Source: Campylobacteraceae bacterium (GTDB lineage: Bacteria; Campylobacterota; Campylobacteria; Campylobacterales; Sulfurovaceae). Taken from it: 64,000 bases of DNA. Positions 1-64,000 of this stretch are shown here, piece by piece. The notes under the pieces were generated by a model. That model had not been told where the DNA came from and did no database searches. It saw nothing but the letters and a program-made list of their open reading frames with translations. How positions within the stretch are numbered: position 1 is the first letter of the stretch; each line of letters begins with the position of its first letter. The stretch covers positions 14,804 to 78,803 of the forward strand of contig JALVXD010000216.1 in the NCBI GenBank assembly GCA_027038295.1, written 5' to 3'. The position numbers and the translations under genes are program-made.

Positions 1-36
1 TTATACAAGCCCCAAGAGATGAAACAAGCTTTTGTT

Positions 37-1194
37 TTACTCAAAAGAGTCAAGATAGCACATAACCTCATCAGCACTCCCTTCAAAAACAATAGGCATT
101 TCACTCTTTTCTATCTGATAATCATACATAGGGTCATAATACTCTCTTAAAAGTATCTCTATCCACCCTTTGTGTTGTTCCAGTTTTCCTGTGCGTTCTT
201 GTTCTAAAAATGCCTCGCTAAATGCTATTGTAATCATACTATAACGCTCTAAGCCCAAACGCTTTTTAATACGCTCTAGCCCTTGACTGGCATCGTTAAA
301 CCACATTTTTTCAGATTCGTCACCATAACAAGTTTTATAATGCTTTAGTGCATCACTTACATACTCTTGAAAGGTTATCTCTACACGCTCTTTCATGGGC
401 GTATGCAGTAGAATAAGTTTTCCTTTTCTAAAGTTGTCATAGAGAGGTTTAGGGATGTTAATCTTTCCTATGTTTCGGCTCTCATCTTCGATGACAATAT
501 GCTGATGGTTTTGCTCGGCATATTTAATGAGTGCAAACCCCAGTGCGTCTTCAAAGTCTATCTGTGCAGGTTGTGCTGAGATAAAGTTACCAAAAGAAGA
601 GCCTCTATGGTTTGCCAGTCCCTCTAGGTCGATGCTGTTGGAGAGTTTTTGCAGTAAAATAGTTTTTCCACTCCCCGTACGCCCCCCAATAATGAGCGTG
701 TTAGACGCTTTGATTATCTTCTCACTCTCTTGCATTAAAAAGGCACGAAAGGCTTTGTATCCACCTTTTAAACGAGGTATGGTAATGCCTACTTCTTGAA
801 GCCATGCTTGGGAAATTTGTGAACGCTGTCCTCCTCTAAAACAATAAAGGTACGCATTAGGGTGTTGTTTTACAAACTCTACCCACGCTTGAACACGCTC
901 ATGTTTCACAGGTTCTACCAGCTCTTTACCAAGCTGTACGGCAGAGGCGTTTCCCTGCTCTTTGTAGCGTATGCCTATGAGGTGACGCTCTTTGTCATTC
1001 ATAAGTGGTAGGTTAACAGCCGTAGGGAATGAACCTTTTAGAAACTCAACAGAAGCACGAACATCTATAAGGGGTCTGTTTTCAAGTACCATGCTACAAA
1101 AATCATCAGTTAAAGGTAAATCCAGTTTATTAATGGCTTCTATCTCATCTATCGTACCAAGGTCACTAAACTCCTCTTTGTTAGATGACTGCAA
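37..1194 (-). CDS. mnmH: tRNA 2-selenouridine(34) synthase
   Basis: Rhodanese domain ([10 protein letters not shown]...YCFRGGQRS) plus P-loop ([24 protein letters not shown]); directly downstream of selD. The ORF track starts at 1242; an in-frame TTG at 1194 with GGAG 9 nt upstream is my preferred start, but the start is uncertain. Confidence 0.93.
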
Positions 1195-2212
1195 TAATAT
1201 GTTCTCCACGTGCAACCGTCTCACCAATGCTTTTGAGTTCAAGTCCTGCTTTTTTAGTCAGTGCTAAAAATGCCTCTACACTCTCTTTTCGCACAGCACA
1301 CAGTAGTCCACCAGAAGTTTGAGCATCACATAAAATGTCTTGTTGTTCAGCTGTCATAGGGCTTATCTTATGACCATAACTTTCAAAGTTACGTTTGGTA
1401 CCTCCTGGCACACACTCCATTGCCCAGTACTCTTTTACTTTAGGAAGCAGTGGTACATCTTCAAAACGTACTTGTGCCGAGATGTTACTCCCCTCACATA
1501 TCTCAGTTAAGTGTCCAAGCAGACCAAAACCTGTAACATCAGTAATAGCAGTCACTCCCTCAAGTGCAGAGATTTCTGCTCCTATTTTGTTCAGAGTACA
1601 CATCGCTTCTACAGCAGGGTCTATGTCGCCTACGGCTATCTTATTGTTTTTTTGTGCTGTGGTTAAGATGCCTATACCTAAAGGTTTGGTCAAAAAGAGT
1701 TCACAATCTACCTCTGCTGTGTCGTTTTGTTTAAGGTTTTTGTTTTCTACCAAACCTGTCACGGCAAGACCAAAGATAGGCTCAGGAGAGTCAATACTAT
1801 GCCCACCTGCTAAGGGTATTCCTGCTTCCTCACAGACAGAACGCCCACCATCAATCACCAAACGAGCCACTTCATCACTCAACTTTTTTACAGGCCAACC
1901 AAAGATTGCTATCGCCATTAAAGGCTTACCACCCATGGCATATATATCGCTAATGGCATTGGTCGCAGCAATACGTCCAAAAGTAAAAGGGTCATCAACA
2001 ATGGGCATAAAAAAGTCTGTTGTCGAGAGTACCGAAGTACCGTTACCCAAATCAAAAGCTGCTGCATCATCTTTAGTAGAGTTACCCACAAGTAAGTTGG
2101 GGTAGCTAATGGTCTCTCTTGCCGATTTAAGCATGTTGTCGAGTTGTTTAGGTGATATTTTACAACCACACCCTGCCCCGTGGCTGTATTGTGTTAATTT
2201 TATATTTTCCAT
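1181..2212 (-). CDS. selD: selenide, water dikinase (selenophosphate synthetase), Cys-type
   Basis: N-terminal [11 protein letters not shown] (active-site codon is TGT, not TGA); [28 protein letters not shown] and DAQTSGGLL motifs. Confidence 0.97.
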
Positions 2213-2260
2213 ATATATATTCCTTTTTTTATCATTAAAATTTGAGGCTATACTAATCCT

Positions 2261-2295
2261 CTTTCCCTAAAAAGTAGTTTATTAATGTTAAAATA
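2261..2295 (+). repeat. 35-bp direct repeat, copy 1 (ctttccctaaaaagtagtttattaatgttaaaata)
   Basis: Identical to 3315-3349 by direct comparison. Confidence 0.95.
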
Positions 2296-2300
2296 GTGGA

Positions 2301-2474
2301 AACTGTCACTTATCTCTGCTAACTTATGCTCTTTTTTACCTTTTACTCCTTTTAGAAACTCTTCTATTAAGCAGTATATTGTTATCATTCTTTGTTCCAT
2401 AATCTGCCTCTCACAGCTTTTATGAAACTCTACTACTCTTTCTCTTTATTTCTTTATTAACTAGCAGTTTGGGT
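2301..2474 (-). mobile_element. IS982-like insertion sequence remnant (left end plus first ~33 codons of the transposase)
   Basis: The minus strand begins ACCCAAACTGCTAG (IS982-family ends start ACCC). ATG at 2400 gives MEQRMITIYCLIEEFLKGVKGKKEHKLAEISDS, resembling the IS982 transposase N-terminus (IYCLIDD...xSDxE), and the resemblance stops beside the 35-bp repeat. Recognised from memory of the family, not searched. Confidence 0.6.
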
Positions 2475-2512
2475 TAAATACCTGTATTATTAATAAGTTC
2501 ATAAATCATGAA

Positions 2513-2773
2513 TTAACTCCCATAATGAAAGCGACACGCCATAACATTTATCTGCTCATCAAAGACTTCATAAACCAAACGATGCTCTTGATTTATACGT
2601 CGTGACCAAGCACCTTGAAGTTCATGTTTTAAAGGTTCAGGTTTTCCTATTCCTTCATACGGAGTTCTTTTTATCTCTTTTAACAAACTATTGATTTTTT
2701 TGAGTAATTTTTTGTCGTATTGTTGCCAATAGCAGTAGTCATCCCATGCTTCATCTGTAAAAAGAAGATTCAT
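2513..2773 (-). CDS. yoeB: Txe/YoeB family toxin (type II TA)
   Basis: AWDDYCYWQ...GIGKPEPLKHELQGAWSRRINQEHRLVY...CRFHY, the canonical YoeB pattern. Confidence 0.96.
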   Translation of the reverse strand: MNLLFTDEAWDDYCYWQQYDKKLLKKINSLLKEIKRTPYEGIGKPEPLKHELQGAWSRRINQEHRLVYEVFDEQINVMACRFHYGS

Positions 2774-3024
2774 TAGTCAACTAACTCTCGTTGTGTGAGT
2801 TTTCCTGCTCTTGCACTTGCCAATGAGTTTAATAGGCGTTCTCTATTTTTAGGTGATGAAAGTAGATAATTGGTCTCTTTCATAGCGTTGTAACTGTCAA
2901 GTGAGATTATTACAACATTTTCTCCATTTTTACGATTGACAATGACTTCTTCACTATCTGCATAAACTGAGTCAAATAGTGACTTTAGATTATTTCTTGC
3001 TTCTGTAAAATTAACTACTTGCAT
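2773..3024 (-). CDS. yefM: Phd/YefM family antitoxin
   Basis: MQVVNFTEARNNLKSLFD...ETNYLLSSPKNRERL; ATG at 3024 with AAAGGAG RBS; overlaps the yoeB start by 1 nt. Confidence 0.95.
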   Translation of the reverse strand: MQVVNFTEARNNLKSLFDSVYADSEEVIVNRKNGENVVIISLDSYNAMKETNYLLSSPKNRERLLNSLASARAGKLTQRELVD

Positions 3025-3049
3025 AAAAACTCCTTTATGTTCCATATAT

Positions 3050-3085
3050 TGTACATAGTATAGGACATTATAGGGAAAATGTCAA
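3050..3085 (-). promoter_or_regulatory. yefM-yoeB sigma70 promoter with autoregulatory operator
   Basis: Minus strand TTGACA (3085-3080), 17 nt, TATACT (3062-3057). TGTACA palindrome at 3050-3055 and a degenerate copy (AGGACA, 3062-3067) 12 bp apart, matching the TGTACA-core operator layout known for E. coli yefM-yoeB. Confidence 0.8.
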
Positions 3086-3314
3086 GTTTATTGTAGATGA
3101 TGACATAGGCTAAGTTGACTTTTAGGAGAAAATTTCCCTTTTGCTGTTTGGATTTTCGTATTAATAATATCTTTTACATGGACAAAACACGTCCAAAAAT
3201 TACACTATAATTCAATACAACAATAAATTAGGTAAAATATAAAACTACAGAAAAGATTGAGGGGGAGTTGAGAGGGTATTTGTCAAAATAATACTTTATG
3301 CCTTAGTATTTAAT

Positions 3315-3349
3315 CTTTCCCTAAAAAGTAGTTTATTAATGTTAAAATA
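3315..3349 (+). repeat. 35-bp direct repeat, copy 2; contains extended -10 (TGtTAAAAT) for the downstream HAD gene
   Basis: Identical to 2261-2295; ends 20 nt before the ATG at 3370. Confidence 0.95.
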
Positions 3350-3369
3350 ATAAAAAAGGTATAGAAATT

Positions 3370-3840
3370 ATGATAAAAATTAAAATTCCCAACTACAATA
3401 CTCTTGAACTCAAACATGTTGTTTTAGATTACAACGGCACTATTGCCAAAGATGGAGAACTGAAAGAGGAGGTCAAAGCCCTACTTCCTCAACTATGCGA
3501 AGCCTACACCGTACACGTTATTACAGCCGATACCTTTGGTAGTGTAAAGTCACAGATGGAAGGCTTTTCTGTTGTTGTCAATGTACTGCAAACAGACGAC
3601 CACACAGCAGAAAAAGCAGCCTATGTTAAAAGTCTTAAAAAAGATACTTGCATTGCTATCGGTAATGGAAACAATGACCAAGAGATGCTTAAAAATGCCC
3701 TATTGGGTATTGCTGTTATGGGAGATGAGGGTTGTGCTACAGCTACTCTGTTGCAGAGTGACATATCTACAACTTGCATAGAAGATGCTTTGGCTCTTTT
3801 GGTGAATGAAAAACGATTGATTGCTACTTTACGAAGATAA
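3370..3840 (+). CDS. HAD-superfamily hydrolase (soluble P-type-ATPase-like protein)
   Basis: VLDYNGTIA (motif I), ITADTFG, AIGNGNND, GDEG. Confidence 0.85.
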   Translation: MIKIKIPNYNTLELKHVVLDYNGTIAKDGELKEEVKALLPQLCEAYTVHVITADTFGSVKSQMEGFSVVVNVLQTDDHTAEKAAYVKSLKKDTCIAIGNGNNDQEMLKNALLGIAVMGDEGCATATLLQSDISTTCIEDALALLVNEKRLIATLRR

Positions 3841-3923
3841 ACACTTTTGCAGAGTGTTTCATCTTATATAGATAGATTAAATTAATCAAAGGTGACAAGT
3901 AATAAATAAGATAAAACAAAAAA

Positions 3924-5324
3924 TTACTCTTTTCTATTCCATTTACGCTTTTTAAGCATCTCTCGTTTGGTATAAAATCTATTTTTAATTTGGTTTATTT
4001 TATTTTTCTCTTTCTCTTCAAGATTAGCAGTAATATTTTCTACCTCTTCTCCTATCTTCACTGAAAGCATTTCTGACTTTTTCATGGCTAAAATTTGGGA
4101 AGGGAAGATACTTCTGTGTCCTGAAATTAAAAAGCTAATAACAGCACCCAATGCTGCATAATGTGCAATATCTATACCAAAGAGTTCCACTGCCATAATG
4201 GTTGAAGCAATAGGAGTATTGGTTGTTGCAGAGAGTACACTGACAAAGCCCAGTGCTGAAAAAAGTATCAAATGTTCAGGTGAAACCAGTGTAGCAAAAG
4301 CATGTCCACTGGTCGCTCCAATGTAAAAAATTGGGGTAAGAATTCCACCACTACCTCCTGCCCCTAAAGAGATAGAGGTAAAAAGTGTTTTAAGTATAAA
4401 GGTATACCAATGAACATCTCCTACTAGAGTTGTATTGGGGGTAAGTACATTTTCAATTGTATCTAAACCAAGTCCTATATATTGCTCTCCAAATATGAGT
4501 GCGAGTACTACAACAATCAAACCTCCCAAAAAGGCTTTGATATAAATATTTAATTTAATGTTCTTAATTATTTTTGCAGTGAAAGAGACAGAAGTAATCA
4601 CCATGTCCGATACCATACCAAAAAAGAGTGCAGCCAAGACTACCTTCCCAATCAGTGACAAGTCAAGTGTAATATTTTGATAGAAATGAAGATTGTAATA
4701 GGTGTATTTAATTCCTAAAAGCTGTGCCGTTGTAAAAGCAGCAAAACCAGCAATAAAAGAGGGCAAAAGAACATCATATAAAATAACCCCAATAATAAGT
4801 ACCTCTACTCCAAAAATTGCTCCTGCAATAGGTGTACCAAAAACGGTTGCAAACCCTGCACTTATACCACAAATTACCAGTTTTTTTCGGTCTTGTTTGT
4901 TAAATTTAAATAGACTAGAAAGTGCAGAAGCCACCCCTGCACCTATCTGTGCACCTGGTCCCTCTTTTCCCACAGAAGCACCTGCAAAAATACTTACTAC
5001 CGTAGCCAAAAGTTTTACAGGAATTACCGAAATATCAATTTTGGCATTATCTCTATGTACTGCTGATATAACCTTCTCTGTACCATGCCCCTCTGCTGAG
5101 GGAGCAAATGTTCTAACAATCCAAACCGTAAGCACTAAGGCAAAAGGAAGGGTATAATAATAAGGAAAAGGTAAAAGAGAACGCGATGTTTCTGCATATT
5201 CTAAAATATCGAGGAAAGATGTCACCGTAGCACCAATGATAACACCAATCAGTGAAGAGAGAAATACCCATTTTGCTACACTAAAAAATATTGCTATTTG
5301 TTCTGTGAAATGTTTTTGTATCAT
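3924..5324 (-). CDS. ClC/EriC-family chloride channel protein
   Basis: Many TM helices; GKEGP gating-Glu motif, FGTPIAGAIFGVEV, GGSGGILTPIF, NTPIASTIMAVELFG. Confidence 0.9.
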   Translation of the reverse strand: MIQKHFTEQIAIFFSVAKWVFLSSLIGVIIGATVTSFLDILEYAETSRSLLPFPYYYTLPFALVLTVWIVRTFAPSAEGHGTEKVISAVHRDNAKIDISVIPVKLLATVVSIFAGASVGKEGPGAQIGAGVASALSSLFKFNKQDRKKLVICGISAGFATVFGTPIAGAIFGVEVLIIGVILYDVLLPSFIAGFAAFTTAQLLGIKYTYYNLHFYQNITLDLSLIGKVVLAALFFGMVSDMVITSVSFTAKIIKNIKLNIYIKAFLGGLIVVVLALIFGEQYIGLGLDTIENVLTPNTTLVGDVHWYTFILKTLFTSISLGAGGSGGILTPIFYIGATSGHAFATLVSPEHLILFSALGFVSVLSATTNTPIASTIMAVELFGIDIAHYAALGAVISFLISGHRSIFPSQILAMKKSEMLSVKIGEEVENITANLEEKEKNKINQIKNRFYTKREMLKKRKWNRKE

Positions 5325-5498
5325 TATTGTCCATTATGGAAGAAGTATATATAATGATTATGCCATAAATTTTATATATTATAAGATGAATAATAAATCA
5401 AAAATCTATTATATTTTTATTTGAGAAAATAAAGTATATTCTTAAGTACTACTGACTATAATAATGTTGATTTACGTTATAAAAAACTAAGGAAGCCA

Positions 5499-6050
5499 AT
5501 GCAAGGCTATGTCATTCACTTTAACGATGAAAAAGGTTATGGATTTATAAAAATAGAGGAGCATGAAGAGAATATCTTTGTGCATAAATCTGCTCTAACC
5601 AATGCTCAGACACTTGAACAAGGGCAAGAGGTTGAGTTTGGTGTTAAAAAGACAAAGAAAGGACTCTCTGCAACCAACGTAGTAGCAGGTGCTAAACAGC
5701 ATTCTCCCTATTTTATCTTTGGGTTGGTATCGTTGGTGATAACCAGTGGTCTTTTTGCTTTCTTCTACTTCTACCAACACCTTAACCCACTGCTTAGCTA
5801 CCTCATCGCCATTAATATTAGTACTTTTTTACTCTATGGCTATGACAAACTTATATCAGCAGGAGAAACACTTCGTGTTCCAGAGTGGAACTTACATGCT
5901 TTAGCCATATTGGGTGGTTCTCCAGCTGGGTTATCTGCTCAAAAGTTTTTTCATCATAAAACCATTAAGGGGTCATTTCAGTTGGTCTATTGGATTATAG
6001 TTGCTTTACAGGTTGGCTTATTGATGTGGATTGAAAAGATTAAACCATAG
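5499..6050 (+). CDS. cold-shock domain / DUF1294 fusion membrane protein
   Basis: N-terminal CSD (FNDEKGYGFI, IFVHKS); C-terminal LYGYDK...RVPEWNLH...GGSPAG...HHKTIK (DUF1294). Confidence 0.88.
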   Translation: MQGYVIHFNDEKGYGFIKIEEHEENIFVHKSALTNAQTLEQGQEVEFGVKKTKKGLSATNVVAGAKQHSPYFIFGLVSLVITSGLFAFFYFYQHLNPLLSYLIAINISTFLLYGYDKLISAGETLRVPEWNLHALAILGGSPAGLSAQKFFHHKTIKGSFQLVYWIIVALQVGLLMWIEKIKP

Positions 6051-6774
6051 GAATCAAACGTCGAACTTTTTTTACCTCTTTTAAATCTATGGTAGCTTCT
6101 ATAACTTCTGCCTTGTCATCCATAACCACATCACACCATGGAGAGATAATAGCTGAACTCTTTGCCATGTCGTCGTTGGCAGAGTTGCATAGACAGACGA
6201 ATGATTGGTTCATGGTTGCTAATGCTTGAGAGAGTGCCTCTAAATGTTTTTTTCTAGCTTTTCCCCACATGGCAGGTATAAGCACAATATCTACACCCTC
6301 TATCTGTTTCCATAACGCTTTAAAACGTAACTCAAAACAGATAATAAGTGCATAAGATATACCATTTATTTCAAAAGAGACAATATCTTTTTTCTCTCCT
6401 GCATGGAAATATTTATGCTCATTACCTATCTTAAAGAGTTTATATTTATTTTGAGAATAGACAACCTTGTGGTCATGTATAACAACAGCTCGGTTGACAA
6501 TCTTGTCACCCTCTTTTCTTATAATAGTAAACACCAAGATTTGAGTACTTATCAGGGGAAGTATCTCTTCCATCGCTCTCTCATAAAAAGCTATGGCTTC
6601 ATCAAAGTTGTCATAGTCGTAAGCTGTCAAGTAAACCTCTGGAGCCATTATAAGCTCTTTGTTTTGATGAGCTTTTATATACTCTAAAAGTCTCTCTAAA
6701 TTTTTCTCGTAAGAGCTACTTGACTCCAGTTGTAAAAGAGCAATTTTATACTCTTTTTTACTTAAGTAAGACAT
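6040..6774 (-). CDS. carbon-nitrogen hydrolase (nitrilase superfamily)
   Basis: Glu-Lys-Cys triad motifs APEVY, KYKLF and ICFELRF. Confidence 0.9.
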   Translation of the reverse strand: MSYLSKKEYKIALLQLESSSSYEKNLERLLEYIKAHQNKELIMAPEVYLTAYDYDNFDEAIAFYERAMEEILPLISTQILVFTIIRKEGDKIVNRAVVIHDHKVVYSQNKYKLFKIGNEHKYFHAGEKKDIVSFEINGISYALIICFELRFKALWKQIEGVDIVLIPAMWGKARKKHLEALSQALATMNQSFVCLCNSANDDMAKSSAIISPWCDVVMDDKAEVIEATIDLKEVKKVRRLIPMV

Positions 6775-6777
6775 CTA

Positions 6778-7797
6778 TTAAAAGTCATCAAAGTCTAAAC
6801 TACCTTTCGAGTAGTTTGCTACGTTACCTTCAAAAAAGTTTGTTTTTTGGTCATTAAACTTTCCAAAATCATCAACCCATTTAATAGGATGTTCAACATT
6901 ATATAGTTTATTCATACCTACAGCATGTAGTCTTTCATCTGCTAAGTACTGGATGTACTGCTCTATAATATCGTTTGTCAAACCTAAAATTTGACCTTGA
7001 GTAATGTATTTACCCCAATCACTCTCAAGCTTTACTGCCTCTCTAAACATGTTGTAAATCTCATCGTTAAACTCTTTTGTAAAGATATCTGGACGTTCAC
7101 GTTTTACAGCACGAATCATATTTTGAAAAAGAATCAAGTGTGTTACTTCATCACGTTGAATAAAACGAATCATCTGTGCTGAACCTAGCATTTTTCCTGA
7201 ACGTGCAAGGGTATAGAGGTAAGTAAAACCTGAATAGAAGTAGATGCCCTCTAATATTTGGTTAGCAAACATTGCTTTTACTATGTTTTCATCGGTTGCA
7301 TTTACACTTAGCTCTTCATAAATTTTTGCAATGGCATCATTTTTTGTTTTAAGCATCATATCTTGTCGCCAAAGTTGGTAGATTTCATCTGAGTTTGTAG
7401 ATATACTATCCACCATCACAGCATAACTCTGTGAATGAAGTGCCTCTTCAAATGCTTGTCTAACCAACACTAAGTTAATTTCAGGAGAGGTAATAAAGGG
7501 ATTAACATTATCTATAAGGTTATTGGTTTGTAATGAATCCATGAAAATAAGCTGTGATAAAACTTTGTCATAAGCTGTTTTCTCTGAATCAGTTAAACGT
7601 TTATAGTCTCCTACATCTTGGGTCATATCTACCTCTTTAGGAAACCATGTATTGTTTAACATCACTTCCCATAAATTATACGCCCAATTGTATTTAATAT
7701 CATTAAGTTCAAAAATACCTGTAGGGTCTCCACCAAATATCTTTCTATCACTTGTTTTCTCTTTTGATTCGGGGTTGTATATTTTCTTTCTATTCAT
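6778..7797 (-). CDS. nrdB: class Ia ribonucleotide reductase beta subunit
   Basis: Diiron ligands [15 protein letters not shown] (radical Tyr), [17 protein letters not shown]-terminal [10 protein letters not shown]. Confidence 0.95.
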
Positions 7798-7979
7798 GTG
7801 CTATTCTGCCTTACTTCAATTAAATATTGCTTGATTTTGCTGATTATACAGTAATAACTTTAACTCTTTTTCATATTTTTTAAAATAGATTTAAATTTAA
7901 AATATAGATTAAGTTTTAAAATGTTAAAATATAATAATTTAAAACATTATTAAATATTTTACGAAGACAAGGAGTAAAA

Positions 7980-8894
7980 ATGTATTATAATTCCAATCAG
8001 AATAGTAATGAATACTACAGTTCATACAAACAAGAACTCTCTTCCCTAGAGACCAAAAGTAACAATAGAGGTTCTTCATTTTTAACTTTAAAAAAAATAG
8101 GTATGGGTATTTTACTCTTAGCTATCGTTTTGGGAATTTTTTATAGTATAAAAAACTTTTCAAAAGAGACTTTATCTTCCTCTACAACTGATGTAGAAAA
8201 CAGAATGAATGATAATGGAAATGAGCTTTTAGCAAATAATTCAACTGTAGATACTGTACCTAAAATTATAATAACCAAAGAGAGTCTTCCAAAAAGTATT
8301 CAATTACAAGAGTCTGAATCAAAAATAATTTCTAATCTCAAAGGAAATGCCACTGATGGTTTAAATGAAGACTCACCATTAAAAAGCAAAGAGCATAATG
8401 AGATAAAAAAACAAGTTATCTCTTTACCTGAAACAGTAAATATGAATTCAAATGACATTGAAAAGATTGTGAACCTCATTCTTGCTAAGAAAAAAGAGAA
8501 AAACAAATCATCTTTAGAGAAACAGCTCCTTGAGGCAGAGACAGAAGAGCATCCAGCTCAAACGTTAAAAGAGAGTAATCACTATAATAAAGTTGTACTC
8601 TCTTCTAAAAATGAAAACGCTAACATTCAACTTACTAACCTTAACGATAAATTAAGTAAGTCAAATAAAAAAGAAAAACTCTCTAAGTATGAAAAGTCAC
8701 TTAAACCTGAAGTAGCTACACGTAAAAAAGAGATGAGAATTATTATCGTCAAAAAAGGTGACACTCTCTCTCAATTGGCTTTAAAAGCTTATGGTGATAA
8801 ATTTGCTTACGATAAAATTTTTAAAGCCAATCCTGAAATTATCAAAAATCCAAATCAAATTTTTGTAGGTCAGAAGATACGTATACCATTATAA
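7980..8894 (+). CDS. membrane-anchored LysM peptidoglycan-binding protein
   Basis: One TM helix (IGMGILLLAIVLGIFY), a low-complexity linker and a C-terminal LysM (IIVKKGDTLSQLA...IFKAN...NPNQIFVGQKIRIP). Confidence 0.88.
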   Translation: MYYNSNQNSNEYYSSYKQELSSLETKSNNRGSSFLTLKKIGMGILLLAIVLGIFYSIKNFSKETLSSSTTDVENRMNDNGNELLANNSTVDTVPKIIITKESLPKSIQLQESESKIISNLKGNATDGLNEDSPLKSKEHNEIKKQVISLPETVNMNSNDIEKIVNLILAKKKEKNKSSLEKQLLEAETEEHPAQTLKESNHYNKVVLSSKNENANIQLTNLNDKLSKSNKKEKLSKYEKSLKPEVATRKKEMRIIIVKKGDTLSQLALKAYGDKFAYDKIFKANPEIIKNPNQIFVGQKIRIPL

Positions 8895-8959
8895 ATTTAC
8901 TCCTTGTTAAGGTTATCTTGATATATTAAAAACTCATTTTTAATATATTAGGATTTCTC

Positions 8960-9439
8960 ATGGATTATATGTTTCAAACAGGATTTTTAGGAACAAGAGC
9001 TCCATTTTTTATGGACTTTGTTACTCTTATTGTCGCACTCCTTCCTCTATTAGTCTTTGGAGCCATTCTTTTGGCTCAAAAAAAATCTTATAAATCACAT
9101 GCCTTTGTACAAACCCTCATTTTTACTGTTTCCGTTATTGTTGTCGGTTACTTTGAATATGGGGTTCGAGTTGGTGGTGGATTTGATGCATTTATGGATG
9201 GAAGTAGTGTTTCTCACAATTATGCTCTATGGGTGCTAATTGTTCATATTTTTATATCTGTAGTTACTTTAGGTCTTTGGATAAAAATATTAATATCGGC
9301 AAGAGGAGAGTATAAGAAACAAAAGCTACCTGGTCGTAACTCAGCCATTCATAAAAAAGCTGGTATACGTACTTTTATTGCTATTGCTTTAACCTCATTT
9401 ACTGGAATATGGGTTTATCTACTTCTATTTGTCTATTAA
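8960..9439 (+). CDS. DUF420-family inner membrane protein
   Basis: Four TM helices with conserved His (YKSHAFVQ, IVHIFIS, IHKKAG) and a C-terminal TGIWVY. Confidence 0.75.
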   Translation: MDYMFQTGFLGTRAPFFMDFVTLIVALLPLLVFGAILLAQKKSYKSHAFVQTLIFTVSVIVVGYFEYGVRVGGGFDAFMDGSSVSHNYALWVLIVHIFISVVTLGLWIKILISARGEYKKQKLPGRNSAIHKKAGIRTFIAIALTSFTGIWVYLLLFVY

Positions 9440-9462
9440 AAAGGAGGAGCTAAAAGCTCTTT

Positions 9463-12400
9463 CTACCTAAACCTCTTCCTAAAGAAAACATCTATACTCT
9501 GTGATGGCACCGTTTTTTGGTGTTGTCCAACTTCTACTTTTATATTTTTATTAACCTCATACTCCAATATAAATGAGTTACCCTCTTTAGAATTTTCTAT
9601 AACAAACATCGTATCATCATCTATTTTTTTACCTACTTGAACAGCATAGCCTTCACCTGTTCCATCATCTTTTATAAAGACTCTATCAAGTTCAACCTCA
9701 TAGGCAAAATCTCTTGCAGCTTGATTCATAATAAAAAGTTGAGCCTCTCGTCCCAAAGAGCCTCCCCCTTCTGAAAGACTCGCTGTAGAGACACCTAAAA
9801 GTAGATAAGATAAAATATCTTTTTTTGCCATTGCAGGGTCAGAGCTAAAGTCCAGCTTAGGACGATTGGCATCACCATGAATATTAATAGTAATCAGTAC
9901 ATCAGGCAACTCATGTTCTACTTTGATATCCAGTAGAGGATTTATATCTTTTAGTCCTCTAAAAACAATATTAGAATCTACAACAGTAAAAAGTTTTGGA
10001 GCTTGTTCTACACGACCATTTATATCACGTATTTTTCCCAGCATTCCCAAATTTTTACCAAAAGCCTTTTTAGCTTTCACATCAACCGTAAACTCCAACT
10101 CAATATCTCTGGTTTTATACTGAGCATCAGGAGCATAAATAGAAAGGTCTATATAGGTATCTTCTAAAAAATTATCACTCTCTTTTTTCTTCTTTTTATC
10201 TTTTTTAGTAATAACTATAACATCGGGGTCATGTGCAGCATCTAAAAACTTGGCTTCATAAAAAACTTTTAGCTTATCAAGAGAAACTCCACCTACAATT
10301 TTTCTCTTTTTCCCTATTTGACTATAGTTTATATGGGTACTAAGAATCATACTTCCATAATTTGGGTGACCCAAAGGTAGTTTCTCTATAGAAGCATCAA
10401 CACTCATATTTTCTACAGTACCTTTTCCCTTGACCAATATATTTGGATGCATGTCTATAAGCACATCTCTCTTCTCTCCCAAATAAATCTTTCCTTTTTG
10501 GTTCAAGTAGAAATCTCTGTTTAACTTTTTATCTTTAAAGCCTGTGGTTTTAAAACTTAAGGTATTAAGTGTGAGTAACTCTTTAGCATAATGAACATCT
10601 ACATCTAAACTCTCAATGTTAAACCCTTCCATCTTTAGCTTAGGAGAGTTTAGTTTTGCAAAAATCTCTTCACCTCTCATCTTAACTTTGGCATGTAATG
10701 GTCCATTAACAGGGGTTACAGTAAATGGATAGAGTGCTGAAAACTCTTTTTCTAGCTTGGTAACAGAGTCGATATCTAAAGTTGCTTCTATCTGCTTCTT
10801 TGCTATATCTCCTTTAGCAAGTAGTTTAAGATGAGCTGTTGTAATTTTTACATTTAGACCAGAAGCATCATTTTTAGCATCAATATGAGCTTTAAAGCCT
10901 TTATTCGCCTCAATTAGCCCTTTAACCCTAAAGTAGTTCTTAGAAAGAGTTACCTCACCTTCGATGTCTGCTTTAACAAAAGTATCTTTCAACTCACGAG
11001 GAAGTTCTACTATTTTTGCAGGATAAATCCCTTCACTCTTAAGTTTAAAAGTAAAATGGTCATTGTCCGAACTTTCAGCTTTGAGTTGAAGTTTAGGAGA
11101 GTCTATAGTTACAAGTAGTTTTCCTTGCTCATTTTTCATATCTATCTTAACGGGTTTTAGTGATTTTAAATTGACTCCAAAAGCATCAAGATTATCAACC
11201 TCAAGCTTGTTTTTTAGTTTCATAGATTTTGGATTAGTATAATCACCAGAGAAACTACTTTTTAAATTTAGACCCAAAGAGCCACCTGATGATTTAATAT
11301 CTACAGAACCTGATGCCTGATGCGAGAGTAGATTTAACTCTATAGGTGAACCTTTTATGCTTACATTGGATATTTTTTTATCTTTAAGCACTTTGGTATT
11401 AGCAGTTAAATCCAGCTGTAAATCTTTAAGTCCACCTTTGGCTTTTAATACTAAGGGGGTATCACCTTTTAGTTTAAACTCCTGCTCTTTTAAAAAAGTG
11501 TTTATGTATTTGTCATGAGCATCTACCTTCGCTACAACATTTTTTAGTAGCAAAGTGTTGTTTATATCATTGCTATTTAAGCTCACTCCACCATTTATCT
11601 TACCATCTGCAACAGTAGAGCCAAATAGCGTCATAAACGTGGCATCTACATCACCTTTTAAAGGCTTGGCTGTTCCTTTTATATCTACATTTTTCACATC
11701 AAAAGCTATGCTGTTTTGCTTCCCTTTAAGATTTTTAAAAGAGGTTGAGAACGTGACATTTTTCATATTACCTTTTGCTTTTAGATTTACGTGACTATCA
11801 CTAGAGATAGTTACATTTGAGTCTTTTAACATCCTACTCAACCCATTTCCATGACTGTTTAAATCAGAGTTTAGAGTAAAGGTCAAAGTATTGTTTAAAT
11901 CTTTATAGTTTAAAGAGGTTTTTACATCAACCATCCCACCTACTAACGATGAATCAAAATGGGTTAACAGTGTTGCTTTAACATCTCCATCTAAAGGTTT
12001 GGCTGTTCCTTTAAGGTCTAAATCCTTTAGATTTAAAGCCATACCATTTTGCTTTGCCTTTAAGCCTTTAATGGTTGTCTTATACTTCACATTTTTCATA
12101 TTACCTTTAGCAAAAATCTTTACTGTTGGAAAGGCTTGTATCGTAATGTTTTGCTCTCGTAAATTAGTAACGATAGAAGAGTTTTTAGGTTTAAACGTAG
12201 AGTCCAAATCAAAGAGTAAAGTATTGTTCAAATCATCCAAATTTAGCGTAGCATGAGAATCCAACTTCAAATCACCCATATTGGTAACTATCGCTGCTTT
12301 AGTGCTATTAAGCACATCTTTTTTCTCTATGCTATAGTTTCCAAAAGTGTGCAATGTTTTACTATGTACTTCATACTCATTTTGCTTAAAATCCAAACGA

Positions 12401-13134
12401 TGTAGAGTCACATCATAATCAATTTTTTCTAAATCTCCATCTGCTTTTAAAGTCAATTTTGGGTTACTTAAAAAGCTCAAATTCTGCTCTGCTACAAAAG
12501 GTTCTATAAAGCCCTTTTCACCCTCTATAACTCCTGCTAAATGGTAGTGTTCATTTTTAAAAGTAGCATTCAGGTCTGCTTTTGCCATATTACCATCAAG
12601 CCATAGAGTCACATCACCCTCATGTTCTGTTTTCATATCTGTTTCAAGATTATTCACATGAAGTTTAAAGTCATGTACATCATACTCTTGATAGGCTATA
12701 TTTTTCAATGATATATCTGCATTGTTCACTATTACCCTATCAAAAGGAAGCGTGATATTACCTTCTGTTTTATTCTCTTCTGTAGCATTACTATCTATCA
12801 GTGAAGCTAAAAAATCTTTATCAATCTCTGCATTTTTTAAAACCAAATTATCAATATATAAAACTCTATTTTCTAACTGCTCAAGGTCTACTTTTAGGCT
12901 TACCTCTTTAGCATGAACTTGATTGTTATAATGTACATCTGTTAAAGTAAAGCCCGAAAGAAGTCCACCCTCCATCTTGCCATACGTAATCCCCTGCTCT
13001 TTTAGTGGTGACTTTAACAGACCCAAAACAGTTGAGGGAGACTCCAAAACAAAATAGAGAAAAATAGCCAAAAATATAAACAGTAAAATCAACCATTTTA
13101 TAATGCTATGAGAGATTAAGAGTAGCTTTTTCAA
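9463..13134 (-). CDS. tamB: translocation/assembly module TamB-like protein
   Basis: N-terminal TM anchor, long beta-rich repeats, C-terminal DUF490-like region (INPLLDIKVE...GDANRPKLDFSSDP...ILSYLLLG); coupled to an Omp85 gene. Confidence 0.82.
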   Translation of the reverse strand: MKKLLLISHSIIKWLILLFIFLAIFLYFVLESPSTVLGLLKSPLKEQGITYGKMEGGLLSGFTLTDVHYNNQVHAKEVSLKVDLEQLENRVLYIDNLVLKNAEIDKDFLASLIDSNATEENKTEGNITLPFDRVIVNNADISLKNIAYQEYDVHDFKLHVNNLETDMKTEHEGDVTLWLDGNMAKADLNATFKNEHYHLAGVIEGEKGFIEPFVAEQNLSFLSNPKLTLKADGDLEKIDYDVTLHRLDFKQNEYEVHSKTLHTFGNYSIEKKDVLNSTKAAIVTNMGDLKLDSHATLNLDDLNNTLLFDLDSTFKPKNSSIVTNLREQNITIQAFPTVKIFAKGNMKNVKYKTTIKGLKAKQNGMALNLKDLDLKGTAKPLDGDVKATLLTHFDSSLVGGMVDVKTSLNYKDLNNTLTFTLNSDLNSHGNGLSRMLKDSNVTISSDSHVNLKAKGNMKNVTFSTSFKNLKGKQNSIAFDVKNVDIKGTAKPLKGDVDATFMTLFGSTVADGKINGGVSLNSNDINNTLLLKNVVAKVDAHDKYINTFLKEQEFKLKGDTPLVLKAKGGLKDLQLDLTANTKVLKDKKISNVSIKGSPIELNLLSHQASGSVDIKSSGGSLGLNLKSSFSGDYTNPKSMKLKNKLEVDNLDAFGVNLKSLKPVKIDMKNEQGKLLVTIDSPKLQLKAESSDNDHFTFKLKSEGIYPAKIVELPRELKDTFVKADIEGEVTLSKNYFRVKGLIEANKGFKAHIDAKNDASGLNVKITTAHLKLLAKGDIAKKQIEATLDIDSVTKLEKEFSALYPFTVTPVNGPLHAKVKMRGEEIFAKLNSPKLKMEGFNIESLDVDVHYAKELLTLNTLSFKTTGFKDKKLNRDFYLNQKGKIYLGEKRDVLIDMHPNILVKGKGTVENMSVDASIEKLPLGHPNYGSMILSTHINYSQIGKKRKIVGGVSLDKLKVFYEAKFLDAAHDPDVIVITKKDKKKKKESDNFLEDTYIDLSIYAPDAQYKTRDIELEFTVDVKAKKAFGKNLGMLGKIRDINGRVEQAPKLFTVVDSNIVFRGLKDINPLLDIKVEHELPDVLITINIHGDANRPKLDFSSDPAMAKKDILSYLLLGVSTASLSEGGGSLGREAQLFIMNQAARDFAYEVELDRVFIKDDGTGEGYAVQVGKKIDDDTMFVIENSKEGNSFILEYEVNKNIKVEVGQHQKTVPSQSIDVFFRKRFR

Positions 13135-14852
13135 AATACCTGTCCTATTCCTAAATGCAAGGCAAAGCCACCATCGGTAGGAAAGCCAACGTCAAGTCGC
13201 AGAGGTCCAATCACCGACAAATAACGAAGACCTGTTCCATAAGAGTTGTACCACTCTTCAGAAAACTCATTGATATCAAGTGAGAGTTTTGAGCTGTCTA
13301 CAAAGCCAACTACAGCAAAGTTTTCAGTCATATAGTAACGCCCTTCTAAAGAGGCATCTATCATGCTTAAGCCACCCAAAGGATACCCACCACTATGTGC
13401 ACCCAAGTCTCGATACTCATACCCTCGGTTACTCATGGCTCCACCCAAAAAGAAGTGTTTAAAAGGAGGTGTCTCTTCTGAAATGGTTCCCACCTTTACT
13501 TTAAATGCCCAAACCATAGGGTCAAACTCTTTAATGTACCGAGCCTCACCCAAAACCTTTAAGTAGTCAATATCTGAACCGAGTTGCTTCATAGATTTTT
13601 CTACATAAAGAGAAGTGTAATAACCATTTTTAGCATCCATTATATCATCACGTGCATCAAGTACAAAACGGTAAAAAAGGGAGTTTATTAGGTAGTTCCC
13701 ACTTAAAAAAGCTGGTATGCCAGACTCTATCTCTGAGTGTTCCATCTGAAACCCTAAAAAATGGTCAAACCGACGCCTTTCACCTAAAATTTCTTGATTA
13801 TAAAATTTTCCAAAAGTCACACGCTCTGTAAAAAGTTTTTCTATATAAGAGTCATAATCCCATCTACTATAACCAAGCTCATTTCTAAAACTAATTTTTC
13901 CTGTTAAATCATTATCTATAATTCTAGGGTCATAAAAAGAGGTATGGGCATCATATCCACGTTCTGAAATTTTTAGACCTGCTCTAAGCTCACGCATATT
14001 TCCAAAAAAGTTATGGTCAATATACTCCAAGCCTCCTCTAGCACCCTCTTCGGTATCATAACCTATATGGGAAGCAAACTCTTTGGTCTTTCCCTCTTCT
14101 AAAGTAATGGTCATAGGTGTTTTTCCATCACTTGTGTTAAAATCTGCTTCCATCTTTATCTTATCAAAAACACCGAGTCTATAGATATTGTCATAGCTCT
14201 CTTCAAGTTTGAGAACATTATAAAGCTCACCCTCTTCATACGTTATCTCTTCAAATATTAGCTTATTATCAACCTTGGCAGAGTTATTAATCTCTGTGGT
14301 AGAAAAATACTTTTTTTCACCTTTATTAATTTCCATCTTAATATCAACCTTATATAAGTCAACATCTACAAAAGCTTTAGCATTTAACTTATATGTAGGG
14401 TAGCCTGTCTCTTCAAGATGACGAGATATCTTCTTTTTGGTTTTAGTAAAATCTGTAGTTCTAAAACGTTTTCCTTGTTTAAATAGAGCAAAACGTTTAA
14501 ACTCATCATCCATAACAATTGAAGCTATTTTAATCGCTTCATTTTTTTTAATATTTAAATAAATCGTATCGTCATCAGTATTAGAGGAGACCTCTACTTT
14601 ATAGTACCCCATGCTTTTACTATAATCTATAAGACTGTCTTCAAAGCCTTTTATCTGTTTACTCTCAAAAGTTGGGTCAGACTTCCAAATTTTATAAATA
14701 GCTGGGTACTCTATATGACAAATTTTAAGCAGAGTATCCCTATCAAACTCTCCAGCAATAAGGTCAATATCTCCTGTAAATTTTATATTGTCAAAGGTTT
14801 TCCCATACATAACAGTAGTTATAAGAAGTAGTATATAAATATATTTTTTCAT
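13131..14852 (-). CDS. tamA: Omp85-family autotransporter assembly protein TamA
   Basis: Signal peptide, POTRA-like region, FFLGGAMSNRGY loop motif, GTGLRYLSVIGPLRLDVG, terminal GIGQVF. Confidence 0.85.
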   Translation of the reverse strand: MKKYIYILLLITTVMYGKTFDNIKFTGDIDLIAGEFDRDTLLKICHIEYPAIYKIWKSDPTFESKQIKGFEDSLIDYSKSMGYYKVEVSSNTDDDTIYLNIKKNEAIKIASIVMDDEFKRFALFKQGKRFRTTDFTKTKKKISRHLEETGYPTYKLNAKAFVDVDLYKVDIKMEINKGEKKYFSTTEINNSAKVDNKLIFEEITYEEGELYNVLKLEESYDNIYRLGVFDKIKMEADFNTSDGKTPMTITLEEGKTKEFASHIGYDTEEGARGGLEYIDHNFFGNMRELRAGLKISERGYDAHTSFYDPRIIDNDLTGKISFRNELGYSRWDYDSYIEKLFTERVTFGKFYNQEILGERRRFDHFLGFQMEHSEIESGIPAFLSGNYLINSLFYRFVLDARDDIMDAKNGYYTSLYVEKSMKQLGSDIDYLKVLGEARYIKEFDPMVWAFKVKVGTISEETPPFKHFFLGGAMSNRGYEYRDLGAHSGGYPLGGLSMIDASLEGRYYMTENFAVVGFVDSSKLSLDINEFSEEWYNSYGTGLRYLSVIGPLRLDVGFPTDGGFALHLGIGQVF

Positions 14853-15005
14853 TGTTTCTATTCTAACATAGAAGTGTAAAAAAATAAATTGTTAATTTGA
14901 TATTTCATAAAAAAACAAAGAAAAGTAAAATAAGATTAGACAAAATTCAATACTTAGAAATAAAGATACAAAAAAGAATTAATTTAAAAAGAATTTTCAG
15001 GAAAG

Positions 15006-15112
15006 TTTTTTCGTTGTAATTTTTTCTTTAGTCTAGGCGTGCATGAGGAAGTGTACTTCTGTACATGACGAAATGCAACAACGACGAATAAAGGAAAAAG
15101 TACAATGAAAAA
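15006..15112. repeat. ~107-bp imperfect palindromic element (MITE/REP-like) abutting the tRNA 3' end
   Basis: Arms 15006-15033 and 15086-15112 are imperfect inverted repeats; nested stems TGCAT/ATGCA (15040-44/15073-77) and TGTAC-ttct-GTACA (15052-65). Confidence 0.7.
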
Positions 15113-15187
15113 TGGTGATCACGATTGGACTTGAACCAACGACTTCTTCCATGTCAAGGAAGTACTCTACCACTGAGTTACGCGATC
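15113..15187 (-). tRNA. tRNA-Val(GAC)
   Basis: Cloverleaf: acceptor GATCGCG/CGTGATC, D-arm ACTC/GAGT, anticodon arm CTTCC-TTGACAT-GGAAG, T-arm GTTGG-TTCAAGT-CCAAT, encoded ACCA; 75 nt. Confidence 0.98.
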
Positions 15188-15251
15188 ACTAGCATAAAGG
15201 AGAGTGGGATTATATTTTTTTTTGACTTAAATAAAGATTAGGTGGCTATTT

Positions 15252-16001
15252 TTAACCGATTAACCGATTGAGTAAAGCTCCTATTCCTTTGTTTATAGAT
15301 TCAAATATAACTTTTGTATAATTTTTTTTAGGTTGAGCTTCTTTTTCAATAAGATTGTAATTATAATAACTATTTTGTAAAAGTGTATGTTTAGAAGAGA
15401 GAACTTTTTCTCTAATATTAATCGTTTGTTCCATATAATCTAAAGCCATAGTGTACTGATTTAAATGATAATAAACCAAAGCCAACCTACTATAACTCTC
15501 TGCAACTAAAAGGTCATTTTCTACATAAGCGAGTTCTTTTCTCAACTCCAAAGCTTTTTTATAATAGCGTAAAGCAAAAGAAAACTCTCCACCTTGTTCA
15601 TAAATTGCTCCAATACTTTGATAGTTTTCAGCTGTAGAGAGATGCTTCACGCCTAAATACTCCTCTCGTATTTTAACAGATTCTAAGTAGAAAGGTAAGC
15701 TTTTTTCTAGTTCCATTAACGATGCATACATATGTGCTATATAAGTTAAAAACAGTGCCATTTCTTCTGTAGCAGTACTTTTCTGTACCTCATCTTCTAT
15801 AGATATAACATTTTTAAAATAATCTACTACTTTCAGTGTTAGTCTCTGTCTATCTATGAGGTCTACATCTAAACTGTAATCATAGTTTATCTCTTTGTTT
15901 TTAAGTTGATAAAATCCTATCATAAACTGTTTCAACATATTACTATCCATATTTTTAATAAAAGTGCTTAATTGATTAGAGAAACTTTCTACCAATATCA
16001 T
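15252..16001 (-). CDS. tetratricopeptide repeat protein (kinesin-light-chain-like TPRs)
   Basis: Repeats such as SVKIREEYLGVKHLSTAENYQSIG and ALELRKEL...VAESYSRLA. Confidence 0.85.
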   Translation of the reverse strand: MILVESFSNQLSTFIKNMDSNMLKQFMIGFYQLKNKEINYDYSLDVDLIDRQRLTLKVVDYFKNVISIEDEVQKSTATEEMALFLTYIAHMYASLMELEKSLPFYLESVKIREEYLGVKHLSTAENYQSIGAIYEQGGEFSFALRYYKKALELRKELAYVENDLLVAESYSRLALVYYHLNQYTMALDYMEQTINIREKVLSSKHTLLQNSYYNYNLIEKEAQPKKNYTKVIFESINKGIGALLNRLIG

Positions 16002-16002
16002 G

Positions 16003-16845
16003 TTATTCTCCTATGCTCTTAAGCGTCAATATATTTTTAAAATAATCAAACAAAGAGAATCTATAATTTACCCTTTTATATTTAGGAACTTTTTTTAAAA
16101 TATCTTTTAAATTTTCTTTAGCACTCAATAACACTTTATCATTTTTATCAAAAATTAATTCACGAATTTTAATGGCTTTTTCTATATGAATAAGTGCTTT
16201 ATTATACTCTTCAAGATAGTAATAACAGATAGCCAAATTATGGTAACTGTTTGCTGTCTCAGGATGAGACATTTTAAATAAATCTTTACGAATCTCTAAT
16301 GCTTTTTCAAACAGTGGAGATGCCAATCCATACTCTTCTGATTTTGCATAAAAATAACCTAAATCATGATATGATGCTGCTGTGTTGGGATATGTATCAC
16401 CTAAAACTTCAACTCTTATATCAAGTGCTTTCTGATAAAACTCTAATGCTCGTGAAAAACTATTATTATAAAAATAAATATGTGCCAATGCACTGTATGA
16501 TGATGCTGTATCTCTATGTTTATCACCCAAAAGTTCTTTTCTAATAGTTAAAGCTTCTTTATGTAAGCTCATCGATTTTTCAAAATTTCCATCTACATAA
16601 TAAGCATTCGCCAAATCACTATAACTATTGGCTGTCTTTTTATGCATGAAACCGAAAGATTCTTCTCTTAACTTCAATGATTTATTATAAAAATAAATTA
16701 CTTTTTTATTTAATTTTATATTTTTATAGATACCTGCCAATATAGCATACTCTTCAGCAGTAGGTTTTTTTAATTTATTAGGAATAGTACTGTATCCACT
16801 ATTATATTGATTTACATAGCTTATTGAATCAATTGAATCAACCAT
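16003..16845 (-). CDS. tetratricopeptide repeat protein (about five 42-aa TPR units)
   Basis: Repeated ALxIRxExLGxxHxxTAxSYxxLA units. Confidence 0.9.
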   Translation of the reverse strand: MVDSIDSISYVNQYNSGYSTIPNKLKKPTAEEYAILAGIYKNIKLNKKVIYFYNKSLKLREESFGFMHKKTANSYSDLANAYYVDGNFEKSMSLHKEALTIRKELLGDKHRDTASSYSALAHIYFYNNSFSRALEFYQKALDIRVEVLGDTYPNTAASYHDLGYFYAKSEEYGLASPLFEKALEIRKDLFKMSHPETANSYHNLAICYYYLEEYNKALIHIEKAIKIRELIFDKNDKVLLSAKENLKDILKKVPKYKRVNYRFSLFDYFKNILTLKSIGE

Positions 16846-17145
16846 TTCTATTCCTTAAAATTTTATTTATTTTTAATTATACTTATTTTTACTATGTTTT
16901 TAATAAATAATTAAACATTTGCAACACATTTGAAATATTTTTTTTGATATTGTTTTATACTAAAGCATTATTTATTTATTTTAATTATTTTTTAATATTA
17001 AAATAAACTAATTGTTAATATTTAATAGCTCTTTTCTATTCCAAAGAGTCTACTAACTCATTTTTAACCAGCAAGGGAGTATAATCGCGAAATTTTTCTC
17101 TCTTTATGACACTTTAAGGTTTCATCATGTACTATGGGAAAAGTT

Positions 17146-17170
17146 AATTAGGACTAAGTTTGTCCGATTT
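17146..17170. promoter_or_regulatory. putative Rrf2/IscR-type operator upstream of nifSU
   Basis: aattaGGAC-taagttt-GTCCgattt dyad just downstream of TG-TACTAT (extended -10, 17128-17135); resembles the GAC-N7-GTC core of IscR type 1 sites. Confidence 0.5.
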
Positions 17171-17201
17171 AAAAATCATGAGCTTGACTCAAAGGAATTA
17201 A

Positions 17202-18404
<1,203 letters not shown>

Positions 18405-18478
18405 AACAGAGATATAGTAAAAAAGCAGAGAGATATAAAAATTATACGTTCAATTGTATTGGACAGAAAGGAAAAAAC

Positions 18479-19450
18479 ATGGGATTAGACAGTTTAGTTG
18501 GAGGTACCATCTGGGATGAGTACAGTAATAAAGTAGCAGATTTGATGAACAACCCAAAAAATATGGGTGAAATTACAACCGAAGAAGCAGAAGAGAAAGG
18601 TGGTAAACTTATTGTCGCAGATTTTGGTGCAGAATCTTGTGGAGATGCCGTTCGTTTATATTGGCTTGTTAACCCAAATACTGATGTGATTATGGACTCT
18701 AAATTTAAGAGTTTTGGATGTGGAACTGCTATTGCCTCTTCAGACACTATGGCAGAACTATGTAAGTTTAAAACTGTTCAAGAAGCTGTAAAAATAACCA
18801 ATATTGATGTTGAGAAAGCGATGAGAGATACACCAGATGTTCCATCGGTTCCACCTCAAAAAATGCACTGTTCAGTAATGGCATACGATGTTATCAAAAA
18901 AGCAGCTGCTCAATATATGAATGTGGATATGGAAAGTTTTGAAGAAGAAATCATCGTTTGTGAGTGTGCAAGAGTATCACTTAGTACATTGCAAGAAGTT
19001 ATTAGACTCAACGACCTTACCACGGTAGAACAGATAGCAGACTACACCAAAGCTGGTGCATTCTGTAAGTCATGTATTCGCCCTGGTGGACATGAAGCAA
19101 AAGACATCTACTTGGTTGACTTACTCGAAGAGTATGAAAAAGAAAAAATGGCTAAAACTGCTGACAGCCTAGCACAAGGTGGACCAGTAGACTTTGAGCA
19201 GATGACTGTAGTTCAAAAACTAAAGGTTGTAGACAAGGTCATTGATGACAATATCCGTCAGATGCTTATTATGGATGGTGGAGATATGGAGATTCTTGAT
19301 ATTAAAGAGAATGGTGAAAATATTGACATTTATATCAGATATTTAGGTGCATGTAATGGTTGTGCTTCTGCCGATACAGGAACACTTTTTGCCATTGAGA
19401 ACATACTTAAAGAGAAACTTTCTCAAAATATTAGAGTTTTACCGATATAA
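18479..19450 (+). CDS. nifU: NifU Fe-S cluster assembly scaffold
   Basis: N-terminal IscU-like domain (SCGDAV, FGCGTAIAS, KMHCSVM), central [2Fe-2S] domain (VCEC...GAFCKSC), C-terminal Nfu domain (GACNGC). Confidence 0.96.
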   Translation: MGLDSLVGGTIWDEYSNKVADLMNNPKNMGEITTEEAEEKGGKLIVADFGAESCGDAVRLYWLVNPNTDVIMDSKFKSFGCGTAIASSDTMAELCKFKTVQEAVKITNIDVEKAMRDTPDVPSVPPQKMHCSVMAYDVIKKAAAQYMNVDMESFEEEIIVCECARVSLSTLQEVIRLNDLTTVEQIADYTKAGAFCKSCIRPGGHEAKDIYLVDLLEEYEKEKMAKTADSLAQGGPVDFEQMTVVQKLKVVDKVIDDNIRQMLIMDGGDMEILDIKENGENIDIYIRYLGACNGCASADTGTLFAIENILKEKLSQNIRVLPI

Positions 19451-19534
19451 ACATATTTACAATTCATGGGTAGACACATTGGTCTACCCCTACATATTTT
19501 ATAAAAGATTGCTATAATGTAAAAAAGGCTTTTT

Positions 19535-20005
19535 ATGAAATATTTTCTAAAATACCTCCTCTCTTCACTCCTTAGCTTCTCTTTTGTAGCTTGTTCTACA
19601 ACCAATCCTATACCCAATGAGGCAACCGATAGCACTGCACCTTATGTGGATAAAGCTTACCTACAAACACTTGATTTTAAAGGGAAAGAACTCATAGCTG
19701 TTAAGATTAAAGGTCAATACTACTATGTTCTTAAATCTGGTAAAAAAATCTCTACCCTCACTTATGATGAAAAAGCCGATGAGTTTTCTGATGGATTGGC
19801 AAGAACAAAAGTAAATGGAAAAATTGGTTTTTTTAACAAAAACTTAGAAATTGTCCTAAAACCCATTTATGATTTTGCCTTCCCTTTTCATGATGGAGAG
19901 GCTGAAATATGTACTGGATGTCAAGAGAAAAAAACTGATGGAACATCCATGTTAGATGGTGGAACATGGAAAAAAATTAATAGAGATGGCTTGGTCATAG
20001 AGTAA
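19535..20005 (+). CDS. WG-repeat lipoprotein
   Basis: Lipobox FVAC; FSDGLARTKVNGKIGFFN and YDFAFPFHDGEAEI are WG-repeat-like. Confidence 0.8.
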   Translation: MKYFLKYLLSSLLSFSFVACSTTNPIPNEATDSTAPYVDKAYLQTLDFKGKELIAVKIKGQYYYVLKSGKKISTLTYDEKADEFSDGLARTKVNGKIGFFNKNLEIVLKPIYDFAFPFHDGEAEICTGCQEKKTDGTSMLDGGTWKKINRDGLVIE

Positions 20006-20006
20006 A

Positions 20007-21557
20007 ATGATGAAAAAAATAATACTCCTTTTAACACTTACGGCTACACTGTTACTCTCTCAAGAAAATGATGAAAACTACGAAGCTCAAAAGTTCTTCT
20101 CTGCTTCTGATGTCAATACTTTTTTTACTTCTGAAACGGGAGAACTATTAAAAAAAATCATTGTTAATGGAGATGAGTACTTCATGCAAGAAGATGGTGA
20201 CCTTTTTGATGAAGATGTTGCAACCGTTGATGATGTTATTTTTACAGCTAAAGGAGAGAGATTCTCTTTTGGAAAATCTAAACGCTTACTTGCTACCAAA
20301 ATCTATAGCACACATCAAAAAGCTTTCTATTCAAACTGTGACTATAAGATAAAAGAGAAAAAGCTTATACCTATACACAAAACCTGTGGATTTCACTATC
20401 GTAAAAATAAAAACCGTTCAGAACGTATAGAGTGGGAGCATGTGGTTCCTGCTTGGCACTTTGGACATCAGCTACACTGTTGGCAAAACGGTGGTCGAAT
20501 GGCTTGTAGACAAAACAATAGCAAGTTTAAGCAGATGGAAGCAGACATGCACAATCTTGTCCCTGCCATTGGGGAGATAAACGGTGACAGAAGTAACTTT
20601 AAGTACGGCATAATAGAAGGTGAAAAACGAGCCTATGGTAAGGTTAATATGGAGATAGAATTTTCAAGTAAAAAAGCAGAACCCAGAGAGCGTGTTTTTG
20701 GAGATATTGCAAGAATCTACTTCTATATGAGAGACCGTTATGGGTTACGTATCTCTAAAAGTCAAGAAAAAATGTTTATAGCTTGGAACAACTTAGACCC
20801 TGTAAGCAGATGGGAAAAGAGAAAAAATCAAATGGTAAAAGAGCTTCAAGGTGATGAAAACCTTTATGTTAGCAACTATAAAAAAATGAAACAACTAGGA
20901 GCTGTTACTAAAGATGTTGCCTCTACTGATTATGAAGAGGTTAAAGAGGAACTTTCAGAAAAGTATGCCTCTCTATTGGAAAACCTTTCTGCTCCTGTTG
21001 GAGGAGTGATACTCATGCTTATGACCTTTTTTGTAATCTATAAGCGTAAAAAAGAGCAAAGTTTAGAAAAAGAGACTACGGTCACAAAAGAGAATGATAA
21101 AAAAGAAGAAAAAGAACCTATTGATACCAAAAAGTTTATGCTTCTCTCCAAATTAGCTGATGTTGCTATAAGCATTAATGATAATGATGAGATTATTATA
21201 GAAAAAGCAGATAAAAACAACCCTAATCAAGAATGGATATTTACCAAAGCCAATAAGAATAAAGAGTATTTTTTTATAGAAAATCCAAAAACAGGCAAAG
21301 TAATAGAGATACAAGATAGCAATAGTAACGATGGTGCTAAAATTATTTTAAATAAAAAAAGAAGCCGTAAAAATGACCATCAAGAGTGGAAACTAGAAAC
21401 CTCTGAAGATAAAGGTTATGTATTTATCGTTAGTAAATGGTCGCTAAATGTTTTAGATATTAAGTATAAAAAAACCAAAGATGGGACAAAACTACAAAGT
21501 TTTCACAAAAAAGTTAGAGGTACTGAAAATCAGGAGTGGAGAGTTGAGAGAGGTTAG
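20007..21557 (+). CDS. endonuclease I (EndA/Dns family) with internal TM helix and C-terminal ricin-B-like domain
   Basis: Signal peptide; FYSNC, RIEWEHVVPA, EADMHNLVPAIGEINGDRSN and GDIARIYFYM (endonuclease I); hydrophobic segment aa ~330-345 followed by KRKK; three QxW motifs (QEWIF, QEWKL, QEWRV). Confidence 0.88.
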   Translation: MMKKIILLLTLTATLLLSQENDENYEAQKFFSASDVNTFFTSETGELLKKIIVNGDEYFMQEDGDLFDEDVATVDDVIFTAKGERFSFGKSKRLLATKIYSTHQKAFYSNCDYKIKEKKLIPIHKTCGFHYRKNKNRSERIEWEHVVPAWHFGHQLHCWQNGGRMACRQNNSKFKQMEADMHNLVPAIGEINGDRSNFKYGIIEGEKRAYGKVNMEIEFSSKKAEPRERVFGDIARIYFYMRDRYGLRISKSQEKMFIAWNNLDPVSRWEKRKNQMVKELQGDENLYVSNYKKMKQLGAVTKDVASTDYEEVKEELSEKYASLLENLSAPVGGVILMLMTFFVIYKRKKEQSLEKETTVTKENDKKEEKEPIDTKKFMLLSKLADVAISINDNDEIIIEKADKNNPNQEWIFTKANKNKEYFFIENPKTGKVIEIQDSNSNDGAKIILNKKRSRKNDHQEWKLETSEDKGYVFIVSKWSLNVLDIKYKKTKDGTKLQSFHKKVRGTENQEWRVERG

Positions 21558-22030
21558 AAGACCTTCTTCTTTCGGCTCTTAACGAACCAAGTGAAAAGAA
21601 GAAGACCAGTTAAAATTAATAGTGCATTTCCCAAGTAGTCATGTGCTAAAGAGAAATTATTACGTGCTTGAAGAACCAGTTGGGTGACAAACCAAATTCT
21701 AAAAACATTCATAAATGTTATAAAGATGTATCCCATTACTGCCCATTTGAGCTTATGCTTAAAGGTAGAGGGAAAAGCAATAATGGATGCTAAGAAAAAC
21801 AGATAGGGAATTATCCCATTACATGCTTTCTCAATAACCAAAGAGTAGTGTTCATTAATTAAGATACGATGACTGTCCATCATACCATCAGCTAAGCTTA
21901 GTGATGTAAGATATACCGTTAAATCTGTTTGTACGCTATTTATAGTGGAGCTTAAAGGAGATAAATCCCAATAAAAAACCCCAAATAACATGGCAATACC
22001 TAACCAATAACTCAATAAAAATTTTTTCAT
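21554..22030 (-). CDS. exosortase/archaeosortase-family protein (exosortase H-like)
   Basis: Multi-pass membrane protein with the Cys-Arg-His triad context IEKACNG, MNVFRI, AHDYLG. Confidence 0.85.
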   Translation of the reverse strand: MKKFLLSYWLGIAMLFGVFYWDLSPLSSTINSVQTDLTVYLTSLSLADGMMDSHRILINEHYSLVIEKACNGIIPYLFFLASIIAFPSTFKHKLKWAVMGYIFITFMNVFRIWFVTQLVLQARNNFSLAHDYLGNALLILTGLLLFTWFVKSRKKKVF

Positions 22031-22196
22031 TCTTTATGTTGCCTTTGATGACCATGCTTTTAGTAAAATTCTAACGATTATTTAATTATTTTATAGGTAA
22101 TTTACTAAAAGTTGTCATGTAAATATATTATTTATTGTTTCTAAATGTATTATACTGTAGCTTAACTTAATATTAATTTAAACTTAAAGTATAATA

Positions 22197-22775
22197 TTAG
22201 TTTTTTGACGGTCTATTTGAATTATTTGATTTTTTCTTTGTACCATTGCTATCAACAGGAGGCAAAGGAATATTTTGAACCATAAAAGTCTGAGCCTCTT
22301 GACCCTTTATCTGTATAATGACTAAAATTTTATCTTTCTTTTTACTTTTATAAACTTTAAACATCTCTATATCTTTAGCAACCTCATCTACTTCTACACG
22401 CTGTTCACCTCTAAGGGGAATTGTATAGTTTCCTCCTTCTATACGAAGCAAAGTGTTGTTCTCTTTTGCTACCAACCAAGTCACTTTTGCAGCTCCTTGA
22501 CCATAGAGAGAGTGTGTTGTATTTTCAATAATAAGTCGATGTAGTTTATCTTCTGTTAGCACAGTAATATTATGGTCAGCATGTGTTAAGTCCATATAGA
22601 GTGTTCTGCTTCCTTTTAAAGTATTGCTAGACTTCTCTAAATGTTTAAAAAGGTGCAAGTTAGAATTACGTAAAATATCAGCACTTTTATAGAGTGCCAT
22701 AAGCACTAAAGACAACAAAGTAATTGATATAAGAACTTCTATAAGAGTAAAGCCCTTTTGTTGCTGTTTTATCAT
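22197..22775 (-). CDS. T2SS minor pseudopilin, GspJ-like
   Basis: Class III signal KGFTLIEVLISITLL; position in the gsp cluster. Confidence 0.75.
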   Translation of the reverse strand: MIKQQQKGFTLIEVLISITLLSLVLMALYKSADILRNSNLHLFKHLEKSSNTLKGSRTLYMDLTHADHNITVLTEDKLHRLIIENTTHSLYGQGAAKVTWLVAKENNTLLRIEGGNYTIPLRGEQRVEVDEVAKDIEMFKVYKSKKKDKILVIIQIKGQEAQTFMVQNIPLPPVDSNGTKKKSNNSNRPSKN

Positions 22776-22778
22776 TTT

Positions 22779-24293
22779 CTAATCTTCCATTATCCCGATA
22801 CGCACTGTCTCTTCATATGAGGTTGTTCCATTAATAAGCATATCTTTAAGCTTATCAGCAATGGTTTTCATACCTGCTTTTTTCATCTCTATTCGTATCT
22901 GGTGGTCATTTAAACCATCTTTTATCATCTGCTTCACCTCATCGCCCATTACAAAGAGTTCCCCTACTGCCTGTCGTCCACTGTAACCAGTAAAATCACA
23001 AGAGATACACCCTTTTGCTTGGAAGTACTCGATATTAGGCAATTTCAATTCTGACATAACAACAGGGGCTAAAGTTGTTGGCTCTTTACATTTTGGACAT
23101 AATTTTCGAGTCAAACGCTGTGCCAAAACACCTAAAAGTGTTGAAGTAAGTAAGAAGTCCTCAATTCCCATGTCCATCAGTCTTGAAATGGCTGAGGTAG
23201 CATCATTGGTATGCAGGGTAGAAAGCATAAGGTGACCTGTCAATGCTGAACGTAAAGCAATGTCTGCTGTTTCGCTGTCCCTTATCTCTCCAATCATAAT
23301 AATATCTGGGTCTTGTCTTAGTATCGAACGTAAACCTGCTGCAAAAGTTAAACCTACTTTTTCATTCACTTGTATTTGATTGACATTGTCAGCATTGTAC
23401 TCCACTGGGTCTTCAACCGTAATGATATTCTTATCAGGTGTGGCAATGTGTTGTAAACAGGCATGTAGAGTGGTTGATTTACCTGACCCCGTAGGACCAG
23501 TAACCAACATCATTCCATGTGGGTGGGTTAGAAGCTTGTTTAAATCTTCTGTCAACTCATCAGTAAAGCCAAGGTCTTGCAAGGTAGGAATGGTATCACT
23601 TTGCATAAGCAGTCTCATAACCACACGTTCACCATAATAGGTTGGCAAAACAGAAACCCTAATGTCTAATGTTCTTCCAGAAATAGTAACTTGTGTACGA
23701 CCATCTTGAGGTATTCTCTTTTCAGAAATATCAAGGTTGGAGATAACTTTAATACGAGAAATCACCAAACCTGTAACATTTTTGTCAATATCAAGATGCT
23801 TTTTCAAAGCACCATCTACCCGTAAACGTACCTCACCTTTTTTCTCTAAAGTTTCTATGTGAATATCAGATGCACCTTTTTTAATGGCTTGGAAGAAGAG
23901 TGAGTTCACCAGCTTTACAACAGGTGCTGACTCTTCATTTGAGAGTAAATCTTGTGAATTTCGTATAAAATCAAGTAAGTCAGACTCTACTTCAATAACA
24001 TCATCACCTGTAGAGGTGTCAACATTTTCAAAGTCTGAACCTGTTTGTATCTCTTGAAATTTATTATAAAGACGCTCAAAACTTCCTTCATCTAGCTCTA
24101 CTAAAGGGTAATCTACGTCTATTTGAGAGAGGTGGTTAATAGACATTGCCAAACTCTCTCTTTTGACAACAGCTGTAGGAGTGTTGTCTATATTTGCAAA
24201 GAGTAACTGGTGTTTCATCGCCAGTTTATTGTTTATCTCTTCACTCCAAAAAGGTTCTAAGTCTCTATTTTCTAGTAAAGGTAAATTCATCAT
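22779..24293 (-). CDS. gspE: T2SS ATPase GspE
   Basis: ASDIHIE, GPTGSGKST, LRQDPDIIMIGEIRD, TGHLMLSTLHTND, tetra-Cys motif. Confidence 0.93.
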   Translation of the reverse strand: MMNLPLLENRDLEPFWSEEINNKLAMKHQLLFANIDNTPTAVVKRESLAMSINHLSQIDVDYPLVELDEGSFERLYNKFQEIQTGSDFENVDTSTGDDVIEVESDLLDFIRNSQDLLSNEESAPVVKLVNSLFFQAIKKGASDIHIETLEKKGEVRLRVDGALKKHLDIDKNVTGLVISRIKVISNLDISEKRIPQDGRTQVTISGRTLDIRVSVLPTYYGERVVMRLLMQSDTIPTLQDLGFTDELTEDLNKLLTHPHGMMLVTGPTGSGKSTTLHACLQHIATPDKNIITVEDPVEYNADNVNQIQVNEKVGLTFAAGLRSILRQDPDIIMIGEIRDSETADIALRSALTGHLMLSTLHTNDATSAISRLMDMGIEDFLLTSTLLGVLAQRLTRKLCPKCKEPTTLAPVVMSELKLPNIEYFQAKGCISCDFTGYSGRQAVGELFVMGDEVKQMIKDGLNDHQIRIEMKKAGMKTIADKLKDMLINGTTSYEETVRIGIMED

Positions 24294-24302
24294 CTTCTTT
24301 AC

Positions 24303-26492
24303 CTAGTAACTGTTTGCACTATTATCAATCGTGTCCATAATAGATTCGCTCTGTACATAATCACTCTCCTGCGTATAGTCTGAAACCACAGGAAGTGTTG
24401 GCTCATACACTTGATAGTCGTCATTTCCATTTGAAACGTCTACAGGTTTAGGAAGTGCTTTAACAGGGTTTTCAAAATCATTATCATAACTTGACTGACC
24501 ATTAAATGTACTATGTCTTCCGTTTGAAGGGTTTCCTGCTCTTGCTTCTAATCTATCAAATACTATCTTATTGTACTGTTGTTGAACAGCCTCTAGTTCA
24601 TCTAAGTGAGCGCGTAAAGAGGTTAAATCTGCACTCTTTTTAAGAATATATGGTGTGATATAAATAACCACATTGACCTTACTTGAGGAGTTACCGTTAG
24701 AGGTAAAAAGTCTTCCAATAATAGGGATGTCACCTAAAATAGGTATCTTCGTTTGACTCTTTCCATCAGCACTTTTTATAAGTCCACCCAATATAATGGT
24801 CTCTGCATGATTAACAATAGCATTGGTTTTAACAGAACGCTTGGTTGTGGTTGGTCGGTCAGCAGTAGCACCCGAACCAGGAACAATATCTTCAATAGTG
24901 GTTTCAATTTCAAGTGACACTTTGTTGTTAGAAGAGAGTCTAGGTTTTACTTTAAGGGTAATACCAATATCTTCACGAGAGTAATTGTTTAAAACGTTTG
25001 AAGAGCCTTGCGTACTCTGCTGAGACTGTGTCAAAATAGACTGTGTTCGCCCCACATAAATACTTGCCTCTTTGTTGTTGGTTGACAATACAGAAGGCTT
25101 AGACAAAATCTGTGCAGCTCCATTTTGTTTTAAGAGGTCAAGTTGAGCACCTAAAGAGAACACTTTACTTATCCCCGAGTCAAACTGAAATGCTCTATCT
25201 GTTGTTGTATATCCACTATTACCATTTGTACCTTCATGATAAGTTTCATTACTAAGAAACCCAAGAAGAGATTGAGAAATAGCCAAAGCAGGAGCTCCAG
25301 CATTTCCAGCCAAAGAAAAAAGACCATTTGAAGTAATGGCTCCCCCATTAAACCCATATTTCAAACCAATATTTTCTGCCAAGTTGGTATTGACTTCCAC
25401 AATTTTTGCCTGAATAAACACTTGTGATTTCTCTACATCAAGTAGTTTTACAGTCTCTAAAATATTCTGATACTGGTCTTCATTTGCCAATACAATCAAA
25501 GAGTTTCTCTCTACATCAGAAGCAATAACTGCTTTAGGTGCTGGCTTTCCATTACCAATAGATGAAGGTGCTCCACCAGCTCCTATAGGTGCTCCACCCA
25601 TAGCCCTTGCAGGTGTGCCTCCAGATGAGATAGATCCTCTACCTGTTAACTGTGGTACAATTTTGCTTAAAATCTTCTCCATCTCTTCAACATTGGAGTT
25701 CATCAGAGGAATAACATGCATTCTTTGACTATCACCTCCACCAGGTAAATCAAGCTGTTGTATGTACTTTTCTAATCTTTTAACATTAGAACGCTTTCCA
25801 ACTAAAATAATGGAGTTCCCATTTGAGTTTTGCATAACAGCTACTTTTTCACTCGGGATATCTTGAGAGAAAAGTGCTTTTGACATACTTTGAATATTGG
25901 GATAGACATCTTTAACACGTGCATTTTGTAAGTAGACCACTTTACTTAGCTTTGCCTGTTTATTTTCTATCTTATCTATAAGTTTTTTAGCCGTTTTCAA
26001 GTTACGAGGGTAATCAGTAATGGCTAAAAGGTTGTTTTTCTTAAAAGAGACCACTTTAGCACTTTTGCTAAGAAGTGGTTTAATTTTAGTACGAATAACA
26101 GCTGAGTTCACATTTGAAAGTTGAAAAACCACTGTTTTCATGGTACCATCACCAGAGGTAACACTGGAAGAGACATCCAGTCCTTGACCTGGAGCTGTGG
26201 TTGACTTAACTACTTGATAATAATTTCCTTTTTTTACCAAAGTCATCTTCTTAGTTCCCAAAATAGCATTGGCTAAAGGAATAAGTTCACTCTTGTCAAT
26301 AGGGGTATTGGAGACAAAGTTTATTTTACCTTTAATATCTCCATCTACTAAAATATTTTTTCCTGTAATTTTACCAACCATTTTAATAAAGTCACTAATG
26401 GTCAAATCTCTAAAGTTTACATCTACCTTTTCTGCCTGAGCTTGTACACTCAAAGCCAAAATCAAACCTAATGCCAGTTTACTTAATTTCAT
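24303..26492 (-). CDS. gspD: T2SS secretin GspD
   Basis: N0-N3 domains; QVFIQAKIVEV, REDIGITLKVKP, IILGGLI, KIPILGDIPIIGRLF. Confidence 0.93.
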   Translation of the reverse strand: MKLSKLALGLILALSVQAQAEKVDVNFRDLTISDFIKMVGKITGKNILVDGDIKGKINFVSNTPIDKSELIPLANAILGTKKMTLVKKGNYYQVVKSTTAPGQGLDVSSSVTSGDGTMKTVVFQLSNVNSAVIRTKIKPLLSKSAKVVSFKKNNLLAITDYPRNLKTAKKLIDKIENKQAKLSKVVYLQNARVKDVYPNIQSMSKALFSQDIPSEKVAVMQNSNGNSIILVGKRSNVKRLEKYIQQLDLPGGGDSQRMHVIPLMNSNVEEMEKILSKIVPQLTGRGSISSGGTPARAMGGAPIGAGGAPSSIGNGKPAPKAVIASDVERNSLIVLANEDQYQNILETVKLLDVEKSQVFIQAKIVEVNTNLAENIGLKYGFNGGAITSNGLFSLAGNAGAPALAISQSLLGFLSNETYHEGTNGNSGYTTTDRAFQFDSGISKVFSLGAQLDLLKQNGAAQILSKPSVLSTNNKEASIYVGRTQSILTQSQQSTQGSSNVLNNYSREDIGITLKVKPRLSSNNKVSLEIETTIEDIVPGSGATADRPTTTKRSVKTNAIVNHAETIILGGLIKSADGKSQTKIPILGDIPIIGRLFTSNGNSSSKVNVVIYITPYILKKSADLTSLRAHLDELEAVQQQYNKIVFDRLEARAGNPSNGRHSTFNGQSSYDNDFENPVKALPKPVDVSNGNDDYQVYEPTLPVVSDYTQESDYVQSESIMDTIDNSANSY

Positions 26493-27309
26493 ATTCTAAC
26501 TCCTCTGTTGCACCATTTCTTTGAACGGTTAATGTTAAATTTTCTATATTATTTATATCTTTAAAAAAGCTCATGGCCGCACCGTAAGAGTTTAACTCTT
26601 CGCCATTTATTCCCATGAGAATATCACCTCGTTGAAGTCCTAGCTTTTCAAAATCACTGCCTCTTTTGACAAAGTTAATTTTAAATCCATTTATTTTACC
26701 AGAGATTTTATTTTCACTAATTCCTATATCTTTCCAAATCTTGTCTACATTTTTAGTATAAGAGGTTAGTAGGTCTCTCTGGATATGCTTTACACCACCC
26801 TCTTCAACAATAGCATTATTTGGTTTTTTATCATTTGACGATACAGCCTTAGGTCTAGAACGTGACTTACCTGAATTTTTAATATTAATCAAAGAGAGTT
26901 TAAACTCTTTGTCTCCTTTGGTAAACATTGCAAAGTTTGGACCAGCAGAGGTAAGGGTAAACCCATCTATCTTTTCACCTTTTCCAAGTACGGTTGTTTT
27001 AGAACCTTTTACTACAGTAACGACCAATGCATCAGAAGCATTATAGAGTGCTAAAAGCTTAATACCCCTCATGGAACTTACAACTGGTGCTTTTTTTCTA
27101 GTAGTATTTACAGGAGCAATAGAAGCAGCTGCATTGGTTAATTTTACTCTATAGTATAAAGCTTTTGCTTTTCCCTCTTGGGCATACTCTTCACCTGAAC
27201 TTGGCAGCAAAAAGAGCGAAACTGCCAACCAAATAAGTTTTACTAAAACTATAATGGATAAAAAGAATATGGCTGTCGAGAAATATTTAGTATTAATAAT
27301 TTGTTTCAT
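26479..27309 (-). CDS. gspC: T2SS GspC-like protein with PDZ domain
   Basis: N-terminal TM, HR domain, C-terminal PDZ (GFKINFVKRGS...LGLQRGDILMGINGEEL). Confidence 0.8.
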   Translation of the reverse strand: MKQIINTKYFSTAIFFLSIIVLVKLIWLAVSLFLLPSSGEEYAQEGKAKALYYRVKLTNAAASIAPVNTTRKKAPVVSSMRGIKLLALYNASDALVVTVVKGSKTTVLGKGEKIDGFTLTSAGPNFAMFTKGDKEFKLSLINIKNSGKSRSRPKAVSSNDKKPNNAIVEEGGVKHIQRDLLTSYTKNVDKIWKDIGISENKISGKINGFKINFVKRGSDFEKLGLQRGDILMGINGEELNSYGAAMSFFKDINNIENLTLTVQRNGATEELEYEIK

Positions 27310-27811
27310 AGTACCATCCTCCTGTTTTATCTTTTTTCAAAAACTTTTTAATTGTTTGTATATCTTTTACTACAGGAAAATCAATATGAACTTGCTTCGC
27401 CTTTAGGGCTACTGTACCTGATGCTGTACCAAAACTACCCAAACCATCTATGGTCACATTTAAGGGATTAAGCAAAGAGTATTTAACGTTTAACTCATCT
27501 ATAGATTTAGGAGCCATAGCCTGTAGTGACTCATCTATATTTATATTTTCTACGTTTAAACTGTTATAAAAAAAGAAAATATTGAGTTGTAAGTTGGCTG
27601 TATTTGCCATCTTAATACCCTTAACATAAACATCTGCATTTTTAATATTTAAACCAAACCATGTGTCTGTAACGGTCTCATTTGAGAGAACAATATCGTT
27701 CTCTTTTAACTTCTTTTCTAACAGATAATAGAGTTCTTGCTTTGGTGCAAGAAGCCACATAAGGACAAGAAAGAGTAAAAATCCACCTACTATTCGTTTT
27801 ACCATTTGCAT
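27293..27811 (-). CDS. T2SS accessory protein, GspN-like
   Basis: N-terminal TM plus beta-rich body; assigned mainly by position between the gspM-like gene and gspC. Confidence 0.5.
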   Translation of the reverse strand: MQMVKRIVGGFLLFLVLMWLLAPKQELYYLLEKKLKENDIVLSNETVTDTWFGLNIKNADVYVKGIKMANTANLQLNIFFFYNSLNVENINIDESLQAMAPKSIDELNVKYSLLNPLNVTIDGLGSFGTASGTVALKAKQVHIDFPVVKDIQTIKKFLKKDKTGGWYYETNY

Positions 27812-28215
27812 GTGAACTCCATAGAATATATATTTTTTGAACTCTCTATAATCTTTAAGCTTATTATCTGCACAGGCATACTCATAAGTTTATTATTTAG
27901 CTTATATAACTCATCTGCAGTAAGATTTACATAGGAAGCTACCAATTTTTTAGATTTAGGACTAAAAGATTTTACTTTAGAAGCATCAACAACTGTTTTT
28001 AAAGCTTTAACTTTCTTTGGCATACCTTTGCCATCCCATTGACTTTTATATTTATTAATAGCTGTTATCTCGGCTATCTGCTGTTGTGTTCGTGCCTTAT
28101 TCTCTTCTACATATGAACTGGCATTTAGTTTATAGAGGAAAGCACCCATAACAAAAAGTAATGCTAAGAGTAAAATAATTTCATTTTTATAACGTTGAAG
28201 TGTCATTAAATTCAT
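27799..28215 (-). CDS. T2SS GspM-like assembly platform protein
   Basis: Single TM followed by a short periplasmic domain; follows the gspL-like gene. Confidence 0.55.
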   Translation of the reverse strand: MNLMTLQRYKNEIILLLALLFVMGAFLYKLNASSYVEENKARTQQQIAEITAINKYKSQWDGKGMPKKVKALKTVVDASKVKSFSPKSKKLVASYVNLTADELYKLNNKLMSMPVQIISLKIIESSKNIYSMEFTCKW

Positions 28216-29141
28216 AGTTTAACCTCGACTTTCACATTAAGACCTGAACCTGATATTTTCATTTTTTTAGCTTTTCCATGCTCTTTAACCTGCTTACTAA
28301 TGGCTGTATTTTGCGTCACAATATCTGCAGAGACTATATTTTTATCAATTGTCAGTGACTTAAGTTGACTTTTTGCTGATAAAAGCGTAGATATATCTTT
28401 TATCGCATCTCTCTTAGCACGTTCTATGGTATCAATTGGTTTATACTTATCTAAAATACTTGCTCTTAAAGCACTACTTCCATATTTTGGATTATCATCA
28501 ATAAGCATCGTTAACTTAGCATCTTCATTGGCTATAGATGATTTTATACGCTGACCTTCTACGATAAATGTTGTACCTAAAAGTGCAAGAAGTGAACCTA
28601 AAATAATGGTCTCTTTTAATGAAACAAAAGACTCAAGCGAATCCCCCATACTAACACCATTTTTAAGCTTTGGCTTGTCAATGTCCAGTGTTGAGTACGC
28701 TACTTCATCTCCTAAAAAACGTTTAGGAACCATGGTTACGATACCATCAACACTTTGTAAAGCATGATTGCCACTTAATAACAAGGGTGTAGACAATTCA
28801 CTTTCAAGCTGTTGTGCAAAGTATATTTTTGAAACACGATGTTTCTCTATACCTACACTCTCTAAAAATTGGTCTATTTCCTCTATATTGTACGCAAAAA
28901 AACACCATAGTTTATCACATTTGTAGACATGATATTGATACACCTTAGATGCATCTAAATAGTCATCAAACATTGACTCTGCTATCTGTTTTGCTTGATA
29001 CGCAAACTTGATATCCAACTCTTCATGTAAAAAAGTATAAAACTGAGGTGTCAGTATAATCTCAACAGAGTTTTCTAATTTTACAGGTTCCATATTTTTA
29101 TGGATTAATATTCTATTACTCTGCTTTGCCGTTAAATTCAA
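28212..29141 (-). CDS. T2SS GspL-like assembly platform protein
   Basis: Cytoplasmic domain, TM (IILGSLLALLGTTFIV), periplasmic domain; between gspK and the gspM-like gene. Probable TTG start at 29141 with GGAG 8 nt upstream (the ORF track starts at 29171). Confidence 0.6.
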   Translation of the reverse strand: MNLTAKQSNRILIHKNMEPVKLENSVEIILTPQFYTFLHEELDIKFAYQAKQIAESMFDDYLDASKVYQYHVYKCDKLWCFFAYNIEEIDQFLESVGIEKHRVSKIYFAQQLESELSTPLLLSGNHALQSVDGIVTMVPKRFLGDEVAYSTLDIDKPKLKNGVSMGDSLESFVSLKETIILGSLLALLGTTFIVEGQRIKSSIANEDAKLTMLIDDNPKYGSSALRASILDKYKPIDTIERAKRDAIKDISTLLSAKSQLKSLTIDKNIVSADIVTQNTAISKQVKEHGKAKKMKISGSGLNVKVEVKL

Positions 29142-30027
29142 AATTGCCACTCCTTCCTTCAATGTAATCAAAATTCATTTTATATTGCCCATCTCTATAA
29201 GCATAGGTCTCTTCACAATGCATCGCATTAAGTGCTTTGTTGGAATAAATATTTTTATCTATAGGCTCCATTATAGAATTTTCTGTTAAAAAACTCTGTA
29301 AAGTGGTTTCTCCTATTATCCAACCCTCTTGTACTATTTCTATAGGAACCTCAAAAGCAACTGAAATAAATTCAGGACTTAAGTACGCACCATCTATTTG
29401 TGTTTTGTTATCTACCTTTGTAAATGAAAAGTAACGCTCCCAAGGAACCAAAAGTACTTTTGGGTCATCAAATCGTAAACGATAGTCTGAAATAATCCTA
29501 TCAAACTGACTTATTGAGACAACTCCTTTTTTACTTTTTATTCTAGGAGCATCATCTTCATTTTGTGAAACTTTTCCTGTAACAGCTTGCAATATAAGTC
29601 TTTCAAGCTCATTAGGCTCTTGAACATCATAATGTTCCATTACTAAGGTCAGTATTTTTTTCGCTAAAACTGCCTTTTTAGGAGTTTTAGGAAAAAGAGA
29701 ATTGTCTAACCAAGAGATGGGTACACCCACCATCAATGGCTTACAACTCAAATTTAATCCAAACCCACTTTTTGCTTCGCTCAACATCAAAGGCATTGTA
29801 TATATTAATTTTAATTTTTCACTGTTGTCCTTCCCTTGTGGGAAAAAACGTTTTAAAATATTTACTGTATTTTTTTGTAACAGATTCCCTTGTAAAATAG
29901 CCGATGTTGCTCCAGCATCTTTTTGCACTTTTTCCAAATAGGTAAACGATACAGCTATTATAGACATAATAGAAGCAATCACCATCAATGTAATAAAAAG
30001 TGCGATACCACGTTTTGTTTTATCCAT
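29116..30027 (-). CDS. T2SS minor pseudopilin GspK-like
   Basis: KRG/IALFITLMVI: atypical prepilin lacking Glu5, as in GspK; start taken at MDKTKRG (30027). Confidence 0.72.
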   Translation of the reverse strand: MDKTKRGIALFITLMVIASIMSIIAVSFTYLEKVQKDAGATSAILQGNLLQKNTVNILKRFFPQGKDNSEKLKLIYTMPLMLSEAKSGFGLNLSCKPLMVGVPISWLDNSLFPKTPKKAVLAKKILTLVMEHYDVQEPNELERLILQAVTGKVSQNEDDAPRIKSKKGVVSISQFDRIISDYRLRFDDPKVLLVPWERYFSFTKVDNKTQIDGAYLSPEFISVAFEVPIEIVQEGWIIGETTLQSFLTENSIMEPIDKNIYSNKALNAMHCEETYAYRDGQYKMNFDYIEGRSGNFEFNGKAE

Positions 30028-30090
30028 AATAAAGCTCAATTCAAGTAAAATCAGCACTATTATAACCAACTTAAACTAAGGATTTTAAAC

Positions 30091-30618
30091 ATGACTAAAG
30101 AATTTGGACTAAAAAGCCACAAAACAACAACTTTAACTAAAAATAAAAATATTTTTTTAATTAATAAAGTCAATCAAAAACAGAATAAAATATCTTTAAC
30201 AACAGCAAAAAACGCTTTCTCACTGCTTGAGCTTTTGGTTGTTATTTTAATCTTAGGAATTTTAGCAGCAGCCGTAGTTCCTAGAGTTGTAGGAGCAGGA
30301 GACAAAGCAAAAGTAGACTTGGTTTGTGTCAATATGAAAGGTGCTGCAAATGCACTCAAAATGTTTAAACTTGACAATGGAATGTACCCAGAAACAGAAG
30401 AGGGATTTGAAGCACTACAATCAAACCCAGACGCAGACAAATACTCAAATTACTCTTCAGCTGCTTACCTAGAACACCTTCCAAAAGACTCTTGGGGTTC
30501 AAAAATGGTCTATATTAAAACAGGTAATGCTTTTGATATCATCTCTTATGGTGCTGACAAACGTGAAGGTGGAACTGACGAATACGCTGATATTAAATAT
30601 TCAGGATGTAACAAATAG
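30091..30618 (+). CDS. gspG: T2SS major pseudopilin GspG
   Basis: AFSLLELLVVILILGILAAAVVP, FKLDNGMYP...EGFEAL, PKDSWG, IISYGADKREGG; AAGGA RBS before the ATG at 30091. Confidence 0.92.
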   Translation: MTKEFGLKSHKTTTLTKNKNIFLINKVNQKQNKISLTTAKNAFSLLELLVVILILGILAAAVVPRVVGAGDKAKVDLVCVNMKGAANALKMFKLDNGMYPETEEGFEALQSNPDADKYSNYSSAAYLEHLPKDSWGSKMVYIKTGNAFDIISYGADKREGGTDEYADIKYSGCNK

Positions 30619-30619
30619 A

Positions 30620-31156
30620 ATGTCTACAACAACCCGTTCAGGATTTTCTCTTTTAGAACTTATTGTTGTTGTTATGATTGTCTCACTTGTTGGGTTTTTA
30701 GTTTTCTCTTCTGCCATTAAACAGCAAAAAAAAGTAGAAGCTCTAAACCCTTCTACACTTCCTAGTACATTCAAAAAAACCTTTAAAGGTCAAGGTGATG
30801 TTGAACTTTTCTGTGTTAAAAAATGTACTGAATGCTCTGTGATGCAAGAAGGAAAGATAAGCGCTTACGCTGGTGGCATAAAATTTGGTAAAAATGTAGA
30901 GATTCATACACTAGATAATAATAACCACTTTATTCAACAAGAGGAACTTGGACGATTTAAAGATGAAAAAATAAGTTTTAGATTCCATCTCTACCCAAAT
31001 GGGAGTACCACACAGATGGTTGTAGTAAATGACCAAGGCATCTACTTTCTTCCCAGCTATTTTGGCAAAGCTAAAAAAGTAAAAGATATGGATGAAGCCA
31101 AAGAGTTATGGATAAAGAGTAAGTATGATTTAAAAGATAGTAGCTCATTTTACTAA
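30620..31156 (+). CDS. T2SS minor pseudopilin, GspH-like
   Basis: RSGFSLLELIVVVMIV; start moved to the ATG at 30620, 1 nt after the gspG stop; FYPNGS-like motif (LYPNGST). Confidence 0.75.
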   Translation: MSTTTRSGFSLLELIVVVMIVSLVGFLVFSSAIKQQKKVEALNPSTLPSTFKKTFKGQGDVELFCVKKCTECSVMQEGKISAYAGGIKFGKNVEIHTLDNNNHFIQQEELGRFKDEKISFRFHLYPNGSTTQMVVVNDQGIYFLPSYFGKAKKVKDMDEAKELWIKSKYDLKDSSSFY

Positions 31157-31174
31157 ATAGAGGAATATAAATAT

Positions 31175-31585
31175 ATGAACCATATAAAAAAAGCTTTTAC
31201 ACTTATAGAAGTTATTATGTCCGTTATCATCGTTTCAATAGTGGTAATGGGTGCTCTACAACTACAAGAACAGAACAGCGACATGGCAACCTACCTTATG
31301 AAAAGAGGAAATGCAGAACTTGACAACTCACTCTTTTTAACCCAGAGGGTACAACGTTACGATAAAAGTAAAAAAAATGCCTATGATATACTTGTAGATG
31401 AGTTCCAAATAAAAGATGATAAAAGCCGTCAACTCTTAAAAAAGATAGAGAAAAAAATCAACATTACAGAAGCAACACCCATCCCTGTAGGAGCTACAGA
31501 AGACTCTCCTCCACTTTTTACTTTTTACTCCAATGAAATTTTACTTAATGGAAAGTATCCTTCTAGGTATTTTACTTTTAAATAA
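31175..31585 (+). CDS. T2SS minor pseudopilin, GspI-like
   Basis: KKAFTLIEVIMSVIIV class III signal. Confidence 0.72.
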   Translation: MNHIKKAFTLIEVIMSVIIVSIVVMGALQLQEQNSDMATYLMKRGNAELDNSLFLTQRVQRYDKSKKNAYDILVDEFQIKDDKSRQLLKKIEKKINITEATPIPVGATEDSPPLFTFYSNEILLNGKYPSRYFTFK

Positions 31586-31660
31586 AATCTATACTACATA
31601 AAATCCTATACCTTTAAAATTTAAGCTGACACTATTATAATATTAAAAAAGGAGTCAAGC

Positions 31661-32512
31661 ATGAAAAAAGGAATATCCATACATATAGGGTTAAACCATC
31701 TTGATGAAGAACACTATGGTACAGGAGTCTCTCCACTAGAGACTTGTGAACAAGATGCTAGAGACATACAAGAACTTGCTTTAAATCAAAACTTTAAATC
31801 CACCTTTTTACTTTTGAGTGAAAATGCCACAAGAGCTGCTGTAAAATCTGCCATAAAATCTGCTAGTAAAGAGCTATATTCTGGTGATATACTCTTGTTA
31901 AGTTACTCAGGTCATGGTGGTTTTGTACCTGACACAAACGGTGATGAGACAGACGATACACTCGATGAGACATGGTGTCTTTATGATGGTCAATTTATAG
32001 ATGATGAACTCTTTAAGTTGTGGAGTAGATTTAAAGTTGGTGTACGAATTGTTGTACTTTCTGACTCATGTCATAGTGGTACAGTGGCTAAAGCCAATAA
32101 TTTAAGAGATGAAAAAAAAGAGAACAGTATCTTTAAAAAGAAGCTTCTCCCCTATAGTGTTGCTAAGTCGGTCTATTATAATAATAAAAGTTTCTACGAA
32201 AAAATAGCAAAAAAATTTTTAAATAAAAAGCCTAAGGAGCTAAGAGCGAGTGTTAAACTCTTGGCAGCTTGTCAAGACCCAGAAGTCTCCTATACTATTC
32301 CATTTGCACGAAACAGTATATTTACTGAAAAGCTACTAAAAGTATGGAATTCTGGACAGTTTGTAGGTACCTATGATGAGTTCTTTGAGACCATAAAAGA
32401 GGAAGTAAGCTCTTTAAACTTTTTACCTACCAAACAGACCCCAAATCTTTATGATGTAGGTAGAGAAAATGAGGACTTCGACAAACAGAAGCCATTTCAG
32501 ATTTATGAGTAG
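31661..32512 (+). CDS. caspase-family (peptidase C14, metacaspase) protein
   Basis: ISIHIGLN start, catalytic dyad SYSGHG and LSDSCHSGT, DETWCLYD, LLAACQD; no signal peptide; AAGGAG RBS. Confidence 0.93.
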   Translation: MKKGISIHIGLNHLDEEHYGTGVSPLETCEQDARDIQELALNQNFKSTFLLLSENATRAAVKSAIKSASKELYSGDILLLSYSGHGGFVPDTNGDETDDTLDETWCLYDGQFIDDELFKLWSRFKVGVRIVVLSDSCHSGTVAKANNLRDEKKENSIFKKKLLPYSVAKSVYYNNKSFYEKIAKKFLNKKPKELRASVKLLAACQDPEVSYTIPFARNSIFTEKLLKVWNSGQFVGTYDEFFETIKEEVSSLNFLPTKQTPNLYDVGRENEDFDKQKPFQIYE

Positions 32513-32517
32513 AGTTT

Positions 32518-34548
32518 ATGGGAAAAACATCTTATAAAAAAAGACTCCTAGATGTACGACAAGATAGACTCGATTTACGAGATAGGGTCTATCAACCTGT
32601 GCTAAAATCTTTAAGTGCTACGTACCCTGATAGCAAATATATCAACTATATTTTAAAATGTTATAGAAAAGAGAATCTTATACTCGACCAAGGAAACAAT
32701 GGGGCTTGTAGTGGTTATGCATTGGCTTCAGTTATTAACTATCTTTTATGGCAACAACAAAATAACTCTGAGATAGTAAGCCCTAAAATGCTCTTTAACC
32801 TTGCACGTATTTACGATGAGTGGAATGGTGAAGATTATGAAGGTTCTAGCTGTCGTGGAGCCATGAAGGGTTGGCATAAACATGGTGTCTGTGCTAAGAG
32901 TTATTGGGAGTTTAACCAAGAGGAGCCTAAAGATGGCTGGGACATAGACTCGGTAGAGAGACCTCTTGGTGCTTACTACCGTGTCAACAAAGACTCCATC
33001 TCCGACATACAAGCAGCACTTTGTGAAGTGGGTGCTTTGTATGTTTCAGCATCCATACATGATGGCTGGTGGAGCCTCAATAATTACAAAGATAGAGATA
33101 TAGCAAGTGTAGAAAAAGACCTTCCTGTAATACCTTATGACTCTTTTCCACAAGGAATCCATGCCTTTGTCATTATAGGCTATACAAGACAAGGTTTTAT
33201 TATTCAAAACTCATGGGGTAGAGGTTGGGGGAATTGTGGTTTTGCAATTTTAAGCTATAAAGAGTGGTTAAAAAATGGTCTGGATGTTTGGGTTGCTGTT
33301 ATGGGTGTTCCTATAGACATCGAAAACTCCTCTCAAACCATTACTACAAAATCTCTTGCTTCGGCATCAAAAGTTTATGAAGAGTTACAAACAGAAAATA
33401 AAAGTAACTCTAAAAAAGAAAAGCCAAGAAATGAAGAAAATGCTTACAATCACACCCTCGTACTCAATGCAAATGGACGTGCAAAACATACGATTATTAA
33501 AACATCAACACTAGAGCGTTCTATTGAAGTTATCTGTTATGATAAGCTCAAAACTTGGTTAAAAATGAGTAATAAAAATAGAAAAATAATAATCTATGCT
33601 CTTGGTGGATTAGAGGATGAAAAAGCATATATATCTAAAATAAAAAAACTTATACCTTATTTTCTAAACAGTGGTATCTACCCTATCTTCTTAACATGGG
33701 AGCAAAGTTATCAAAGAGCCATAGAGGAGTCTATTGAATCATTTTTCAAAGAGACACTAGATGGAAGAAATAAAAAACTTGAAAAGAAGATATTAGAAGA
33801 TGAAGTTGCACTAAACAGAGCCATAGAGAACTATTGTAGAAATATCTCCACAAGAGGTATTTGGGTAGAGATGAAAGAGCAATCGAGAAACACTATTCAA
33901 AAAAGAGTCAAAGGCTTTACTGGCGAAAGAAGTGGTGTACTCTATCTTCTGACACACTCTATTAAAGAATTATCTAAGGAGTTTAATAAGTTAGAAGTAC
34001 ATGCCATGGCACACTCTGCAGGTTCTGAGCTCTTAGCAACATCATGGCTAAAAGAGCTCAATAAACAAAAAATAAAACTACATTCTTTGCATCTTTTAGC
34101 TCCTACTATCTCCATTCAAGATAGCAATGCGTTTATAGTTAAATATAGTAAAAAAGGTGTTATTGACAAAAAAAGTATACACATTTACATACTGGATAAA
34201 GAGATGGAAAAGAGAGACCATGTTAGTAGATACAGTCAATCCATACTCTATCTTATTAGTCGCTCTTTAGAAAAAATACACAAAACACCTCTTCTTGGAC
34301 TACTCGACTCTTGGGACGATAAAAACAGTAAAACCAAAGATGGTATCTTTAATACATCACAACTTAATGACCTAAAAAAATGGCATAAATTTGCTTATGC
34401 GTTAGATAATACTCTATTTCCTTATATTTTAAAGAAAAAGCATAGCCAATTAGAATCGTATCAAGATAATGACTTTGTAAAACTCACCCATAAAAATCTT
34501 GATAGTAGTCTCTTTATTTTAGAGAGCGTTTTAAAGATAATAGACTAA
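32518..34548 (+). CDS. papain-like C1 cysteine peptidase fused to a C-terminal alpha/beta-hydrolase domain
   Basis: DQGNNGACSGY (Gln/Cys), GIHAFVIIGY (His), IQNSWGRGWG (Asn); the C-terminal half has the nucleophile elbow AHSAGS, LHLLAP and a distal TH; no signal peptide; starts 5 nt after the caspase stop. Confidence 0.88.
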   Translation: MGKTSYKKRLLDVRQDRLDLRDRVYQPVLKSLSATYPDSKYINYILKCYRKENLILDQGNNGACSGYALASVINYLLWQQQNNSEIVSPKMLFNLARIYDEWNGEDYEGSSCRGAMKGWHKHGVCAKSYWEFNQEEPKDGWDIDSVERPLGAYYRVNKDSISDIQAALCEVGALYVSASIHDGWWSLNNYKDRDIASVEKDLPVIPYDSFPQGIHAFVIIGYTRQGFIIQNSWGRGWGNCGFAILSYKEWLKNGLDVWVAVMGVPIDIENSSQTITTKSLASASKVYEELQTENKSNSKKEKPRNEENAYNHTLVLNANGRAKHTIIKTSTLERSIEVICYDKLKTWLKMSNKNRKIIIYALGGLEDEKAYISKIKKLIPYFLNSGIYPIFLTWEQSYQRAIEESIESFFKETLDGRNKKLEKKILEDEVALNRAIENYCRNISTRGIWVEMKEQSRNTIQKRVKGFTGERSGVLYLLTHSIKELSKEFNKLEVHAMAHSAGSELLATSWLKELNKQKIKLHSLHLLAPTISIQDSNAFIVKYSKKGVIDKKSIHIYILDKEMEKRDHVSRYSQSILYLISRSLEKIHKTPLLGLLDSWDDKNSKTKDGIFNTSQLNDLKKWHKFAYALDNTLFPYILKKKHSQLESYQDNDFVKLTHKNLDSSLFILESVLKIID

Positions 34549-34615
34549 GCATATATTAAATATCTATTAATACTCTTCATGTATACTTACAACATTAAAA
34601 CCTAAAGGGTGAACA

Positions 34616-35362
34616 ATGACTGTAACCAAATACTCTGCCAATGGCAATGATTTTGTTATGATAATCAAAAAAAAGAAAAAAGACCGTTCTAAACTGGCTA
34701 AAAAACTGTGTCATCGTCAAAATGGTATAGGTGCTGATGGATTGGTGGTACTTATTCCTCATGAACAGTATGACTTTGAGTGGGAGTTTTATAACTCAGA
34801 TGGAAGTCGTGCTACCATGTGTGGAAATGCCTCTCGTGCTGTAGCACACTTTGCCATGGAAAAAGGCATCTCTCAAAATGCTGAAGCAGAATTTTTAACG
34901 GGTGCTGGTGTTATACGAGCCAAAGTCAATGGTAACTATGTGGTCTCAGACATGACCAAGCCTGTAATCTTGAGTAAAGAGATAGATGAAGAGGGTGAGA
35001 GATGGTGGTTTATAGACACGGGTGTCCCTCACTTGGTTGCGTTACGTGACAACATAGAAGCGTTTGACCTAGAACAAGCAGCACGTCTACGCAACAAATA
35101 TAACTGTAATGTTAACATCTGTAAAATTGAAGAAAATACACTTTATGTACGAACCTTTGAACGTGGTGTAGAAGATGAAACACTGGCTTGTGGTACAGGT
35201 ATGGTTGCCTGTTTCATACGTGCCAATGGTGAAGATTTGGTCGATAATAATGTAAGAATATTTCCTCGCTCGGGAGATGAACTCTATGTCAGTTTAGAAG
35301 ATGATGTTTATAAATTTGGTGGACAAGTAACCAAAACTTTTGTTGCCGAGACCATTGGCTAA
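34616..35362 (+). CDS. dapF: diaminopimelate epimerase
   Basis: KYSANGNDF, GIGADG, MCGNASR, DTGVPH, ERGVEDETLACGTG. Confidence 0.96.
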   Translation: MTVTKYSANGNDFVMIIKKKKKDRSKLAKKLCHRQNGIGADGLVVLIPHEQYDFEWEFYNSDGSRATMCGNASRAVAHFAMEKGISQNAEAEFLTGAGVIRAKVNGNYVVSDMTKPVILSKEIDEEGERWWFIDTGVPHLVALRDNIEAFDLEQAARLRNKYNCNVNICKIEENTLYVRTFERGVEDETLACGTGMVACFIRANGEDLVDNNVRIFPRSGDELYVSLEDDVYKFGGQVTKTFVAETIG

Positions 35363-35433
35363 ATAATAAAAACACAGTTTTTTCACTATAGAGATATAAA
35401 ATCTCAAAATCTAACATAATAAGGAAAATAGAA

Positions 35434-36270
35434 ATGCAAAAAAAACTCATCGCACTCCTTGCGACATTAACACTAACTTCAACCATACTATTTGGACAAA
35501 CACTTGTAACCGTAAATGGTCATAAAATTACAACCGATGTTATTCCTCCTGGCTATGAGAAACTAAACGATACACAACGTGCCAATTTAATGGAGCAACT
35601 CATAAAAGAAGAAGTTCTTCATGAGGATTTATTAAAAAGTTCACTTGTTAAAAGTGCAGAATTCAAAAAGGCATTTAAACAACAAAAGAGTCTTGCTCAA
35701 AAGACATACAAAAAAAACACTGGTAAAAACTTAAACAAAGAACAGCTACGAAATATAAAAGGTGCTATTGCCATTGCTCTTTATCAACAAAAAGAGTTTA
35801 AAAAAGCAAAAGTAACCAAGAGTCAATTAAAAGAGTTCTACGATAATAATCCAGAAGCTTTTAACTTTCCTGATTCTATAGAGATAGCAGATATCATTGT
35901 ACCTACCAAAGCAGAAGCAGACAAACTTCTAAAATCACTACAAGGTGCTACTAATTTAGATGAAGCGTTTCTGAAAGCTGCTCATGAAAGAAAACAAAAC
36001 GGGTACATGGGTTGGTTTGGAAAAGGGAACGCTCCTGAAAATCTATTTAACAAAGCCTATAAATACAAAGTTAAACGTCTACTTAATGCAGCAGTAAAAA
36101 CTGAACATGGATACAATGTGGTTTATCTTTTAAATAAAAAAGCTGCTGGAAAACTTACTTTTGAAAAAGCAAAAAAGAAAATAGAACAAATAATTAAACA
36201 GCAAGAAGTTATGAAAAAGCTACAAAACAAAGTAGAAAACCTTTATGGACAAGCTGAAATAGTCTACTAA
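35434..36270 (+). CDS. periplasmic parvulin-type peptidyl-prolyl isomerase
   Basis: Signal peptide, SurA-like N-domain, PpiC-like GYMGWF...VKTEHGYNVV. Confidence 0.82.
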   Translation: MQKKLIALLATLTLTSTILFGQTLVTVNGHKITTDVIPPGYEKLNDTQRANLMEQLIKEEVLHEDLLKSSLVKSAEFKKAFKQQKSLAQKTYKKNTGKNLNKEQLRNIKGAIAIALYQQKEFKKAKVTKSQLKEFYDNNPEAFNFPDSIEIADIIVPTKAEADKLLKSLQGATNLDEAFLKAAHERKQNGYMGWFGKGNAPENLFNKAYKYKVKRLLNAAVKTEHGYNVVYLLNKKAAGKLTFEKAKKKIEQIIKQQEVMKKLQNKVENLYGQAEIVY

Positions 36271-36355
36271 CCTTAAAAAACATTTAATAAATATATTTAT
36301 TTTTATATTTTAATGATATAATTATAAATATAATATTAATTTTAAAGGATAGTTT

Positions 36356-36472
36356 ATGAAAATAACTTTTACAAAAGAAATGATTAAAGAAGCTATAGAA
36401 AGTGGTTGTAAAACCATAAGTGAATTAAACATCTTTATCAGTGAACAAGATTTAATGCTAAGAAAAATTTAA
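36356..36472 (+). CDS. small hypothetical protein (38 aa, MKITFTKEMIKEAIESGCKTISELNIFISEQDLMLRKI)
   Basis: ATG with AAAGGA RBS and upstream TATAAT-like boxes; fills an otherwise empty gap; below the ORF-track cutoff. Confidence 0.55.
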   Translation: MKITFTKEMIKEAIESGCKTISELNIFISEQDLMLRKI

Positions 36473-36516
36473 ATATTAAGAAGTTAAAGAAGTAACAAAA
36501 GAGTTGCTTCTTTAGT

Positions 36517-36993
36517 TTAAGAGTTCGCTTTTTTCTCTCGTCTATACTCTAAAAGTGAAAGTAGTAAAATAATAGCAACACCCAAATCTATCATGACATC
36601 TGCATAGTTAAAAACAGCAAAATCAAAACCACAATGCCATGCTACATAATCGACTACTCCCTCATGAATAAATCTATCATATAAGTTTCCTAAAGCCCCA
36701 CCAATTATAAGCCCTAAAGGGAAAGCATACTTTTTCACATAGCCTTCATAAAGAATATAAAAAACTATTCCTGATATAAGTAGTAACTGTACCCATTTTA
36801 AATTATCTCCTATAAATGCCAACATAGAAAAAGCTACACCACGATTGTAAAATAGTTCCAAGTTAATACAAGAACCTTCTAATATAGTAGCATACTCCAC
36901 ACCATTAACAGCTTCCATTGCCATAACTTTTAAACTTTGGTCAATAATAAAAGTACCAAGCACCAATAAAATAAAAATAATATATGCACGCAT
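36517..36993 (-). CDS. lspA: lipoprotein signal peptidase II
   Basis: YNRGVAFS, GGALGNLYDR, GVVDY, VFNYADVMI. Confidence 0.96.
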   Translation of the reverse strand: MRAYIIFILLVLGTFIIDQSLKVMAMEAVNGVEYATILEGSCINLELFYNRGVAFSMLAFIGDNLKWVQLLLISGIVFYILYEGYVKKYAFPLGLIIGGALGNLYDRFIHEGVVDYVAWHCGFDFAVFNYADVMIDLGVAIILLLSLLEYRREKKANS

Positions 36994-38330
36994 TAAGCGA
37001 GTGCCTTTTTAAAGAATTGAACTGTTTTGTCCATCATAATATGAAGTGCATGTTGGTCTTTACCTTCTAGTAAAATACGTAGTAGGTTTTCTGTTCCAGA
37101 ATAACGTACCAAATAACGCATACCAGCAGCTTCTATCTCGGAAAAAAGCTCTTCTACTCCAACTATCTCATCTATGGGAATTTTATGTGAAATATTTAAA
37201 TTAGCTTGTTCTTGGGGATAAAGGTCAAAAACATCAAAAGCTTCACTGGCTGTTTGACTGTTCTCTATCATATAAGCAAATGCTTGAAGAGCAGAGACCA
37301 GACCATCACCCGTTTTTGCATAATCAGAAAATATAACATGCCCACTCTGCTCTCCACCAAAGTTTGAACCAACTCGGTTCATGACTTCAAGTACATGTTT
37401 ATCACCCACATCAGAACGTTCTAAAACAAGACCATGTTGTGCTAAATAATCTTCAAGACCTTGGTTACTCATCACCGTTGCAACCACTTTGTCATTTGCC
37501 AATTTATTCTCATTTTTAAGATGAATTGCCAATGCCCCTATAAGTTTATCACCATCAACAATTTGTCCTATTTCATCAACAATAACGATTCTATCTGCAT
37601 CACCATCTAAAGCAATTCCAATATCTGCACGTGTTTCAATAACTTTTTGAGCCAAAAGTTCAGGAGAAGTCGCACCACAATTGGTGTTTATATTAAATCC
37701 ATTAGGAGTTGTTGCCATCTCTATGACATCTGCTCCAAGTTCACGAAGCACTGTTGGGGCTACTTTATAAGCTGCCCCATTAGCACAATCAACCACAACT
37801 CTTTTGCCGTATAGAGAGTATTTTTGGGGAAATGAATTTTTAATATGGACGATATATCGACCTATCACATCATCTATACGGACAGAACGCCCTATCTCTT
37901 TTTTTGTAACAAAAGCATTTTCTATACGCTCTATATCACTAAAAATCTCTTCAATATCCTCTTCACACTCTTTTGAAATTTTATTTCCCTCTGCACCAAA
38001 AAGTTTAATACCATTGTCATAAAAAGGATTATGTGATGCCGTTATCATAATACCAGCATCACAACGCATATTTTCGGTAATAAACGCTATAGCAGGAGTG
38101 GGCATAGGACCTATTTGAACCACATCAAAACCAACTGCTGTTAACCCTGATACCAGTGCATTTTCTATCATATAACCTGAACGTCGAGTATCTTTACCCA
38201 CTAAAATTTTATTATATTTACTACTTTTTTGTAAGTGAATTCCTGCTGCCAATGCAAAACGCATAACAGTCATTGCATTTAATTTTCCACCTGCCAAACC
38301 ACGTACGCCATCTGTTCCAAACAGTTCCAT
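36993..38330 (-). CDS. glmM: phosphoglucosamine mutase
   Basis: [35 protein letters not shown]. Confidence 0.97.
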
Positions 38331-38372
38331 TATCTTTCCTTGGAGTTTAATTAGATGAATTTTATCATAATA

Positions 38373-38522
38373 TTATGATATATCTACCAATCCAAAGATG
38401 ATGATAGTAAGGATTTCAGTAACAAGAGAAATAGTCACAACTTGTGATGTTAATTTATATTCATTTCTTAATGCCATTGCTGTTGATACACCCATTGCTA
38501 TTCCTGTAAATCCTGCTCTCAT
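38373..38522 (-). CDS. small hydrophobic hypothetical protein (49 aa)
   Basis: AAGGAG RBS 6 nt before the ATG at 38522; MRAGFTGIAMGVSTAMALRNEYKLTSQVVTISLVTEILTIIIFGLVDIS; below the ORF-track cutoff. Confidence 0.55.
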   Translation of the reverse strand: MRAGFTGIAMGVSTAMALRNEYKLTSQVVTISLVTEILTIIIFGLVDIS

Positions 38523-38671
38523 TACATACTCCTTAATATTTTTTAATAATTAATAACATTATAAAATATTTAATATTAATCTATACTTAATAATATTTAA
38601 CATTTTGTGTTAGATTTTTTCAAATTAGCCTCTATAAGTTAAAAAAGCTATAATACGCTCATTAAAAAATC

Positions 38672-38698
38672 ATCTCCTATTACGTATTATAGGCGAAT
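38672..38698 (+). promoter_or_regulatory. candidate thrS translational operator (tRNA-Thr anticodon-like hairpin)
   Basis: Stem CCTAT/ATAGG (extendable) with loop TACGTATT containing CGT, between the -10 (TATAAT, 38649-54) and the SD (AAAGG, 38701-05). Confidence 0.5.
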
Positions 38699-38711
38699 AC
38701 AAAGGTTAATT

Positions 38712-40526
38712 TTGAGTGAAAACTTAATAGGTTATATTGATAACCAAGGACAAATTATAGATACACAGAGTGCAGGTGAAAACCCTGATGCAAAAGCGAT
38801 TGAGTATGATAACTCTGCTGAATCACTAGAGATTGTTAGACACTCTACAGCACACTTAATGGCACAAGCCATTACTGAGCTTTATACCAATGCAAAATTC
38901 TTTGTAGGACCAAATGTAGATGAAGGTTTCTACTATGACTTTAGAGTAGATGAAAAGATTGGTGAAGAAGATTTAAAGAAAATCGAAAAAAAGATGAAAG
39001 AACTCATCAAAAAGAAGTACAAAATTGAAAAGTACGAGATGACCAAAGCAGAGGCTTTAGAGAAATTTTCTAATGACGACTTAAAACAAGAAGTTTTAAA
39101 ACGTATTCCTGATGGTGTTATTTCTGTCTATAAACAAGGGGACTTTGAAGACCTCTGTCAAGGACCTCATGTTCCTGCACTTCGATTTTTGCACAACTTT
39201 AAACTAACTCGTGTGGCAGGTGCTTACCTTGGTGGTGATGAAAAAAGAGAAATGCTAACCCGTATCTATGGGATTGCTTTTGCTGACAAAGAGTCACTTA
39301 AAGCATACATGACAATGATGGAAGAGGCTAAAAAACGTGACCACCGAAAAATCGGTGCAGAGATGGAACTCTTTATGTTTAATGAAGAGAGTGGTGCTGG
39401 ATTACCATTTTGGATGCCTAAGGGGTCACGCCTACGTTACAAACTAGAGAACATCTTGCACAAAGCTCACCGAAAAAGAGGTTATGAGCCTGTACGTGGT
39501 CCAGAGATTTTAAAAGCTGACATGTGGAGAACCTCTGGTCACTACGCTTGTTATGGTGAAAATATGTACCTTACTACCATTGATGAGCAGGAGTATGGGG
39601 TAAAACCGATGAACTGTATTGGTCATATTCAGATTTTTAAACAGAGTGGGAAATCTTATCGTGATTTACCTCTTAAATATTATGAGTATGGTGTGGTTCA
39701 CCGTCATGAGCAATCGGGTGCATTGCATGGTCTATTAAGAGTAAGAGAGTTTACTCAAGATGATGCACACATCTTCTGTACTCCTCAACAAATCGCTAAT
39801 GAAGTCATCGACATTGTTGAGTTTGTTGACTCAGTCATGAAACTCTTTGGATTTGAGTACAGCATGGAGGTTGCAACCAAACCTGAAAAAGCCATTGGAG
39901 ACGATGATGTTTGGGAATTGGCAACACAAGGGCTAAAAGATGCTCTTAATGAAAATAACCTTCCATTTACTATTGATGAGGGTGGTGGTGCTTTCTATGG
40001 ACCAAAAATTGACATTAAGATTACCGATGCCATTGGAAGAAAATGGCAGTGTGGAACCGTACAAGTTGACTTCAACCTGCCTGAGCGTTTTGAAGTAGAG
40101 TATGTGGGTGAAGACAATGAGCGTCATACACCTGTTATGATTCACCGTGCAATTTTGGGGTCATTTGAACGTTTTATTGGGATTTTAACTGAACATTATG
40201 CTGGAGAGTTCCCTCTATTTATTGCTCCAACACAGATTATCTTTGTACCAATTTCAGAGAGTCATGTAGCGTATGCAAAAGAGCTTAAAAATCAACTTAT
40301 CGACCTTGACATTGACTGTGAAATCTTTGATAAAAATGATTCACTCAACAAAAGAGTACGAACAGCAGAGAAACAAAGAGTTCCTTACGTAGTCATTATA
40401 GGTGATGAAGAAGTTGAGAATAAAACAGTTGCAATAAGAAATCGACGAACAAAAGAGCAATATAATCTTTCTTTTGATGAATTTATGGTAGAATTAAGTC
40501 AACAACTAAATGAAGGTAAGATTTGA
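38712..40526 (+). CDS. thrS: threonine--tRNA ligase
   Basis: RHSTAHL, DLCQGPH, RDHRKIG, KPMNC, RVREFTQDDAH, GAFYGPKID, MIHRA; TTG start; shortened N-terminal TGS region. Confidence 0.98.
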   Translation: MSENLIGYIDNQGQIIDTQSAGENPDAKAIEYDNSAESLEIVRHSTAHLMAQAITELYTNAKFFVGPNVDEGFYYDFRVDEKIGEEDLKKIEKKMKELIKKKYKIEKYEMTKAEALEKFSNDDLKQEVLKRIPDGVISVYKQGDFEDLCQGPHVPALRFLHNFKLTRVAGAYLGGDEKREMLTRIYGIAFADKESLKAYMTMMEEAKKRDHRKIGAEMELFMFNEESGAGLPFWMPKGSRLRYKLENILHKAHRKRGYEPVRGPEILKADMWRTSGHYACYGENMYLTTIDEQEYGVKPMNCIGHIQIFKQSGKSYRDLPLKYYEYGVVHRHEQSGALHGLLRVREFTQDDAHIFCTPQQIANEVIDIVEFVDSVMKLFGFEYSMEVATKPEKAIGDDDVWELATQGLKDALNENNLPFTIDEGGGAFYGPKIDIKITDAIGRKWQCGTVQVDFNLPERFEVEYVGEDNERHTPVMIHRAILGSFERFIGILTEHYAGEFPLFIAPTQIIFVPISESHVAYAKELKNQLIDLDIDCEIFDKNDSLNKRVRTAEKQRVPYVVIIGDEEVENKTVAIRNRRTKEQYNLSFDEFMVELSQQLNEGKI

Positions 40527-41074
40527 GTAGACAAAACAACAGAAACAACAGAGGAAGAAAGAAACCAGACGACACCGTAATGAACGATAAAATTCGTGAC
40601 AGAGAACTTCGAGTTCTTGGTGATGATGGTGAACAATTTGGTATTATTTCTCGTGATGAAGCTTTACAACTTGCTGATGACAAAGGACTAGACTTAGTAA
40701 TTATGTCACCTGACGCAAAACCACCTGTAGCCAAAATAATGGACTATGGTAAGTATAAGTATGAGCTAGAAAAGAAGAAAAAAGAGGCAAGAAAAAACCA
40801 AAAAACCATTGATGTAAAAGAAGTTAAATTTTCTTGTAAAATTGCCGATGGAGATATTGCCTATAAAGTTAAACATGCCAGAGAGTTTTTAGAAGCTGGA
40901 AAGCATGTAAAACTAAGAGTCTTCTTACGTGGTAGAGAAATGGCAAACCCTGAGTGGGGAGTTGATGTTCTTAACCGTGTATGGCCAATGCTTGAAGATC
41001 TTGGTAATTTAGAACAAAATGCCAAACGTGATGGTCGTTATGTGAACATGTATGTAACACCACTAAAGAAATAA
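40523..41074 (+). CDS. infC: translation initiation factor IF-3
   Basis: GLDLV...PPVAKIMDYGKYKYE, KEVKF, KVKHAREFL; TTG start overlapping the thrS stop. Confidence 0.97.
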   Translation: MSRQNNRNNRGRKKPDDTVMNDKIRDRELRVLGDDGEQFGIISRDEALQLADDKGLDLVIMSPDAKPPVAKIMDYGKYKYELEKKKKEARKNQKTIDVKEVKFSCKIADGDIAYKVKHAREFLEAGKHVKLRVFLRGREMANPEWGVDVLNRVWPMLEDLGNLEQNAKRDGRYVNMYVTPLKK

Positions 41075-41210
41075 CCATTTTATCCTTCATAACCATTTAG
41101 TCCTCGTTACTAAGTGGTTAACTTTTAATAATCTTTAATATCATAAGTAGTTTTATTCACTTTTTAGATACACTTTCATAAATAAATTTATAATCTATAA
41201 GGAAATACTT

Positions 41211-42692
41211 ATGAAAAAAATAGTCGGTTCACTCGTTGCTGCCATTGCTCTTTGGTCTGGAACAACAGCATATGTTGGTAGTCAAATGAAAGAAAATATA
41301 GAACAGCACTTTAATAACATAAACAAGGTATATGCTGATAAAGGCATTCAATATAAAATTGATAGTTACAAAAAAACTTTTTTTGAATCTACTGCAAAAA
41401 TAGAGCTAGAGGTTACTGACCCCTCAATATTGGCATTAATGCAAAAGTCTATTAAGCTACCACTTGTCATGGAGTATCATATAGAACATGGTCCCATATT
41501 TTTTAAAAATGGTATAGGTTTTGGAGCAGCAAAAGCTCATCAAGAAATATTGCTAAGTTCCCTACTTACAGATGAGGCAAAAACAGAGTTCTTAAAGTTG
41601 TTTAAAGATGATATTACGATTACAAGTGACATGATTATCTCTTTTTTAAAAAATGCCTCCTATACTGCTTCTACCAATGAAATTAAATTTAATAATGAGG
41701 GTAAAATTTTTGCGATGACTCCTTTACATATGAATGGAGAGATGGATATAGATACATTGAAGGGTAAAAATGATCTTAAAATTGCCTCTCTTGAATTTAA
41801 AGAAGAGGGTACTAACAATGGTTTAACCGTTAAAAATTTACTCATGAATGTAGATATAGATGAATTTATAGAGCAAAAGTTAATGATGGGAACCATTGAC
41901 CTATCTATTGAAAAACTTAGCATAGAAGATGACACTAACCCTAAACTAAAAAATATTAACATTGCTACCAATATGCACATGACTAGCAAGAAAGACAGCC
42001 CCACAACATTCTCGACAAAACTTGATGGAAATATTGATTTTCAAAATACAAAACTTCCTCCTGAACTTCCTGATTTAAAAAATATTTTTCTCAAAATGGA
42101 TATGCAAAAACTGGGTATAAAAGGGTGGCTTAAGTTTCAAGAAGCCAGTCAAGAGATGCAAAAGAAACAGTCTGAACTCTTTGCCAAAATGCGATCAAAC
42201 TCTAACCCTGAAGATATGCAAAAAGTTATGGAAGAGTTTGGAACGCTACAAGAAGAGATGATAGGAAAGATAATTAATTCACTCAATACTCTTCTAGTTA
42301 AAGATGAAACACTCATAAATTATGGACTCAATATAGAAACAAAAGATAGTAAAAAAAGTAATGCTTCTATAGAAATAGGATATACAGGTGATATGAAATT
42401 TGAAGGTTCACTTCAGGAAATAGCCCTAAAAGCACAACAAAAAGCACTAGATATGATTAGCCTAAATGTTGATTTAGGATTAGACTCCACACATATTAAA
42501 AACTTACCAAATGCTGAGGTATTAAAACAACAAATCCAAATGGGTGTAGCCCAAGGTTTCGTAAAAGAAGAGAATGGAAAATATCTTTTAAAAGGTTACT
42601 ACAAACACCAAGAGCTAATAGTTAATGACAACAACTTAACAGCAACGGTCTTGCCACTACTCATGATGGCAACTCAAGGTGGAGGGATTTAA
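41211..42692 (+). CDS. YdgA/DUF945-family protein
   Basis: N-terminal anchor ending WSGTTAYVG; IEHGPI motif. Confidence 0.75.
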   Translation: MKKIVGSLVAAIALWSGTTAYVGSQMKENIEQHFNNINKVYADKGIQYKIDSYKKTFFESTAKIELEVTDPSILALMQKSIKLPLVMEYHIEHGPIFFKNGIGFGAAKAHQEILLSSLLTDEAKTEFLKLFKDDITITSDMIISFLKNASYTASTNEIKFNNEGKIFAMTPLHMNGEMDIDTLKGKNDLKIASLEFKEEGTNNGLTVKNLLMNVDIDEFIEQKLMMGTIDLSIEKLSIEDDTNPKLKNINIATNMHMTSKKDSPTTFSTKLDGNIDFQNTKLPPELPDLKNIFLKMDMQKLGIKGWLKFQEASQEMQKKQSELFAKMRSNSNPEDMQKVMEEFGTLQEEMIGKIINSLNTLLVKDETLINYGLNIETKDSKKSNASIEIGYTGDMKFEGSLQEIALKAQQKALDMISLNVDLGLDSTHIKNLPNAEVLKQQIQMGVAQGFVKEENGKYLLKGYYKHQELIVNDNNLTATVLPLLMMATQGGGI

Positions 42693-42706
42693 ACCTCTGC
42701 CAAAAT

Positions 42707-43204
42707 TTAAGGCACTATCACAATAGGCGTATTCTTCTTGGTACGCTCCCAAACCTCATCCATATCATCATTACTCATAGCAATACACCCCTCTGTCCAA
42801 TCAAGTAACATTGGCATCCAGTCACCAAGGGGGGAGAGAGACCAGTTAAGAGGTGTTCCATGAATCATAATCATACCCCCTGCACTTTTACCTGATTTTT
42901 TGGCATGGGCTTTATCTTTTGTATTGGGGTATGAGAGATGAATGGATTTATAGTAAGCCTTACTTGTCTGTCTCCAATCTAAAGTATAAGCTCCTTCAGG
43001 AGTTTTCATATCACCTTCAAACTCTTTAGCTCCATTAGGAATCTGACCCAAACTAATATGATATTTTTTATAAATCTCACCTTGTTGAGAGAGGTAGAGC
43101 ATACGTGTAGATTTTTTGATTATTACCTTGTCTGCCATAAAAATCATATCGGCAAAAAGAGAAAGAGAGAAGAGAGAAAGTGTTAAAATAATACGAAAAA
43201 GCAT
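42707..43204 (-). CDS. L,D-transpeptidase family protein (YafK-like)
   Basis: GDMKTPEGAY, IHLSYPN, GGMIMIHG, WTEGCIAM. Confidence 0.9.
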   Translation of the reverse strand: MLFRIILTLSLFSLSLFADMIFMADKVIIKKSTRMLYLSQQGEIYKKYHISLGQIPNGAKEFEGDMKTPEGAYTLDWRQTSKAYYKSIHLSYPNTKDKAHAKKSGKSAGGMIMIHGTPLNWSLSPLGDWMPMLLDWTEGCIAMSNDDMDEVWERTKKNTPIVIVP

Positions 43205-43206
43205 GG

Positions 43207-43803
43207 CTACCCCTTAAAAGAATCTAATATTTCCTTTTTAACTCTATCATACTCCTGCTGAAGATGTTTCAAATCTTGTGAATTGTTGATAATATAAGTT
43301 CCTAACTGTTTCTTTTCTTCTATATCTATTTGGGAGTCTATACGCTGTTGTGCCTCTTTTTTACTCGAAGCATCACGTTCCATTAAACGCTCCAACTGTT
43401 TATCTCTAGGAGTATAAACAACCATGCTTTTTTCAATAGGATAACGTTTGGTCTCAAAAAAGAGTGGAATATCAATCAAATAAGGCTTCTTAAGTTTATC
43501 CTCTTCAGTGGCTTGTTTTTTTATCTCTTCAAATATCAAAGGATGTAAAAGTCCTTCTAAACGTAACTTCTCTTCTTTATTAGAAAAGATTAAACTTCCC
43601 AAAGATTTTCTATCGACTCTTCCTTCTTTAATATAGTTATCACCAAAAAGTTCTACTATTTTATCTTGATGTCTATCTAACATATTGTGAGCTATTTTAT
43701 CTGCATCTATTAAAACAAAATCATCTTCTAAAAAAAGTTGGGCTACTGTACTCTTCCCTGTAGCTATTCCACCTGTTAAAACTATTGCATATTTAAAATT
43801 CAT
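43207..43803 (-). CDS. coaE: dephospho-CoA kinase
   Basis: LTGGIATGKST, IDADKIAH, LLHPLI, DIPLFFE. Confidence 0.96.
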   Translation of the reverse strand: MNFKYAIVLTGGIATGKSTVAQLFLEDDFVLIDADKIAHNMLDRHQDKIVELFGDNYIKEGRVDRKSLGSLIFSNKEEKLRLEGLLHPLIFEEIKKQATEEDKLKKPYLIDIPLFFETKRYPIEKSMVVYTPRDKQLERLMERDASSKKEAQQRIDSQIDIEEKKQLGTYIINNSQDLKHLQQEYDRVKKEILDSFKG

Positions 43804-43953
43804 ATTACACCTTGTGTTTAAGAGATTGTATCAAAACAACATTTAAATAGATATATCTTAATTTTATAAATATATTTTATTATATTATAAGATGTTAAAT
43901 AGTATTATTTAATATTCTATTCAATTAGAATATATTAAAAATAGGAATTGATA

Positions 43954-45597
43954 ATGAAAAATGTCAAAAAAGTAAGTTTAATTACTTTAATATGTATAAG
44001 TACAATGACAAATAGTTTTGCCCATGAAAGCAATAAAGAATGTAATGTAAAATACAAAAAAAATATTGTACACTTTGCTGATGAGCATAACCCTCATAAT
44101 AGATTAATTACACTCAACTATAAAACTATGGAACTTTTAGAAACTAAAGAGGTTGAAGGTTCACTTAATCACCATGCTGATGTTATGGGTTCGGTAGATA
44201 ATGCTAATTATCTGATGATGGTACCAAAAGGTTCTAAATTTGTAACTATTAGAGATATCAAATCAGGTGACTTCATAAAAAAAATCCGTCTTCCCTTTAG
44301 ACCTCGCTCAGCTGATGCCTACAATGCAAAATACAATTTAACACTTTTAAACTCAAGAGACAGACCTTCTGCTGTACTGATTGATAATATTTCTCTTAAA
44401 CTTGTAGGTAAAGCTGGATTTAATATTACTTGCAATCAACCTAATATTTTACCTCCCTATTCTAATCTTTATGCGAATAAAGATATAGAGAATCTAAAAT
44501 GCCAAACGTCTGACTTTGGTGGAGATCAAATTTCAGGTCATCCTATATGGCTTGACTCTAAAACTTTTGTTATTTTAGATAGGTCAAACAGATTACTACA
44601 TGTTTATGGTATAAAAAAACAAAAAAAACAGTGGAAAACTCGCTTAATTCAAACCTTAAAAACAGATACTTCCTTACATCAATTGATACCTAAAAGTAAA
44701 AGAGTTTTATCTAATCGTACCTTCTATGGAATGACCGAAAGTACAAGTAGTAGTGAAAAAATTTCAGGTGTATACAAATATAGAAAAGTCGGTTCAAAAC
44801 TAATTAAAATCAACTTTAAGCAACTAAAATATTATGTAAATACTCCTCAGAACAAGGATATTCTTGCTAATGGGCATAATAAACATAGACTGTTTCCTCA
44901 GTTACCTATCTTTAAGCCATTTTCTAAAAAAACTAAAATTGAAGGGATTAATGGTCATAACTTATTTATGACACCAGATAGACGATATATTTATGCACCT
45001 GTAGGAGCAACACTGGTTAATGGTGAATTGGCACCAGGTGGGGTATTTGTTCTGAACTCATTTAGTATGAGAATTGTTAGCTTTATAAAAACGGGCTATG
45101 GTGCAGGACATATTGCCTTTTCAAAACAAAAAGGTATTGCCATAGTAACCAACCATAAAGATAAATTTCTTACAGCCATAGATTTTAATAAACATAAATT
45201 TATTAAAAATATTCCATTAGATTTTAAAAATGAAGGTATTTTTTCACTTACAACATCACATGCTCAACACATTGATGAAAGTGGTAACTACTACTACAAC
45301 TTTTGGACAGATGGAGGTCAATTCTTTCGTGTTGACTTAAATACATTGGTAGTAGATAAGTCTGTTGAAACAGGAGGTATTCCAATTCAAGGTAATTTCT
45401 ATCCAAAAATTGCAATTAACTGTAATATCCCTTCACCTGCTAAAGAAGATGGATATGATGAGATATTCCCAGATACTTCAACACCTATAAGAAAAATAAA
45501 TCTGCAAGAAGAGAAAGAAGAAAGCAATCATCATAATGGTTATGATGGATTAACAAATCGAGAATACTTAAGAAGATTAGGAAAATTCAAAAAATAA
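43954..45597 (+). CDS. secreted YncE/YVTN-like beta-propeller protein, function unknown
   Basis: Signal peptide ending FA-HE; blade-like repeats (IVSFIKTGYGAGHIAFS...IVTNHKDKFLTAID); start taken at the ATG at 43954. Confidence 0.7.
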   Translation: MKNVKKVSLITLICISTMTNSFAHESNKECNVKYKKNIVHFADEHNPHNRLITLNYKTMELLETKEVEGSLNHHADVMGSVDNANYLMMVPKGSKFVTIRDIKSGDFIKKIRLPFRPRSADAYNAKYNLTLLNSRDRPSAVLIDNISLKLVGKAGFNITCNQPNILPPYSNLYANKDIENLKCQTSDFGGDQISGHPIWLDSKTFVILDRSNRLLHVYGIKKQKKQWKTRLIQTLKTDTSLHQLIPKSKRVLSNRTFYGMTESTSSSEKISGVYKYRKVGSKLIKINFKQLKYYVNTPQNKDILANGHNKHRLFPQLPIFKPFSKKTKIEGINGHNLFMTPDRRYIYAPVGATLVNGELAPGGVFVLNSFSMRIVSFIKTGYGAGHIAFSKQKGIAIVTNHKDKFLTAIDFNKHKFIKNIPLDFKNEGIFSLTTSHAQHIDESGNYYYNFWTDGGQFFRVDLNTLVVDKSVETGGIPIQGNFYPKIAINCNIPSPAKEDGYDEIFPDTSTPIRKINLQEEKEESNHHNGYDGLTNREYLRRLGKFKK

Positions 45598-45601
45598 ATA
45601 C

Positions 45602-45630
45602 AAGAACTACACTCCTGTAGTTCTTTTTCT
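45602..45630 (+). terminator. rho-independent terminator
   Basis: AAGAACTAC-actcct-GTAGTTCTT followed by a T-run. Confidence 0.8.
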
Positions 45631-45712
45631 TGATAAAGACCATCAATCAAATTTATTTTTATAATTACTAGAAAGATAGTATACTTTCAACAATTTTATA
45701 AAAAGGATTGTC

Positions 45713-46777
45713 ATGGCATTTTCACCAGAAAAACGCACAGGTACCATTAGTGGTATTATCTTTGTTGCTATCTTTGCTGCTGCAGCTACTTTTATTGCAG
45801 GATTAGCTCCTATTCACAAATTGGGGCTTTCCCCTCTAGTTATTGGTATTGTAATGGGTATTTTTTATGCCAATACACTTCATAATAAACTACCAACTGC
45901 TTGGGAGAGTGGAATCACATTCTCAGGTAAAAAGATTTTACGTTTTGCCATTGTTCTTTATGGTTTTAGAATTACATTCCAACAAATCATGGAAGTTGGC
46001 GTTGAAGGATTTTTAGTTTCACTAATTATGCTCTCAACTACTTTTGTACTTGGAACATGGTTAGGAAGTAAAATCTTTGGTATGGAAAAAGACACCTCTA
46101 TGTTAACTGCAGCTGGAGCTGCCGTTTGTGGTGCTGCTGCTGTTTTAGCAACAGAGCCTGTACTTAAAGCTGAAGAGCATAAAACAGCGATTGCTGTCTC
46201 TATGGTGGTTCTTTTTGGTACCATCTCAATGTTCTTGTACCCTGTACTCTACACAACCATTATTGAACATGCAACTGGTTTTCTTCACATGTCACCTCGT
46301 GAGTTTGGTATCTATGTTGGTGGAACCATTCATGAAGTTGCTCAAGTTGTTGCTGTTCCAGCTTCTGTACCCAATGCACCTGTAGAAATGGCAAACTCAG
46401 CTGTTATCGTTAAGATGACCAGAGTTATTATGATTGCACCTATGCTTATAGTTCTTGGTCTCTACCTTAGTTATCAAGCTAAAAAAGAGGGTGGAGAAGG
46501 TGCCGATGTGAAGTTGGTCATTCCTTGGTTTGCTGTTTACTTTATTGGGGTGGCTGCTTTTAATTCATTTCACTTAGTACCTGAAAGTATTGTTAGCAAT
46601 ATTAACATTGTTGATACATTCTTGCTTACCATGGCAATGACAGCACTTGGTATGGGTACACGTTTTGCCAAATTTAAAGGTTTAGGATTGGCTCCTGTCT
46701 ATACGGCATTAGGAATGTTTATTTGGTTAGTAGTCGGTGGATTTGTAATTACTAAGCTTATTTGTCAAGTTTTTTAA
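45713..46777 (+). CDS. YeiH-family (UPF0324, putative sulfate exporter) membrane protein
   Basis: ILRFAIVLYGF, AVCGAAAVLA, GGTIHEVAQVVA, VKMTRVIMIAP, MAMTALG. Confidence 0.92.
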   Translation: MAFSPEKRTGTISGIIFVAIFAAAATFIAGLAPIHKLGLSPLVIGIVMGIFYANTLHNKLPTAWESGITFSGKKILRFAIVLYGFRITFQQIMEVGVEGFLVSLIMLSTTFVLGTWLGSKIFGMEKDTSMLTAAGAAVCGAAAVLATEPVLKAEEHKTAIAVSMVVLFGTISMFLYPVLYTTIIEHATGFLHMSPREFGIYVGGTIHEVAQVVAVPASVPNAPVEMANSAVIVKMTRVIMIAPMLIVLGLYLSYQAKKEGGEGADVKLVIPWFAVYFIGVAAFNSFHLVPESIVSNINIVDTFLLTMAMTALGMGTRFAKFKGLGLAPVYTALGMFIWLVVGGFVITKLICQVF

Positions 46778-47024
46778 TATATAAATTAATATTAACTGTT
46801 TTTATTAAAATAATTTAAAAAAATAAGGTTTGATAAAGATTCTCTTTGTTAAACTGTCCTTAGTTAAGAAGATACTTGATTTTTAAATCGAAATAACCCT
46901 TATAATTCTCCCAAATCATAAAAAACTTTTCAAAGGTATCTTCTTAACGAATAAGATACCTTCCCTTGTTTTTAAATCTCACATACAGTATAATAATTGA
47001 ACTTAAATTTTTAAGGATATACTG

Positions 47025-49340
47025 ATGACAAACCTCTATGAAAAAATTGGACTCTTTTACCTCGGTCGAGACATCGACAAAACCACGCAAAAACCTAGTG
47101 AAGCACTTACACTACTAAAAAATAAAAACTTTACAACTCATGCTGCTATTATCGGTATGACAGGTTCTGGTAAAACTGGTTTGGGTATTGGTCTCATAGA
47201 AGAGGCTGCCATAGACAATATTCCTTCCATTCTTATCGACCCAAAGGGAGACATGGGAAACCTGCTTTTAACTGACCCTACTTTCAACCCCAAAAACTTT
47301 GAACCTTGGGTAGAAGATGAAGCAAGAAGCAAAGAGAAAGATGTTGCTACCTATGCAGCAGATATTGCAAGCATGTGGGAGCAGGGCATAGAACGTGACT
47401 TTCAAGACAGAAGCCGTGTAGCCAAACTTCATGCCGTAGAGAAGACCATCTATACCCCTGGGAGTTCTTCTGGTATCTCTGTCAATATTTTAGGTTCACT
47501 TGAAGCACCACCAACTGAAGTTTTAAACGATTCAGATACCTTTGCCTCGTACCTAAAGAGTACTGTATCATCTCTTCTATCTCTAGTAAAAATAGAAGCA
47601 GACCCTGTAAGCTCTAAAGAGTATCTCCTTATCGCACAGATATTAGCCAACAGATGGATGTCAGGGAAAAGTATCTCACTAGAAGAGCTTATAGGTGCTA
47701 TTATCTCTCCTTCATTTGACAAAATAGGTGTTTTACCTTTGGAGGCTTTTTACCCTCAAGATAAACGTTTTGCATTGGCTACTAAGTTCAACTCTATTAT
47801 TGCTTCTCCTACATTTTCATCATGGCTACAAGGTGAAGATTTGGACATTCAAAAGCTACTTTACGATGAAAATGGTAAAGCAAAAGTAGCCATATTCTCC
47901 ATTGCTCATCTCTCTGATGCCGAACGTATGTTTTTTGTAACACTCTTACTTAACAAATACATCGCATGGATGAGAAGACAGTCAGGAACATCAGCACTTA
48001 AAGCCCTACTCTATATGGATGAGATTTACGGCTATTTCCCACCAAGTAAAAACCCACCATCAAAAGAGCCTATGCTTCTACTCCTTAAACAAGCACGTGC
48101 CTTTGGTGTGGGTGTCATACTCAGTACACAAAACCCTGTTGACTTGGACTACAAGGGGCTTTCAAACATTGGTACATGGTTTATAGGTCGTCTACAAACA
48201 GCACAAGATATTGAGCGTGTTATCGACGGTCTTGGTGGTAAAGTGGGAGCCTCTTACTCCAAGTCAGAAATCAAAGATTTACTTGCCAACCTGCAAAAAC
48301 GTACATTCTTTTTAAAATCTGCCCACCTTGATGACATACGAGTCTTTTCTACTCGCTGGGTTATGTCTTACCTAAAAGGACCTCTAAAATCTGCTGAAAT
48401 CTCAAAACTCATGGCTGATAAAAAGTCTGCAACACCTCAAACTCTTATGAGTAAAACTGTCAAAGAGGATGGTTTTGAAAGTTTTGTAAACATCGACAAA
48501 AGTATCGACCAAAAATTTGCCATGGACGTTACAGGTCAAAACAACTTTAGAGCCACCCTACAAGGAAAAGTAGAACTTCATTACTTTAACGCATCCAAAA
48601 ACATAGATGAAAATGAAACCCTCTGTCTAAACCTTGAACTTTATGAAGATGAGAAGTTAGATTGGGACAATGCCCAAAATATGGATGAGTGTCCACAATT
48701 TTCCGACTCAGAACCAAGCAATGCTTCCTTTGCTCCTTTAAGTGATGATGTATCTTCTGATAAAAATTTAAAAAAGACCAAAAAGTCATTGGTTGACTGG
48801 GTCTACCGAAACAAACGACTAGAGACCTTCAAATGTACCTCTCCACGTCTCTCATCTCTACCTTATGAGAGTTTGGGTGACTTTAAAGTACGCATAAAAG
48901 ACCAACTAGACGACAAAAAAGAGCAAGAGATAGATAAACTTCAAGAGCATTATGAGAAGAAAGAGAAAACCCTTCTAAAACGCCTACAAAGAGCCCAAGA
49001 CAAAGTAGCGAAAGAAGAAGCCGATGCAAGTAAGTCTATGGTTGACACAGGCATTGCCATTTTAGGAGCTCTATTTGGTCGTAGCTCTACAGCTAAATTG
49101 GGTCGTGCCTTCTCAAAAGGAAGTCGTGCCTACAAAGAACGTGGAGACATAAGTAGAGCCCAAGAGGCATTGGCTGAAATACATGAAGAGATAGAACTTT
49201 TAGCAGAAGAACTAGAAGATAAGATAGATGAACTCTCTTTAAAATACGACGTAGAGAATGTAACCATTCAAGAGTCTGCCATGAAACCTAGAAAAAGTGA
49301 CATTCATGTCGATGAACTCTCTTTGGTTTGGGTGGTTTAA
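47025..49340 (+). CDS. HerA/FtsK-superfamily (DUF87/DUF853-like) P-loop ATPase with C-terminal coiled coil
   Basis: HAAIIGMTGSGKT, LIDPKGD, LYMDEIYG, KQARAFGVGVILSTQNPVDLD. Confidence 0.85.
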   Translation: MTNLYEKIGLFYLGRDIDKTTQKPSEALTLLKNKNFTTHAAIIGMTGSGKTGLGIGLIEEAAIDNIPSILIDPKGDMGNLLLTDPTFNPKNFEPWVEDEARSKEKDVATYAADIASMWEQGIERDFQDRSRVAKLHAVEKTIYTPGSSSGISVNILGSLEAPPTEVLNDSDTFASYLKSTVSSLLSLVKIEADPVSSKEYLLIAQILANRWMSGKSISLEELIGAIISPSFDKIGVLPLEAFYPQDKRFALATKFNSIIASPTFSSWLQGEDLDIQKLLYDENGKAKVAIFSIAHLSDAERMFFVTLLLNKYIAWMRRQSGTSALKALLYMDEIYGYFPPSKNPPSKEPMLLLLKQARAFGVGVILSTQNPVDLDYKGLSNIGTWFIGRLQTAQDIERVIDGLGGKVGASYSKSEIKDLLANLQKRTFFLKSAHLDDIRVFSTRWVMSYLKGPLKSAEISKLMADKKSATPQTLMSKTVKEDGFESFVNIDKSIDQKFAMDVTGQNNFRATLQGKVELHYFNASKNIDENETLCLNLELYEDEKLDWDNAQNMDECPQFSDSEPSNASFAPLSDDVSSDKNLKKTKKSLVDWVYRNKRLETFKCTSPRLSSLPYESLGDFKVRIKDQLDDKKEQEIDKLQEHYEKKEKTLLKRLQRAQDKVAKEEADASKSMVDTGIAILGALFGRSSTAKLGRAFSKGSRAYKERGDISRAQEALAEIHEEIELLAEELEDKIDELSLKYDVENVTIQESAMKPRKSDIHVDELSLVWVV

Positions 49341-49389
49341 AACTTCTCCTGTATAATATTTATAGATAAATAATACTACAGGAAATAAT

Positions 49390-50721
49390 ATGAATTTACG
49401 AATAACACTACTAACCTCTACTCTTCTACTCTTTACAGCTTGTGGGGGTGGAGGCACTTCAAGCTCTAAATATCAAGATAGTAAAATGAGTTGCCAACCT
49501 GCAACAAGTGTAAATATTTTTTCTAAGACAGATATAGAGACTTTTTCCATAGATAACCCTATAAACGAACCAAAAATTTTATTAGCAAACAATCCAACTC
49601 TTTCTACTACTCCTTTAGCCTTTGACAAAAAAAGTATTTATGAACTTTTTCAAACAGAGTACTACTGGGCAAATGAAACAGTTGACAACTTTGACTACTC
49701 CAACTACACCTCACCTCAAGCACTCATTAATGATTTGAAAAACAGTAAAGACCGATGGAGCTTTGCTATGACCAAAGAAGATTATGGGAACCTTACTTCC
49801 CAAAAGTCTGGTGGTTTTGGTTTTGCCTGTCAAGATGTCACCACTGGATGTCATGTTACCTATGTAAGAATAGACTCACCTGCTGACAAAATTGGTCTTA
49901 AACGCTCTGATGTTATTACGAAAATCAATGGCAAAAAAGCTACGCATGACGCTATATATAAAACGGGTAAGGAGCTAGAAAAAAGAGCAACGCTTACAGT
50001 TAACCGTAAAAACACCCATGAAACATGTAATGGTTCCGTAACTCCTCGTGACTACACCTATAAAGTCGCCAAAGGAGAAGTTATTCACACCCCTAAAAAT
50101 GAAAAAGTAGGATACCTTCGCCTAGACTCTTTTATGGGTGCAGAGAGTATTGTAAATCAAATAGATGAAGCCTTCAACAATTTTAAAAAAGAGCGTATCA
50201 AAAAACTGGTCATCGACCTTCGTTATAATGGTGGGGGTTCTGTCACCGTTGCCTCTAAACTTTTAGACAAACTCTCTACGGCACACATCAACCAAGAGCA
50301 ATTTACTCTAGCATGGAATGATGACTACAAAAAGAACAATTCAACCTACCGTTTTGAAAAAGATAGTAACTCATTAGATTTAGAGCAGATTCTCTTTCTA
50401 ACTACACAAGGTTCAGCCTCTGCTTCAGAACTAGTTATCTCTGCTATGAAACCCTACCTAAGCGAAGATAATATTGTAATCATAGGTGATAAAACACATG
50501 GTAAACCAGTAGGTATGGGTGGAAAAACCGATGTAAACTACTACTACTTTCTCATAAACTTTGTAGTCAAAAACTCTCTTGGTTTTTATGATTATTTTGA
50601 GGGGCTACCCGTAACATCAGGCTGTGACATAAAAGACGACCCTTTTCATGAAATGGGTGACCCAAAAGAAAGTATGCTAAAAGCTGCCCTACACTATGTT
50701 GACACAGGAAGTTGTAAATAG
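49390..50721 (+). CDS. S41-family peptidase lipoprotein with PDZ domain
   Basis: Lipobox LFTAC; PDZ (VTYVRIDSPADKIGLKRSDVI); VIDLRYNGGG, SASASELV (Ser), GKPVG (Lys). Confidence 0.9.
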   Translation: MNLRITLLTSTLLLFTACGGGGTSSSKYQDSKMSCQPATSVNIFSKTDIETFSIDNPINEPKILLANNPTLSTTPLAFDKKSIYELFQTEYYWANETVDNFDYSNYTSPQALINDLKNSKDRWSFAMTKEDYGNLTSQKSGGFGFACQDVTTGCHVTYVRIDSPADKIGLKRSDVITKINGKKATHDAIYKTGKELEKRATLTVNRKNTHETCNGSVTPRDYTYKVAKGEVIHTPKNEKVGYLRLDSFMGAESIVNQIDEAFNNFKKERIKKLVIDLRYNGGGSVTVASKLLDKLSTAHINQEQFTLAWNDDYKKNNSTYRFEKDSNSLDLEQILFLTTQGSASASELVISAMKPYLSEDNIVIIGDKTHGKPVGMGGKTDVNYYYFLINFVVKNSLGFYDYFEGLPVTSGCDIKDDPFHEMGDPKESMLKAALHYVDTGSCK

Positions 50722-51570
50722 TTAAACAATAGTCGGAGCAAAAGCCTTAGTACTTATGCTAACCTTTTCTCCGACCTTTAACCCTTTGGCTTCCATAGGG
50801 GAAACCACCACTTCCACCAACTGCTGACCAATAGCCACTATGGCTACAAACATGACATCTACTTTTATGAGTTCAAGCAACTCCCCTTCAAAAGAGAATT
50901 TTTGAGAACCATTTGTTTTTAACAACACCTCTTTAGGCAGACCATCATCAACAACTCTCCCTTGCTCTAAAACCACTACACGAGAAGATAAACGGTAAAT
51001 CTCCGAAGGGTCATGACTCACCATAATGGTTGTGGTTCCAAACTCCTTGTGCAGTGTCAAAATCTCATTTTGAAGTTTGGTACGCATAGCAGGGTCAAGA
51101 GCAGAGAGAGGTTCGTCCATAAGTAGTAGTTTAGGTCGGTTCATTAAGGCTCTACAGAGACTCACTCGCTGTTTTTGTCCTCCACTTAGTGTGCTGGGTC
51201 GTCTTTTGGCTAACTCGCTCAATTCGGTCACTTCTAGGAGCTGTTTTGCCAACGCTTTGTCGTTTTGCACAAAAAGCAGGTTCTCTTCTACGGTCATGTT
51301 TGGAAACAGTGCATAATCTTGAAATACAAACCCAATCTTTCGTTTTTGGGGAGCCAAGCTAAACTTCTCATCTTGCCACACTTCATCACCTATGTGAATA
51401 ACTCCCGATGAACTCTCAAGCCCTGCCAATATTCGTAAAAGCGTTGTCTTCCCACTTCCACTCTTACCTGCCAACGCCAAAAAATCACCCTCGTTGATTT
51501 CAAGGTTGACATTTAAGTCCATCTCACCCTTTGCACCGTGGAGTTTTTTATTTATATCTATTTTAATCAT
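50722..51570 (-). CDS. modC: molybdate ABC transporter ATP-binding protein
   Basis: GKSGSGKT, LSGGQKQRV, LLMDEP, C-terminal TOBE; follows modB. Confidence 0.9.
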   Translation of the reverse strand: MIKIDINKKLHGAKGEMDLNVNLEINEGDFLALAGKSGSGKTTLLRILAGLESSSGVIHIGDEVWQDEKFSLAPQKRKIGFVFQDYALFPNMTVEENLLFVQNDKALAKQLLEVTELSELAKRRPSTLSGGQKQRVSLCRALMNRPKLLLMDEPLSALDPAMRTKLQNEILTLHKEFGTTTIMVSHDPSEIYRLSSRVVVLEQGRVVDDGLPKEVLLKTNGSQKFSFEGELLELIKVDVMFVAIVAIGQQLVEVVVSPMEAKGLKVGEKVSISTKAFAPTIV

Positions 51571-52226
51571 TAGTGAAACCCACCTATCTTTTTCTGCGTA
51601 TGATTAAAGACATAGACCGACAAAAGCACCACAAAACTTATAAGCACCATAATAGCCGAATAGATATGAGCCGTACCATAATCCATTATCTCCACCATTT
51701 CATAAATGGCAATAGAAGCGACCTTAGTCTCATCAGGAATGCTCCCACCTATCATCAATACCACCCCAAACTCTCCAACCGTATGAGCAAAGGTAATAAT
51801 AAGAGCCGTAAGCAGAGCAGGTTTTATATTTGGCAGTGCCACTTTTAAAAGCGTGGTCAATCTACTTTTTCCACTCAAATAAGAAGCTTCTAGCATGTTT
51901 TTGTTCAACCCTTCAAACCCACCTTGCAAAGGCTGAACCATAAAAGGCAAAGAGTAAAAACAAGAGGCAATCACCAACCCCGTAAAACTAAAAGCCAAAT
52001 CGACCTTTGCAAAGAGTATCAAAATATAAAATCCCAAAACCGATGGAGGCAAAACAATAGGCAAAGCCGTAATAGCCTCTAAAAATGGCTTGGCTTTTGA
52101 TCTGCTTTGAGACAGATACCATGCCAAAGGTAGACTAATTATAAAAAGAATAAGCGTGGTTAATCCTGCCAGTTTAAAGGACAGTATGAACGGGGTTAGG
52201 TCTAGGGTTTTTAGGGTTTCTAGCAT
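51570..52226 (-). CDS. modB: molybdate ABC transporter permease
   Basis: [38 protein letters not shown]. Confidence 0.95.
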
Positions 52227-52266
52227 TTTAGTTTCCGTCCATTATCTTTTTGACTTTCAAAAACCC

Positions 52267-52360
52267 GTAGGGTGCTATTTTCCAACGCACCTTTAATTGG
52301 CATAAAGAAAAAATTTGTTTTTGATTTGAATAATTGGTGCGTTAGAAAACGGCACCCTAC
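52267..52360. repeat. REPIN-like element, family A (inverted pair of GTAG-GGTGC..GCACC REPs)
   Basis: gtagggtgctattttccaacgcacc (52267-52291, +) and gtagggtgccgttttctaacgcacc (52360-52336, -). Confidence 0.85.
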
Positions 52361-52368
52361 AAAAGCTC

Positions 52369-53025
52369 TCATACCAACCCCAACTCACAAGCCATATCTC
52401 TTTTCAATTTAGAAAATGGCTCTTTAGATAAATCTGCATTATCATCTATCAAAGAGAAAATATCTTGCTTTATTTGTTGATAGGGTATGCCTGTTAAATC
52501 TTGCAACTCTTTTAATCTACTTTCAGGGTAAAGCTCTGCATTTTTTATCATCTCAAGGACTATATCTTTGTGGGCTTGGTAGCGTTCGTTTAGTTTGAAA
52601 GTTTTTATATATTTTTCATATTCGTTTGAGTAGTTTTCTTTTAGAGGTATGTCGATGTCATCTTTTGATTTTATGTTTAGGTCTTTACAGTTTTTATGTA
52701 AAAAGAGTTTGAATTTTACTTTTTCATCAAATTGAAAAGATTTTAAATAAGGGTTGGTAGACTCCAACTCTTTATCTCCATAGAACGGTGTACTTCCTTT
52801 TATTTTAGAATTACAAACAGAACATGACGGAATCAAATTAAAAATAGAGAGTGCTAAATATGGGTAGCTTCCTTTATCAATAAAATGGTCTAATGTAAAT
52901 TTATTTTTACTATTCTCTTCTTCATCATACTCATCATGAAACGTACACTCAAATCTAGGCGAAAAATTAAACCCCTGCTTATGAATATTTTTATAATCTT
53001 CAACCCATAGATAGACAAGTTCCAT
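52369..53025 (-). pseudogene. chimeric remnant: AAA-ATPase N-terminus fused in frame to an HNH-nuclease C-terminal half (Septu PtuA/PtuB-like)
   Basis: aa 1-37 (MELVYLWVEDYKNIHKQGFNFSPRFE) resemble the first strands of ABC/AAA_21 defence ATPases but no Walker A follows. aa ~43 onward give LDHF...LALSIFNLIPSCSVCNSKIK (HNH) without the upstream CxxC. Confidence 0.68.
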
Positions 53026-53066
53026 ACTTTCCCTTTTTTCTTTATGAAGTTATTATATCAAAATTT

Positions 53067-53234
53067 GTAGGGTGCTGTTTTCCAACGCACCTTCAATTGG
53101 CATAAATAAAAAATCTCTTTTTAGGTTTAACTAATTGATGTGTTAAAAACAATACTCTTATATTTTTAAGCCTTTCGGCGAAACTTCTCTTTATGCCAAT
53201 TTCATTTAACGGTGCGTTGAAAACAGCACCCTAC
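53067..53234. repeat. REPIN-like element, family A, second locus
   Basis: gtagggtgctgttttccaacgcacc (53067-53091, +), a decayed inner arm near 53136-53160, and gtagggtgctgttttcaacgcacc (53234-53211, -); shares the inner aattggcataaa with the first locus. Confidence 0.85.
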
Positions 53235-53243
53235 AACATATTA

Positions 53244-53633
53244 TCACCCACAAACAAAAACCTCACTCCCCTTAATTAAAACCATGACATCATCACCCAC
53301 ACTTAACCCCATGCTTAACGTCGCTTCTACCGTCAGCAGACACTCCAAAGAAAATCTCTCTAACTCTACTTGAACAGAACTTAATAAATCACCCTTGTCA
53401 ATGGCTGTCACTTTGGCTGTTAACTGGTTGACAATGCTGAGTTCCCCTGTGAAGTTTTTAGCTAAAGAGATGTTGGTTGATTTCACGCTTAACTCTACAG
53501 TAGAGCCTATTTTAATGGTGTCTCGTAATTCTAAACTGACGACTTTTATACGTTGACAACCCAGTTTACAAGTGACAATGTGTAGCTTGTCATTTTTGTC
53601 AATCTTTTCTACTTTTACACTCAATTTGTTCAT
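53244..53633 (-). CDS. TOBE/Mop-domain molybdenum-binding protein
   Basis: Two TOBE units (MNKLSVKVEKI...VKST; IVNQLTAKVTAI...GDDVMVLIKGSEV); inside the mod operon. Confidence 0.88.
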   Translation of the reverse strand: MNKLSVKVEKIDKNDKLHIVTCKLGCQRIKVVSLELRDTIKIGSTVELSVKSTNISLAKNFTGELSIVNQLTAKVTAIDKGDLLSSVQVELERFSLECLLTVEATLSMGLSVGDDVMVLIKGSEVFVCG

Positions 53634-54373
53634 GGAATGATGTACCCGAACTCTTTAAATATCTGCTCTGCTTTTTTAGAAAAGATAAAAGCATAAAAGG
53701 CTAACGCCTCTGGCGACTTTTCACCTTGTTTTAAAATGACAATGCCTTGGTCTATAGGGGTGTAGAGTTTTGGGTCAACATCTGCCCAGTTTTTACCTTT
53801 TTTGAAGTGAGACATTTGAGGGCTAAAGAGAGAAGACTTTGCGATAAAACCTATGTCAGTAGCTTTGGTGGCGTAGGTTACGGTTTGAGAAATAGACTCA
53901 CCAAAGACAAATTTATTTTTTATATCATTATAGACTTTTGCATTTTCTAAAGCCTCTTTTGTCGCTATGCCATAAGGGGCTGTTTTAGGATTGGCGACGG
54001 CTATTTTTTTGACTTCATCACTTTTTAGTAACTCCATCACCTTTGTAAAGTCTCTTTTTTGTTTAGACAAATACGCCAATGAACCTTGGGCGTAAACCAA
54101 AGGTCTAGTTACTGCAAAATCTTCTTTGTAGAGTGTTTCGGGGTAAAGCATGTTTGCTCCCATGAAGATGTCGTAAGGGGCTCCATGTTTTATTTGAGCT
54201 GTGAGTTTCCCTGTGCTTCCTAAGATGACTTGCACTTTAGTGTCGGGGTAGAGTCGGTTAAACTCTTTTTTTAGGTCATTTATGGCGTAACTCACATTGG
54301 CTGCTACGGCTACTTTTATGGTTTTGGCTTGGGTAAATAGGGTTAATAACAGTGCTACTATTAAAAATTTCAT
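53630..54373 (-). CDS. modA: molybdate ABC transporter substrate-binding protein
   Basis: Signal peptide MKFLIVALLLTLFTQA, VAVAANVS, GSTGKL...GAPYDIF, ANPKTAPYG, GESISQ; start at the ATG at 54373. Confidence 0.95.
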   Translation of the reverse strand: MKFLIVALLLTLFTQAKTIKVAVAANVSYAINDLKKEFNRLYPDTKVQVILGSTGKLTAQIKHGAPYDIFMGANMLYPETLYKEDFAVTRPLVYAQGSLAYLSKQKRDFTKVMELLKSDEVKKIAVANPKTAPYGIATKEALENAKVYNDIKNKFVFGESISQTVTYATKATDIGFIAKSSLFSPQMSHFKKGKNWADVDPKLYTPIDQGIVILKQGEKSPEALAFYAFIFSKKAEQIFKEFGYIIP

Positions 54374-54383
54374 TTTTTTCCTT

Positions 54384-54490
54384 GTAGGTTTGACCATGTC
54401 AAACGTTAAATCTCACTTTAATCTAAATGGAGATTTGTTATTTTTTAATCTGCTATGCTTGGTTTTGACGTTTGACATGGTCAAACCTAC
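54384..54490. repeat. REPIN-like element, family B (GTAG-GTTTGAC-cat-GTCAAAC), copy 1
   Basis: REP at 54384-54404 (+) and 54490-54470 (-). Confidence 0.88.
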
Positions 54491-54635
54491 GATTTTCTTA
54501 CATATGTCTATAGATAAAAGTATAACGTTATATGGTTTAGAAAACAATACTATATCACCCTTATGCTATAATCACAGCAATAGATGCAAGATGTGAATAA
54601 ATCTCTTGCAACCCCAATAATGAAGAAGAAAAATA

Positions 54636-55577
54636 ATGAGAATCAACAAATATATCTCGCACAATACCAAGTATTCACGTCGTGAAGCAGACAAGCTTAT
54701 AGAAGCTGGAGAAGTTTTCGTGAATCGTAAAAAGATAGAAGATTTCGCCTACGACGTTCAAGAGGGCGATGAAGTCTCCATAAAAGGTCTTCACGTCAAA
54801 GAGCGAACAGAACTCACCATGATAGTCTTTAACAAACCAAAAGGGACACTGGTCACCCGTAAAGACGACCGTGGACGAACCACCATTTTTCACAAGCTCC
54901 CTGGGAAGTTTAGACACTTTATCCCTATTGGGCGTTTGGACTTTGCTTCTGAGGGGCTTCTACTTTTGACCGACTCGCCAAAAGTAGCAGAGGTTATGAT
55001 GCAAAGTGGGCTAGACCGTACCTACAACATTAAAATAGACAAAGCCTTTTCAAACGAAATGGAGGAGGCGATGCGTGAAGGTCTTATTTTGGACGATGCC
55101 CGTGCAGGTGGACATGAGAAGTCTAAAATTTATGGCATGGAGTTTGAGCCTTTTGTGCATTATGAAGTACGTAACGCAGGAGCAAACTTTACCAAGCTAC
55201 GTGTGACCATCGCAGAGGGTAAAAACCGTGAGCTTCGTCGTTTCTTTGGACACTTTGAAGCCAATGTACTTGACCTTAAAAGGGTAGAGTTTGGAGGGAT
55301 TCAGCTTAACAACTTACCAACAGGAAAAACACGTTTCTTTACGCGTCGTGAGTATGATGACCTACACAAGTACCTAAAAATGATACGCCAAGTAGAAGCA
55401 CAAGAGAAAAAAGAGGAAGAGGACAGAGTAAAAGCTGAACGCCTTCGTGAAAAAAGACAAAACCAAACAGAAGACCAAAGAAGACGTGCTGAATCGGCTG
55501 AGAAGAAGAGACTCAAAGAGATTAAGCAGAAAAACTCTAACAAAAACAACCCAAACAAAAAAAATAAGAAGTTCTAA
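54636..55577 (+). CDS. RsuA/RluB-family pseudouridine synthase with charged C-terminal tail
   Basis: S4 domain (MRINKYIS...SRREADKLI), FNKPKG, IGRLDFASEGLLLLTD, EGKNRELRR. Confidence 0.92.
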   Translation: MRINKYISHNTKYSRREADKLIEAGEVFVNRKKIEDFAYDVQEGDEVSIKGLHVKERTELTMIVFNKPKGTLVTRKDDRGRTTIFHKLPGKFRHFIPIGRLDFASEGLLLLTDSPKVAEVMMQSGLDRTYNIKIDKAFSNEMEEAMREGLILDDARAGGHEKSKIYGMEFEPFVHYEVRNAGANFTKLRVTIAEGKNRELRRFFGHFEANVLDLKRVEFGGIQLNNLPTGKTRFFTRREYDDLHKYLKMIRQVEAQEKKEEEDRVKAERLREKRQNQTEDQRRRAESAEKKRLKEIKQKNSNKNNPNKKNKKF

Positions 55578-56755
55578 TGTCTTTGGCTCTAAAGTACCGA
55601 CCGACCACGCTCGATGAGATTGTGGGGCAAGAGCATCTTTTAGAGCAAGGTCAAGTCTTGCGAACCCTTATAGAGAAGAAGAGTTTACTTCACTCTTTTT
55701 TTTATGGACCTCCAGGTTGTGGAAAAACTACTTTGGCAAGGGTCATAGCCAAAGAGTTACAAGCTCCCTTTTTTGAACTCAATGCCACCACACTTAAAGT
55801 AGAAGATTTACGAAAAATCTTTAAAAGCTATGCCAATGCTTTAGAGAAACCTCTAATATTTATAGATGAAGTGCATAGACTCTCTAAAAATCAACAAGAG
55901 GTTTTGCTTCCGTTTATGGAGAACAACTCGGCACTCATCATTGGGGCATCGACAGAAAACCCCTACTACTCCCTCACCTCTGCCATGCGTTCACGTTCTC
56001 ACCTCTTTGAGCTAAAGCATGTGAATAACTCTGCTCTGCATCAACAACTTGACAAAATAGTCGAAAAAGAAGTTATTCACATAGCACAAGATGCAAAAGA
56101 TTTTTTAGTTAGCTCCTCCTCTGGCGATGTTCGTGCCATGTTGAACCTTTTAGAAACTGCTGTGACTTTAGGCTCAGAGATAAGCTTAGAAAAACTAAAG
56201 TCCATTCGCCCCCATGCCCTACAAGCAGGTAGTTCTGAAGCCGACTCACACTACGACCTAGCCTCTGCGATGATAAAGTCCATACGTGGTTCAGACATCG
56301 ATGCCAGTGTTTACTACCTAGCACGTTTGGTTAATGGTGGAGAACCTGCTGAGTTTATAGCACGACGTTTGTGCATCTTAGCCAGTGAAGACATAGGCAA
56401 TGCCAACCCTCATGCTTTAAACCTAGCCTCTTCTACTTTAAATATAGTAAAGATGATTGGTTACCCTGAAGCTCGAATCTCTTTATCACAGTTGGTTATC
56501 TATTTGGCTTCTTCACCCAAGTCAAACTCTGCTTATATGGCGATAAACTCTGCACTTCAAGCCATACAAGCTGGAGAGATTCACCCCATACCTGCAAACA
56601 TAAAACATGACAAGGTTAATTACTTGTACCCACATAATTTTAACGGTTGGGTTGAACAGAGTTACATGAGTAAAAATATGAAGTTTTATGAGAGTTCTAA
56701 AATAGGATTTGAAAAGACGTTGGATGAGTGGATAAAGAAGATTAAAAACACGTAG
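55577..56755 (+). CDS. rarA: replication-associated recombination protein A
   Basis: RPTTLDEIVGQ, GPPGCGKTT, FIDEVHR, IKSIRGSD, ASEDIGNA. Confidence 0.95.
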   Translation: MSLALKYRPTTLDEIVGQEHLLEQGQVLRTLIEKKSLLHSFFYGPPGCGKTTLARVIAKELQAPFFELNATTLKVEDLRKIFKSYANALEKPLIFIDEVHRLSKNQQEVLLPFMENNSALIIGASTENPYYSLTSAMRSRSHLFELKHVNNSALHQQLDKIVEKEVIHIAQDAKDFLVSSSSGDVRAMLNLLETAVTLGSEISLEKLKSIRPHALQAGSSEADSHYDLASAMIKSIRGSDIDASVYYLARLVNGGEPAEFIARRLCILASEDIGNANPHALNLASSTLNIVKMIGYPEARISLSQLVIYLASSPKSNSAYMAINSALQAIQAGEIHPIPANIKHDKVNYLYPHNFNGWVEQSYMSKNMKFYESSKIGFEKTLDEWIKKIKNT

Positions 56756-56856
56756 GTGTGACCATGTCACACGCCAAAATGAATGGGGATAATTTCACAA
56801 TTGTTATCCCCATAAAGTAAAAACTGAGATTTGACGTTTGACATGGTCAAACCTAC
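56752..56856. repeat. REPIN-like element, family B, copy 2 (between convergent rarA and typA)
   Basis: GTAG-GTGTGAC-cat-GTCACAC at 56752-56772 (+) and GTAG-GTTTGAC-cat-GTCAAAC at 56856-56836 (-). Confidence 0.88.
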
Positions 56857-56865
56857 AGTATTGTT

Positions 56866-58683
56866 TTATTTACTATTTTTCTTGTCTCTAGCAGCTCTTT
56901 TACGTACAACTGGGTCAAGAGATTTTTTACGAATTCTTATAGATATAGGTGTAATCTCAATAAGCTCATCATCTTCAATCCACTCCATTGCAGAGTCAAG
57001 TGTAATCTCTCTAGGCTTAACAAGTTTAACAGCTTCATCTGTACCTGAAGTTCTCATGTTGGTCAATGCTTTCCCTTTAAGTGGGTTAACATCAAGGTCA
57101 CCAGGTCTTGCTGACTCACCAATAACCATTCCTGAGTAAACTTTTTCTTGTGCAGAAATAAACATAATACCACGTGCTTGAAGGTTAAAGATAGAGAAAG
57201 CAACGGCTTCACCATCATCCATAGAAACCAATGCTCCTGGAGTTCTTGATTCAACACTACCAGAGTATGCTCTGTATTCTAAGTAAGAGTGATTCATGAT
57301 ACCTTCACCTTTAGTGTCGGTAAGGAACTCATTTCTAAACCCAATAAGACCACGTGCAGGAATTTCAAACTCTAATCTTACTGTACCATCTGGCATTGGG
57401 TTAAGAGAAGTCATGTTCGCTTTTCTTTTTCCAAGTTTCTCAATAGCAACCCCTTGGAACTCTTCTGGAACATCAACAACTAAATGTTCAAATGGCTCCA
57501 TTTTAACACCATTCTCTTCTTTAGTTACAACTTCTGGACGAGCCAACATAAACTCGAAACCTTCACGTCTCATGTTTTCAGCCAAAATACCAATTTGAAG
57601 TTCACCCCTACCTGATACTTTAAATGAAGCATCATCCATTGGCTCCATTCTCATTGCGATGTTTGTCTCCATCTCTTTTTCAAGACGCTCTCTAATTTTA
57701 TTAGAAGTTACGTGTTTACCTTCTTGTCCAGCTAATGGTCCGTTATTTACAGACATAATAACTGAAAGTGTAGGCTCTTCAACGTGCATTGGGTCAAGTG
57801 CTACAGGATTTGATTTATCACAAACAGAATCTCCAACATCAATATCTGAAAAACCAGCGATGGCTACAATATCTCCTGCTTCTGCCTCTTCAATATCAAT
57901 TCTATCAAGACCTTTAAACCCAATAAGTTTAGAAACTCTTGATTTAGATTTAGAACCATCTGCTTTCACAAGTAGATACTCATCACCTTTTTTAATTTTA
58001 CCATTAAAAATACGTGTAATACCAATACGACCAACAAAGTTATCAGAGTCAAGTGTAAATACTTGTGCCTGAGTATCGTTATCTGGTGAACCTTTTGGGT
58101 AAGGAACATGTTCAATAATTGCATCAAAAAGAGGAACCATGTCTTTATTTTCATCTTCCATCTCATGTTTTGCATAACCATCTCTAGCTGCTGCATATAA
58201 AACAGGGAATTCAAGTTGATCTTCATTCGCATCGAGTGCAACCAGAAGGTCAAAAACTTCGTCCATAACTCTATCGGGGTCTGAACCTTCTTTATCAATT
58301 TTATTAATAACAACTACAGGAATAAGTCCAAAACCAATCGCTTTTTTCAAAACAAATTTGGTTTGAGGCATAACACCTTCTTGTGCATCTACAAGTAACA
58401 ATACGCCATCTACCATTTTAAGCACACGCTCAACTTCACCACCAAAATCGGCGTGACCAGGAGTGTCAATAATATTAATCTTATGGTCACCATAAGTAAT
58501 GGCTGTATTTTTAGAAAGAATGGTAATTCCTCTTTCCATTTCAATTTCGTTAGAGTCCATGGCTCTCTCTTGCACCTCTTCGTGTGCAGCGTAAGTTCCA
58601 GACTGTTGAAGAAGTTGGTCAACAAGCGTTGTTTTTCCGTGATCAACGTGAGCGATTACGGCGATATTTTTGATTTTTTGCAT
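56866..58683 (-). CDS. typA: translational GTPase TypA/BipA
   Basis: [45 protein letters not shown]. Confidence 0.98.
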
Positions 58684-58954
58684 TCGTAAGATTCCTATAC
58701 TATAAATAATTACGCGAATTATATCGAAAATATATTATAACTGGCTCTTTTTAAAAATTTAAGTTTAATTTATAACATTTCACTCACACTAAAAAATATT
58801 TTTTATATAAACTATGATTTACAATAAAAAACAAAATCAAACAAATATTAAATTTTTCTTAAATTTTAAATTAATTTATTAAGTTTTAAAGAGTTTCATA
58901 ACAAATTTTATGCTATAATCAATTATATTTTACTATATTAAGGAGATTTCGATT

Positions 58955-59620
58955 ATGAAATTAAAAAATTCGATTGTAGCAATTATTGCTTTGTCAAGTA
59001 TGAGTTTTGCTGGTGGAGATATTATAGAGCCAGTATTTGAACAAGAAACTGTAGAAGTTCCTGTAGAACCAGTAGTGGTTCCAGCACCAGCACCAGCACC
59101 TGCACCAGTTGTAAAAGCTGCACCTGTTGTAGTTGCACCTGTTGTAGCTGAAGCATTAGGTCTTTACATTGCTGGAGGTATCACAGATATCGCTGCAAGA
59201 GGTAACGATGATAGAGCTAACCTTTTCTCAGACGAAGATAACCAAGATAGACAACTCGGTTTCACAGGTAGATTAGGTTATGACTTTATGGATAACTTAG
59301 GTGCTGAATTAAGAGGTACTATTGGTGTTTCAGAAGAAAACAATGGAGTTGATAGCTTTCAACAAATTGGTGCTTACTTAAAGCCAAACTATGATGTTAC
59401 AGATACTCTTAACCTTTATGGTTTAGTTGGTGCTTCTAGTGCAAACCTTGCAAATCCAACAGATATGAGTAGTAGTGAAACTGGTCTATCTTATGGGTTA
59501 GGTTTAGACTACTCTGTATCTGATTCAATCTCTGTATTTACAGATGTTGTTAACTACATGAAAAAATCAGATACTAACTCTTTATGGGGTCTTACTGTTG
59601 GTGCTGGTTACCAATTCTAA
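58955..59620 (+). CDS. outer-membrane beta-barrel (OmpA-TM-like/porin family) protein with Pro/Ala/Val linker
   Basis: Signal peptide plus AGGDI, PAPAPAPAP linker, eight-stranded barrel pattern, terminal GAGYQF. Confidence 0.85.
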   Translation: MKLKNSIVAIIALSSMSFAGGDIIEPVFEQETVEVPVEPVVVPAPAPAPAPVVKAAPVVVAPVVAEALGLYIAGGITDIAARGNDDRANLFSDEDNQDRQLGFTGRLGYDFMDNLGAELRGTIGVSEENNGVDSFQQIGAYLKPNYDVTDTLNLYGLVGASSANLANPTDMSSSETGLSYGLGLDYSVSDSISVFTDVVNYMKKSDTNSLWGLTVGAGYQF

Positions 59621-59632
59621 GATTTTCTGAAA

Positions 59633-59666
59633 ATTACAACCTTTTTTAAAGGTTGTAATCTCTTTT
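59633..59666 (+). terminator. rho-independent terminator
   Basis: ATTACAACCT...AGGTTGTAAT hairpin followed by ctctttt. Confidence 0.7.
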
Positions 59667-59753
59667 CCTCTACTCTTATGCTAAAATATCTCTAAAAATT
59701 ATATAATAATTAAGTTTTTATATATATTTTAAAACTTATTGGGAGATACAGAT

Positions 59754-61367
59754 ATGAAATATTTACTACTACTTAGCATTATGCTATCAGCACTCTATTC
59801 AACACAATTAGATAATAGGCTAAATTCTATTATAAACAGTGACCCCTACCAACTTTCACAAAATAGTAGTGAAAGAAATATTATACGACAACTCTATAGC
59901 CTTAATCAAAATAAACCATTATGGATAGGACATGCTCGTAATCTTAATACATTAAGAGAAGCACTACAAGACCCTTATTTTAATTATAAATCTAAAGATT
60001 TACAGCAAAATAATATAGAACAATATACCTATCTTCTTAATGATAATATGGACTTAAACACCAATGCTAATGATTTGGCTACTCTTGATATTTTATTAAC
60101 TCGTGCCTATGTAGGTTTAGCAAATTTTATTGTACAGTCAGATACAAACTGGGATATGGTACAAGATAAAATTAAAGCTCTAAAAGAGTCAAAAGACATT
60201 ACAGCAAACTGGGAGATGGTACGCAAAACTTCACCATCTGCTTCAAGACTTTTTTCTGCTATTACCAGTGAAAATATTTATGATTTTTTCAAATCTATCA
60301 CAGCACTACCAAAACTTCATCAAGACCTAATAGAATCGTTACAGTTTTATAAAAGTCTTGGTAGTTTACCACGTATTAAATATGCTAAAGACCTAAGATT
60401 TGGAGATCAATATCCATACATATCTGATATTAAACAAAGACTTATTATGACGGGTGATTTAAGAAACAGAAATAACACTTCGGATATATTTGATAGGGAG
60501 TTACTAAATGCACTGCGTAGCTATAAAGATCGTTTTAAACTAACACAAAACAATACTATTGATAAAATTACTGTCTATTACATGAATAAACCAATGAGTG
60601 AACATGTTCAAAGTATTCTTACCAATTTAGATAAGTTAAAAGTATTCCCTGATAAATTTCCAAATGAGTACATTAGAGTAAATCTTGCAGATTTTACCAT
60701 GGACTATATCAGACATGGAGAATCAATTCTTCACATGAATGCTGTTGTAGGTAGAGATGTTAGACCAACACCTATCTTCTCTTCTTACATGAAATACCTT
60801 GTATTGAATCCAACTTGGAACATTCCTGATAACTTGGTTCGTAGAGATTTAATACCAGCACTACAAGAACATCCTGACTATTTAACTGAACATAATATTC
60901 ATGCATTTAAAGGATGGAAAAATAAGAAAGAGATTAAAAATTTTACGGTAGACAAACTATTACCATATAAAGATGGTGGTAGCATCCCTTACCGTTTTGT
61001 TCAGTATCCAGGGGATGATAATGCACTAGGACGTGTGAAGTTTATGTTCCCTAATAAATACTCTGTTTATCTACATGATACAGACAACAAATCACTCTTT
61101 TCACGTCGTTACCGTGTTTACAGCTCTGGTTGTATGCGTCTCGAGAAACCTTTTGAACTGCTAGAGGTATTAAAATCTCGTCTTAAAGCATCAGATGTTA
61201 GAAATATTGATAAGTATCGTAATACTCTAAAGACAGTAACATTAAATCTTACTAAGCCTCTACCTGTTCATACTACCTACTTTACAGTATTTAGACAAAA
61301 TGGTCTTACAAACTTTAGAAAAGATGTATATGAGTACGATAAATTTATTCAGACTTCTCAAAAATAA
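59754..61367 (+). CDS. L,D-transpeptidase (YcbB/LdtD-like) with scaffold and PG-binding domains
   Basis: NPTWNIP, FVQYPGDDNALGRVKFMFPN, VYLHDT, SSGCMRL; start at MKYLLL (59754). Confidence 0.92.
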   Translation: MKYLLLLSIMLSALYSTQLDNRLNSIINSDPYQLSQNSSERNIIRQLYSLNQNKPLWIGHARNLNTLREALQDPYFNYKSKDLQQNNIEQYTYLLNDNMDLNTNANDLATLDILLTRAYVGLANFIVQSDTNWDMVQDKIKALKESKDITANWEMVRKTSPSASRLFSAITSENIYDFFKSITALPKLHQDLIESLQFYKSLGSLPRIKYAKDLRFGDQYPYISDIKQRLIMTGDLRNRNNTSDIFDRELLNALRSYKDRFKLTQNNTIDKITVYYMNKPMSEHVQSILTNLDKLKVFPDKFPNEYIRVNLADFTMDYIRHGESILHMNAVVGRDVRPTPIFSSYMKYLVLNPTWNIPDNLVRRDLIPALQEHPDYLTEHNIHAFKGWKNKKEIKNFTVDKLLPYKDGGSIPYRFVQYPGDDNALGRVKFMFPNKYSVYLHDTDNKSLFSRRYRVYSSGCMRLEKPFELLEVLKSRLKASDVRNIDKYRNTLKTVTLNLTKPLPVHTTYFTVFRQNGLTNFRKDVYEYDKFIQTSQK

Positions 61368-61373
61368 TTAAAT

Positions 61374-61394
61374 GGTCGGTTACTCCGACCCTAT
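61374..61394 (-). repeat. solitary REP-like hairpin (ATAG-GGTCGG-agtaa-CCGACC) between convergent genes, probable bidirectional terminator
   Basis: 6-bp GC stem directly after the ruvC stop, preceded by an xTAG tetranucleotide as in the other REPs. Confidence 0.6.
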
Positions 61395-61873
61395 AAAACC
61401 CCTGAAAACTTAACCCTTTGAGCATGAGTAATGGCAATTGCCATTGCATCTGTGATATCCAAGGGTTTGATCTCCTTTTTTATCTTTAATAAACGTTTCA
61501 CCATAAAGGCAACCTGTTCTTTTGTTGCCTTACCGTTACCTGTAATCGCTTTTTTTACCTGTAAGGGAGTATATTCTGAATAATTTCCAACAGATAAAAG
61601 TATTTTAAAACTTAAAGCTCCACGAAACTGTGCTAACTTAAGAACAGTCTTAGGATTATGAGCATAAAATATATCCTCTATCGCAACTTCATCAATCTTA
61701 TGAGCATCGAATATAGCGTCAATACCTGCACTCATTTCTAAAATTTGCTCTTTTAATATATTTTTTTTAAATTTAAGTATTCCTGCTTCTACAAGTCTAT
61801 ACTTTTCACTACTTAAATCAAGTATGCAATAGCCTAAAATACGAGTCCCTGGGTCAATTCCTAAAATTTTCAT
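61391..61873 (-). CDS. ruvC: crossover junction endodeoxyribonuclease RuvC
   Basis: [47 protein letters not shown]. Confidence 0.97.
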
Positions 61874-61968
61874 TCACACCTTTATTCACAGTGTGAATAT
61901 CTTTATCACACCTTCTTTTAAACCTATATTTTAGCCAATTTTAGCTAATATTCAAATAGTTATTCACA
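61870..61968. other. oriC1 (DnaA-box cluster upstream of dnaA)
   Basis: TCATTCACA 61870-78, TTATTCACA 61882-90, TGTGAATAT 61892-900, TTTATCACA 61902-10, TTATTCACA 61960-68; ruvC-dnaA intergenic position typical of Campylobacterota bipartite origins. Confidence 0.85.
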
Positions 61969-61986
61969 TTAAGATTAAGGAGCTTT

Positions 61987-63324
61987 ATGAACATTGGAAA
62001 TAAAGTACTGAAAAAACTTCAACAAGAGATAAGTAATAAGGCTTGGACACGATATATTAAAAATTTAAGTTATGATGAATCAGCTTCAAGATCAAATGTA
62101 GCACAATTTTATGCCCCCAACATACTTCTTGCTAAATGGATTAAAACCAAATATCAAAATAAAATTGCACATCTATTTGAAATAGAGAATAATTTACGTC
62201 ATAATGTTATTATCTCGGTAGGAAAAGTCAAAAAAACAGCGTCAAGTAGTCAAAAAGTTCAAACCAACTGTGAACAAAAAAATCAAACAAGAAGTACCAT
62301 ACTAAACCCATCATTCACTTTTGATAGTTTTATTGTAGGAGGTTCCAACCAATTTGCTTACACCACAGCAAAATCAGTAGCAGAGAAACCTGGTGCCTTA
62401 TATAATCCTCTTTTCCTTTATGGTGGTGTTGGTCTAGGAAAAACTCACCTTATTCAAGCCATAGGAAACCATCAAATAGCTGCAGGAAAGAAAGTTATAT
62501 ATACAACGTTTGAACAATTTATGAACAAGTTCACCTCTCATTTACGTTCTCAAACCATGGACAGATTTCGTGACCATTTTAGAGAATGTGATGTACTACT
62601 CATAGATGATATTCAGTTTCTTAGCCGAAAAGAGCAAACCCAAGAGGAGTTCTTTCACACCTTCAACGAACTGCATCAAGCAAAAAAACAGATTGTCATC
62701 ACATCAGATAGACAACCCAGTAAAATAGCTGGACTAGTAGATAGATTGCGAAGTAGATTTGAATGGGGTCTCATGGCTGATATTCAACCCCCTGGACTTG
62801 AAACAAAAATTGCCATTATTCAAAAGAAGTGTGAAATAGATGGTATCACACTCAATCAAGATATTATTAACTTCATTGCTTCAAATATGGGTAACAATAT
62901 ACGTGAAATAGAAGGTGTAATTATAAAACTTAATGCTTATTCAGGACTAATGAACCAAAAACTCACATTAGAATTTGCACAAAATGTGATTAAAGACCAA
63001 CTTACTGAAAAACAAGCCAATATTACTATTGATGACATTGTTAAACATATCTCAAAAGAACTCAATGTCAAACTATCTGATATAAAATCTAAAAAAAGAA
63101 CCAAAGATGTGGTTAATGCACGACGTATTTCCATCTATCTTACAAGAAAACTTACACCCCACTCCATGCCACAAATCGCTGTATATTTTGGAATGAAAGA
63201 CCATACTGCTGTCAGTCATGCCATGAAAAAAATCAATGAAACCATAAATGAAAATGAAAACTTTAAAGTCTTATTAGAAGAATTTGCAAATAATATAAAT
63301 GAAAACTCTGCAAAAAGTGATTAA
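61987..63324 (+). CDS. dnaA: chromosomal replication initiator DnaA
   Basis: YNPLFLYGGVGLGKTHL, LLIDDIQF, RLRSRFEWG, NIREIEG, KDHTAVSHA. Confidence 0.98.
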   Translation: MNIGNKVLKKLQQEISNKAWTRYIKNLSYDESASRSNVAQFYAPNILLAKWIKTKYQNKIAHLFEIENNLRHNVIISVGKVKKTASSSQKVQTNCEQKNQTRSTILNPSFTFDSFIVGGSNQFAYTTAKSVAEKPGALYNPLFLYGGVGLGKTHLIQAIGNHQIAAGKKVIYTTFEQFMNKFTSHLRSQTMDRFRDHFRECDVLLIDDIQFLSRKEQTQEEFFHTFNELHQAKKQIVITSDRQPSKIAGLVDRLRSRFEWGLMADIQPPGLETKIAIIQKKCEIDGITLNQDIINFIASNMGNNIREIEGVIIKLNAYSGLMNQKLTLEFAQNVIKDQLTEKQANITIDDIVKHISKELNVKLSDIKSKKRTKDVVNARRISIYLTRKLTPHSMPQIAVYFGMKDHTAVSHAMKKINETINENENFKVLLEEFANNINENSAKSD

Positions 63325-63512
63325 TTTTACTAAAGATATACTAAAAAAAGATATAATACAAAAAGTGAAAATATGTGAAAAAGTTAAAAGTTAAAAGTTA
63401 AAAGAGAATGCTCAAATCATTAGCTTTAAAATAGTTTTTCACATTTTCAACAAGAACTACTACTACCACTACTTATTTAAGTAAATATAGAGTAAAAAAA
63501 TAGGGAGATAAA
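63325..63512. other. oriC2 / DNA-unwinding region between dnaA and dnaN
   Basis: DnaA boxes TGTGAAAAA (63374-82) and TTTTTCACA (63435-43); (ACT)n run 63456-63473, i.e. TAG trinucleotide DnaA-trios on the lower strand; AT-rich flank. Confidence 0.82.
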
Positions 63513-64000
63513 ATGAAAATTCGTGTTACAAAACCACTTATAGAATCTATACTAATTAATTTGCAACCTTTTTTAGAGAAAAAAGATGCAAGTCAAATTA
63601 CTTCTCATATCTATTTTAAAGCTCAAAATGACAGTTGTACAATAAAAGCAACTGATGGAGAGATAGGATTAGTTATAAAAAGCAATAATATAATTATTGA
63701 AGAAGAAGGTGCTTTCACTGCAAATGGAAAAAATCTTTTAGATTATATAAGAATGTTAAATGATGAAATTATTTTAGAAGTAGTTGAAAACAATTTAATT
63801 ATAAAGCAAAATAGAACCAAGTATAAACTCCCGACTTTTAATTTTAATAATTTTCCAACATTTCCTGTAATTGAAGATAAACCTAAAATATTTTTAGATT
63901 CTATAAATCTTATTCAAGGATTTAGAAAAATATCATCAGCCATTGATAATAACAATCCAAAATTTGAACTAAATGGAGCACTTTTAGATATTAAGAGCAC
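63513..64000 (+). CDS. dnaN: DNA polymerase III beta sliding clamp (partial, runs off the window)
   Basis: My translation MKIRVTKPLIESILINLQPFLEKKDASQITSHIY...IKATDGEIG...FPTFP...NNPKFELNGALL; GGGAG RBS; position after dnaA. Absent from the ORF track because it is truncated. Confidence 0.95.
   Translation, partial: MKIRVTKPLIESILINLQPFLEKKDASQITSHIYFKAQNDSCTIKATDGEIGLVIKSNNIIIEEEGAFTANGKNLLDYIRMLNDEIILEVVENNLIIKQNRTKYKLPTFNFNNFPTFPVIEDKPKIFLDSINLIQGFRKISSAIDNNNPKFELNGALLDIKS

Follow-up and report, generated by a model that had tools for sequence, protein, structure and literature searches.

[quoted passage not shown] Extracellular nucleases are among the cargo carrying the corresponding GlyGly-CTERM signal, and sorting enzymes with a single target are usually encoded beside that target (PMC3237569). 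Sorting tags can also function at internal protein positions; for example, MXAN_5598, a client of the Myxococcota enzyme myxosortase, has an internal tag that is thought to stem from gene fusion (PMC11980579).

Here we analyse a 64,000-nucleotide stretch of Campylobacterota DNA (the window), in which a gene for an exosortase-family protein, here called xrt, lies between a T2SS gene cluster and a nuclease gene. The association of xrt with the T2SS cluster is our strongest result, whereas its link to the nuclease is weak. Literature searches found no published description of an association between exosortases and T2SS clusters. A small exosortase as a regular part of the export cluster of deep-sea-vent Sulfurovum points to an undescribed preparation of exported proteins.

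A minimal exosortase-family gene at the end of a T2SS cluster

The xrt open reading frame (21554–22030, minus strand) encodes a protein of 158 amino acids that scores 52.1 bits in a profile search against TIGR04178, the exosortase/archaeosortase signature (cutoff 23). Its catalytic Cys70 lies in EKACNG (nt 21823–21821), Arg111 in NVFRIW (nt 21700–21698) and His130 in LAHDY (nt 21643–21641), and all three residues are invariant in sets of 10 and of 47 homologues. An AF2 model (pLDDT 85) has five helices and a hairpin ahead of Cys70, and the protein ends in a basic C-terminus (KSRKKKVF). The sources of the 327 homologues are all Sulfurovum-like. From these features, the product is predicted to be a catalytically intact exosortase-family cysteine transpeptidase or protease, which bears out a preliminary description of this DNA that had placed an exosortase-family gene with the motifs ACNG, NVFRI and AHDY here. 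That description had also called the enzyme ‘Exosortase-H-like’ and proposed scoring it against TIGRFAM models. The general signature is passed with ease, but the label is overstated: assignment to XrtH (TIGR04177) was rejected at 56.3 bits versus a cutoff of 86, and XrtX (NF046081) scores slightly higher at 59.5 bits, also far below its cutoff of 170.

Upstream of xrt on the same strand, at the end of the T2SS cluster, is a gene for a 192-amino-acid minor pseudopilin (22197–22775, minus strand). The protein carries the prepilin N-terminal motif KG↓FTLIEV and matches TIGR02532 (30.7 bits) and PF07963 (37.1 bits). The preliminary description named it gspJ; the relative position holds, but none of the GspJ models matched, and the name is given by position and elimination only. 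The AT-rich spacer of 166 bp between the two genes (22031–22196, minus strand) contains no terminator-like hairpin, and a consensus match to a promoter (TTAATA-16-TATAAT at 22176–22149) suggests that xrt may have a promoter of its own. No RNA run containing the locus was found.

The cluster continues on the minus strand with the secretion ATPase GspE (22779–24293; PF00437 T2SSE, 453 bits), the secretin GspD (24303–26492; Secretin 147.7 bits, three Secretin_N domains, GspD N0 domain 60.5 bits) and a GspC-like protein with an N-terminal TM helix and a C-terminal PDZ domain (26479–27309; PDZ 23.8 bits, cutoff 23.2), whose gene keeps its place within the cluster among relatives. The next four genes (27293–30069, minus strand; 172, 138, 319 and 317 amino acids) have no match in Pfam or NCBIfam and are collinear across all related clusters. 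From gene order and N-terminal TM helices, we infer that they are N-, M-, L- and K-like T2SS assembly genes. Encoded divergently on the plus strand are GspG (30091–30618; TIGR01710 125.6 bits, cutoff 88.85) and, each with a prepilin motif, an H-like (30527–31156) and an I-like (31175–31585) pseudopilin.

Association of xrt with T2SS clusters in related genomes

Among 45 related genomes with readable context, xrt adjoins the same T2SS cluster in approximately 41. Two arrangements are seen. In position A (~22 genomes), the gene is immediately 3' of the J-like pseudopilin gene on the same strand, while in position B (~19 genomes, clade B) it is found between the I-like pseudopilin gene and gspF on the opposite strand, with just 42–47% identity. 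Tandem duplicates occur at four loci. Only four xrt genomes carry the gene away from the T2SS cluster, which is then on another contig; these unlinked copies have rplM-rpsI or dapF as neighbours. The clade-B, duplicate and unlinked copies also pass TIGR04178.

Because the adjacency recurs in dozens of species, it is not attributable to chance, and it has outlasted rearrangements, duplications and sequence divergence down to 42% identity. A functional link between xrt and the T2SS is therefore likely, and the exosortase/T2SS pathway suggested in the preliminary description is supported, including by the intact enzyme. However, ~16 T2SS clusters of this type, including that of the complete Sulfurovum sp. 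CS9 genome, have no xrt nearby, so the gene is dispensable for the machine.

The neighbouring nuclease as candidate cargo

The gene convergent with xrt (20007–21557, plus strand) encodes a membrane-tethered endonuclease I precursor of 516 amino acids (PF04231, 141.9 bits). As previously noted, the two stop codons overlap at 21554–21557 within GGTTAG (TAG at 21555–21557 for the nuclease, the complement of TTA at 21554–21556 for xrt). A WG-repeat lipoprotein gene (19535–20005, plus strand; PF14903, 51.9 bits) stops 1 nt short of the nuclease start, an arrangement that is kept at two related loci (L001 and L002), and these two genes probably share a transcript.

The nuclease comprises, in order, a signal peptide (residues 1 to ~19), the EndoI domain (residues 108–290, nt 20328–20876), a helix, a tripartite module, a linker and a ricin-type domain. 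Residues E144-H145 and N183/N192 of the EndoI domain are invariant, as are the four Cys residues, which are all those of the protein, with none in the ricin-type domain. The module, SAPVGG-VILMLMTFFVIY-KRKK (residues 328–349; 20988–21053, plus strand), is a candidate sorting signal or a plain membrane anchor. The 167 residues past KRKK form a Lys/Glu-rich linker and a ricin-type beta-trefoil (residues 384–516; 21156–21554, plus strand) with QEW (QxW motif) at 408, 459 and 509 and matches to PF14200 (57.6 bits) and PF00652 (42 bits). A structure model shows a long helix at 329–362 and the beta-trefoil at 377–516, with a pLDDT of ~90 there. Thus, the endonuclease I identity and the motif-helix-basic layout given in the preliminary description both hold, but the C-terminal ricin-type domain was absent from it. 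This domain is predicted to be cytoplasmic because it is C-terminal to the TM helix and KRKK (positive-inside rule).

Taking as models the rhombosortase/GlyGly-CTERM and myxosortase/MYXO-CTERM systems, which both deliver proteins to the T2SS, we tentatively propose, at somewhat less than even confidence, that xrt encodes an accessory component of the Sulfurovaceae-type T2SS that processes motif-TM-basic-tailed cargo. In this scheme, Sec would export the cargo protein, and the module would keep it tethered to the inner membrane. The xrt active site (Cys70, His130), at the periplasmic face, would then cleave at the motif and may transfer the new C-terminus of the cargo onto another moiety, and the folded cargo would be passed to the secretin pathway. 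The adjacent endonuclease I would be the one visible candidate cargo in this genome. Cleavage at SAPVGG would free the DNase, or re-anchor it, for export, and would leave behind a TM stub with the cytoplasmic ricin-type domain.

That the nuclease is itself a substrate of xrt is rather doubtful, and possible to a similar degree is that xrt serves the T2SS while SAPVGG-TM-KRKK anchors the nuclease permanently as a type I membrane protein. Such an anchor would keep endonuclease I attached to the inner membrane on its periplasmic side, where it could, for instance, break down or process DNA entering the cell, and would place the ricin-type domain in the cytoplasm; the xrt-nuclease neighbourhood would then be local synteny in this lineage. 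Indeed, xrt adjoins the nuclease gene at L001 and L002, is 2.3 kb away from it at L010 and occurs with it on at least eight metagenome contigs, and this neighbourhood is confined to relatives with an xrt identity of at least 79%; at 71% identity, the neighbour is a different gene. Of the synteny anticipated in the preliminary description, the gsp part is conserved and the endA part is not. None of the ~19 clade-B genomes has the nuclease among the matches listed, in which JALUMR01 does not appear; therefore, the nuclease cannot be a general substrate. WGAM01 encodes this T2SS together with a short form of the nuclease but has no xrt beside the cluster. The Thiotrichales Thiothrix, Thiolinea and Cocleimonas have the same TM-tailed nuclease, but with longer basic tails (10–30 residues) that do not resemble a sorting signal, and neither xrt nor T2SS genes lie within 10 kb of it.

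The tail itself also favours a permanent anchor. It is below threshold on every CTERM model, with matches spanning the TM and basic parts only; the PEP-CTERM model yields at most 13.8 versus a threshold of 16 (the PEP motif is absent), and the GlyGly-CTERM model does not match. The Gly-Gly proposed earlier as the signal motif is not conserved, since orthologues show SPFRE, SKPVET, SDSVGT, PAWLVN and similar, within a loose pre-TM pattern of [LIVF]-[SP]-x-[PSW]. Moreover, the nuclease architecture recurs in >100 homologue clusters, and its commonest version is the long one, in which a folded domain follows the TM helix.

Against a permanent anchor, orthologues of 310–360 amino acids terminate directly past the basic cluster (e.g. 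...IPSPFREILLVLITLVIVYFKKRKS), and therefore the module in these proteins is a true C-terminal tripartite signal, with the exact layout of sortase-type signals. In the 516-residue protein, the module is internal, as described earlier. Furthermore, xrt is present in 8/10 Campylobacterota genomes that carry the nuclease, which is the sole protein with a signal peptide and a motif-TM-basic layout in the 1.6–1.7 Mb of Campylobacterota loci sampled. No distinct family of C-terminal targets was found in 1.64 Mb sampled, and no IPTLxxWG tails in 1.7 Mb. A permanent anchor would leave xrt without a candidate substrate and the cytoplasmic ricin-type domain without an evident role.

It is improbable that xrt works on the T2SS apparatus or the envelope instead of on cargo, either by maturing or anchoring a T2SS component or by joining a protein to lipid or polysaccharide for secretin function. 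Minor pseudopilin genes adjoin xrt in both arrangements, no cargo gene is consistently beside it across related loci, and no prepilin peptidase gene lies within these clusters, which would agree with such a role. However, known exosortase substrates are N-out, C-in (PMC3237569), and no cluster-encoded protein combines a signal peptide with the C-terminal TM helix required of a substrate. The cluster products are either bitopic with an N-in orientation or pseudopilins, whose classic G/A↓F-x-x-x-E sites are cut by aspartic prepilin peptidases at the cytoplasmic face, and the ~16 clusters without xrt also lack a peptidase gene. More improbable still is that xrt is merely co-inherited with the T2SS and serves an unrelated pathway, such as XrtA-like exopolysaccharide-linked sorting: the four unlinked copies and a possible separate promoter would agree with this, but the two independent insertion points in one cluster on different strands, the linkage kept across such divergence, the local duplications and the absence of EPS genes near xrt all argue against it.

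Comparison with known sorting systems

The nuclease shares its catalytic domain and Sec secretion with Vibrio Dns/Vvn and E. coli EndA of the endonuclease I family. Classical members are soluble proteins of ~230 amino acids, whereas members of the clade described here are extended by a helix and a TM anchor and, in many cases, by a ricin-type domain.

With XrtA/XrtB of the PEP-CTERM (EpsH) system, xrt has in common the superfamily, the catalytic residues and the expected substrate topology of signal peptide, motif, TM helix and basic end. However, XrtA has ~8 TM helices, is linked to EPS and serves many targets per genome, whereas the xrt product has 158 residues and is linked to a T2SS, and no more than one target is visible for it. 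XrtH and XrtX, the best-scoring named subfamilies, are similarly small (~160 amino acids). We know of no T2SS context for either, and literature searches likewise found none.

In the myxosortase (MrtX)/MYXO-CTERM system, tail processing precedes T2SS-dependent surface display, as we propose for xrt, and the internal tag of MXAN_5598 parallels the internal module and ricin-type domain of the nuclease. Unlike xrt, myxosortase is CPBP/Rce1-like and has dozens of clients with an invariant lipidated Cys in the tag. The rhombosortase/GlyGly-CTERM system resembles the proposed pathway in the tail-cutting of Sec-exported T2SS cargo, nucleases included, and in the adjacency of the enzyme if it has a single target. 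However, rhombosortase is a rhomboid serine protease, unrelated to the Cys/Arg/His exosortase family of xrt, and its GlyGly-CTERM signal contains the Gly-Gly that is not conserved in the nuclease tails. Finally, the presence of a rhombosortase gene is not a marker of any one T2SS subclass (PMC3237569), whereas xrt sits inside the T2SS cluster.

Layout and conservation of the T2SS cluster

The exosortase-family gene xrt (158 aa; positions 22030–21554, minus strand) lies just downstream of a pseudopilin gene on the same strand, as the preliminary description had noted, with 166 bp separating it from the gene for a 192-aa minor pseudopilin, J-like by its position in the cluster (22775–22197). Its stop codon overlaps, within the sequence GGTTAG, that of a convergent gene for a 516-aa endonuclease I precursor (20007–21557, plus strand), again in agreement with that description. 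The minus strand also carries genes for GspE (T2SSE, 453 bits), the secretin GspD (Secretin, 147.7 bits; three Secretin_N repeats; N0, 60.5 bits), a GspC-like protein with a PDZ domain, and four assembly proteins designated K-, L-, M- and N-like from gene order (30069–27293). GspG (TIGR01710, 125.6 bits; cutoff 88.85) and two more pseudopilins are encoded divergently (30091–31585, plus strand). By HMM scores, the window encodes components of a type II secretion system (T2SS), namely GspD with its N0 domain, GspE and the major pseudopilin GspG.

Neither gspF, which encodes the platform protein, nor a gene for the prepilin peptidase GspO was found within the 64-kb window. In relatives, gspF belongs to the cluster and comes after an I-like pseudopilin gene (region 1583–2806 of the related locus L180, PF00482 135.6 bits; region 1195–2969 of L155). 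GspO was seen in no locus examined and is presumably located elsewhere in the genome. The GspG open reading frame (30091–30618, plus strand) has an unusually long 40-residue stretch ahead of the prepilin cleavage site, which falls between …AKNA (Ala at -1) and FSLLELLVV, and translation may actually begin at a non-ATG codon inside this frame.

Directly after the pseudopilin genes are a gene for a caspase-like Peptidase_C14 protein (283 aa) and one for a protein of 676 aa that starts with a papain-like Peptidase_C1 domain (31661–34548, plus strand); neither product has a signal peptide. The caspase gene, whose PADLOC ‘caspase’ match is weak, occupies the same place in the related locus L010 (97% identity). 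The presence of dnaA at 61987–63324 (plus strand) places the window close to the chromosomal replication origin. The closest genomes are Sulfurovum-like MAGs; the DNA runs containing the locus are hydrothermal-vent metagenomes, and no RNA runs containing it were found.

Genomes, one per species, were probed with an xrt profile and with the N-domain of the window GspE, which has 213 relatives, all in Campylobacterota; the best 80 of these 213 were used. Cluster genes were then mapped with tblastn and hmmsearch. In approximately 22 genomes, xrt lies directly after the J-like pseudopilin gene, as in the window (position A; xrt identity 56–97%). Approximately 19 genomes, including Nitratifractor and other Sulfurovaceae MAGs, carry a more distant relative (clade B; 42–47% identity) at the far end of the cluster and on the opposite strand, between the I-like pseudopilin gene and gspF (position B). 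In L155, xrt is convergent with the pseudopilin gene, overlapping its stop codon, and divergent from gspF. The association of an exosortase with a T2SS that had been proposed from the window is thus seen in approximately 41 genomes at two positions. Of the xrt–gsp–endA synteny suggested for examination, the xrt–gsp part holds in these genomes, and the xrt–endA part is found only where xrt identity is at least 79%.

The gene is unlinked in approximately four genomes, where it adjoins rplM–rpsI or dapF and the T2SS is on another contig. It is absent beside the cluster in approximately 16 genomes with both flanks covered (among the best 80 of the 213 GspE relatives), including the complete Sulfurovum sp. 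CS9 genome. Since such xrt-less clusters exist, xrt is an accessory rather than a core part of the T2SS. Tandem xrt duplicates occur in four loci. The two independent insertion points, the retention across deep divergence and the local duplication favor a functional tie between xrt and the T2SS, which we consider probable, and the linkage itself is the robust result of this analysis. We found no literature that connects an exosortase to T2SS clusters, to pseudopilins or to Sulfurovum.

Both tandem paralogues in locus L025 (8948–9442 and 10001–10525), beside a T2SS cluster, retain Cys, Arg and His at the catalytic positions and pass TIGR04178; tandem paralogues are also present in L019/L121, L020/L122 and L026. 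Near the unlinked xrt of locus L005, 1 kb away, is a gene (7339–8316, minus strand) for a lipoprotein that has a Pro/Thr-rich linker and a DRGH motif of the DNA/RNA non-specific endonuclease type. It represents another secreted nuclease close to an xrt, unrelated to the first. In locus L024, a large secreted protein (>872 aa, with signal peptide) is encoded 0.6 kb downstream of an unlinked xrt (11063 to the contig end, plus strand), and its C-terminus is off the contig.

Family assignment of the exosortase

The xrt product scores 52.1 bits against the exosortase/archaeosortase signature TIGR04178 (cutoff 23), and clade-B, duplicate and unlinked homologues score 46.7–62.4 bits. Residues Cys70, Arg111 and His130 are invariant in alignments of 10 and 47 homologues (A1 and A4), and clade B keeps the catalytic residues as QACNG, VVRL and SHDF. 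An AlphaFold (AF2) model (pLDDT 85, pTM 0.79) has helices at residues 2–20, 25–45, 73–85, 90–121 and 126–151 and a short hairpin just ahead of Cys70, and predicts a polytopic integral membrane protein. Foldseek searches with this model yielded nothing above noise (best E 0.95, TM-score 0.2), and no sequence relatives were found in the PDB. With Pfam at E ≤ 0.01, the window protein has no match; many homologues at 70–89% identity have a precomputed match to PF09721 (Exosortase_EpsH).

Membership in XrtH (TIGR04177, 56.3 bits; cutoff 86) and in XrtX (NF046081, 59.5 bits; cutoff 170) is ruled out, and the named-subfamily cutoffs are likewise missed by distant, duplicated and unlinked homologues. 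No IPTLxxWG tails, the targets of XrtH, and no IPTL, PEP-TM or GlyGly tails in general, were found when ORFs from the window and from 1.7 Mb of related loci were scanned. The enzyme had been called ‘exosortase-H-like’: the family assignment stands and the XrtH identity does not. Because the named-subfamily cutoffs are missed and no PDB relative was found, that label is better read as ‘short exosortase of an unnamed subfamily’. On profile scores, xrt is placed within the exosortase family but outside XrtA, XrtH, XrtX and any other named subfamily.

The convergent nuclease and its membrane module

The nuclease precursor consists of a signal peptide, an endonuclease I domain, a conserved amphipathic helix, a motif–TM–basic module, a linker and a ricin-type beta-trefoil, in this order. 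Its endonuclease I domain (PF04231, 141.9 bits; cutoff 25) contains four Cys residues, and the catalytic segments EWEH and NGDRSN are invariant in homologues. The score against the equivalog NF011716 is below its cutoff (239 versus 372), and therefore the protein is not the E. coli/Vibrio orthologue. The tripartite layout first recognized by eye, SAPVGG-VILMLMTFFVIY-KRKK, was confirmed at residues 328–349, and a Lys/Glu-rich linker joins KRKK to the ricin-type domain. HMM matches above cutoff (PF14200, 57.6 bits; PF00652, 42 bits), QxW repeats (QEW at 408, 459 and 509) and an all-beta predicted fold (pLDDT ~90) place the C-terminal domain, which has no Cys, in the ricin-type beta-trefoil lectin family. 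With acidic residues ahead of the TM helix and KRKK behind it, the predicted orientation is N-out, C-in, and on these flanking charges the ricin-type domain should be cytoplasmic.

Homologue clusters with this long architecture number more than 100, and Cocleimonas (Gammaproteobacteria) is among them. Orthologues of 310–360 aa stop directly behind the basic cluster (e.g., ...IPSPFREILLVLITLVIVYFKKRKS and ...LSKPVATILLLIMTLFTLYIRRRKK), and these stops are genuine rather than contig ends; their module has the sequence layout of a textbook terminal motif–TM–basic tail. The earlier view of the candidate signal as internal rather than C-terminal is therefore correct for the window protein but not for these shorter orthologues. 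Its proposed Gly-Gly character did not hold up, since Gly-Gly occurs in the window protein and in some of its near relatives, and other orthologues have AG, SG, ET, RE or VN instead. GlyGly-CTERM is also ruled out as a class (no model match at E ≤ 10; module not C-terminal in the window protein).

C-terminal sorting-signal (CTERM) models were run on seven nuclease tails. All matches were sub-threshold and span the TM and basic parts only (LPXTG, 15.3 versus 15.9; Heimdall, 17.2 versus 24; Loki, 16 versus 19.9; PEP, 13.8 versus 16). PEP-CTERM (TIGR02595) is ruled out, with its best score of 13.8 reached in only two orthologue tails, no match to the window tail and no PEP motif. Judged by these models, the nuclease tail falls in no described CTERM class.

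A search for the TM–ricin module on other enzymes gave only nuclease fragments and one Kelch fusion. The latter, P0243 (JGI contig, 2276 bp), has a Kelch-repeat N-terminus fused to the identical APVGG–TM–RRK–ricin module and probably represents an assembly chimera, not another family of clients. A gene for a WG-repeat lipoprotein (19535–20005, plus strand) ends 1 nt ahead of the nuclease start codon; this arrangement is kept in the related loci L001 and L002, and the two genes may therefore form an operon. TM-tailed members of this endonuclease I clade, some of them with the ricin-type domain, are present in sulfur-oxidizing Gammaproteobacteria (L048, L049 and L051–L053 from Thiolinea, Thiothrix and Thiotrichaceae; L007–L009 and L043–L044 from Cocleimonas and relatives), which suggests transfer between vent and sulfidic-habitat lineages.

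Candidate clients and known sorting systems

By analogy with known systems, the most likely mechanism is one in which the exosortase would be an accessory enzyme of the T2SS acting on anchored cargo. Working at the periplasmic face, it would remove or exchange the anchor that holds Sec-exported cargo in the membrane, and the T2SS would then export or display the cargo freed of its original anchor. The neighboring nuclease is a candidate client in the window’s lineage.

We advance client status for the nuclease only tentatively and consider it less likely than not. Its motif would reside at the periplasmic end of the predicted N-out helix, opposite the periplasmic Cys/His site of the enzyme. 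A search of the window and 1.64 Mb of related Campylobacterota loci for other signal-peptide proteins with a terminal or internal motif–TM–basic module returned only nucleases, LspA and a cytochrome subunit, leaving the endonuclease as the only bearer. The two genes adjoin each other in L001 and L002 and are separated by 2.3 kb in L010, at least eight metagenome contigs contain both, and xrt is present in 8 of 10 nuclease-bearing Campylobacterota genomes among the matches listed. Dedicated sorting enzymes tend to adjoin their single target, and GlyGly-CTERM cargo includes nucleases (PMC3237569); internal sorting tags are regarded as functional (PMC11980579).

In the main rival reading, the nuclease would be a periplasmic DNase that stays anchored for good, and the true exosortase clients would be encoded elsewhere. 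Adjacency to the nuclease is confined to xrt of at least 79% identity and is gone at 71%, and among the matches listed the clade-B genomes lack the nuclease. Co-occurrence of the two genes may reflect shared ancestry. Neither xrt nor a T2SS lies near the short-form and Cocleimonas nuclease loci, and Thiotrichales versions have long, variable basic tails resembling plain anchors. The motif is also only loosely conserved, its Gly-Gly is not conserved, and no sorting-domain model reaches its cutoff.

Action of the exosortase on a T2SS component is unlikely: none of the proteins encoded in the cluster has a suitable topology, classic prepilin sites are present in the pseudopilins, and clusters without xrt do not otherwise differ. 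A role as stand-in prepilin peptidase is rejected, given the same classic sites and the fact that xrt-less clusters equally lack a peptidase gene.

A pair of genes for bitopic membrane proteins with no family match (p415/p158b; ~415 and 140–158 aa) is widespread in vent Campylobacterota. It lies beside xrt in L004 (7991–9671) and beside a short nuclease in L047 (8083–9751), and is also present in L194–L273. As a bridge between xrt and the nuclease it was rejected: neither xrt nor the nuclease gene is nearby in 79 other metagenome loci, and the adjacency is therefore coincidental.

Exosortases are widespread. To our knowledge, the genomic links described for the family so far are to exopolysaccharide (EPS) loci, and little is known of the route of exosortase products across the outer membrane. 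The xrt gene has no EPS linkage. What is new here is not the family but a minimal exosortase embedded in a T2SS cluster, with a signal yet to be defined, and such a subfamily connects exosortase processing to type II secretion directly and in a testable way. If the nuclease is its client, the locus would offer a natural case of an internal sorting signal and a mode of extracellular or surface DNase deployment by an abundant vent bacterium, which would bear on biofilm, extracellular DNA turnover and transformation.

A more specific proposal, which we hold to be doubtful, is that a dedicated minimal exosortase, encoded within the T2SS cluster in vent Campylobacterota, makes membrane-tethered cargo eligible to be secreted or displayed on the surface, as a third partnership between a sorting enzyme and a T2SS. 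In the window’s lineage it would do so by cleavage at an internal tripartite signal, with a DNase for export as one product of the precursor and an inner-membrane stub bearing a cytoplasmic ricin-type domain as the other. The general mechanism is expected by analogy with two pathways that deliver to the T2SS, rhombosortase/GlyGly-CTERM and myxosortase/MYXO-CTERM. Rhombosortase could not be tied to any one T2SS subclass (PMC3237569), whereas the T2SS association of xrt is readable in gene order. Rhombosortase and myxosortase are enzymes unrelated to exosortase, and xrt would make a third, unrelated one.

Follow-up and report, generated by a model that had tools for sequence, protein, structure and literature searches.

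What might a small caspase-fold protease do when it is encoded directly ahead of a second, two-domain hydrolase? The window analyzed here, a 64,000-nucleotide stretch of DNA from a hydrothermal-vent member of the Campylobacterota, contains such a two-gene locus. Gene A (31661-32512, + strand) encodes a stand-alone, metacaspase-like Peptidase_C14 protein of 283 aa that belongs to the GSU0716/3BIJ family, and gene B (32518-34548, +) encodes a 676-aa protein in which a Peptidase_C1 domain is joined to a DUF900-like alpha/beta-hydrolase domain. Both are intact open reading frames on the same strand and, as the original prediction had it, they are 5 nt apart and placed between the gspGHI pseudopilin genes and dapF. 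The flanking domains confirm this position, with GspG, two more N-methyl pseudopilins, the secretin GspD and the ATPase GspE on the upstream side and DAP_epimerase (dapF) downstream. A and B are the only genes of the operon, and the intergenic flanks measure 75 nt and 67 nt. That A and B form a two-gene operon is indicated by the 5-nt gap, by a spacing of 5-19 nt in most relatives and by the terminator-free junction; a search of the intervals gspI-A and A-B found no terminator-like site in either. The pair had also been credited with its own -10 element and ribosome-binding site. Both motifs are present, as a promoter-like TTTAAA-17 nt-TATAAT upstream of A (31613-31641, +; TATAAT at 31636-31641) and a Shine-Dalgarno-like AGGAG read from the sequence (31650-31654, +), 6 nt ahead of the ATG of A. 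The promoter-like site has the highest sigma-70-like score between 31000 and 35000 (10/12), but such sites are not enriched in this interval over shuffled sequences (18 observed against 13.9 +/- 3.6), so that it is consistent with, rather than diagnostic of, a promoter. A transcript search found no RNA runs containing the A-B locus sequence. Recent horizontal acquisition, judged by composition, was rejected because the GC content of A-B is indistinguishable from that of its flanks.

The reading that we tentatively favor, as plausible though short of probable, is that this operon functions as a protease-plus-latent-effector module.

A metacaspase and a protease-hydrolase fusion

Protein A matches Pfam PF00656 (Peptidase_C14) with 70.5 bits (cut-off 21.4) and aligns over its full length (residues 1-283, catalytic dyad included; E 2.2e-64) with GSU0716 from Geobacter sulfurreducens (PDB 3BIJ), an uncharacterized bacterial caspase-fold protein. 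No earlier survey of the partner genes of the GSU0716 family was found in the literature. The caspase His/Cys site expected from the original prediction is in place: motif reading assigns H85 to SGHG (codon 31913-31915, +) and C137 to DSCHSG (codon 32069-32071, +), and both residues are invariant among 25 A-family sequences. The acidic residues D95, D102, D114, D115 and E116 are likewise invariant in these 25 homologues, with D135 listed among them, and local similarity extends to Yca1 and AtMC4. From the DSCHSG motif and the acidic loop we predict Arg/Lys specificity at P1 and a possible response to Ca2+, as in metacaspases, a prediction at which the invariant acidic residues and the similarity to Yca1 and AtMC4 no more than hint. 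The protein amounts to a bare caspase fold, matched by 3BIJ along its entire length, and has no sensor domain or extension; no sensor gene (STAND, WD40 and the like) lies beside it either, its neighbors being the pseudopilin genes and dapF. A match to a known defense model, for which a PADLOC comparison had been suggested, did not emerge: in PADLOC-DB v2, the generic "caspase" model PDLC02987 matches A weakly (28.1 bits), and no model matches B.

The N-terminal domain of B (~aa 1-265; 32518-33312, +) belongs to the papain family (C1) of cysteine proteases and resembles xylellain in type. It exceeds the cut-off for PF00112 (Peptidase_C1; 25.7 bits against 20.7), a model matched by all 49 members of the B family. 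Its best match, both by profile and by structure, is xylellain from Xylella fastidiosa (PDB 3OIS; profile E 2.7e-15, Foldseek E 7e-14), and cathepsins accompany it at the top of the Foldseek matches (E for the whole group 7e-14 to 1e-8). B also shares the DxRD motif that precedes the catalytic Gln/Cys. Xylellain, however, has 291 aa and one domain; in B, a hydrolase domain of 370 aa follows, and the protein starts ~22 residues nearer to the DxRD motif. The papain-type Gln/Cys/His/Asn site holds in full by motif reading, with DQG..GAC supplying Q58 and C64 (codon 32707-32709, +), GIHAF supplying H215 (codon 33160-33162, +) and QNSW supplying N231, all four being invariant across the 49 B-family sequences.

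An inter-domain linker (~aa 266-310; 33313-33447, +), of low complexity and S/K/E-rich in this lineage, separates the protease from the C-terminal domain; in the AF2 model of B, confidence is lowest in this linker (pLDDT 45 at aa 291-300). The C-terminal domain (~aa 311-676 and stop codon; 33448-34548, +) is a divergent, DUF900-like alpha/beta serine hydrolase. Of the profile matches anticipated for the locus, those to C14 and C1 lie above their cut-offs, but DUF900 (PF05990) scores 16.6-17.8 bits, under the Pfam cut-off of 20.5. Across the family, the same model matches 28 of the 49 members, with E 7.5e-6 at best, and it reaches 22.3 bits in the distant homologue P0306. The proposed nucleophile elbow is present, AHSAG with Ser500 by motif reading (codon 34015-34017, +), and in the predicted model it occupies the turn from strand 493-499 to helix 500-506. 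Among the candidate Asp and His residues, D567 and H658 are, like S500, conserved in 90% or more of the 49 sequences, and H588 is invariant. Such conservation marks the active-site motifs of A and B as more than chance matches. Modeled alone, the domain reaches a pLDDT of 88.8 and a pTM of 0.90. A PDB search with this model returned no match at E <= 1e-3; the weak matches include the serine hydrolase YDR428C (probability 0.92, TM 0.50), feruloyl esterase, cutinases and lipases. The B protein of the window lacks a conserved C-terminal tail of ~20 aa that is present in aligned homologues outside its immediate lineage.

Is B an intracellular enzyme or is it destined for export? Judged by eye, neither A nor B has a signal-peptide-like hydrophobic stretch at its N-terminus, both N-termini being hydrophilic, as had been claimed. 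The further claim that neither looks like a classical substrate of the type II secretion system (T2SS) is borne out by comparison: the pair is found at non-T2SS loci in L003, L004, L005, L008, L010 and L110, and relatives that share the gsp-dapF junction are without it. The pair is therefore unconnected to the T2SS, and a functional link was rejected on these comparative grounds. B could still act as a lytic toxin against competitors or eukaryotic hosts, exported or injected by a non-classical route (lysis, vesicles, injection) and with A as its processing protease. A leaderless, multi-domain protein would suit such a role. Distant B homologues carry N-terminal PG_binding_1, GH19/lysozyme-like or PF04185 phosphoesterase (phospholipase-C-family) modules, all directed at cell envelopes, and likewise lack signal peptides, and the C-terminal tail conserved in other aligned homologues could be a sorting signal. 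Furthermore, the DUF900-type hydrolase cinquedea of Haloferax is a secreted bactericidal phospholipase (doi 10.64898/2026.06.10.730825), which by its description resembles B as an alpha/beta-hydrolase of the DUF900 neighborhood and sets a precedent for membrane-lipid attack; it differs in being secreted and single-domain, and the DUF900 score of B stays under the Pfam cut-off. Against a toxin role, no downstream candidate for an immunity gene is conserved across 80 loci, the B protein of the window has lost the conserved tail, the T2SS neighborhood is coincidental, given that other genomes carry the pair elsewhere, and fusions of peptidoglycan-degrading modules to cysteine proteases are also found inside intracellular conflict operons (L088). 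We consider export as a toxin distinctly improbable.

Genomic company of the two genes

A caspase gene adjoins B in the window and in L002-L005, L008, L010, L092-L094 and L110, all within the B clade of the window; in L010, an Amidase_3 gene sits between the two. In the tree of B, the whole of this clade is caspase-linked with the exception of the sister pair L006/L009. The two genes stay adjacent throughout this Sulfurovum-like clade even though what flanks them is different in almost all of the genomes, changing between the window (gspI/dapF), L003, L004 (aroQ downstream), L005, L008 (nagA upstream), L010 and L110 (aroQ downstream). The gene-neighborhood comparison proposed in the original prediction thus reveals a unit conserved in one clade while its surroundings change. 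It speaks against a defense island, which had been considered as well, since no such island was found around the pair in the clade of the window, where the flanks are housekeeping genes.

Does this adjacency reflect a shared function? All pairs of the clade could stem from one ancestral juxtaposition, and caspases of the A family are sometimes located beside unrelated genes (MsrAB in L086) or lack a partner (L109), as would be expected if A and B were functionally unrelated neighbors held together by inherited gene order. Yet the tight adjacency has outlasted extensive reshuffling of both flanks, and cysteine proteases repeatedly follow caspases of the A family. In addition, L026 contains an operon of an MBL-fold gene, a caspase gene and B, with 10-nt gaps, in which the caspase is 31% identical to A; judged by its divergent caspase and its other B lineage, it is a second, independent caspase-B pairing. 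Mere inherited proximity is accordingly a very improbable account of the pair. As to whether the two genes are rarely adjacent, a point on which the earlier proposal could have foundered, the outcome is divided: the pair is kept in one clade and again in L026, but B stands alone in about 90% of loci.

The relatives of A occur in conflict-type contexts, in support of the link to conflict systems suggested for the caspase. In the Bacteroidota loci L090/L091, a Bact_GSDM operon includes a caspase with 51% identity to A. An A-family caspase is accompanied by Trypco1/Pepco and nSTAND genes in L082 and by Trypsin-nSTAND-TPR in L108, with Trypsin_2 also among the neighbors of the family. A Peptidase_C11 gene lies downstream of the caspase in L083 and L088, the latter operon containing the peptidoglycan-degrading module fused to a cysteine protease, and in L107 a Peptidase_C1 gene lies downstream, beside a PhdYeFM-PIN toxin-antitoxin pair. 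A common Pepco family upstream of A homologues was considered and rejected, Trypco1 being confined to L082 and L088. In L081 and L090 the upstream genes appear to encode small membrane proteins without kinship to this family, and the small protein of L086 is unrelated as well.

The B family is rare, occurring in 394 of 185,579 species (0.2%), and phyla are intermixed in its tree, as expected of an accessory, horizontally moving gene. B is solo in ~70 of 80 species loci (about 90%), among variable and mostly housekeeping neighbors; those that recur include DnaJ/CbpM-like, nagA-like, cytochrome and signaling proteins. Clustering of all open reading frames in the 80 loci disclosed no conserved partner or immunity gene beside B beyond lineage-level synteny. 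B also stays intact after the apparent loss of A, as seen on comparing L009 with L008. Since it is solo in most loci and survives the apparent loss of A, B is independent of an adjacent caspase. "Rosetta stone" fusions of caspase and B were sought and rejected, because the extensions on long B homologues are never caspases. A phage origin of B was likewise rejected: viral contigs yield 1 B-like match in 2.9 million, and PHROG contributes no more than a match to a generic peptidase family.

An alternative is that B works on its own inside the cell as a hydrolase with an everyday physiological role, for instance in stress-related protein or lipid turnover or in envelope remodeling, and that A is an accessory maturation or turnover protease, neither of them being concerned with defense or death. 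The solo occurrence of B among housekeeping genes, its persistence where A is missing (L006, L009), its near absence from viral contigs and the want of any compositional anomaly, sensor or PADLOC match for B all favor this alternative. It is harder to reconcile with a distribution in 0.2% of species and a phylum-mixing tree, which are atypical for a housekeeping enzyme, or with the lysozyme-like, peptidoglycan-binding and phospholipase-C-family modules fused to distant B homologues. The position of B beside a defense-type MBL nuclease gene in L026 and L013, and the repeated occurrence of the caspase family in conflict contexts, also weigh against it. On balance we regard an ordinary hydrolase as somewhat unlikely; were it correct, the gain would be limited to annotating two conserved hypothetical proteins of vent Campylobacterota. 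For the module that we tentatively favor, we propose instead that B is the older component, able to stand alone, and that it acquired a caspase as its regulator at least twice independently, once of these in a Sulfurovum-like lineage.

Protease-gated effectors and the proposed cleavage of B

How could A control B? The small, sensor-less metacaspase-type protease would be activated by a trigger, for which phage infection, envelope damage and ion influx are candidates, and would then cleave B, a putative leaderless executioner in which a papain-type protease is combined with a serine hydrolase of lipase/esterase-like character. Once cleaved, B would turn a released proteolytic and/or ester-hydrolyzing activity on proteins or envelope lipids of its own cell, and growth arrest or death would follow, possibly in the service of phage defense. 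The original prediction placed the cut in the S/K/E-rich linker of B, and this part of the proposal is not supported. The linker varies in length and sequence across the family and is also found in solo forms of B, and comparison of the family revealed no clade-specific Arg/Lys in the flexible region or linker. R50, R224 and K369 are all located within folded regions, and no R|G cleavage motif was identified in B.

Precedents for this logic exist. In bacterial gasdermin systems, Peptidase_C14 proteases adjoin a latent death effector (Johnson et al., doi 10.1101/2021.06.07.447441); the caspase 51% identical to A in the Bact_GSDM operon of L090/L091 provides the likeness, but no gasdermin gene occurs in the A-B operon, which has an enzyme fusion in place of a pore-former as its putative effector. 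Caspase-superfamily peptidases of vWA-MoxR conflict systems always have an alpha/beta-hydrolase neighbor (Kaur 2020, PMC7159879), and LcCaspase cuts LcHydrolase at two R|G sites to render it toxic (Evans et al. 2025, doi 10.1101/2025.11.14.688446); of such zymogen modules, one has been reconstituted. As in both of these, a caspase-fold protease gene is adjacent to and co-oriented with a serine alpha/beta-hydrolase gene in the A-B pair. With the LcCaspase/LcHydrolase pair it further shares the presumed logic of a latent hydrolase switched on by site-specific cleavage, and a hydrolase whose nearest similarities are to lipases and esterases. The proteins themselves are different. A is not close to LcCaspase (BLASTP E 0.45), which has 594 aa, whereas A is without sensor or extension; LcHydrolase (296 aa) has no detectable homology to the hydrolase domain of B (hhalign probability 1.7%, the nucleophile elbow alone being aligned), and B, at 676 aa, has an extra papain-type protease domain. 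LcHydrolase is cut at R|G, whereas B has no identified R|G motif and is usually solo. On the BLASTP and hhalign values, A and B were rejected as homologues of LcCaspase and LcHydrolase. The claim that no characterized system has this gene pair therefore stands in part: no description of a caspase with a C1-hydrolase was found in the literature, but the logic of caspase plus alpha/beta-hydrolase had already been published. The most likely home of the A-B pair is the recently described class of cell-death or defense modules triggered by a protease, here combined with a hitherto undescribed partner enzyme.

Gating of death effectors by proteolysis is increasingly seen as one of the main organizing principles of prokaryotic immunity, and it has parallels in the biology of eukaryotic caspases. 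If the module reading is true, the pair would reveal a new effector family (C1 protease plus DUF900-like hydrolase) in several hundred species of many phyla, give a functional context to the GSU0716/3BIJ caspase family of solved structure and offer a handle on the fusions of B-type hydrolases to peptidoglycan- and phospholipid-degrading modules. It would also raise the possibility of a protease-on-protease cascade in bacteria. In a broader version, metacaspases of the GSU0716 family would be the initiators of a two-tier cysteine-protease cascade that activates a C1, C11 or C1-hydrolase executioner, with B as a widespread, so far unrecognized death effector of dual activity. Such a cascade is unlikely; if true, it would be a prokaryotic counterpart of initiator/executioner caspases and of the plant cell-death pathways of metacaspases and papain-like proteases.

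A further connection leads to nucleases. VcMBL is an experimentally validated protease-gated nuclease (VcMBL/AtMBL, Evans et al. 2025), and nuclease-protease pairs have been described (PMC12799240). The MBL protein of the L026 operon is homologous to VcMBL (E 2e-41) and to the PADLOC LmuA/Avs1a MBL models (E 5e-78). The window has no MBL gene, and B is unrelated to MBL-fold proteins. In L013, an MBL gene is located directly upstream of B, and in the broader cascade version, unlikely as it is, the C1 domain of B might also license neighboring effectors such as this nuclease.

The gene pair and its setting

Gene A (31661-32512, plus strand) encodes a 283-aa metacaspase-like protein and gene B (32518-34548, plus strand) a 676-aa protein with a papain-type protease and a hydrolase domain, the two frames lying 5 nt apart on the same strand. 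Just 5' of A is a promoter-like element (TTTAAA-17-TATAAT, 31613-31641), and AGGAG can be read directly upstream of the gene. The two-gene layout of the original prediction (both ORFs, the spacing, the TATAAT element and an RBS, here AGGAG) is present in the sequence. As to a promoter of the pair's own, the element is only consistent with one: no other site in the region scores better as a promoter, but matches of this kind show no enrichment relative to shuffled sequence. Between gspI, A and B there is no terminator-like site.

The source genome is a Sulfurovum-like member of the Campylobacterota from hydrothermal-vent metagenomes, and the GC content of the pair equals that of its flanks. On the 5' side lies a type II secretion system (T2SS) cluster with GspE, the secretin GspD and others on the minus strand, followed by GspG and two more N-methyl pseudopilins on the plus strand; DapF and then a PPIase follow B. 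The gspG ORF (30091-30618) and the next pseudopilin ORF (30527-31156) overlap by 92 nt as listed; the N-methyl motif of the latter falls at aa 37-58, so that translation probably begins at an internal Met close to aa 32. Elsewhere in the window, a 1223-aa ORF is followed by a 573-aa ORF (9463-13134, minus strand).

A scores 70.5 bits against Pfam Peptidase_C14 and matches Geobacter GSU0716 (PDB 3BIJ) end to end (E 2.2e-64), aligning more weakly with metacaspases of yeast, plants and trypanosomes. Its His85/Cys137 dyad (SGHG, DSCHSG) and the acidic residues D95, D102, D114, D115 and E116 are invariant among 25 family members. Established metacaspase biochemistry suggests cleavage after Arg or Lys, possibly under Ca2+ control. 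No additional domain able to act as a sensor is found in A.

The N-terminal 265 residues of B form a papain-family protease that scores above the PF00112 cut-off, as matched in 49/49 relatives, with xylellain (3OIS) as top solved relative by both profile and fold; Q58, C64, H215 and N231 are invariant. A linker modelled with low confidence (about aa 266-310) leads to a C-terminal domain of 370 residues, which alone gives a confident predicted fold (pLDDT 88.8) with the AHSAG nucleophile elbow on a strand-helix turn. Conservation is complete at H588 and at least 90% at S500, D567 and H658. DUF900 is matched in 28 of the 49 relatives, the window protein scoring under the cut-off. The domain has no PDB neighbours at E <= 1e-3, its weak matches being serine hydrolases, esterases, cutinases and lipases. 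Residues 359-365 (33592-33612) read YALGGLE in the caspase-linked clade, against YAHGGLN in all the others; the window's clade thus consistently has Leu in place of the His of an HGG-type motif, which is often an oxyanion-hole element in alpha/beta-hydrolases. The window protein (ending LKIID) and other 676-aa variants (95-100% identity, e.g., L002, one of the comparison loci from other genomes or metagenome contigs that carry L numbers here) lack a C-terminal tail of ~20 aa, conserved in the other aligned homologues (VENLC in Campylobacterota, VENLxGF in the rest). Beyond the stop codon (34540-34615) the DNA cannot be aligned to the tail-coding DNA of relatives (compare L001, L092), so that the tail was replaced or deleted and not cut off by a point nonsense mutation.

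Pairing among relatives and distribution of B

On the B tree, the window's clade is caspase-linked in the window itself and in L002-L005, L008 and L010, the sole solo members being the sister pair L006/L009; in L001 and L007 the upstream sequence is too short to judge. L110 and the metagenome contigs anchored on dapF (L092-L094) add more pairs. The spacing of 5-19 nt is kept although the flanking genes change in almost every genome, and that the adjacency is coincidental seems most improbable. As an indirect indication, for many A matches of at least 60% identity the longest contig has the length recorded for a B match; those homologues looked up below ~56% have other partners. L009 retains an otherwise similar nagA-B-aroQ context, but the caspase is missing; in L010 (3721-7744) a 354-aa Amidase_3 (N-acetylmuramoyl-L-alanine amidase) gene separates the caspase from B, in the same orientation as both and with very short gaps.

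The pair is not syntenic throughout the genus: in relatives with 77-87% identical DapF, a rearranged T2SS cluster adjoins dapF and A-B is absent from the junction. In four such loci (L096, L098, L100, L101; 1-8000) gspL/M/C/D/E and one pseudopilin abut dapF, an arrangement opposite to that of the window (22779-31585), and window-like gspG/H/I genes were not detected in that interval. This gene order points to a T2SS locus inverted or rearranged within the genus. In some close relatives (L092, 5566-7944, and likewise L001) two extra genes separate B from dapF; one encodes a multi-pass membrane protein of 482 aa, the other a protein of 309 aa.

Of 185,579 species representatives, 394 encode B-like proteins of ~700 aa; they come from Campylobacterota, Gammaproteobacteria, Nitrospirota, Desulfobacterota, Planctomycetota, Verrucomicrobiota, Acidobacteriota and further groups. 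An exhaustive search gives 459 cluster representatives at E <= 1e-30. Phyla are intermixed on the tree, and viral contigs are virtually free of B. In long homologues (900-1160 aa) the N-terminus is extended by PG_binding_1, GH19/lysozyme-like, Phage_lysozyme-like or PF04185 modules, the last a phosphoesterase of the phospholipase C/acid phosphatase family; these proteins, too, are without signal peptides. Distribution and architectures together describe a rare accessory protein that mixes across phyla and is prone to join envelope-degrading modules. That B is an exported lytic toxin appears quite unlikely.

A caspase adjoins B in only 7 of the 80 best B loci; in the others B is solo, set off by intergenic spacers of its own, and the genes around it (DnaJ/CbpM-like, nagA-like, cytochromes, signalling proteins) are conserved only within lineages. 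That B is an autonomous housekeeping-type hydrolase, with A as its accessory protease, is an explanation we regard as somewhat doubtful.

Caspase contexts and a proposed caspase-gated effector

A homologues of 47-57% identity were sampled for their contexts. One lies in a bacterial gasdermin operon (L090/L091: GSDM, a 114-aa gene, caspase, a 241-aa gene), others between an upstream Trypco1 and a downstream nSTAND gene (L082) or after a Trypsin-nSTAND-TPR protein (L108). Two precede Peptidase_C11 genes (L083, L088), and one a stand-alone Peptidase_C1 of another subfamily beside a PhdYeFM-PIN pair (L107). The remainder precede DUF4831 or uncharacterised proteins (L085, L081) or an MsrAB gene that looks unrelated (L086), or are without evident partner (L109). 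The dense protease locus of L088/L089 (926-6974) encodes an 852-aa Peptidase_C11+PG_binding_1+Muramidase protein, Trypco1, a 379-aa protein, the A-family caspase and Peptidase_C11, and three Trypsin_2 genes flank this group; its architecture is comparable to the PG_binding/lysozyme extensions seen in distant homologues of B. Experiments have shown Trypco1/2 (Pepco), gasdermin and MBL proteins to be death effectors activated by proteases. The most striking regularity is the recurrent cysteine protease downstream of the caspase (C11 twice, C1, C1-hydrolase), and A-B hints at a caspase-to-cysteine-protease cascade.

In vWA-MoxR conflict systems, caspase-superfamily peptidases always have an alpha/beta-hydrolase neighbour (Kaur et al. 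2020, PMC7159879), and LcHydrolase (296 aa) becomes a toxic enzyme once LcCaspase has cleaved it at two R|G sites (Evans et al. 2025 preprint, doi 10.1101/2025.11.14.688446). A-B has the architecture, and presumably the logic, in common with this published module. However, comparison detects no homology between the hydrolases (hhalign probability 1.7%) or between the caspases (E 0.45), and A-B differs in the extra protease domain of its effector and in having no sensor. A DUF900-type hydrolase is a bactericidal phospholipase (doi 10.64898/2026.06.10.730825), which makes membrane lipids a plausible candidate substrate for the C-terminal domain of B. PADLOC has no model for B, no description of a caspase and C1-hydrolase pair was found in the literature, and the effector family appears, as far as could be found, not to have been described before. 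A-B probably belongs among protease-effector modules.

We tentatively read A-B as a caspase-gated latent effector, lethal or growth-arresting. A signal would activate A, which would cleave B and free its protease and/or esterase activity, leading to death or growth arrest. This reading is weakened by the usually solo state of B, by local contexts of housekeeping genes, by the absence of a sensor and by the lack of a conserved basic site in the flexible regions of caspase-linked B proteins, whose only clade-specific K/R positions (R50, R224, K369) are all in folded parts. The original prediction of a conflict or cell-death system gains from the conserved pairing and from the conflict-type caspase contexts. 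Its cleavage site does not: release of the hydrolase by cutting the S/K/E-rich linker is possible but finds no comparative support, since the linker is variable and also present in solo B forms.

MBL-linked B loci

L026 (1080-5077) has a tight operon of MBL-fold, caspase and B genes that represents an independent caspase-B association. Its caspase is 31% identical to A and its B falls in a different clade from the window's. The MBL protein is homologous to VcMBL (E 2e-41), an experimentally characterised protease-gated nuclease (Evans et al. 2025, doi 10.1101/2025.11.14.688446), and to PADLOC defence MBL models. In L013 (3752-7099) the gene immediately upstream of a solo B is likewise of the defence-associated VcMBL type, and no protease gene intervenes. 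These gene orders raise the idea that the C1 domain of B could itself be the licensing protease of the MBL nuclease.

What the first reader, a model, noticed from the sequence alone, without database searches (positions are those of the whole stretch)
52267..53234. Collapsed ATPase-HNH (Septu-like) defence cassette inside the molybdate operon, bracketed by REPINs
Seen: an AT-rich 218-aa ORF with its own RBS splits modA-TOBE from modB-modC. Its first ~37 aa look like the start of an AAA/ABC defence ATPase, but by aa ~43 (junction near 52915) it is already in an HNH motif (LDHF...NLIPSCSVCNSKIK) with no Walker A and no N-terminal Zn-binding CxxC. Family-A REPINs flank it on both sides. Established: Septu (PtuA ATPase + PtuB HNH) and retron-associated ATPase/HNH pairs are two-gene anti-phage modules. 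Inference: a two-gene cassette entered the operon between REP elements, then an in-frame deletion of most of the ATPase and the HNH N-terminus fused the remnants. This would be a snapshot of defence-gene turnover at a REP-bounded slot, or a minimal stand-alone nuclease.
Basis: partly seen in the sequence, partly recalled or inferred. Interest (0 to 1): 0.7.

Follow-up and report, generated by a model that had tools for sequence, protein, structure and literature searches.

The report
Deletion-fused remnant of Septu-like defence pair
A 218-codon gene inside a molybdate-transport operon is the leftover of a two-gene anti-phage system (ATPase plus HNH nuclease), after a deletion of about 1.9 kb between two identical 11-base stretches joined the start of one gene to the end of the other; it is most likely a dead relic in a slot where defence genes come and go.

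Summary

- **The ORF.** ORF 52369..53025 (-) has about 30% G+C and sits between the TOBE gene and modB. Residues 1-42 match only the first 42 positions of a ~600-aa ATPase model (PADLOC PDC-M62A, E 2e-17). Residues 36-216 match the last ~190 positions of its partner HNH model (PDC-M62B, E 9e-44).
- **Relatives.** In 32 of the 39 related loci an intact 385-711-codon ATPase ORF with the same N-terminus directly precedes a ~300-aa HNH gene; the other seven contigs end too early to show the ATPase start. A syntenic relative carries the whole pair in the same TOBE-modB slot.
- **The junction.** It lies at 52919-52929, an 11-nt microhomology (TATGATGAAGA). Unitigs from four metagenome runs in three studies span it, so it is not a chimera.
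- **What is lost.** The whole ATPase, the HNH N-terminal helical domain and the first CxxC.
- **Rarity.** Only this lineage has the 218-aa form (2 of the 120 best homologues).
- **Constraint.** Two fused alleles differ by 4 synonymous and 4 non-synonymous changes, which shows no constraint.
- **Flanks.** The flanking palindromes are real, dispersed REPIN-like elements.

The mod operon is repeatedly interrupted by defence cargo across Campylobacterota. Most likely this is a non-functional relic. Interest is moderate.

The parts
52267..52360 (.). REPIN-like palindromic element, copy 1 (two inverted GTAG-headed REP units), between the fused ORF and modB
   Evidence: hairpin -23.7 kcal/mol, z -5.6; the family is dispersed in related MAGs
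52369..53025 (-). 218-aa chimeric ORF: ATPase head fused in frame to HNH tail
52930..53025 (-). Codons 1-32: the 5' end of a PDC-M62A (Septu-like ABC/AAA_15-type) ATPase gene. It stops before Walker A, which in intact relatives lies at about residues 60-70 (GKNGSGKS)
52919..52929 (-). Deletion junction: 11-nt microhomology TATGATGAAGA shared by the ATPase parent (codons 33-36) and the HNH parent (codons about 116-119)
   Evidence: HNH homology starts at 52929. Intact-ATPase unitigs match down to 52919 and then read ...GATGGTAAGTTAAAAGAT, as does contig L147
52369..52918 (-). HNH tail: the beta-beta-alpha-Me core (D46 H47, N63, C68xxC71 N72) plus the C-terminal helical region. It corresponds to residues about 120-301 of the 301-aa homologue
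53027..53060 (-). The cassette's own expression signals: extended -10 TGATATAAT (53060-53052) and RBS AAGGGAAAG (53035-53027). The same signals precede the intact ATPase in L147 and the fused ORF in L042
   Evidence: read; not detected by the -35/-10 scan
53065..53236 (.). REPIN-like palindromic element, copy 2 (longer, with 18-nt perfect termini), between the TOBE gene and the fused ORF
   Evidence: -43.8 kcal/mol, z -9.5. About 10-fold excess unitig depth in metagenomes. Homology to L147 starts exactly at its outer end
53244..54397 (-). modA (53630-54397) and the TOBE/Mop gene (53244-53633): the upstream half of the interrupted mod operon
50722..52226 (-). modB (51570-52226) and modC (50722-51570): the downstream half of the operon

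Best explanation
The ORF is a deletion-derived relic of a two-gene Septu-like defence operon: a PADLOC PDC-M62 pair, with a ~600-aa ABC-type ATPase followed by a ~300-aa HNH nuclease. That operon sat in a hypervariable slot of the mod operon, between the TOBE gene and modB, in a hydrothermal-vent Sulfurovum-like Campylobacterota lineage.

A single illegitimate recombination or slippage event occurred between two 11-nt direct repeats (TATGATGAAGA). One repeat lay at codons 33-36 of the ATPase gene and the other at codons about 116-119 of the HNH gene. The event removed about 1.9 kb and happened to leave the frame open.

The cassette's own extended -10 and RBS, and read-through from the mod promoter, probably still drive a 218-aa chimeric protein. 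That protein lacks the whole ATPase, the HNH N-terminal helical domain and the first CxxC of the zinc knuckle. In the characterised relatives (Septu and retron Ec78 PtuAB), toxicity and defence need the ATPase-HNH complex and both activities. The remnant is therefore most likely inactive as a defence system and as a nuclease, and is on its way to being lost.

- **Shown:** the origin of both parts, the junction, its reality in DNA, its rarity, and cargo turnover at the slot.
- **Inferred:** the microhomology mechanism, expression, and loss of function.
For: - **Origin of the two halves.** PADLOC split match. ATPase-HNH adjacency in 32 of 39 related loci. The syntenic relative L002 carries modA-TOBE-[cargo]-ATPase-HNH(301 aa)-REP-modB-modC. 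Window 53033..52932 equals the ATPase 5' end there (89%), and window 52929..52363 equals HNH codons 116-301 (94%).
- **Junction.** Intact-ATPase unitigs in runs X1, X2, X3 and X9, and contig L147, share the window sequence down to 52919. They then continue as ATPase (DGKLKD[DN]C...GKNGSGKS). HNH homology begins at 52929.
- **Not a chimera.** Junction-spanning unitigs: X1 52840-52986 (depth 64), X2 52840-52948 (depth 88), X3 52891-52973 (depth 295), X8 52793-52948. The same fusion is in ENA contig L042 from another study.
- **Rarity.** Only P0001 and P0002 among the 120 best homologues have the ATPase head. 114 are 297-349 aa.
- **History of selection.** The HNH tail against L002 gives dN/dS 0.08, so it was shaped as a functional gene. 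The two fused alleles differ by 4 synonymous and 4 non-synonymous changes, P = 0.2 under neutrality with the observed transition bias.
- **No partner nearby.** There is no other PDC-M62A-like ATPase in the 64-kb window.
- **Structure prediction.** The full-length homologue gives a confident N-domain (pLDDT about 90) and HNH core (about 86). The fused protein gives pLDDT 42, with the core at about 30, from nearly the same alignment (31 homologue rows against 29).
- **Literature.** PtuA or PtuB alone is not toxic; PtuAB needs both activities; PtuB binds PtuA through its C-terminal helices (PMC12819146).
Against: - The ORF is intact in two alleles that differ at 1.2% of their nucleotides, with no stop or frameshift, and keeps its promoter-like box and RBS.
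- The catalytic DH, N and second CxxC are all retained.
- A C27-x2-H30 contributed by the ATPase head lies roughly where the lost CxxC was, and could in principle rebuild a zinc site.
- The C-terminal helical region, the PtuA-binding part in PtuB, is retained. A PtuA-like ATPase encoded elsewhere in the genome, outside the window, could in principle partner it.
- The AlphaFold confidence drop is weak evidence.
- No expression data for this allele could be obtained.
Confidence: 0.8

Rival explanations
1. The chimera is a functional, ATPase-independent minimal HNH nuclease, or a neo-functionalised effector or toxin, that selection keeps in place.
For: - Open frame, promoter-like box and RBS are kept.
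- The catalytic residues are kept.
- The fusion persists in two slightly diverged alleles.
- The NG dN/dS between them is 0.22.
- C27xxH30 sits at the place of the lost CxxC (sequence).
Against: - With the transition bias taken into account, 4 synonymous of 8 changes is not significant (P = 0.2).
- The architecture occurs in one lineage only.
- One zinc-knuckle half and a confidently folded ~100-aa N-domain are missing.
- The model of the chimera is unfolded.
- Pfam HNH scores below threshold (18 against 21.4 bits).
- In PtuAB the nuclease alone is inert (PMC12819146).
Confidence: 0.07
2. The remnant still works in trans: its retained C-terminal helical domain docks onto a PtuA/PDC-M62A-type ATPase encoded elsewhere in the same genome.
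For: PtuB binds PtuA through its C-terminal helices. That region is retained and is the best-conserved part. Intact ATPase genes with an identical 5' sequence co-occur in the same samples.
Against: There is no such ATPase in the 64-kb window. The co-occurring ATPases cannot be assigned to the same genome. The HNH core is probably destabilised.
Confidence: 0.05
3. The junction is an assembly artefact that joins two separate genes.
For: The ATPase 5' end and the REP elements are multi-copy in the community, with 5-50-fold excess depth. Such repeats are the places where assemblers make mistakes.
Against: Single unitigs cross the junction in four runs from three studies, at the same depth as the unique HNH tail. 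At least two independent assemblies give the same ORF. In X1 and X2 no other unitig at 90% or more identity covers the HNH tail.
Confidence: 0.01
4. The 218-aa form is a natural short member of the HNH family, not a deletion product.
For: A few shorter homologues are listed (188-262 aa).
Against: Those are contig-edge fragments, degenerate, or lack the ATPase head. The first 32 codons are 84-92% identical at protein or DNA level to ATPase gene starts.
Confidence: 0.01

Closest known systems
PADLOC candidate system PDC-M62 (two genes, A = ABC/AAA_15-type ATPase of about 600 aa, B = HNH of about 330 aa)
   Same: Both halves of the ORF match these models best (A: E 1.9e-17 over positions 1-42; B: E 8.7e-44 over positions 138-324). 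Relatives carry the complete pair with full-length matches (E 3.6e-90 and 2.6e-51).
   Different: Here only 32-36 codons of A and the C-terminal about 186 codons of B survive, fused into one ORF. PDC-M62 is itself an unpublished candidate without experimental validation (PMC11811056).
Septu (PtuA ATPase + PtuB HNH) and the PtuAB effector of retron Ec78/Eco7
   Same: Same gene order and domain logic. Intact relatives hit PtuA models (E 1.6e-20) and PtuB models (E about 3e-6 to 5e-14). The best PDB hit by sequence and fold is a retron I-A HNH protein of the TIGR02646 family (9n69_F). DefenseFinder Septu calls coincide with PDC-M62 calls.
   Different: NCBIfam PtuB scores 15.4 against a cut-off of 150, and TIGR02646 scores 16.8 against 52. 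The family has an extra ~100-aa helical N-domain absent from the ~200-230-aa PtuB proteins. Canonical PtuAB cleaves tRNA-Tyr and nicks DNA (PMC12819146, PMC13096335); nothing is known for this branch.
Defence-island hotspots between conserved core genes (e.g. Pseudomonas aeruginosa core defence hotspots, PMC10250203)
   Same: There is a fixed chromosomal position with alternative defence cargo in different strains: PDC-M62, PDC-S01, PDC-S02 fragment, AlbA_2/Schlafen-like protein, TA pairs, KAP-like NTPase, canonical Septu.
   Different: Here the slot lies inside a transport operon, at the TOBE-modB and modB-modC junctions. The cargo is nearly always co-directional with the operon. No mention of this for mod operons was found in the searchable library.
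REP/REPIN elements and their RAYT (Y1) transposases
   Same: Each unit has a GTAG head followed by a short hairpin. Units sit in inverted pairs 80-170 nt long. Copies are dispersed in related genomes. RAYT-like Y1_Tnp genes lie next to REP arrays and to the same cassette in a relative (L043).
   Different: No RAYT gene was found in the window, and mobility was not tested. The element next to the cassette's promoter is shared with a cassette at another locus (L147), which ordinary REPINs are not known to do.

Membership tests
PDC-M62 / Septu-like two-gene system | A complete ABC/AAA_15-type ATPase gene (Walker A, signature, Walker B; about 400-700 aa) | tested here: not met
   Only model positions 1-42 of 601 are matched. 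There is no Walker A. Intact relatives have GKNGSGKS at about residues 60-70. No other copy is in the window.
PDC-M62 / Septu-like two-gene system | A complete HNH partner gene immediately downstream | tested here: not met
   Only positions 138-324 of 328 of PDC-M62B are present. Residues 1-115 of the 301-aa homologue, including C105xxC108, are deleted.
PDC-M62 / Septu-like two-gene system | Descent from such a pair: both parts orthologous to adjacent genes in relatives | tested here: met
PDC-M62 / Septu-like two-gene system | Protection against phage | not testable with these tools
PDC-M62 is itself only a candidate.
Canonical PtuB (NCBIfam NF041761 / TIGR02646) | Score above the curated cut-off | tested here: not met
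   15.4 against 150 bits, and 16.8 against 52.15 bits.
HNH endonuclease (Pfam PF01844) | Profile match above the gathering score | tested here: not met
   18.0 against 21.4 bits, E 0.0032.
HNH endonuclease (Pfam PF01844) | Catalytic beta-beta-alpha-Me residues (D-H, N, N/H) and both CxxC zinc ligand pairs | tested here: inconclusive
   D46 H47, N63, C68xxC71 and N72 are present and lie in invariant columns. The first CxxC is absent; only C27 and H30 from the ATPase head are nearby.
REPIN (REP doublet mobilised by a RAYT) | Two REP units (GTAG head + hairpin) in inverted orientation forming a long hairpin | tested here: met
REPIN (REP doublet mobilised by a RAYT) | Many dispersed copies in the genome | tested here: inconclusive
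   There are only 2 copies in the 64-kb window. An exact 25-mer finds 23 stretches in related MAGs, up to 10 per MAG, often as inverted pairs. Depth in metagenomes is 5-10 times higher. The source genome as a whole is not available.
REPIN (REP doublet mobilised by a RAYT) | A cognate RAYT (Y1 transposase) gene in the genome | tested here: inconclusive
   Y1_Tnp genes are present in relatives L043 and L118. In L043 the gene is flanked by a different GTAG-headed REP family. One search lists ORFs for 49000-57000 only, and only the five mod-region proteins were put through a family scan. The rest of the window was not scanned for Y1_Tnp.

The most novel reading that the evidence does not exclude
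In this Sulfurovum-like clade the Septu-like cassette is part of a REPIN-bounded module that moves, or is exchanged, as a unit between loci. The REPIN ends act as the break or join points, possibly through a RAYT.

- The same REPIN + promoter + ATPase 5' block abuts three different left flanks, with homology starting exactly at the REPIN's outer end.
- One of those flanks may be a diverged TOBE end.
- A relative has the cassette bracketed by REP arrays next to a RAYT-like gene.

Together with the scars of one-sided illegitimate recombination, this would make the mod operon an intra-operon defence hotspot served by REP-mediated cassette exchange.
Probability: 0.12. Interest if true: 0.65.

Novelty: new member of a known kind. 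Interest (0 to 1): 0.35.

Why it matters
On its own the ORF is a decaying gene.

**Value as a worked example.** It shows at base-pair resolution how a defence system is lost. The likely mechanism is an 11-nt microhomology deletion. The parental forms still circulate in the same vent communities. The syntenic relative carries a second scar of the same kind.

**Annotation.** It is a warning for annotation pipelines. The ORF would be called an 'HNH endonuclease' or a defence gene although the system is gone.

**Wider context, possibly the more useful lead.**
- About a fifth of representative Campylobacterota mod operons are interrupted by co-directional cargo at the TOBE-modB or modB-modC junction.
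- Much of that cargo is defence-related.
- In the closest clade it is bracketed by REP elements.

Tried and rejected
- **Expression.** The only three RNA runs that hold any words of the ORF contain related cassettes and other REP copies, not this allele. Nothing can be said about expression.
- **Fold comparison.** The full-length model has no significant PDB match (best E 0.088). The top hits are retron and Septu HNH proteins. I treated this as consistent but not as evidence.
- **Profile search of PDB sequences.** Only a weak hit to a TIGR02646 protein (E 0.021).
- **Structure of the chimera.** pLDDT is 42. This was used only as a weak hint and was not searched further.
- **Constraint after the fusion.** Nei-Gojobori dN/dS of 0.22 looked suggestive. 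A test using the observed 7:1 transition bias gives P = 0.2, so I rejected it as evidence of selection.
- **Promoter scan.** It does not list the TGATATAAT box, because there is no -35. The box is reported from direct reading only.
- **Context of L042.** The sequence outside its REPs does not align with the window by BLAST. By eye its left flank resembles a diverged TOBE 3' end, so I did not count it as a separate locus.
- **REPs as an integral part of the cassette.** Rejected as a general rule. GTAG-headed REPs flank the cassette only in the closest clade (window, L002, L043, L075), not in Sulfurimonas or Arcobacteraceae loci.
- **Literature.** A search for mod-operon defence hotspots found nothing relevant.
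Full report
**What is in the window**

The interval 52267-53234 holds one ORF on the minus strand, 52369..53025, 218 aa with an ATG start. It lies between two related palindromic elements.
- G+C falls to 0.28-0.31 over the ORF, against 0.36-0.46 in the neighbouring genes.
- The neighbours form a molybdate transport operon on the same strand:
  - modA, 53630-54397 (SBP_bac_11, E 6e-46);
  - a 129-aa TOBE protein, 53244-53633;
  - modB, 51570-52226 (BPD_transp_1);
  - modC, 50722-51570 (ABC_tran).
- Upstream of the ATG, the minus strand reads ...CACCCTACAAATTTTGATATAATAACTTCATAAAGAAAAAAGGGAAAGTATG. That is an extended -10 (TGATATAAT, 53060-53052) and a purine-rich RBS.
- The simple promoter scan does not report the -10 box, because there is no -35.

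**The ORF is a chimera of two genes**

Against PADLOC models the protein splits cleanly.
- Residues 1-42 match positions 1-42 of the 601-position ATPase model PDC-M62A (E 1.9e-17).
- Residues 36-216 match positions 138-324 of the 328-position HNH model PDC-M62B (E 8.7e-44).
- Weaker hits go to PDC-M01B and PtuB.
- Pfam HNH is below threshold at 18 against 21.4 bits.
- NCBIfam PtuB and TIGR02646 are far below their cut-offs.

A search of 5.8 billion proteins gives 569 hits.
- Of the best 120, 114 are 297-349 aa.
- Only P0001 (the window protein) and P0002 (98% identical, from another sample) are 218 aa and begin MELVYLW.
- The four other short ones are a contig-edge fragment, a degenerate copy, and two shorter forms that still have the first CxxC. 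None carries the ATPase head.

In the alignment, full-length homologues carry CYYC about 21 residues before the invariant DH. The window protein has lost it. It keeps D46 H47, N63, C68xxC71 and N72.

**Relatives carry the intact pair, one of them in the same slot**

A scan of GTDB species representatives found 39 loci, from Sulfurovum, Sulfurimonas, Arcobacteraceae and others.
- In 32 of them the HNH gene is directly preceded by a 385-711-codon ATPase ORF. Its N-terminus (MELVYLWVE.YKNI..QGFNFSPRF...) matches residues 1-31 to 1-42 of the window protein.
- In the other seven, the contig ends before the point where the ATPase start would be.
- An intact example scores E 3.6e-90 on PDC-M62A and also hits PtuA models, E 1.6e-20.

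Locus L002 (GCA_027068975.1) is syntenic with the window over 20 kb. Its gene order is: modA, TOBE, a small gene pair that may be a toxin-antitoxin pair, a wHTH gene, an AlbA_2/HATPase_c_4 gene, the ATPase (interrupted only by a run of N), a 301-aa HNH gene, a REP element, modB and modC.

BLASTN against L002 gives:
- window 53033..52932 aligns to the ATPase start (89%);
- window 52929..52363 aligns to HNH codons 116-301 (94%);
- about 1.9 kb is missing in between.

PDC-M62 is an unpublished PADLOC candidate. Its calls largely coincide with DefenseFinder's Septu calls (PMC11811056). 'Septu-like' is therefore a fair label.

**The junction**

- HNH homology starts at 52929. This is seen against L002 and in a unitig of run X9 that leaves the window sequence exactly there.
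- In runs X1, X2, X3 and X9, other unitigs match the window from the ATPase side down to 52919. They then continue as ...GAT GGT AAG TTA AAA GAT (D G K L K D), which is how intact ATPases of this family continue.
- One metagenome contig, L147, shows such an intact gene. It reads MELVYLWVEDYKNIHKQGFNFSPRFECTFHDEYDEDGKLKDNCKLEII...GKNGSGKS.
- The two parents therefore share the 11 nt at 52929..52919, TATGATGAAGA on the coding strand.
- A deletion between these direct repeats, by slippage or illegitimate recombination, explains the fusion and its frame. This step is inferred.

**The junction is real**

- Single unitigs cross the junction in four runs from three studies:
  - X1, 52840-52986, depth 64;
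  - X2, 52840-52948, depth 88, no mismatch;
  - X3, 52891-52973, depth 295, no mismatch;
  - X8, 52793-52948.
- In X1 and X2 no other unitig at 90% or more identity covers the HNH tail.
- The fusion also appears in ENA contig L042 from a separate study.

**Is the chimera still under selection?**

- The HNH tail against L002 has dN/dS 0.08, similar to modC at 0.07. Most of its history was as a working gene.
- The two fused alleles differ at 8 of 657 positions, 4 synonymous and 4 non-synonymous.
- With the observed 7:1 transition bias, four or more synonymous changes are expected by chance with P = 0.2.
- The fusion is therefore recent, and there is no evidence for or against constraint.

**Expected activity**

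In the characterised relatives, PtuA or PtuB alone is not toxic. The PtuAB complex needs both the ATPase and the HNH activity. PtuB binds PtuA through its C-terminal helices (PMC12819146). Septu acts by cleaving tRNA-Tyr (PMC13096335, abstract).

The window has no other PDC-M62A-type ATPase.

AlphaFold results:
- The 301-aa homologue gives a confident helical N-domain (residues 10-100, pLDDT about 90) and HNH core (about 86).
- The chimera, with nearly the same alignment (31 homologue rows against 29), gives mean pLDDT 42, and about 30 over the core. This is only a hint.

One curiosity: the ATPase head contributes C27-x2-H30 near the place of the lost CxxC, with a spacing five residues shorter. 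The intact ATPase has the same residues, so this is not an adaptation that arose after the fusion.

I conclude that the ORF is most likely a non-functional relic (0.8).

**The flanking elements**

- Both elements are long hairpins: -23.7 kcal/mol with z -5.6, and -43.8 kcal/mol with z -9.5.
- Each is built from inverted units with a GTAG head and a short stem (GGTGC...GCACC). That is the classical REP/REPIN layout (own knowledge).
- They are the only two copies in the window.
- An exact 25-mer finds 23 stretches in related MAGs, often as inverted pairs 80-125 nt apart.
- Their unitig depth in the metagenomes is about ten times that of the flanks.
- RAYT-like Y1_Tnp genes occur in relatives.
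- In L043 one such gene sits next to an intact ATPase-HNH pair. That pair is bracketed by five and four copies of another GTAG-headed REP.
- REPs flank the cassette only in this clade, not in other genera.
- In L147 the same REP, -10 box, RBS and ATPase start follow a holB-like gene instead of TOBE. Homology to the window begins exactly at the REP's outer end.
- The REP therefore travels with the cassette's 5' end, rather than marking a pre-existing empty slot.

**The slot**

- Of the 80 mod loci fetched from species representatives, most of those that show both junctions have TOBE-(about 19 nt)-modB-(2-8 nt)-modC.
- About 17 have an expanded junction.
- Cargo at TOBE/modA-modB, in the clade closest to the window:
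  - L002: the island described above;
  - L075: PDC-S01 plus a PDC-M62 pair;
  - L078: PDC-S01, an AlbA_2-like protein and a PDC-S02 fragment;
  - L073: a small gene pair that may be a toxin-antitoxin pair (not scanned against any family library), plus a membrane protein;
  - L074: a KAP-like NTPase, a truncated DUF1016 gene and a REP doublet.
- Cargo at modB-modC:
  - L089: a canonical Septu, with PtuA at E 3e-83 and PtuB at E 4e-40;
  - L142: a small gene pair that may be a toxin-antitoxin pair (not scanned against any family library), plus an AAA_15 ATPase;
  - L117: RelE plus a Suv3-like helicase;
  - L118: a Y1 transposase;
  - L030 and L031: PDC-M62 pairs.

- Nearly all of this cargo is co-directional with the operon.
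- L002 also carries a second scar. The first 57-59 nt of an ATPase gene are joined, through the microhomology GGG(T/C)TTAAG, to a second copy of the TOBE 3' end. The same scar is seen as a unitig in run X9.
- This pattern fits island replacement by recombination that is homologous on one side and illegitimate on the other. That reading is an inference.

**Verdict**

- The object is a recent deletion relic of a known kind of system, so its own interest is moderate.
- The mod-operon hotspot and the REP association are the parts worth following up.

Noticed in passing
L002 6346-6461 (GCA_027068975.1, JALXFN010000102.1): A second deletion or recombination scar in the syntenic relative. The first 57-59 nt of a PDC-M62A ATPase gene (MEWVYLWVEDYKNIHKQGF) are joined through the microhomology GGG(T/C)TTAAG to a duplicate copy of the TOBE 3' end. 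The wHTH, AlbA_2, ATPase and HNH genes follow. The same joint appears as a unitig in run X9.
   Followed up: partly
L147 (JGI Ga0256831_1009844), about 290-495 in stored coordinates: The same REPIN, TGATATAAT box, RBS and an intact ATPase 5' end (92% identical to window 53235..52889) follow a holB-like gene, not TOBE. Homology begins exactly at the REPIN's outer end.
   Followed up: partly
L043 810-1660 and 4480-4750 (JGI 3300044576): A RAYT-like Y1_Tnp gene (912-1388, minus strand) lies next to an intact ATPase-HNH pair. The pair is bracketed by 5 upstream and 4 downstream copies of a REP, GTAGGGTGTTGT-N6-ACAACACC.
   Followed up: partly
L067-L146 (80 mod loci from GTDB representatives): About 17 of 80 Campylobacterota mod operons are interrupted at the TOBE/modA-modB or modB-modC junction. 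The cargo is mostly co-directional and often defence-related: canonical Septu in L089; PDC-S01 in L075 and L078; a possible TA pair plus an AAA_15 ATPase in L142; RelE plus a Suv3-like helicase in L117; a Y1 transposase in L118.
   Followed up: partly
L016 1-2221 (Sulfurimonas MAG PETN01000051.1): A PDC-M62 pair is followed directly by a 92-codon 5' fragment of modC and then by unrelated genes. It looks as if the cassette had carried a piece of modC to another place, or as if the operon had decayed.
   Followed up: no
window 54383-54499 and 56806-56865: A second palindromic repeat family (TGTAGGTTTGACCATGTCAAACGT...) has two copies. They bracket the rluB-like pseudouridine synthase and rarA/mgsA-like ATPase genes just upstream of modA.
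   Followed up: no
window 52936-52947 (codons 27-30 of the ORF): The ATPase head supplies C27-x2-H30 close to where the native HNH has C105-x2-C108. The intact ATPase in L147 has the same residues, so this is a coincidence of the parent sequence and not a later change.
   Followed up: partly
L042 1-78 (ENA ERZ940665, SRR4453772): The second fused allele has a left flank that BLAST does not align with the window's TOBE end. By eye it resembles a diverged TOBE 3' end (AAGTGTTTGTAATGATGT...TTTGTGGGG). Its right flank carries another REP type, also seen at L002 10950-10985.
   Followed up: partly
window 47025-49340: A 771-aa DUF87 (HerA-like) ATPase gene and, further on, a 547-aa protein with no family hit lie a few kb from the mod operon. 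They were not examined for a defence role.
   Followed up: no

Follow-up and report, generated by a model that had tools for sequence, protein, structure and literature searches.

Two families of GTAG-tagged REPINs with associated RAYT genes in hydrothermal-vent Sulfurovum

Introduction

The 64,000-nucleotide stretch of DNA analysed here (referred to as the window, with positions counted from its first letter) belongs to a hydrothermal-vent Sulfurovum and contains, between 52267 and 56856, eight GTAG-plus-hairpin units arranged as four inverted doublets. The question raised by this locus is whether these units are mobile DNA propagated by RAYTs (REP-associated tyrosine transposases, or TnpA-REP), which are domesticated HUH/Y1 single-stranded DNA enzymes, or whether they are structural elements that the host has selected. 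To our knowledge, studies of REPIN-RAYT systems have so far been almost entirely in Gammaproteobacteria. The initial annotation regarded such a system as not well described in this lineage, which overlooks the GTAG REPs that earlier work linked to a RAYT in Sulfurovum sp. NBC37-1 (Di Nocera et al. 2013, PMC3733652; Charnavets et al. 2015, PMC4690160).

Repeat units in the window

The REPs fall into two GTAG families, A and B, and the eight units and four doublets of the initial annotation are all present, as follows.

52267-52291 (+), 52336-52360 (-), 53067-53091 (+), 53211-53234 (-): family A REPs, motif GTAGGGTGC-n-GTT-loop-AAC-GCACC
54384-54405 (+), 54469-54490 (-), 56752-56773 (+, GTGTGAC/GTCACAC), 56835-56856 (-): family B REPs, motif GTAGG-TTTGAC-CAT-GTCAAA-CG
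52267..52360: REPIN-A1, 94-bp inverted family A doublet (nhmmer E = 3e-19; ssDNA fold -22.1 kcal/mol, z = -5.8)
52369..53025 (-): orf218, cargo between the two family A REPINs
53067..53234: REPIN-A2, 168-bp family A doublet (nhmmer E = 3e-22)
54384..54490: REPIN-B1, 107-bp family B doublet, both REPs of the GTTTGAC/GTCAAAC subtype
56752..56856: REPIN-B2, 105-bp chimeric doublet between convergent rarA and typA
19463-19493 (-): single GTAG-headed hairpin of a third type, GTAGGGGTAGAC-caatgt-GTCTACCC (ssDNA fold -7.0 kcal/mol)

In all eight units GTAGG comes first and the hairpin, a palindrome, follows on its 3' side. Dinucleotide shuffles of the window gave no match to either motif, meaning that none is expected by chance, and profile HMMs built from the REPINs of relatives recovered precisely the four doublets and no others in the 64 kb. 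The genome is AT-rich (34.5% GC), and so are the repeats. The single hairpin at 19463-19493, located just past the stop codon of the 18479-19450 gene, is an element of the same kind outside families A and B.

Dispersal and unit length

Neither motif is confined to the window. A scan of genome contigs placed the family B 21-mer in at least 95 stretches from at least 35 MAG assemblies, almost all of which carry a Sulfurovum, Sulfurovaceae or Campylobacterota label, and family A turned up in JGI vent metagenomes, in no fewer than 120 stretches with at least 195 REPs, on contigs that are 68-83% nucleotide-identical to the window and thus derive from related species. Copies are therefore dispersed through the lineage, in Sulfurovum-group assemblies as well as vent metagenomes, and per-genome copy numbers given here are lower bounds. 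At least six family B sites are present in JALUMR, the representative assembly of the window's species, whose contig L036 shares 97.3% identity with the window and starts inside the right REP of REPIN-B2; a further family B copy is located at L001:20741, 2.3 kb past the window end.

The modal unit is 107 bp for REPIN-B (21/48 doublets) and 137–138 bp for REPIN-A (21/46 doublets), and inverted doublets of these characteristic lengths recur across unrelated loci, as expected of REPINs. In the window, the family B doublets measure 107 and 105 bp and the family A doublets 94 and 168 bp.

Empty sites and unit boundaries

Comparison with relatives reveals presence/absence polymorphism at orthologous sites, rather than the invariance that had been raised as a possible objection. 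REPIN-B1 is missing from the modA|rluB site of L225, L226 and L227, and REPIN-B2 from the rarA|typA site of L225, L226, L227 and L228, in relatives whose RarA is 86–96% identical to that of the window. The 968-bp block 52267-53234 is an insertion into a 39-bp TOBE-modB spacer when compared with L227 and L150. The units end at their outer GTAG: in four vent metagenomes read depth peaks in precisely the REP-bearing bins, and the heterogeneous loose ends begin at 52265, 54490 and 56857, which are outer GTAG ends. Metagenome joints (such as 52361-53067) were dropped as evidence for empty sites, since other REPIN copies that fit both REPs explain them better.

REPIN-A1, which separates the modB start from the orf218 stop, has a shorter spacer than the family norm, and its REP stem contains the sole difference (52277 A/G) between the window and the conspecific contig L001 over 8.5 kb. 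REPIN-A2, with the orf218 start on one side and the TOBE stop on the other, includes a degenerate fifth REP (~53137-53160), and the sister species L226 also has this 168-bp version at the orthologous place. REPIN-B1 is found in the promoter region from which modA and rluB diverge, immediately upstream of the modA ribosome-binding site, and its arms are 96% complementary (ssDNA fold -28.6 kcal/mol, z = -10.4). REPIN-B2 combines a left REP with the GTGTGAC/GTCACAC stem and a right REP with the GTTTGAC/GTCAAAC stem, so that its arms mismatch each other, and it is about 85% alike to REPIN-B1. Because the window's copies are non-identical and its family A doublets atypical in length, very recent REPIN activity is unsupported.

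Constraint on the REP hairpin

As single-stranded DNA, the eight single REPs fold at -3.8 to -6.3 kcal/mol (z = -2.3 to -4.0). In a set of 44 REPIN-B copies, each of the four stem pairs that vary in the local hairpins does so on both sides, 99.2% of cells in the local stems are paired, and 22 cells are compensated, compared with 3.9 +/- 1.6 in shuffles (0/500 shuffles reach 22). This clade-wide covariation supports selection on the local REP hairpin, in agreement with what the initial annotation had proposed from one copy. The long arm-to-arm REPIN hairpin, with only 8 compensated cells, was rejected as the selected structure. The copy at 56752, which had been taken for a compensatory double substitution, instead carries the clade consensus stem within a chimeric REPIN; GTGTGAC...GTCACAC prevails in the clade (105/126 among the matches listed), and GTTTGAC...GTCAAAC, carried by the window's three other family B copies, is a minority subtype.

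An alternative is that the host selects the hairpins as structural or regulatory elements, whether protein-binding sites, transcription terminators or 3' hairpins that stabilise mRNA, and that RAYT has no part in their spread. REPs elsewhere are indeed able to stabilise mRNA and terminate transcription (Quentin et al. 2018, PMC6006769), REPIN-B2 is positioned between convergent genes, and the rarA|typA junction of three relatives contains other small GTAG hairpins (L225 GTAGGTTCGGT..ACCGAAT, L228 GTAGGTTCGAT..ATCGAAC and a doublet in L227), suggesting that some hairpin is favoured there. Nevertheless, REPIN-B1 occupies a promoter region shared by divergent genes, and the two doublets of family A are inside an operon; of the seven terminator-like matches in 52000-57200, none falls on a REP, and T-tracts do not follow any of the REP stems. 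With two of the four doublets away from 3' ends, intrinsic terminators were rejected, as was an Rfam family, for which two long-hairpin matches scored 24–27 bits against gathering thresholds of 100–130. Dispersal with a fixed unit length and GTAG boundaries, together with the REP-flanked RAYT genes described below, makes host selection improbable as the main explanation; a secondary host role is compatible with RAYT-driven spread.

RAYT genes associated with each family

Genes for RAYTs flanked by the same REPs are present for both families. In family A, the RAYT-A genes of L190, L214, L135 and L218 have doublets on both sides (REPIN-RAYT-REPIN). One RAYT-A variant, P0016, can be aligned from end to end with E. 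coli TnpA-REP (4ER8, E = 6e-20); its gene, also with family A REPs on both sides, is on JALWLC010000101.1 of GCA_027081135.1, a MAG that carries the window's locus on JALWLC010000224.1, a link between enzyme and locus that depends on the binning of a 5.7-kb contig. In family B, RAYT-B genes are located directly beside the REPs in four relatives (L008:2358-2876, L064:1278-1811, L075:1748-2203 and L030:6808-7245). RAYT-A and RAYT-B are 57–62% identical, and the HUH (PDHxH), WQKRFYE and YIxNNP motifs are invariant across both. Most RAYT genes come from contigs no longer than 3 kb.

In Pfam, the proteins encoded beside the repeats match Y1_Tnp (IS200-like) with E values of about 1e-10 to 1e-11, as would be expected if the repeats were the ends of an autonomous IS200/IS605-type insertion sequence. 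RAYT-B proteins, however, score 137–153 bits on the NCBIfam model NF047646 REP_Tyr_transpos (cutoff 80) and only 35–39 bits on the IS200 model NF033573 (cutoff 55), by which they are classified as predicted RAYTs, not IS200 transposases, and the window's four doublets contain no transposase gene. A phage-borne repeat was rejected because 2.9 million viral contigs yielded one family B match and no family A match. An origin of the repeats in insertion sequence ends or phages is thus extremely improbable.

We consider it very probable that the two REPIN families are non-autonomous mobile DNA, each the cognate substrate of its own RAYT. The enzyme would bind the folded REP hairpin on single-stranded DNA, as in E. 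coli TnpA-REP, read the 5' GTAG tag, and then cleave and rejoin; REP doublets would thus be excised or copied and re-inserted in intergenic DNA. Cognate RAYTs, dispersal and empty sites, the three checks named in the initial annotation, all support its proposal of RAYT-driven REPINs and point to movement by these enzymes, probably via single-stranded DNA, while the part of that proposal concerning current activity, in this genome and for either population, we only infer.

For family B, a cognate RAYT was not found in the window's species: an exact look-up of P0176 led to another species (GCA_027040565.1), few if any accessions were attached to the cluster listings, and the L075 RAYT-B gene matched the best metagenomes (runs X1 and X2) just in conserved 50–115-bp patches with about 10–20% mismatches, which are assorted community RAYTs. 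Family B could accordingly be a relic here, RAYT-B having been lost from the species and its copies left to decay while only family A keeps its enzyme, and the divergence of REPIN-B1 from REPIN-B2 and the mismatched arms of the latter would fit such decay. We regard this as possible but on balance unlikely: both family B REPINs are species-specific insertions relative to sister species with RarA 95–96% identical, which implies that the family moved after that split, and the absence of RAYT-B is weak evidence because genes on short, repeat-flanked contigs are often lost in MAG assembly and binning.

The molybdate-operon insertion

The family A doublets bracket the 968-bp insertion in the molybdate operon with their GTAG ends outward, which places orf218 where the RAYT gene is found in a REPtron. 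Its candidacy as the missing RAYT was rejected, as it lacks HUH or Tyr motifs and its sole Pfam match is a weak one to HNH (E = 0.003). Residues 1–36 are 97% identical to the N-terminus of a 610-aa ATPase in L230, and residues 27–218 are 74% identical to residues 134–322 of a 322-aa HNH protein in the same relative, identifying orf218 as a collapsed fusion remnant of what was a two-gene cassette, ATPase + HNH (Septu-like).

The TOBE|modB junction exists in four states: empty (L227, L150), with an intact ATPase + HNH (Septu-like) cassette (L230), with a collapsed remnant of the L230-type cassette (the window), and occupied by an unrelated ATPase of 417 aa that has family A REPs on either side (L191). 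The 8–11-bp join of the HNH gene's 3' end to REPIN-A is also seen repeatedly, in three or more distinct genomic settings. Taken together, these observations raise the idea that REPIN pairs might mobilise or swap defence cassettes; that family A REPINs mark exchangeable cargo slots, either by mobilising the cassettes or by providing portable homology for swaps, is speculative and unlikely, and would, if true, give REPINs a role beyond self-propagation.

Comparison with known systems

The closest described system is that of NBC37-1, from the same genus-level lineage, in which REPs recognised through RAYT association also have a 5' GTAG(G) tag and a palindrome. The published REP (GTAGGGTGTTGTACCCCTACAACACC, with a 9-bp stem and CCCC loop) differs in sequence from families A (GGTGC-n-GTT..AAC-GCACC) and B (GTGTGAC-CAT-GTCACAC), which, judged by their motifs, appear to be new sequences of an element type already known, including from Sulfurovum.

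In Pseudomonas fluorescens SBW25 (Bertels and Rainey 2011, PMC3116915), fixed-length inverted REP doublets are likewise the replicating unit, and several REPIN families each have their own RAYT flanked by their own REPs. The system described here differs in host phylum, in its AT-rich composition, and in covariation that favours the short local REP hairpin over the long arm-to-arm one. The E. coli REP/BIME system and its TnpA-REP (REPtron; Messing et al. 2012, PMC3479197) share the HUH and catalytic Tyr motifs, a RAYT gene bracketed by REP pairs and GTAG at the hairpin foot, whereas in E. coli the REP stems are long, bulged and rich in GC, in contrast to the 7–8-bp stems and 3–4-nt loops found here, where the enzymes are known from sequence. 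The rarA|typA hairpins of L225 and L228, which belong to relatives and not to the window, fit the "double foot" REPs, with GTAG on one side of a single hairpin and CTAC on the other (PMC6006769), although their stem sequence differs.

Conclusions

The known picture of REPs is unchanged by these results. Repeats of this kind break metagenomic contigs, as seen in L036, and distort gene calls, with one giving modA a false ATG and another supplying rarA with its stop codon (the TAG within the GTAG of the left REP of REPIN-B2). The contribution here is to document two families that reside together, with one RAYT type to each, in numerous uncultured Sulfurovum genomes from vents, backed by stem covariation and by clean comparisons with empty sites. 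The repeat field thereby gains an AT-rich, non-gammaproteobacterial test case. RAYT-A and RAYT-B form a natural pair that is associated with different hairpins and a common GTAGG tag, and would be useful for addressing the question of RAYT specificity.

Repeat units of families A and B

The eight REP units catalogued in the initial annotation are present in the region exactly as given there, and form four inverted doublets (REPINs). Family A REPs take the form GTAG-GGTGC-n-GTT-loop-AAC-GCACC, with an 8 bp stem and a one-base bulge, and family B REPs the form GTAG-GTTTGAC-CAT-GTCAAAC-G. Neither motif had a match in shuffled sequence, and HMMs built from the REPINs of relatives recovered these four doublets only from the 64-kb window.

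Repeat units and neighbouring features in the window
52267-52360, REPIN-A1: family A REPs at 52267 (+) and 52360 (-), doublet of 94 bp
53067-53234, REPIN-A2: family A REPs at 53067 (+) and 53234 (-), doublet of 168 bp
~53137-53160: degenerate fifth family A REP, within the 168-bp doublet
54384-54490, REPIN-B1: family B REPs at 54384 (+) and 54490 (-), doublet of 107 bp
56752-56856, REPIN-B2: family B REPs at 56752 (+) and 56856 (-), doublet of 105 bp
19463-19493 (-): isolated GTAG hairpin with a sequence unlike families A and B, a third type (GTAGGGGTAGAC..GTCTACCC), directly past a gene's stop codon
61987-63324: dnaA, with the REPIN cluster ~5 kb away

With dnaA this close and dnaN just past the window end, all four REPINs lie near the likely replication origin. 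Hairpins of the GTAGGGTGTAGAC and GTAGGGTGTTGTC types, which are akin to that at 19463-19493, are present in relatives' loci and resemble the published REP of Sulfurovum sp. NBC37-1.

Two of these REPs bear on gene calls. At 56752-56755, the TAG of the GTAG tag serves as stop codon of rarA; in one relative the stop is supplied by a different GTAG hairpin (L225:5683-5685) and RarA is two residues longer (394 versus 392 aa). The ATG from which ORF callers start modA (54397-54395; 255 aa) comes from the CAT loop of the REP at 54384, read on the opposite strand, and relatives without REPIN-B1 have modA called at 247 aa. The true modA start is probably at 54373, with AAGGAA ahead of it.

Dispersal of both families

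The locus recurs unchanged on JALWLC010000224.1 (MAG GCA_027081135.1) and in metagenome assemblies from hydrothermal vents. A contig of the MAG JALUMR (L036) is 97.3% identical to window positions 56822-63785, so that in the genome collection the window's species is represented by JALUMR; its database neighbours are labelled Sulfurovum or Sulfurovaceae. In a single scan of the public genome collection, a family B 21-mer with the two variable stem positions left free matched at least 95 stretches in 35 assemblies, JALUMR holding at least six of the sites, and a further copy lies 2.3 kb past the window end. The family A motif occurs in at least 120 JGI vent-metagenome stretches, with 195 REPs in those listed. 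Both families are thus dispersed and not confined to the window.

Among the matches listed, the REPIN-B unit measures 107 bp in 21 of 48 doublets and the REPIN-A unit 137-138 bp in 21 of 46. Unit boundaries were located by mapping contigs of four vent metagenomes onto the region: the bins with a 3- to 17-fold rise in contig depth are precisely those that hold REPs, and many unrelated continuations begin at 52265, 54490 and 56857, the outer GTAG ends. Among viral contigs, family B has a single match and family A none.

A few family B contigs (L013, L087, L016/L018) sit in MAGs labelled Patescibacteria, Flavobacteriaceae or "bacterium"; these are probably mis-binned Sulfurovum contigs and not a sign of horizontal spread. 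The contig of the species representative begins within a REP (L036:1-35, equivalent to window 56822-56856), and most RAYT homologues are on contigs no longer than 3 kb. Short-read metagenome assemblies are evidently broken up by these repeats, and RAYT genes may drop out of bins as a result.

Occupied and empty sites in relatives

Orthologous loci were compared in four relatives, with RarA identities of 86-96% to the window's, and sites empty of the window's elements were found at all three intergenic junctions. At modA|rluB, a clean empty site for REPIN-B1 is seen in three relatives (L225, L226, L227). TOBE and modB are adjacent in L227 and L150, so that the 968 bp at window positions 52267-53234 are an insertion in a spacer of 39 bp, the ends of the insertion being the outward-facing GTAG termini of both family A doublets. 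The four REPINs are each fixed within the species. The window and a conspecific contig (L001) show a single difference in 8.5 kb, A/G at 52277 in a REP-A stem, where the window's base breaks the inner GTT/AAC stem.

At rarA|typA, REPIN-B2 is missing in all four relatives. Two of them (L225, L228) have another small hairpin there, of GTAG...CTAC form and with a compensated difference in the stem, and a third (L227) has a doublet of another type. This repeated occupation by different hairpins hints at either a host function or a site that is preferentially targeted, and it is possible that REPs have a secondary host function at gene 3' ends. No T-tract follows a REP, no terminator-like hit overlaps one, and a search of the region against Rfam returned sub-threshold noise only.

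The TOBE|modB junction, in the molybdate operon, differs by relative. Between the window's family A doublets lies orf218 (52369-53025 (-)), a fusion remnant of a Septu-like cassette of an ATPase (610 aa) and an HNH protein (322 aa). The junction is empty in L227 and L150, holds the intact cassette in L230:6001-8788, the collapsed cassette in the window and a different 417-aa ATPase in L191:5227-6477. The same junction of the HNH gene 3' end with REPIN-A is seen in three or more genomic contexts, and further loci listed with the cassette are L098:825-4032 and L172:263-1207.

RAYT genes linked to each family

The initial annotation placed no RAYT gene in the window, which is confirmed, and RAYT genes flanked by the same REPs were found elsewhere for both families. 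A motif screen of family B loci identified four ORFs of ~150-175 aa adjoining family B REPs (RAYT-B). These match Pfam Y1_Tnp and score 137-153 bits on the NCBIfam model NF047646, "REP-associated tyrosine transposase" (cutoff 80), but reach just 35-39 bits against the IS200 model, short of its cutoff of 55. At one locus (L008), RAYT-B is flanked by REP doublets and the gene's 3' end enters a REP.

An HMM built from the RAYT-B proteins identified a second type, RAYT-A, in family A loci, with 137-bp family A doublets on both sides in L190, L214 and L135 and again in L218. RAYT-A and RAYT-B share 57-62% identity, and the motifs PDHxH, WQKRFYE and YIxNNP are invariant. The alignment of RAYT-A to E. 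coli TnpA-REP (4ER8; E = 6e-20) spans its full length. A RAYT-A variant (P0016), flanked on either side by family A REPs, lies on JALWLC010000101.1, in the MAG that bears the locus, a link to the window's genome that hinges on the binning of this one 5.7-kb contig. RAYT-B was not found in the window's species by limited look-ups and metagenome matching, though relatives have it. At E <= 1e-20 the RAYT family comprises 6565 proteins, most of them on short contigs.

On JALWLC010000101.1, both doublets next to RAYT-A (L221:4020-4180 and 4700-4870) carry in their outer REP a ~24-nt loop insertion, TATTGTAATGTATCCCTGTGGGAC, the same on both sides in inverted orientation and absent from the other family A copies examined. 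Several RAYT-B genes have 3' ends that enter a family B REP (L008:2820-2876, L064, the C-terminus of P0040), so that the REP encodes a C-terminal extension (e.g. ...KKCVTRSHLR). L008 also seems to contain, at its contig end, the REPIN-RAYT unit repeated in tandem.

Covariation in the family B stem

Among the family B matches listed, 105 of 126 are of the GTGTGAC...GTCACAC type and 17 of the GTTTGAC...GTCAAAC type, and only four are non-complementary. Further compensated stems (GTGCGAC/GTCGCAC, GTGAGAC/GTCTCAC) are also present; distinct compensated types number at least three. The REP at 56752 had been interpreted as bearing a compensatory double substitution; its pairing is indeed kept, but it is not the changed copy, since it carries the clade consensus and the other three window copies belong to the minority subtype. 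REPIN-B2 is a chimera of the GTGTGAC and GTTTGAC subtypes.

Two structural models were compared on 44 REPIN-B copies, none chosen for pairing at the variable positions; because subtypes spread by copying, the counts of compensated cells below overstate independent events.

Compensated cells under the two models
Local REP hairpins: 22 compensated cells; shuffles 3.9 +/- 1.6, with 0 of 500 reaching 22; 99.2% of cells paired
Long arm-to-arm REPIN hairpin: 8 compensated cells; shuffles 1.8 +/- 1.2; 98.3% of cells paired

The local hairpin shows both-sided change at all four variable pairs, and the long-range model gives wobbles or mismatches where the arms differ in subtype. The excess over shuffles bears out the proposal that the hairpin is under constraint and, judged by this covariation, the constraint acts on the single REP.

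Relation to known REP systems

GTAG repeats are known from all proteobacterial divisions, including epsilon, and Sulfurovum sp. NBC37-1 has GTAG and CGTC repeats together with tyrosine transposases (Di Nocera et al. 2013, PMC3733652). Its RAYT-associated REP is GTAGGGTGTTGTACCCCTACAACACC (Charnavets et al. 2015, PMC4690160); the sequences of families A and B are unlike it. It is an established pattern that a genome holds several REP families, each with a single RAYT, and that RAYT genes are bracketed by REPs, as so-called REPtrons (PMC6006769; Bertels and Rainey 2011). A literature search found no paper centred on REPIN-RAYT systems in Campylobacterota. The repeats first noted in the window are confirmed and their interpretation as a REPIN-RAYT system is supported. 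Families A and B are two new sequence families of an element kind that is already known.
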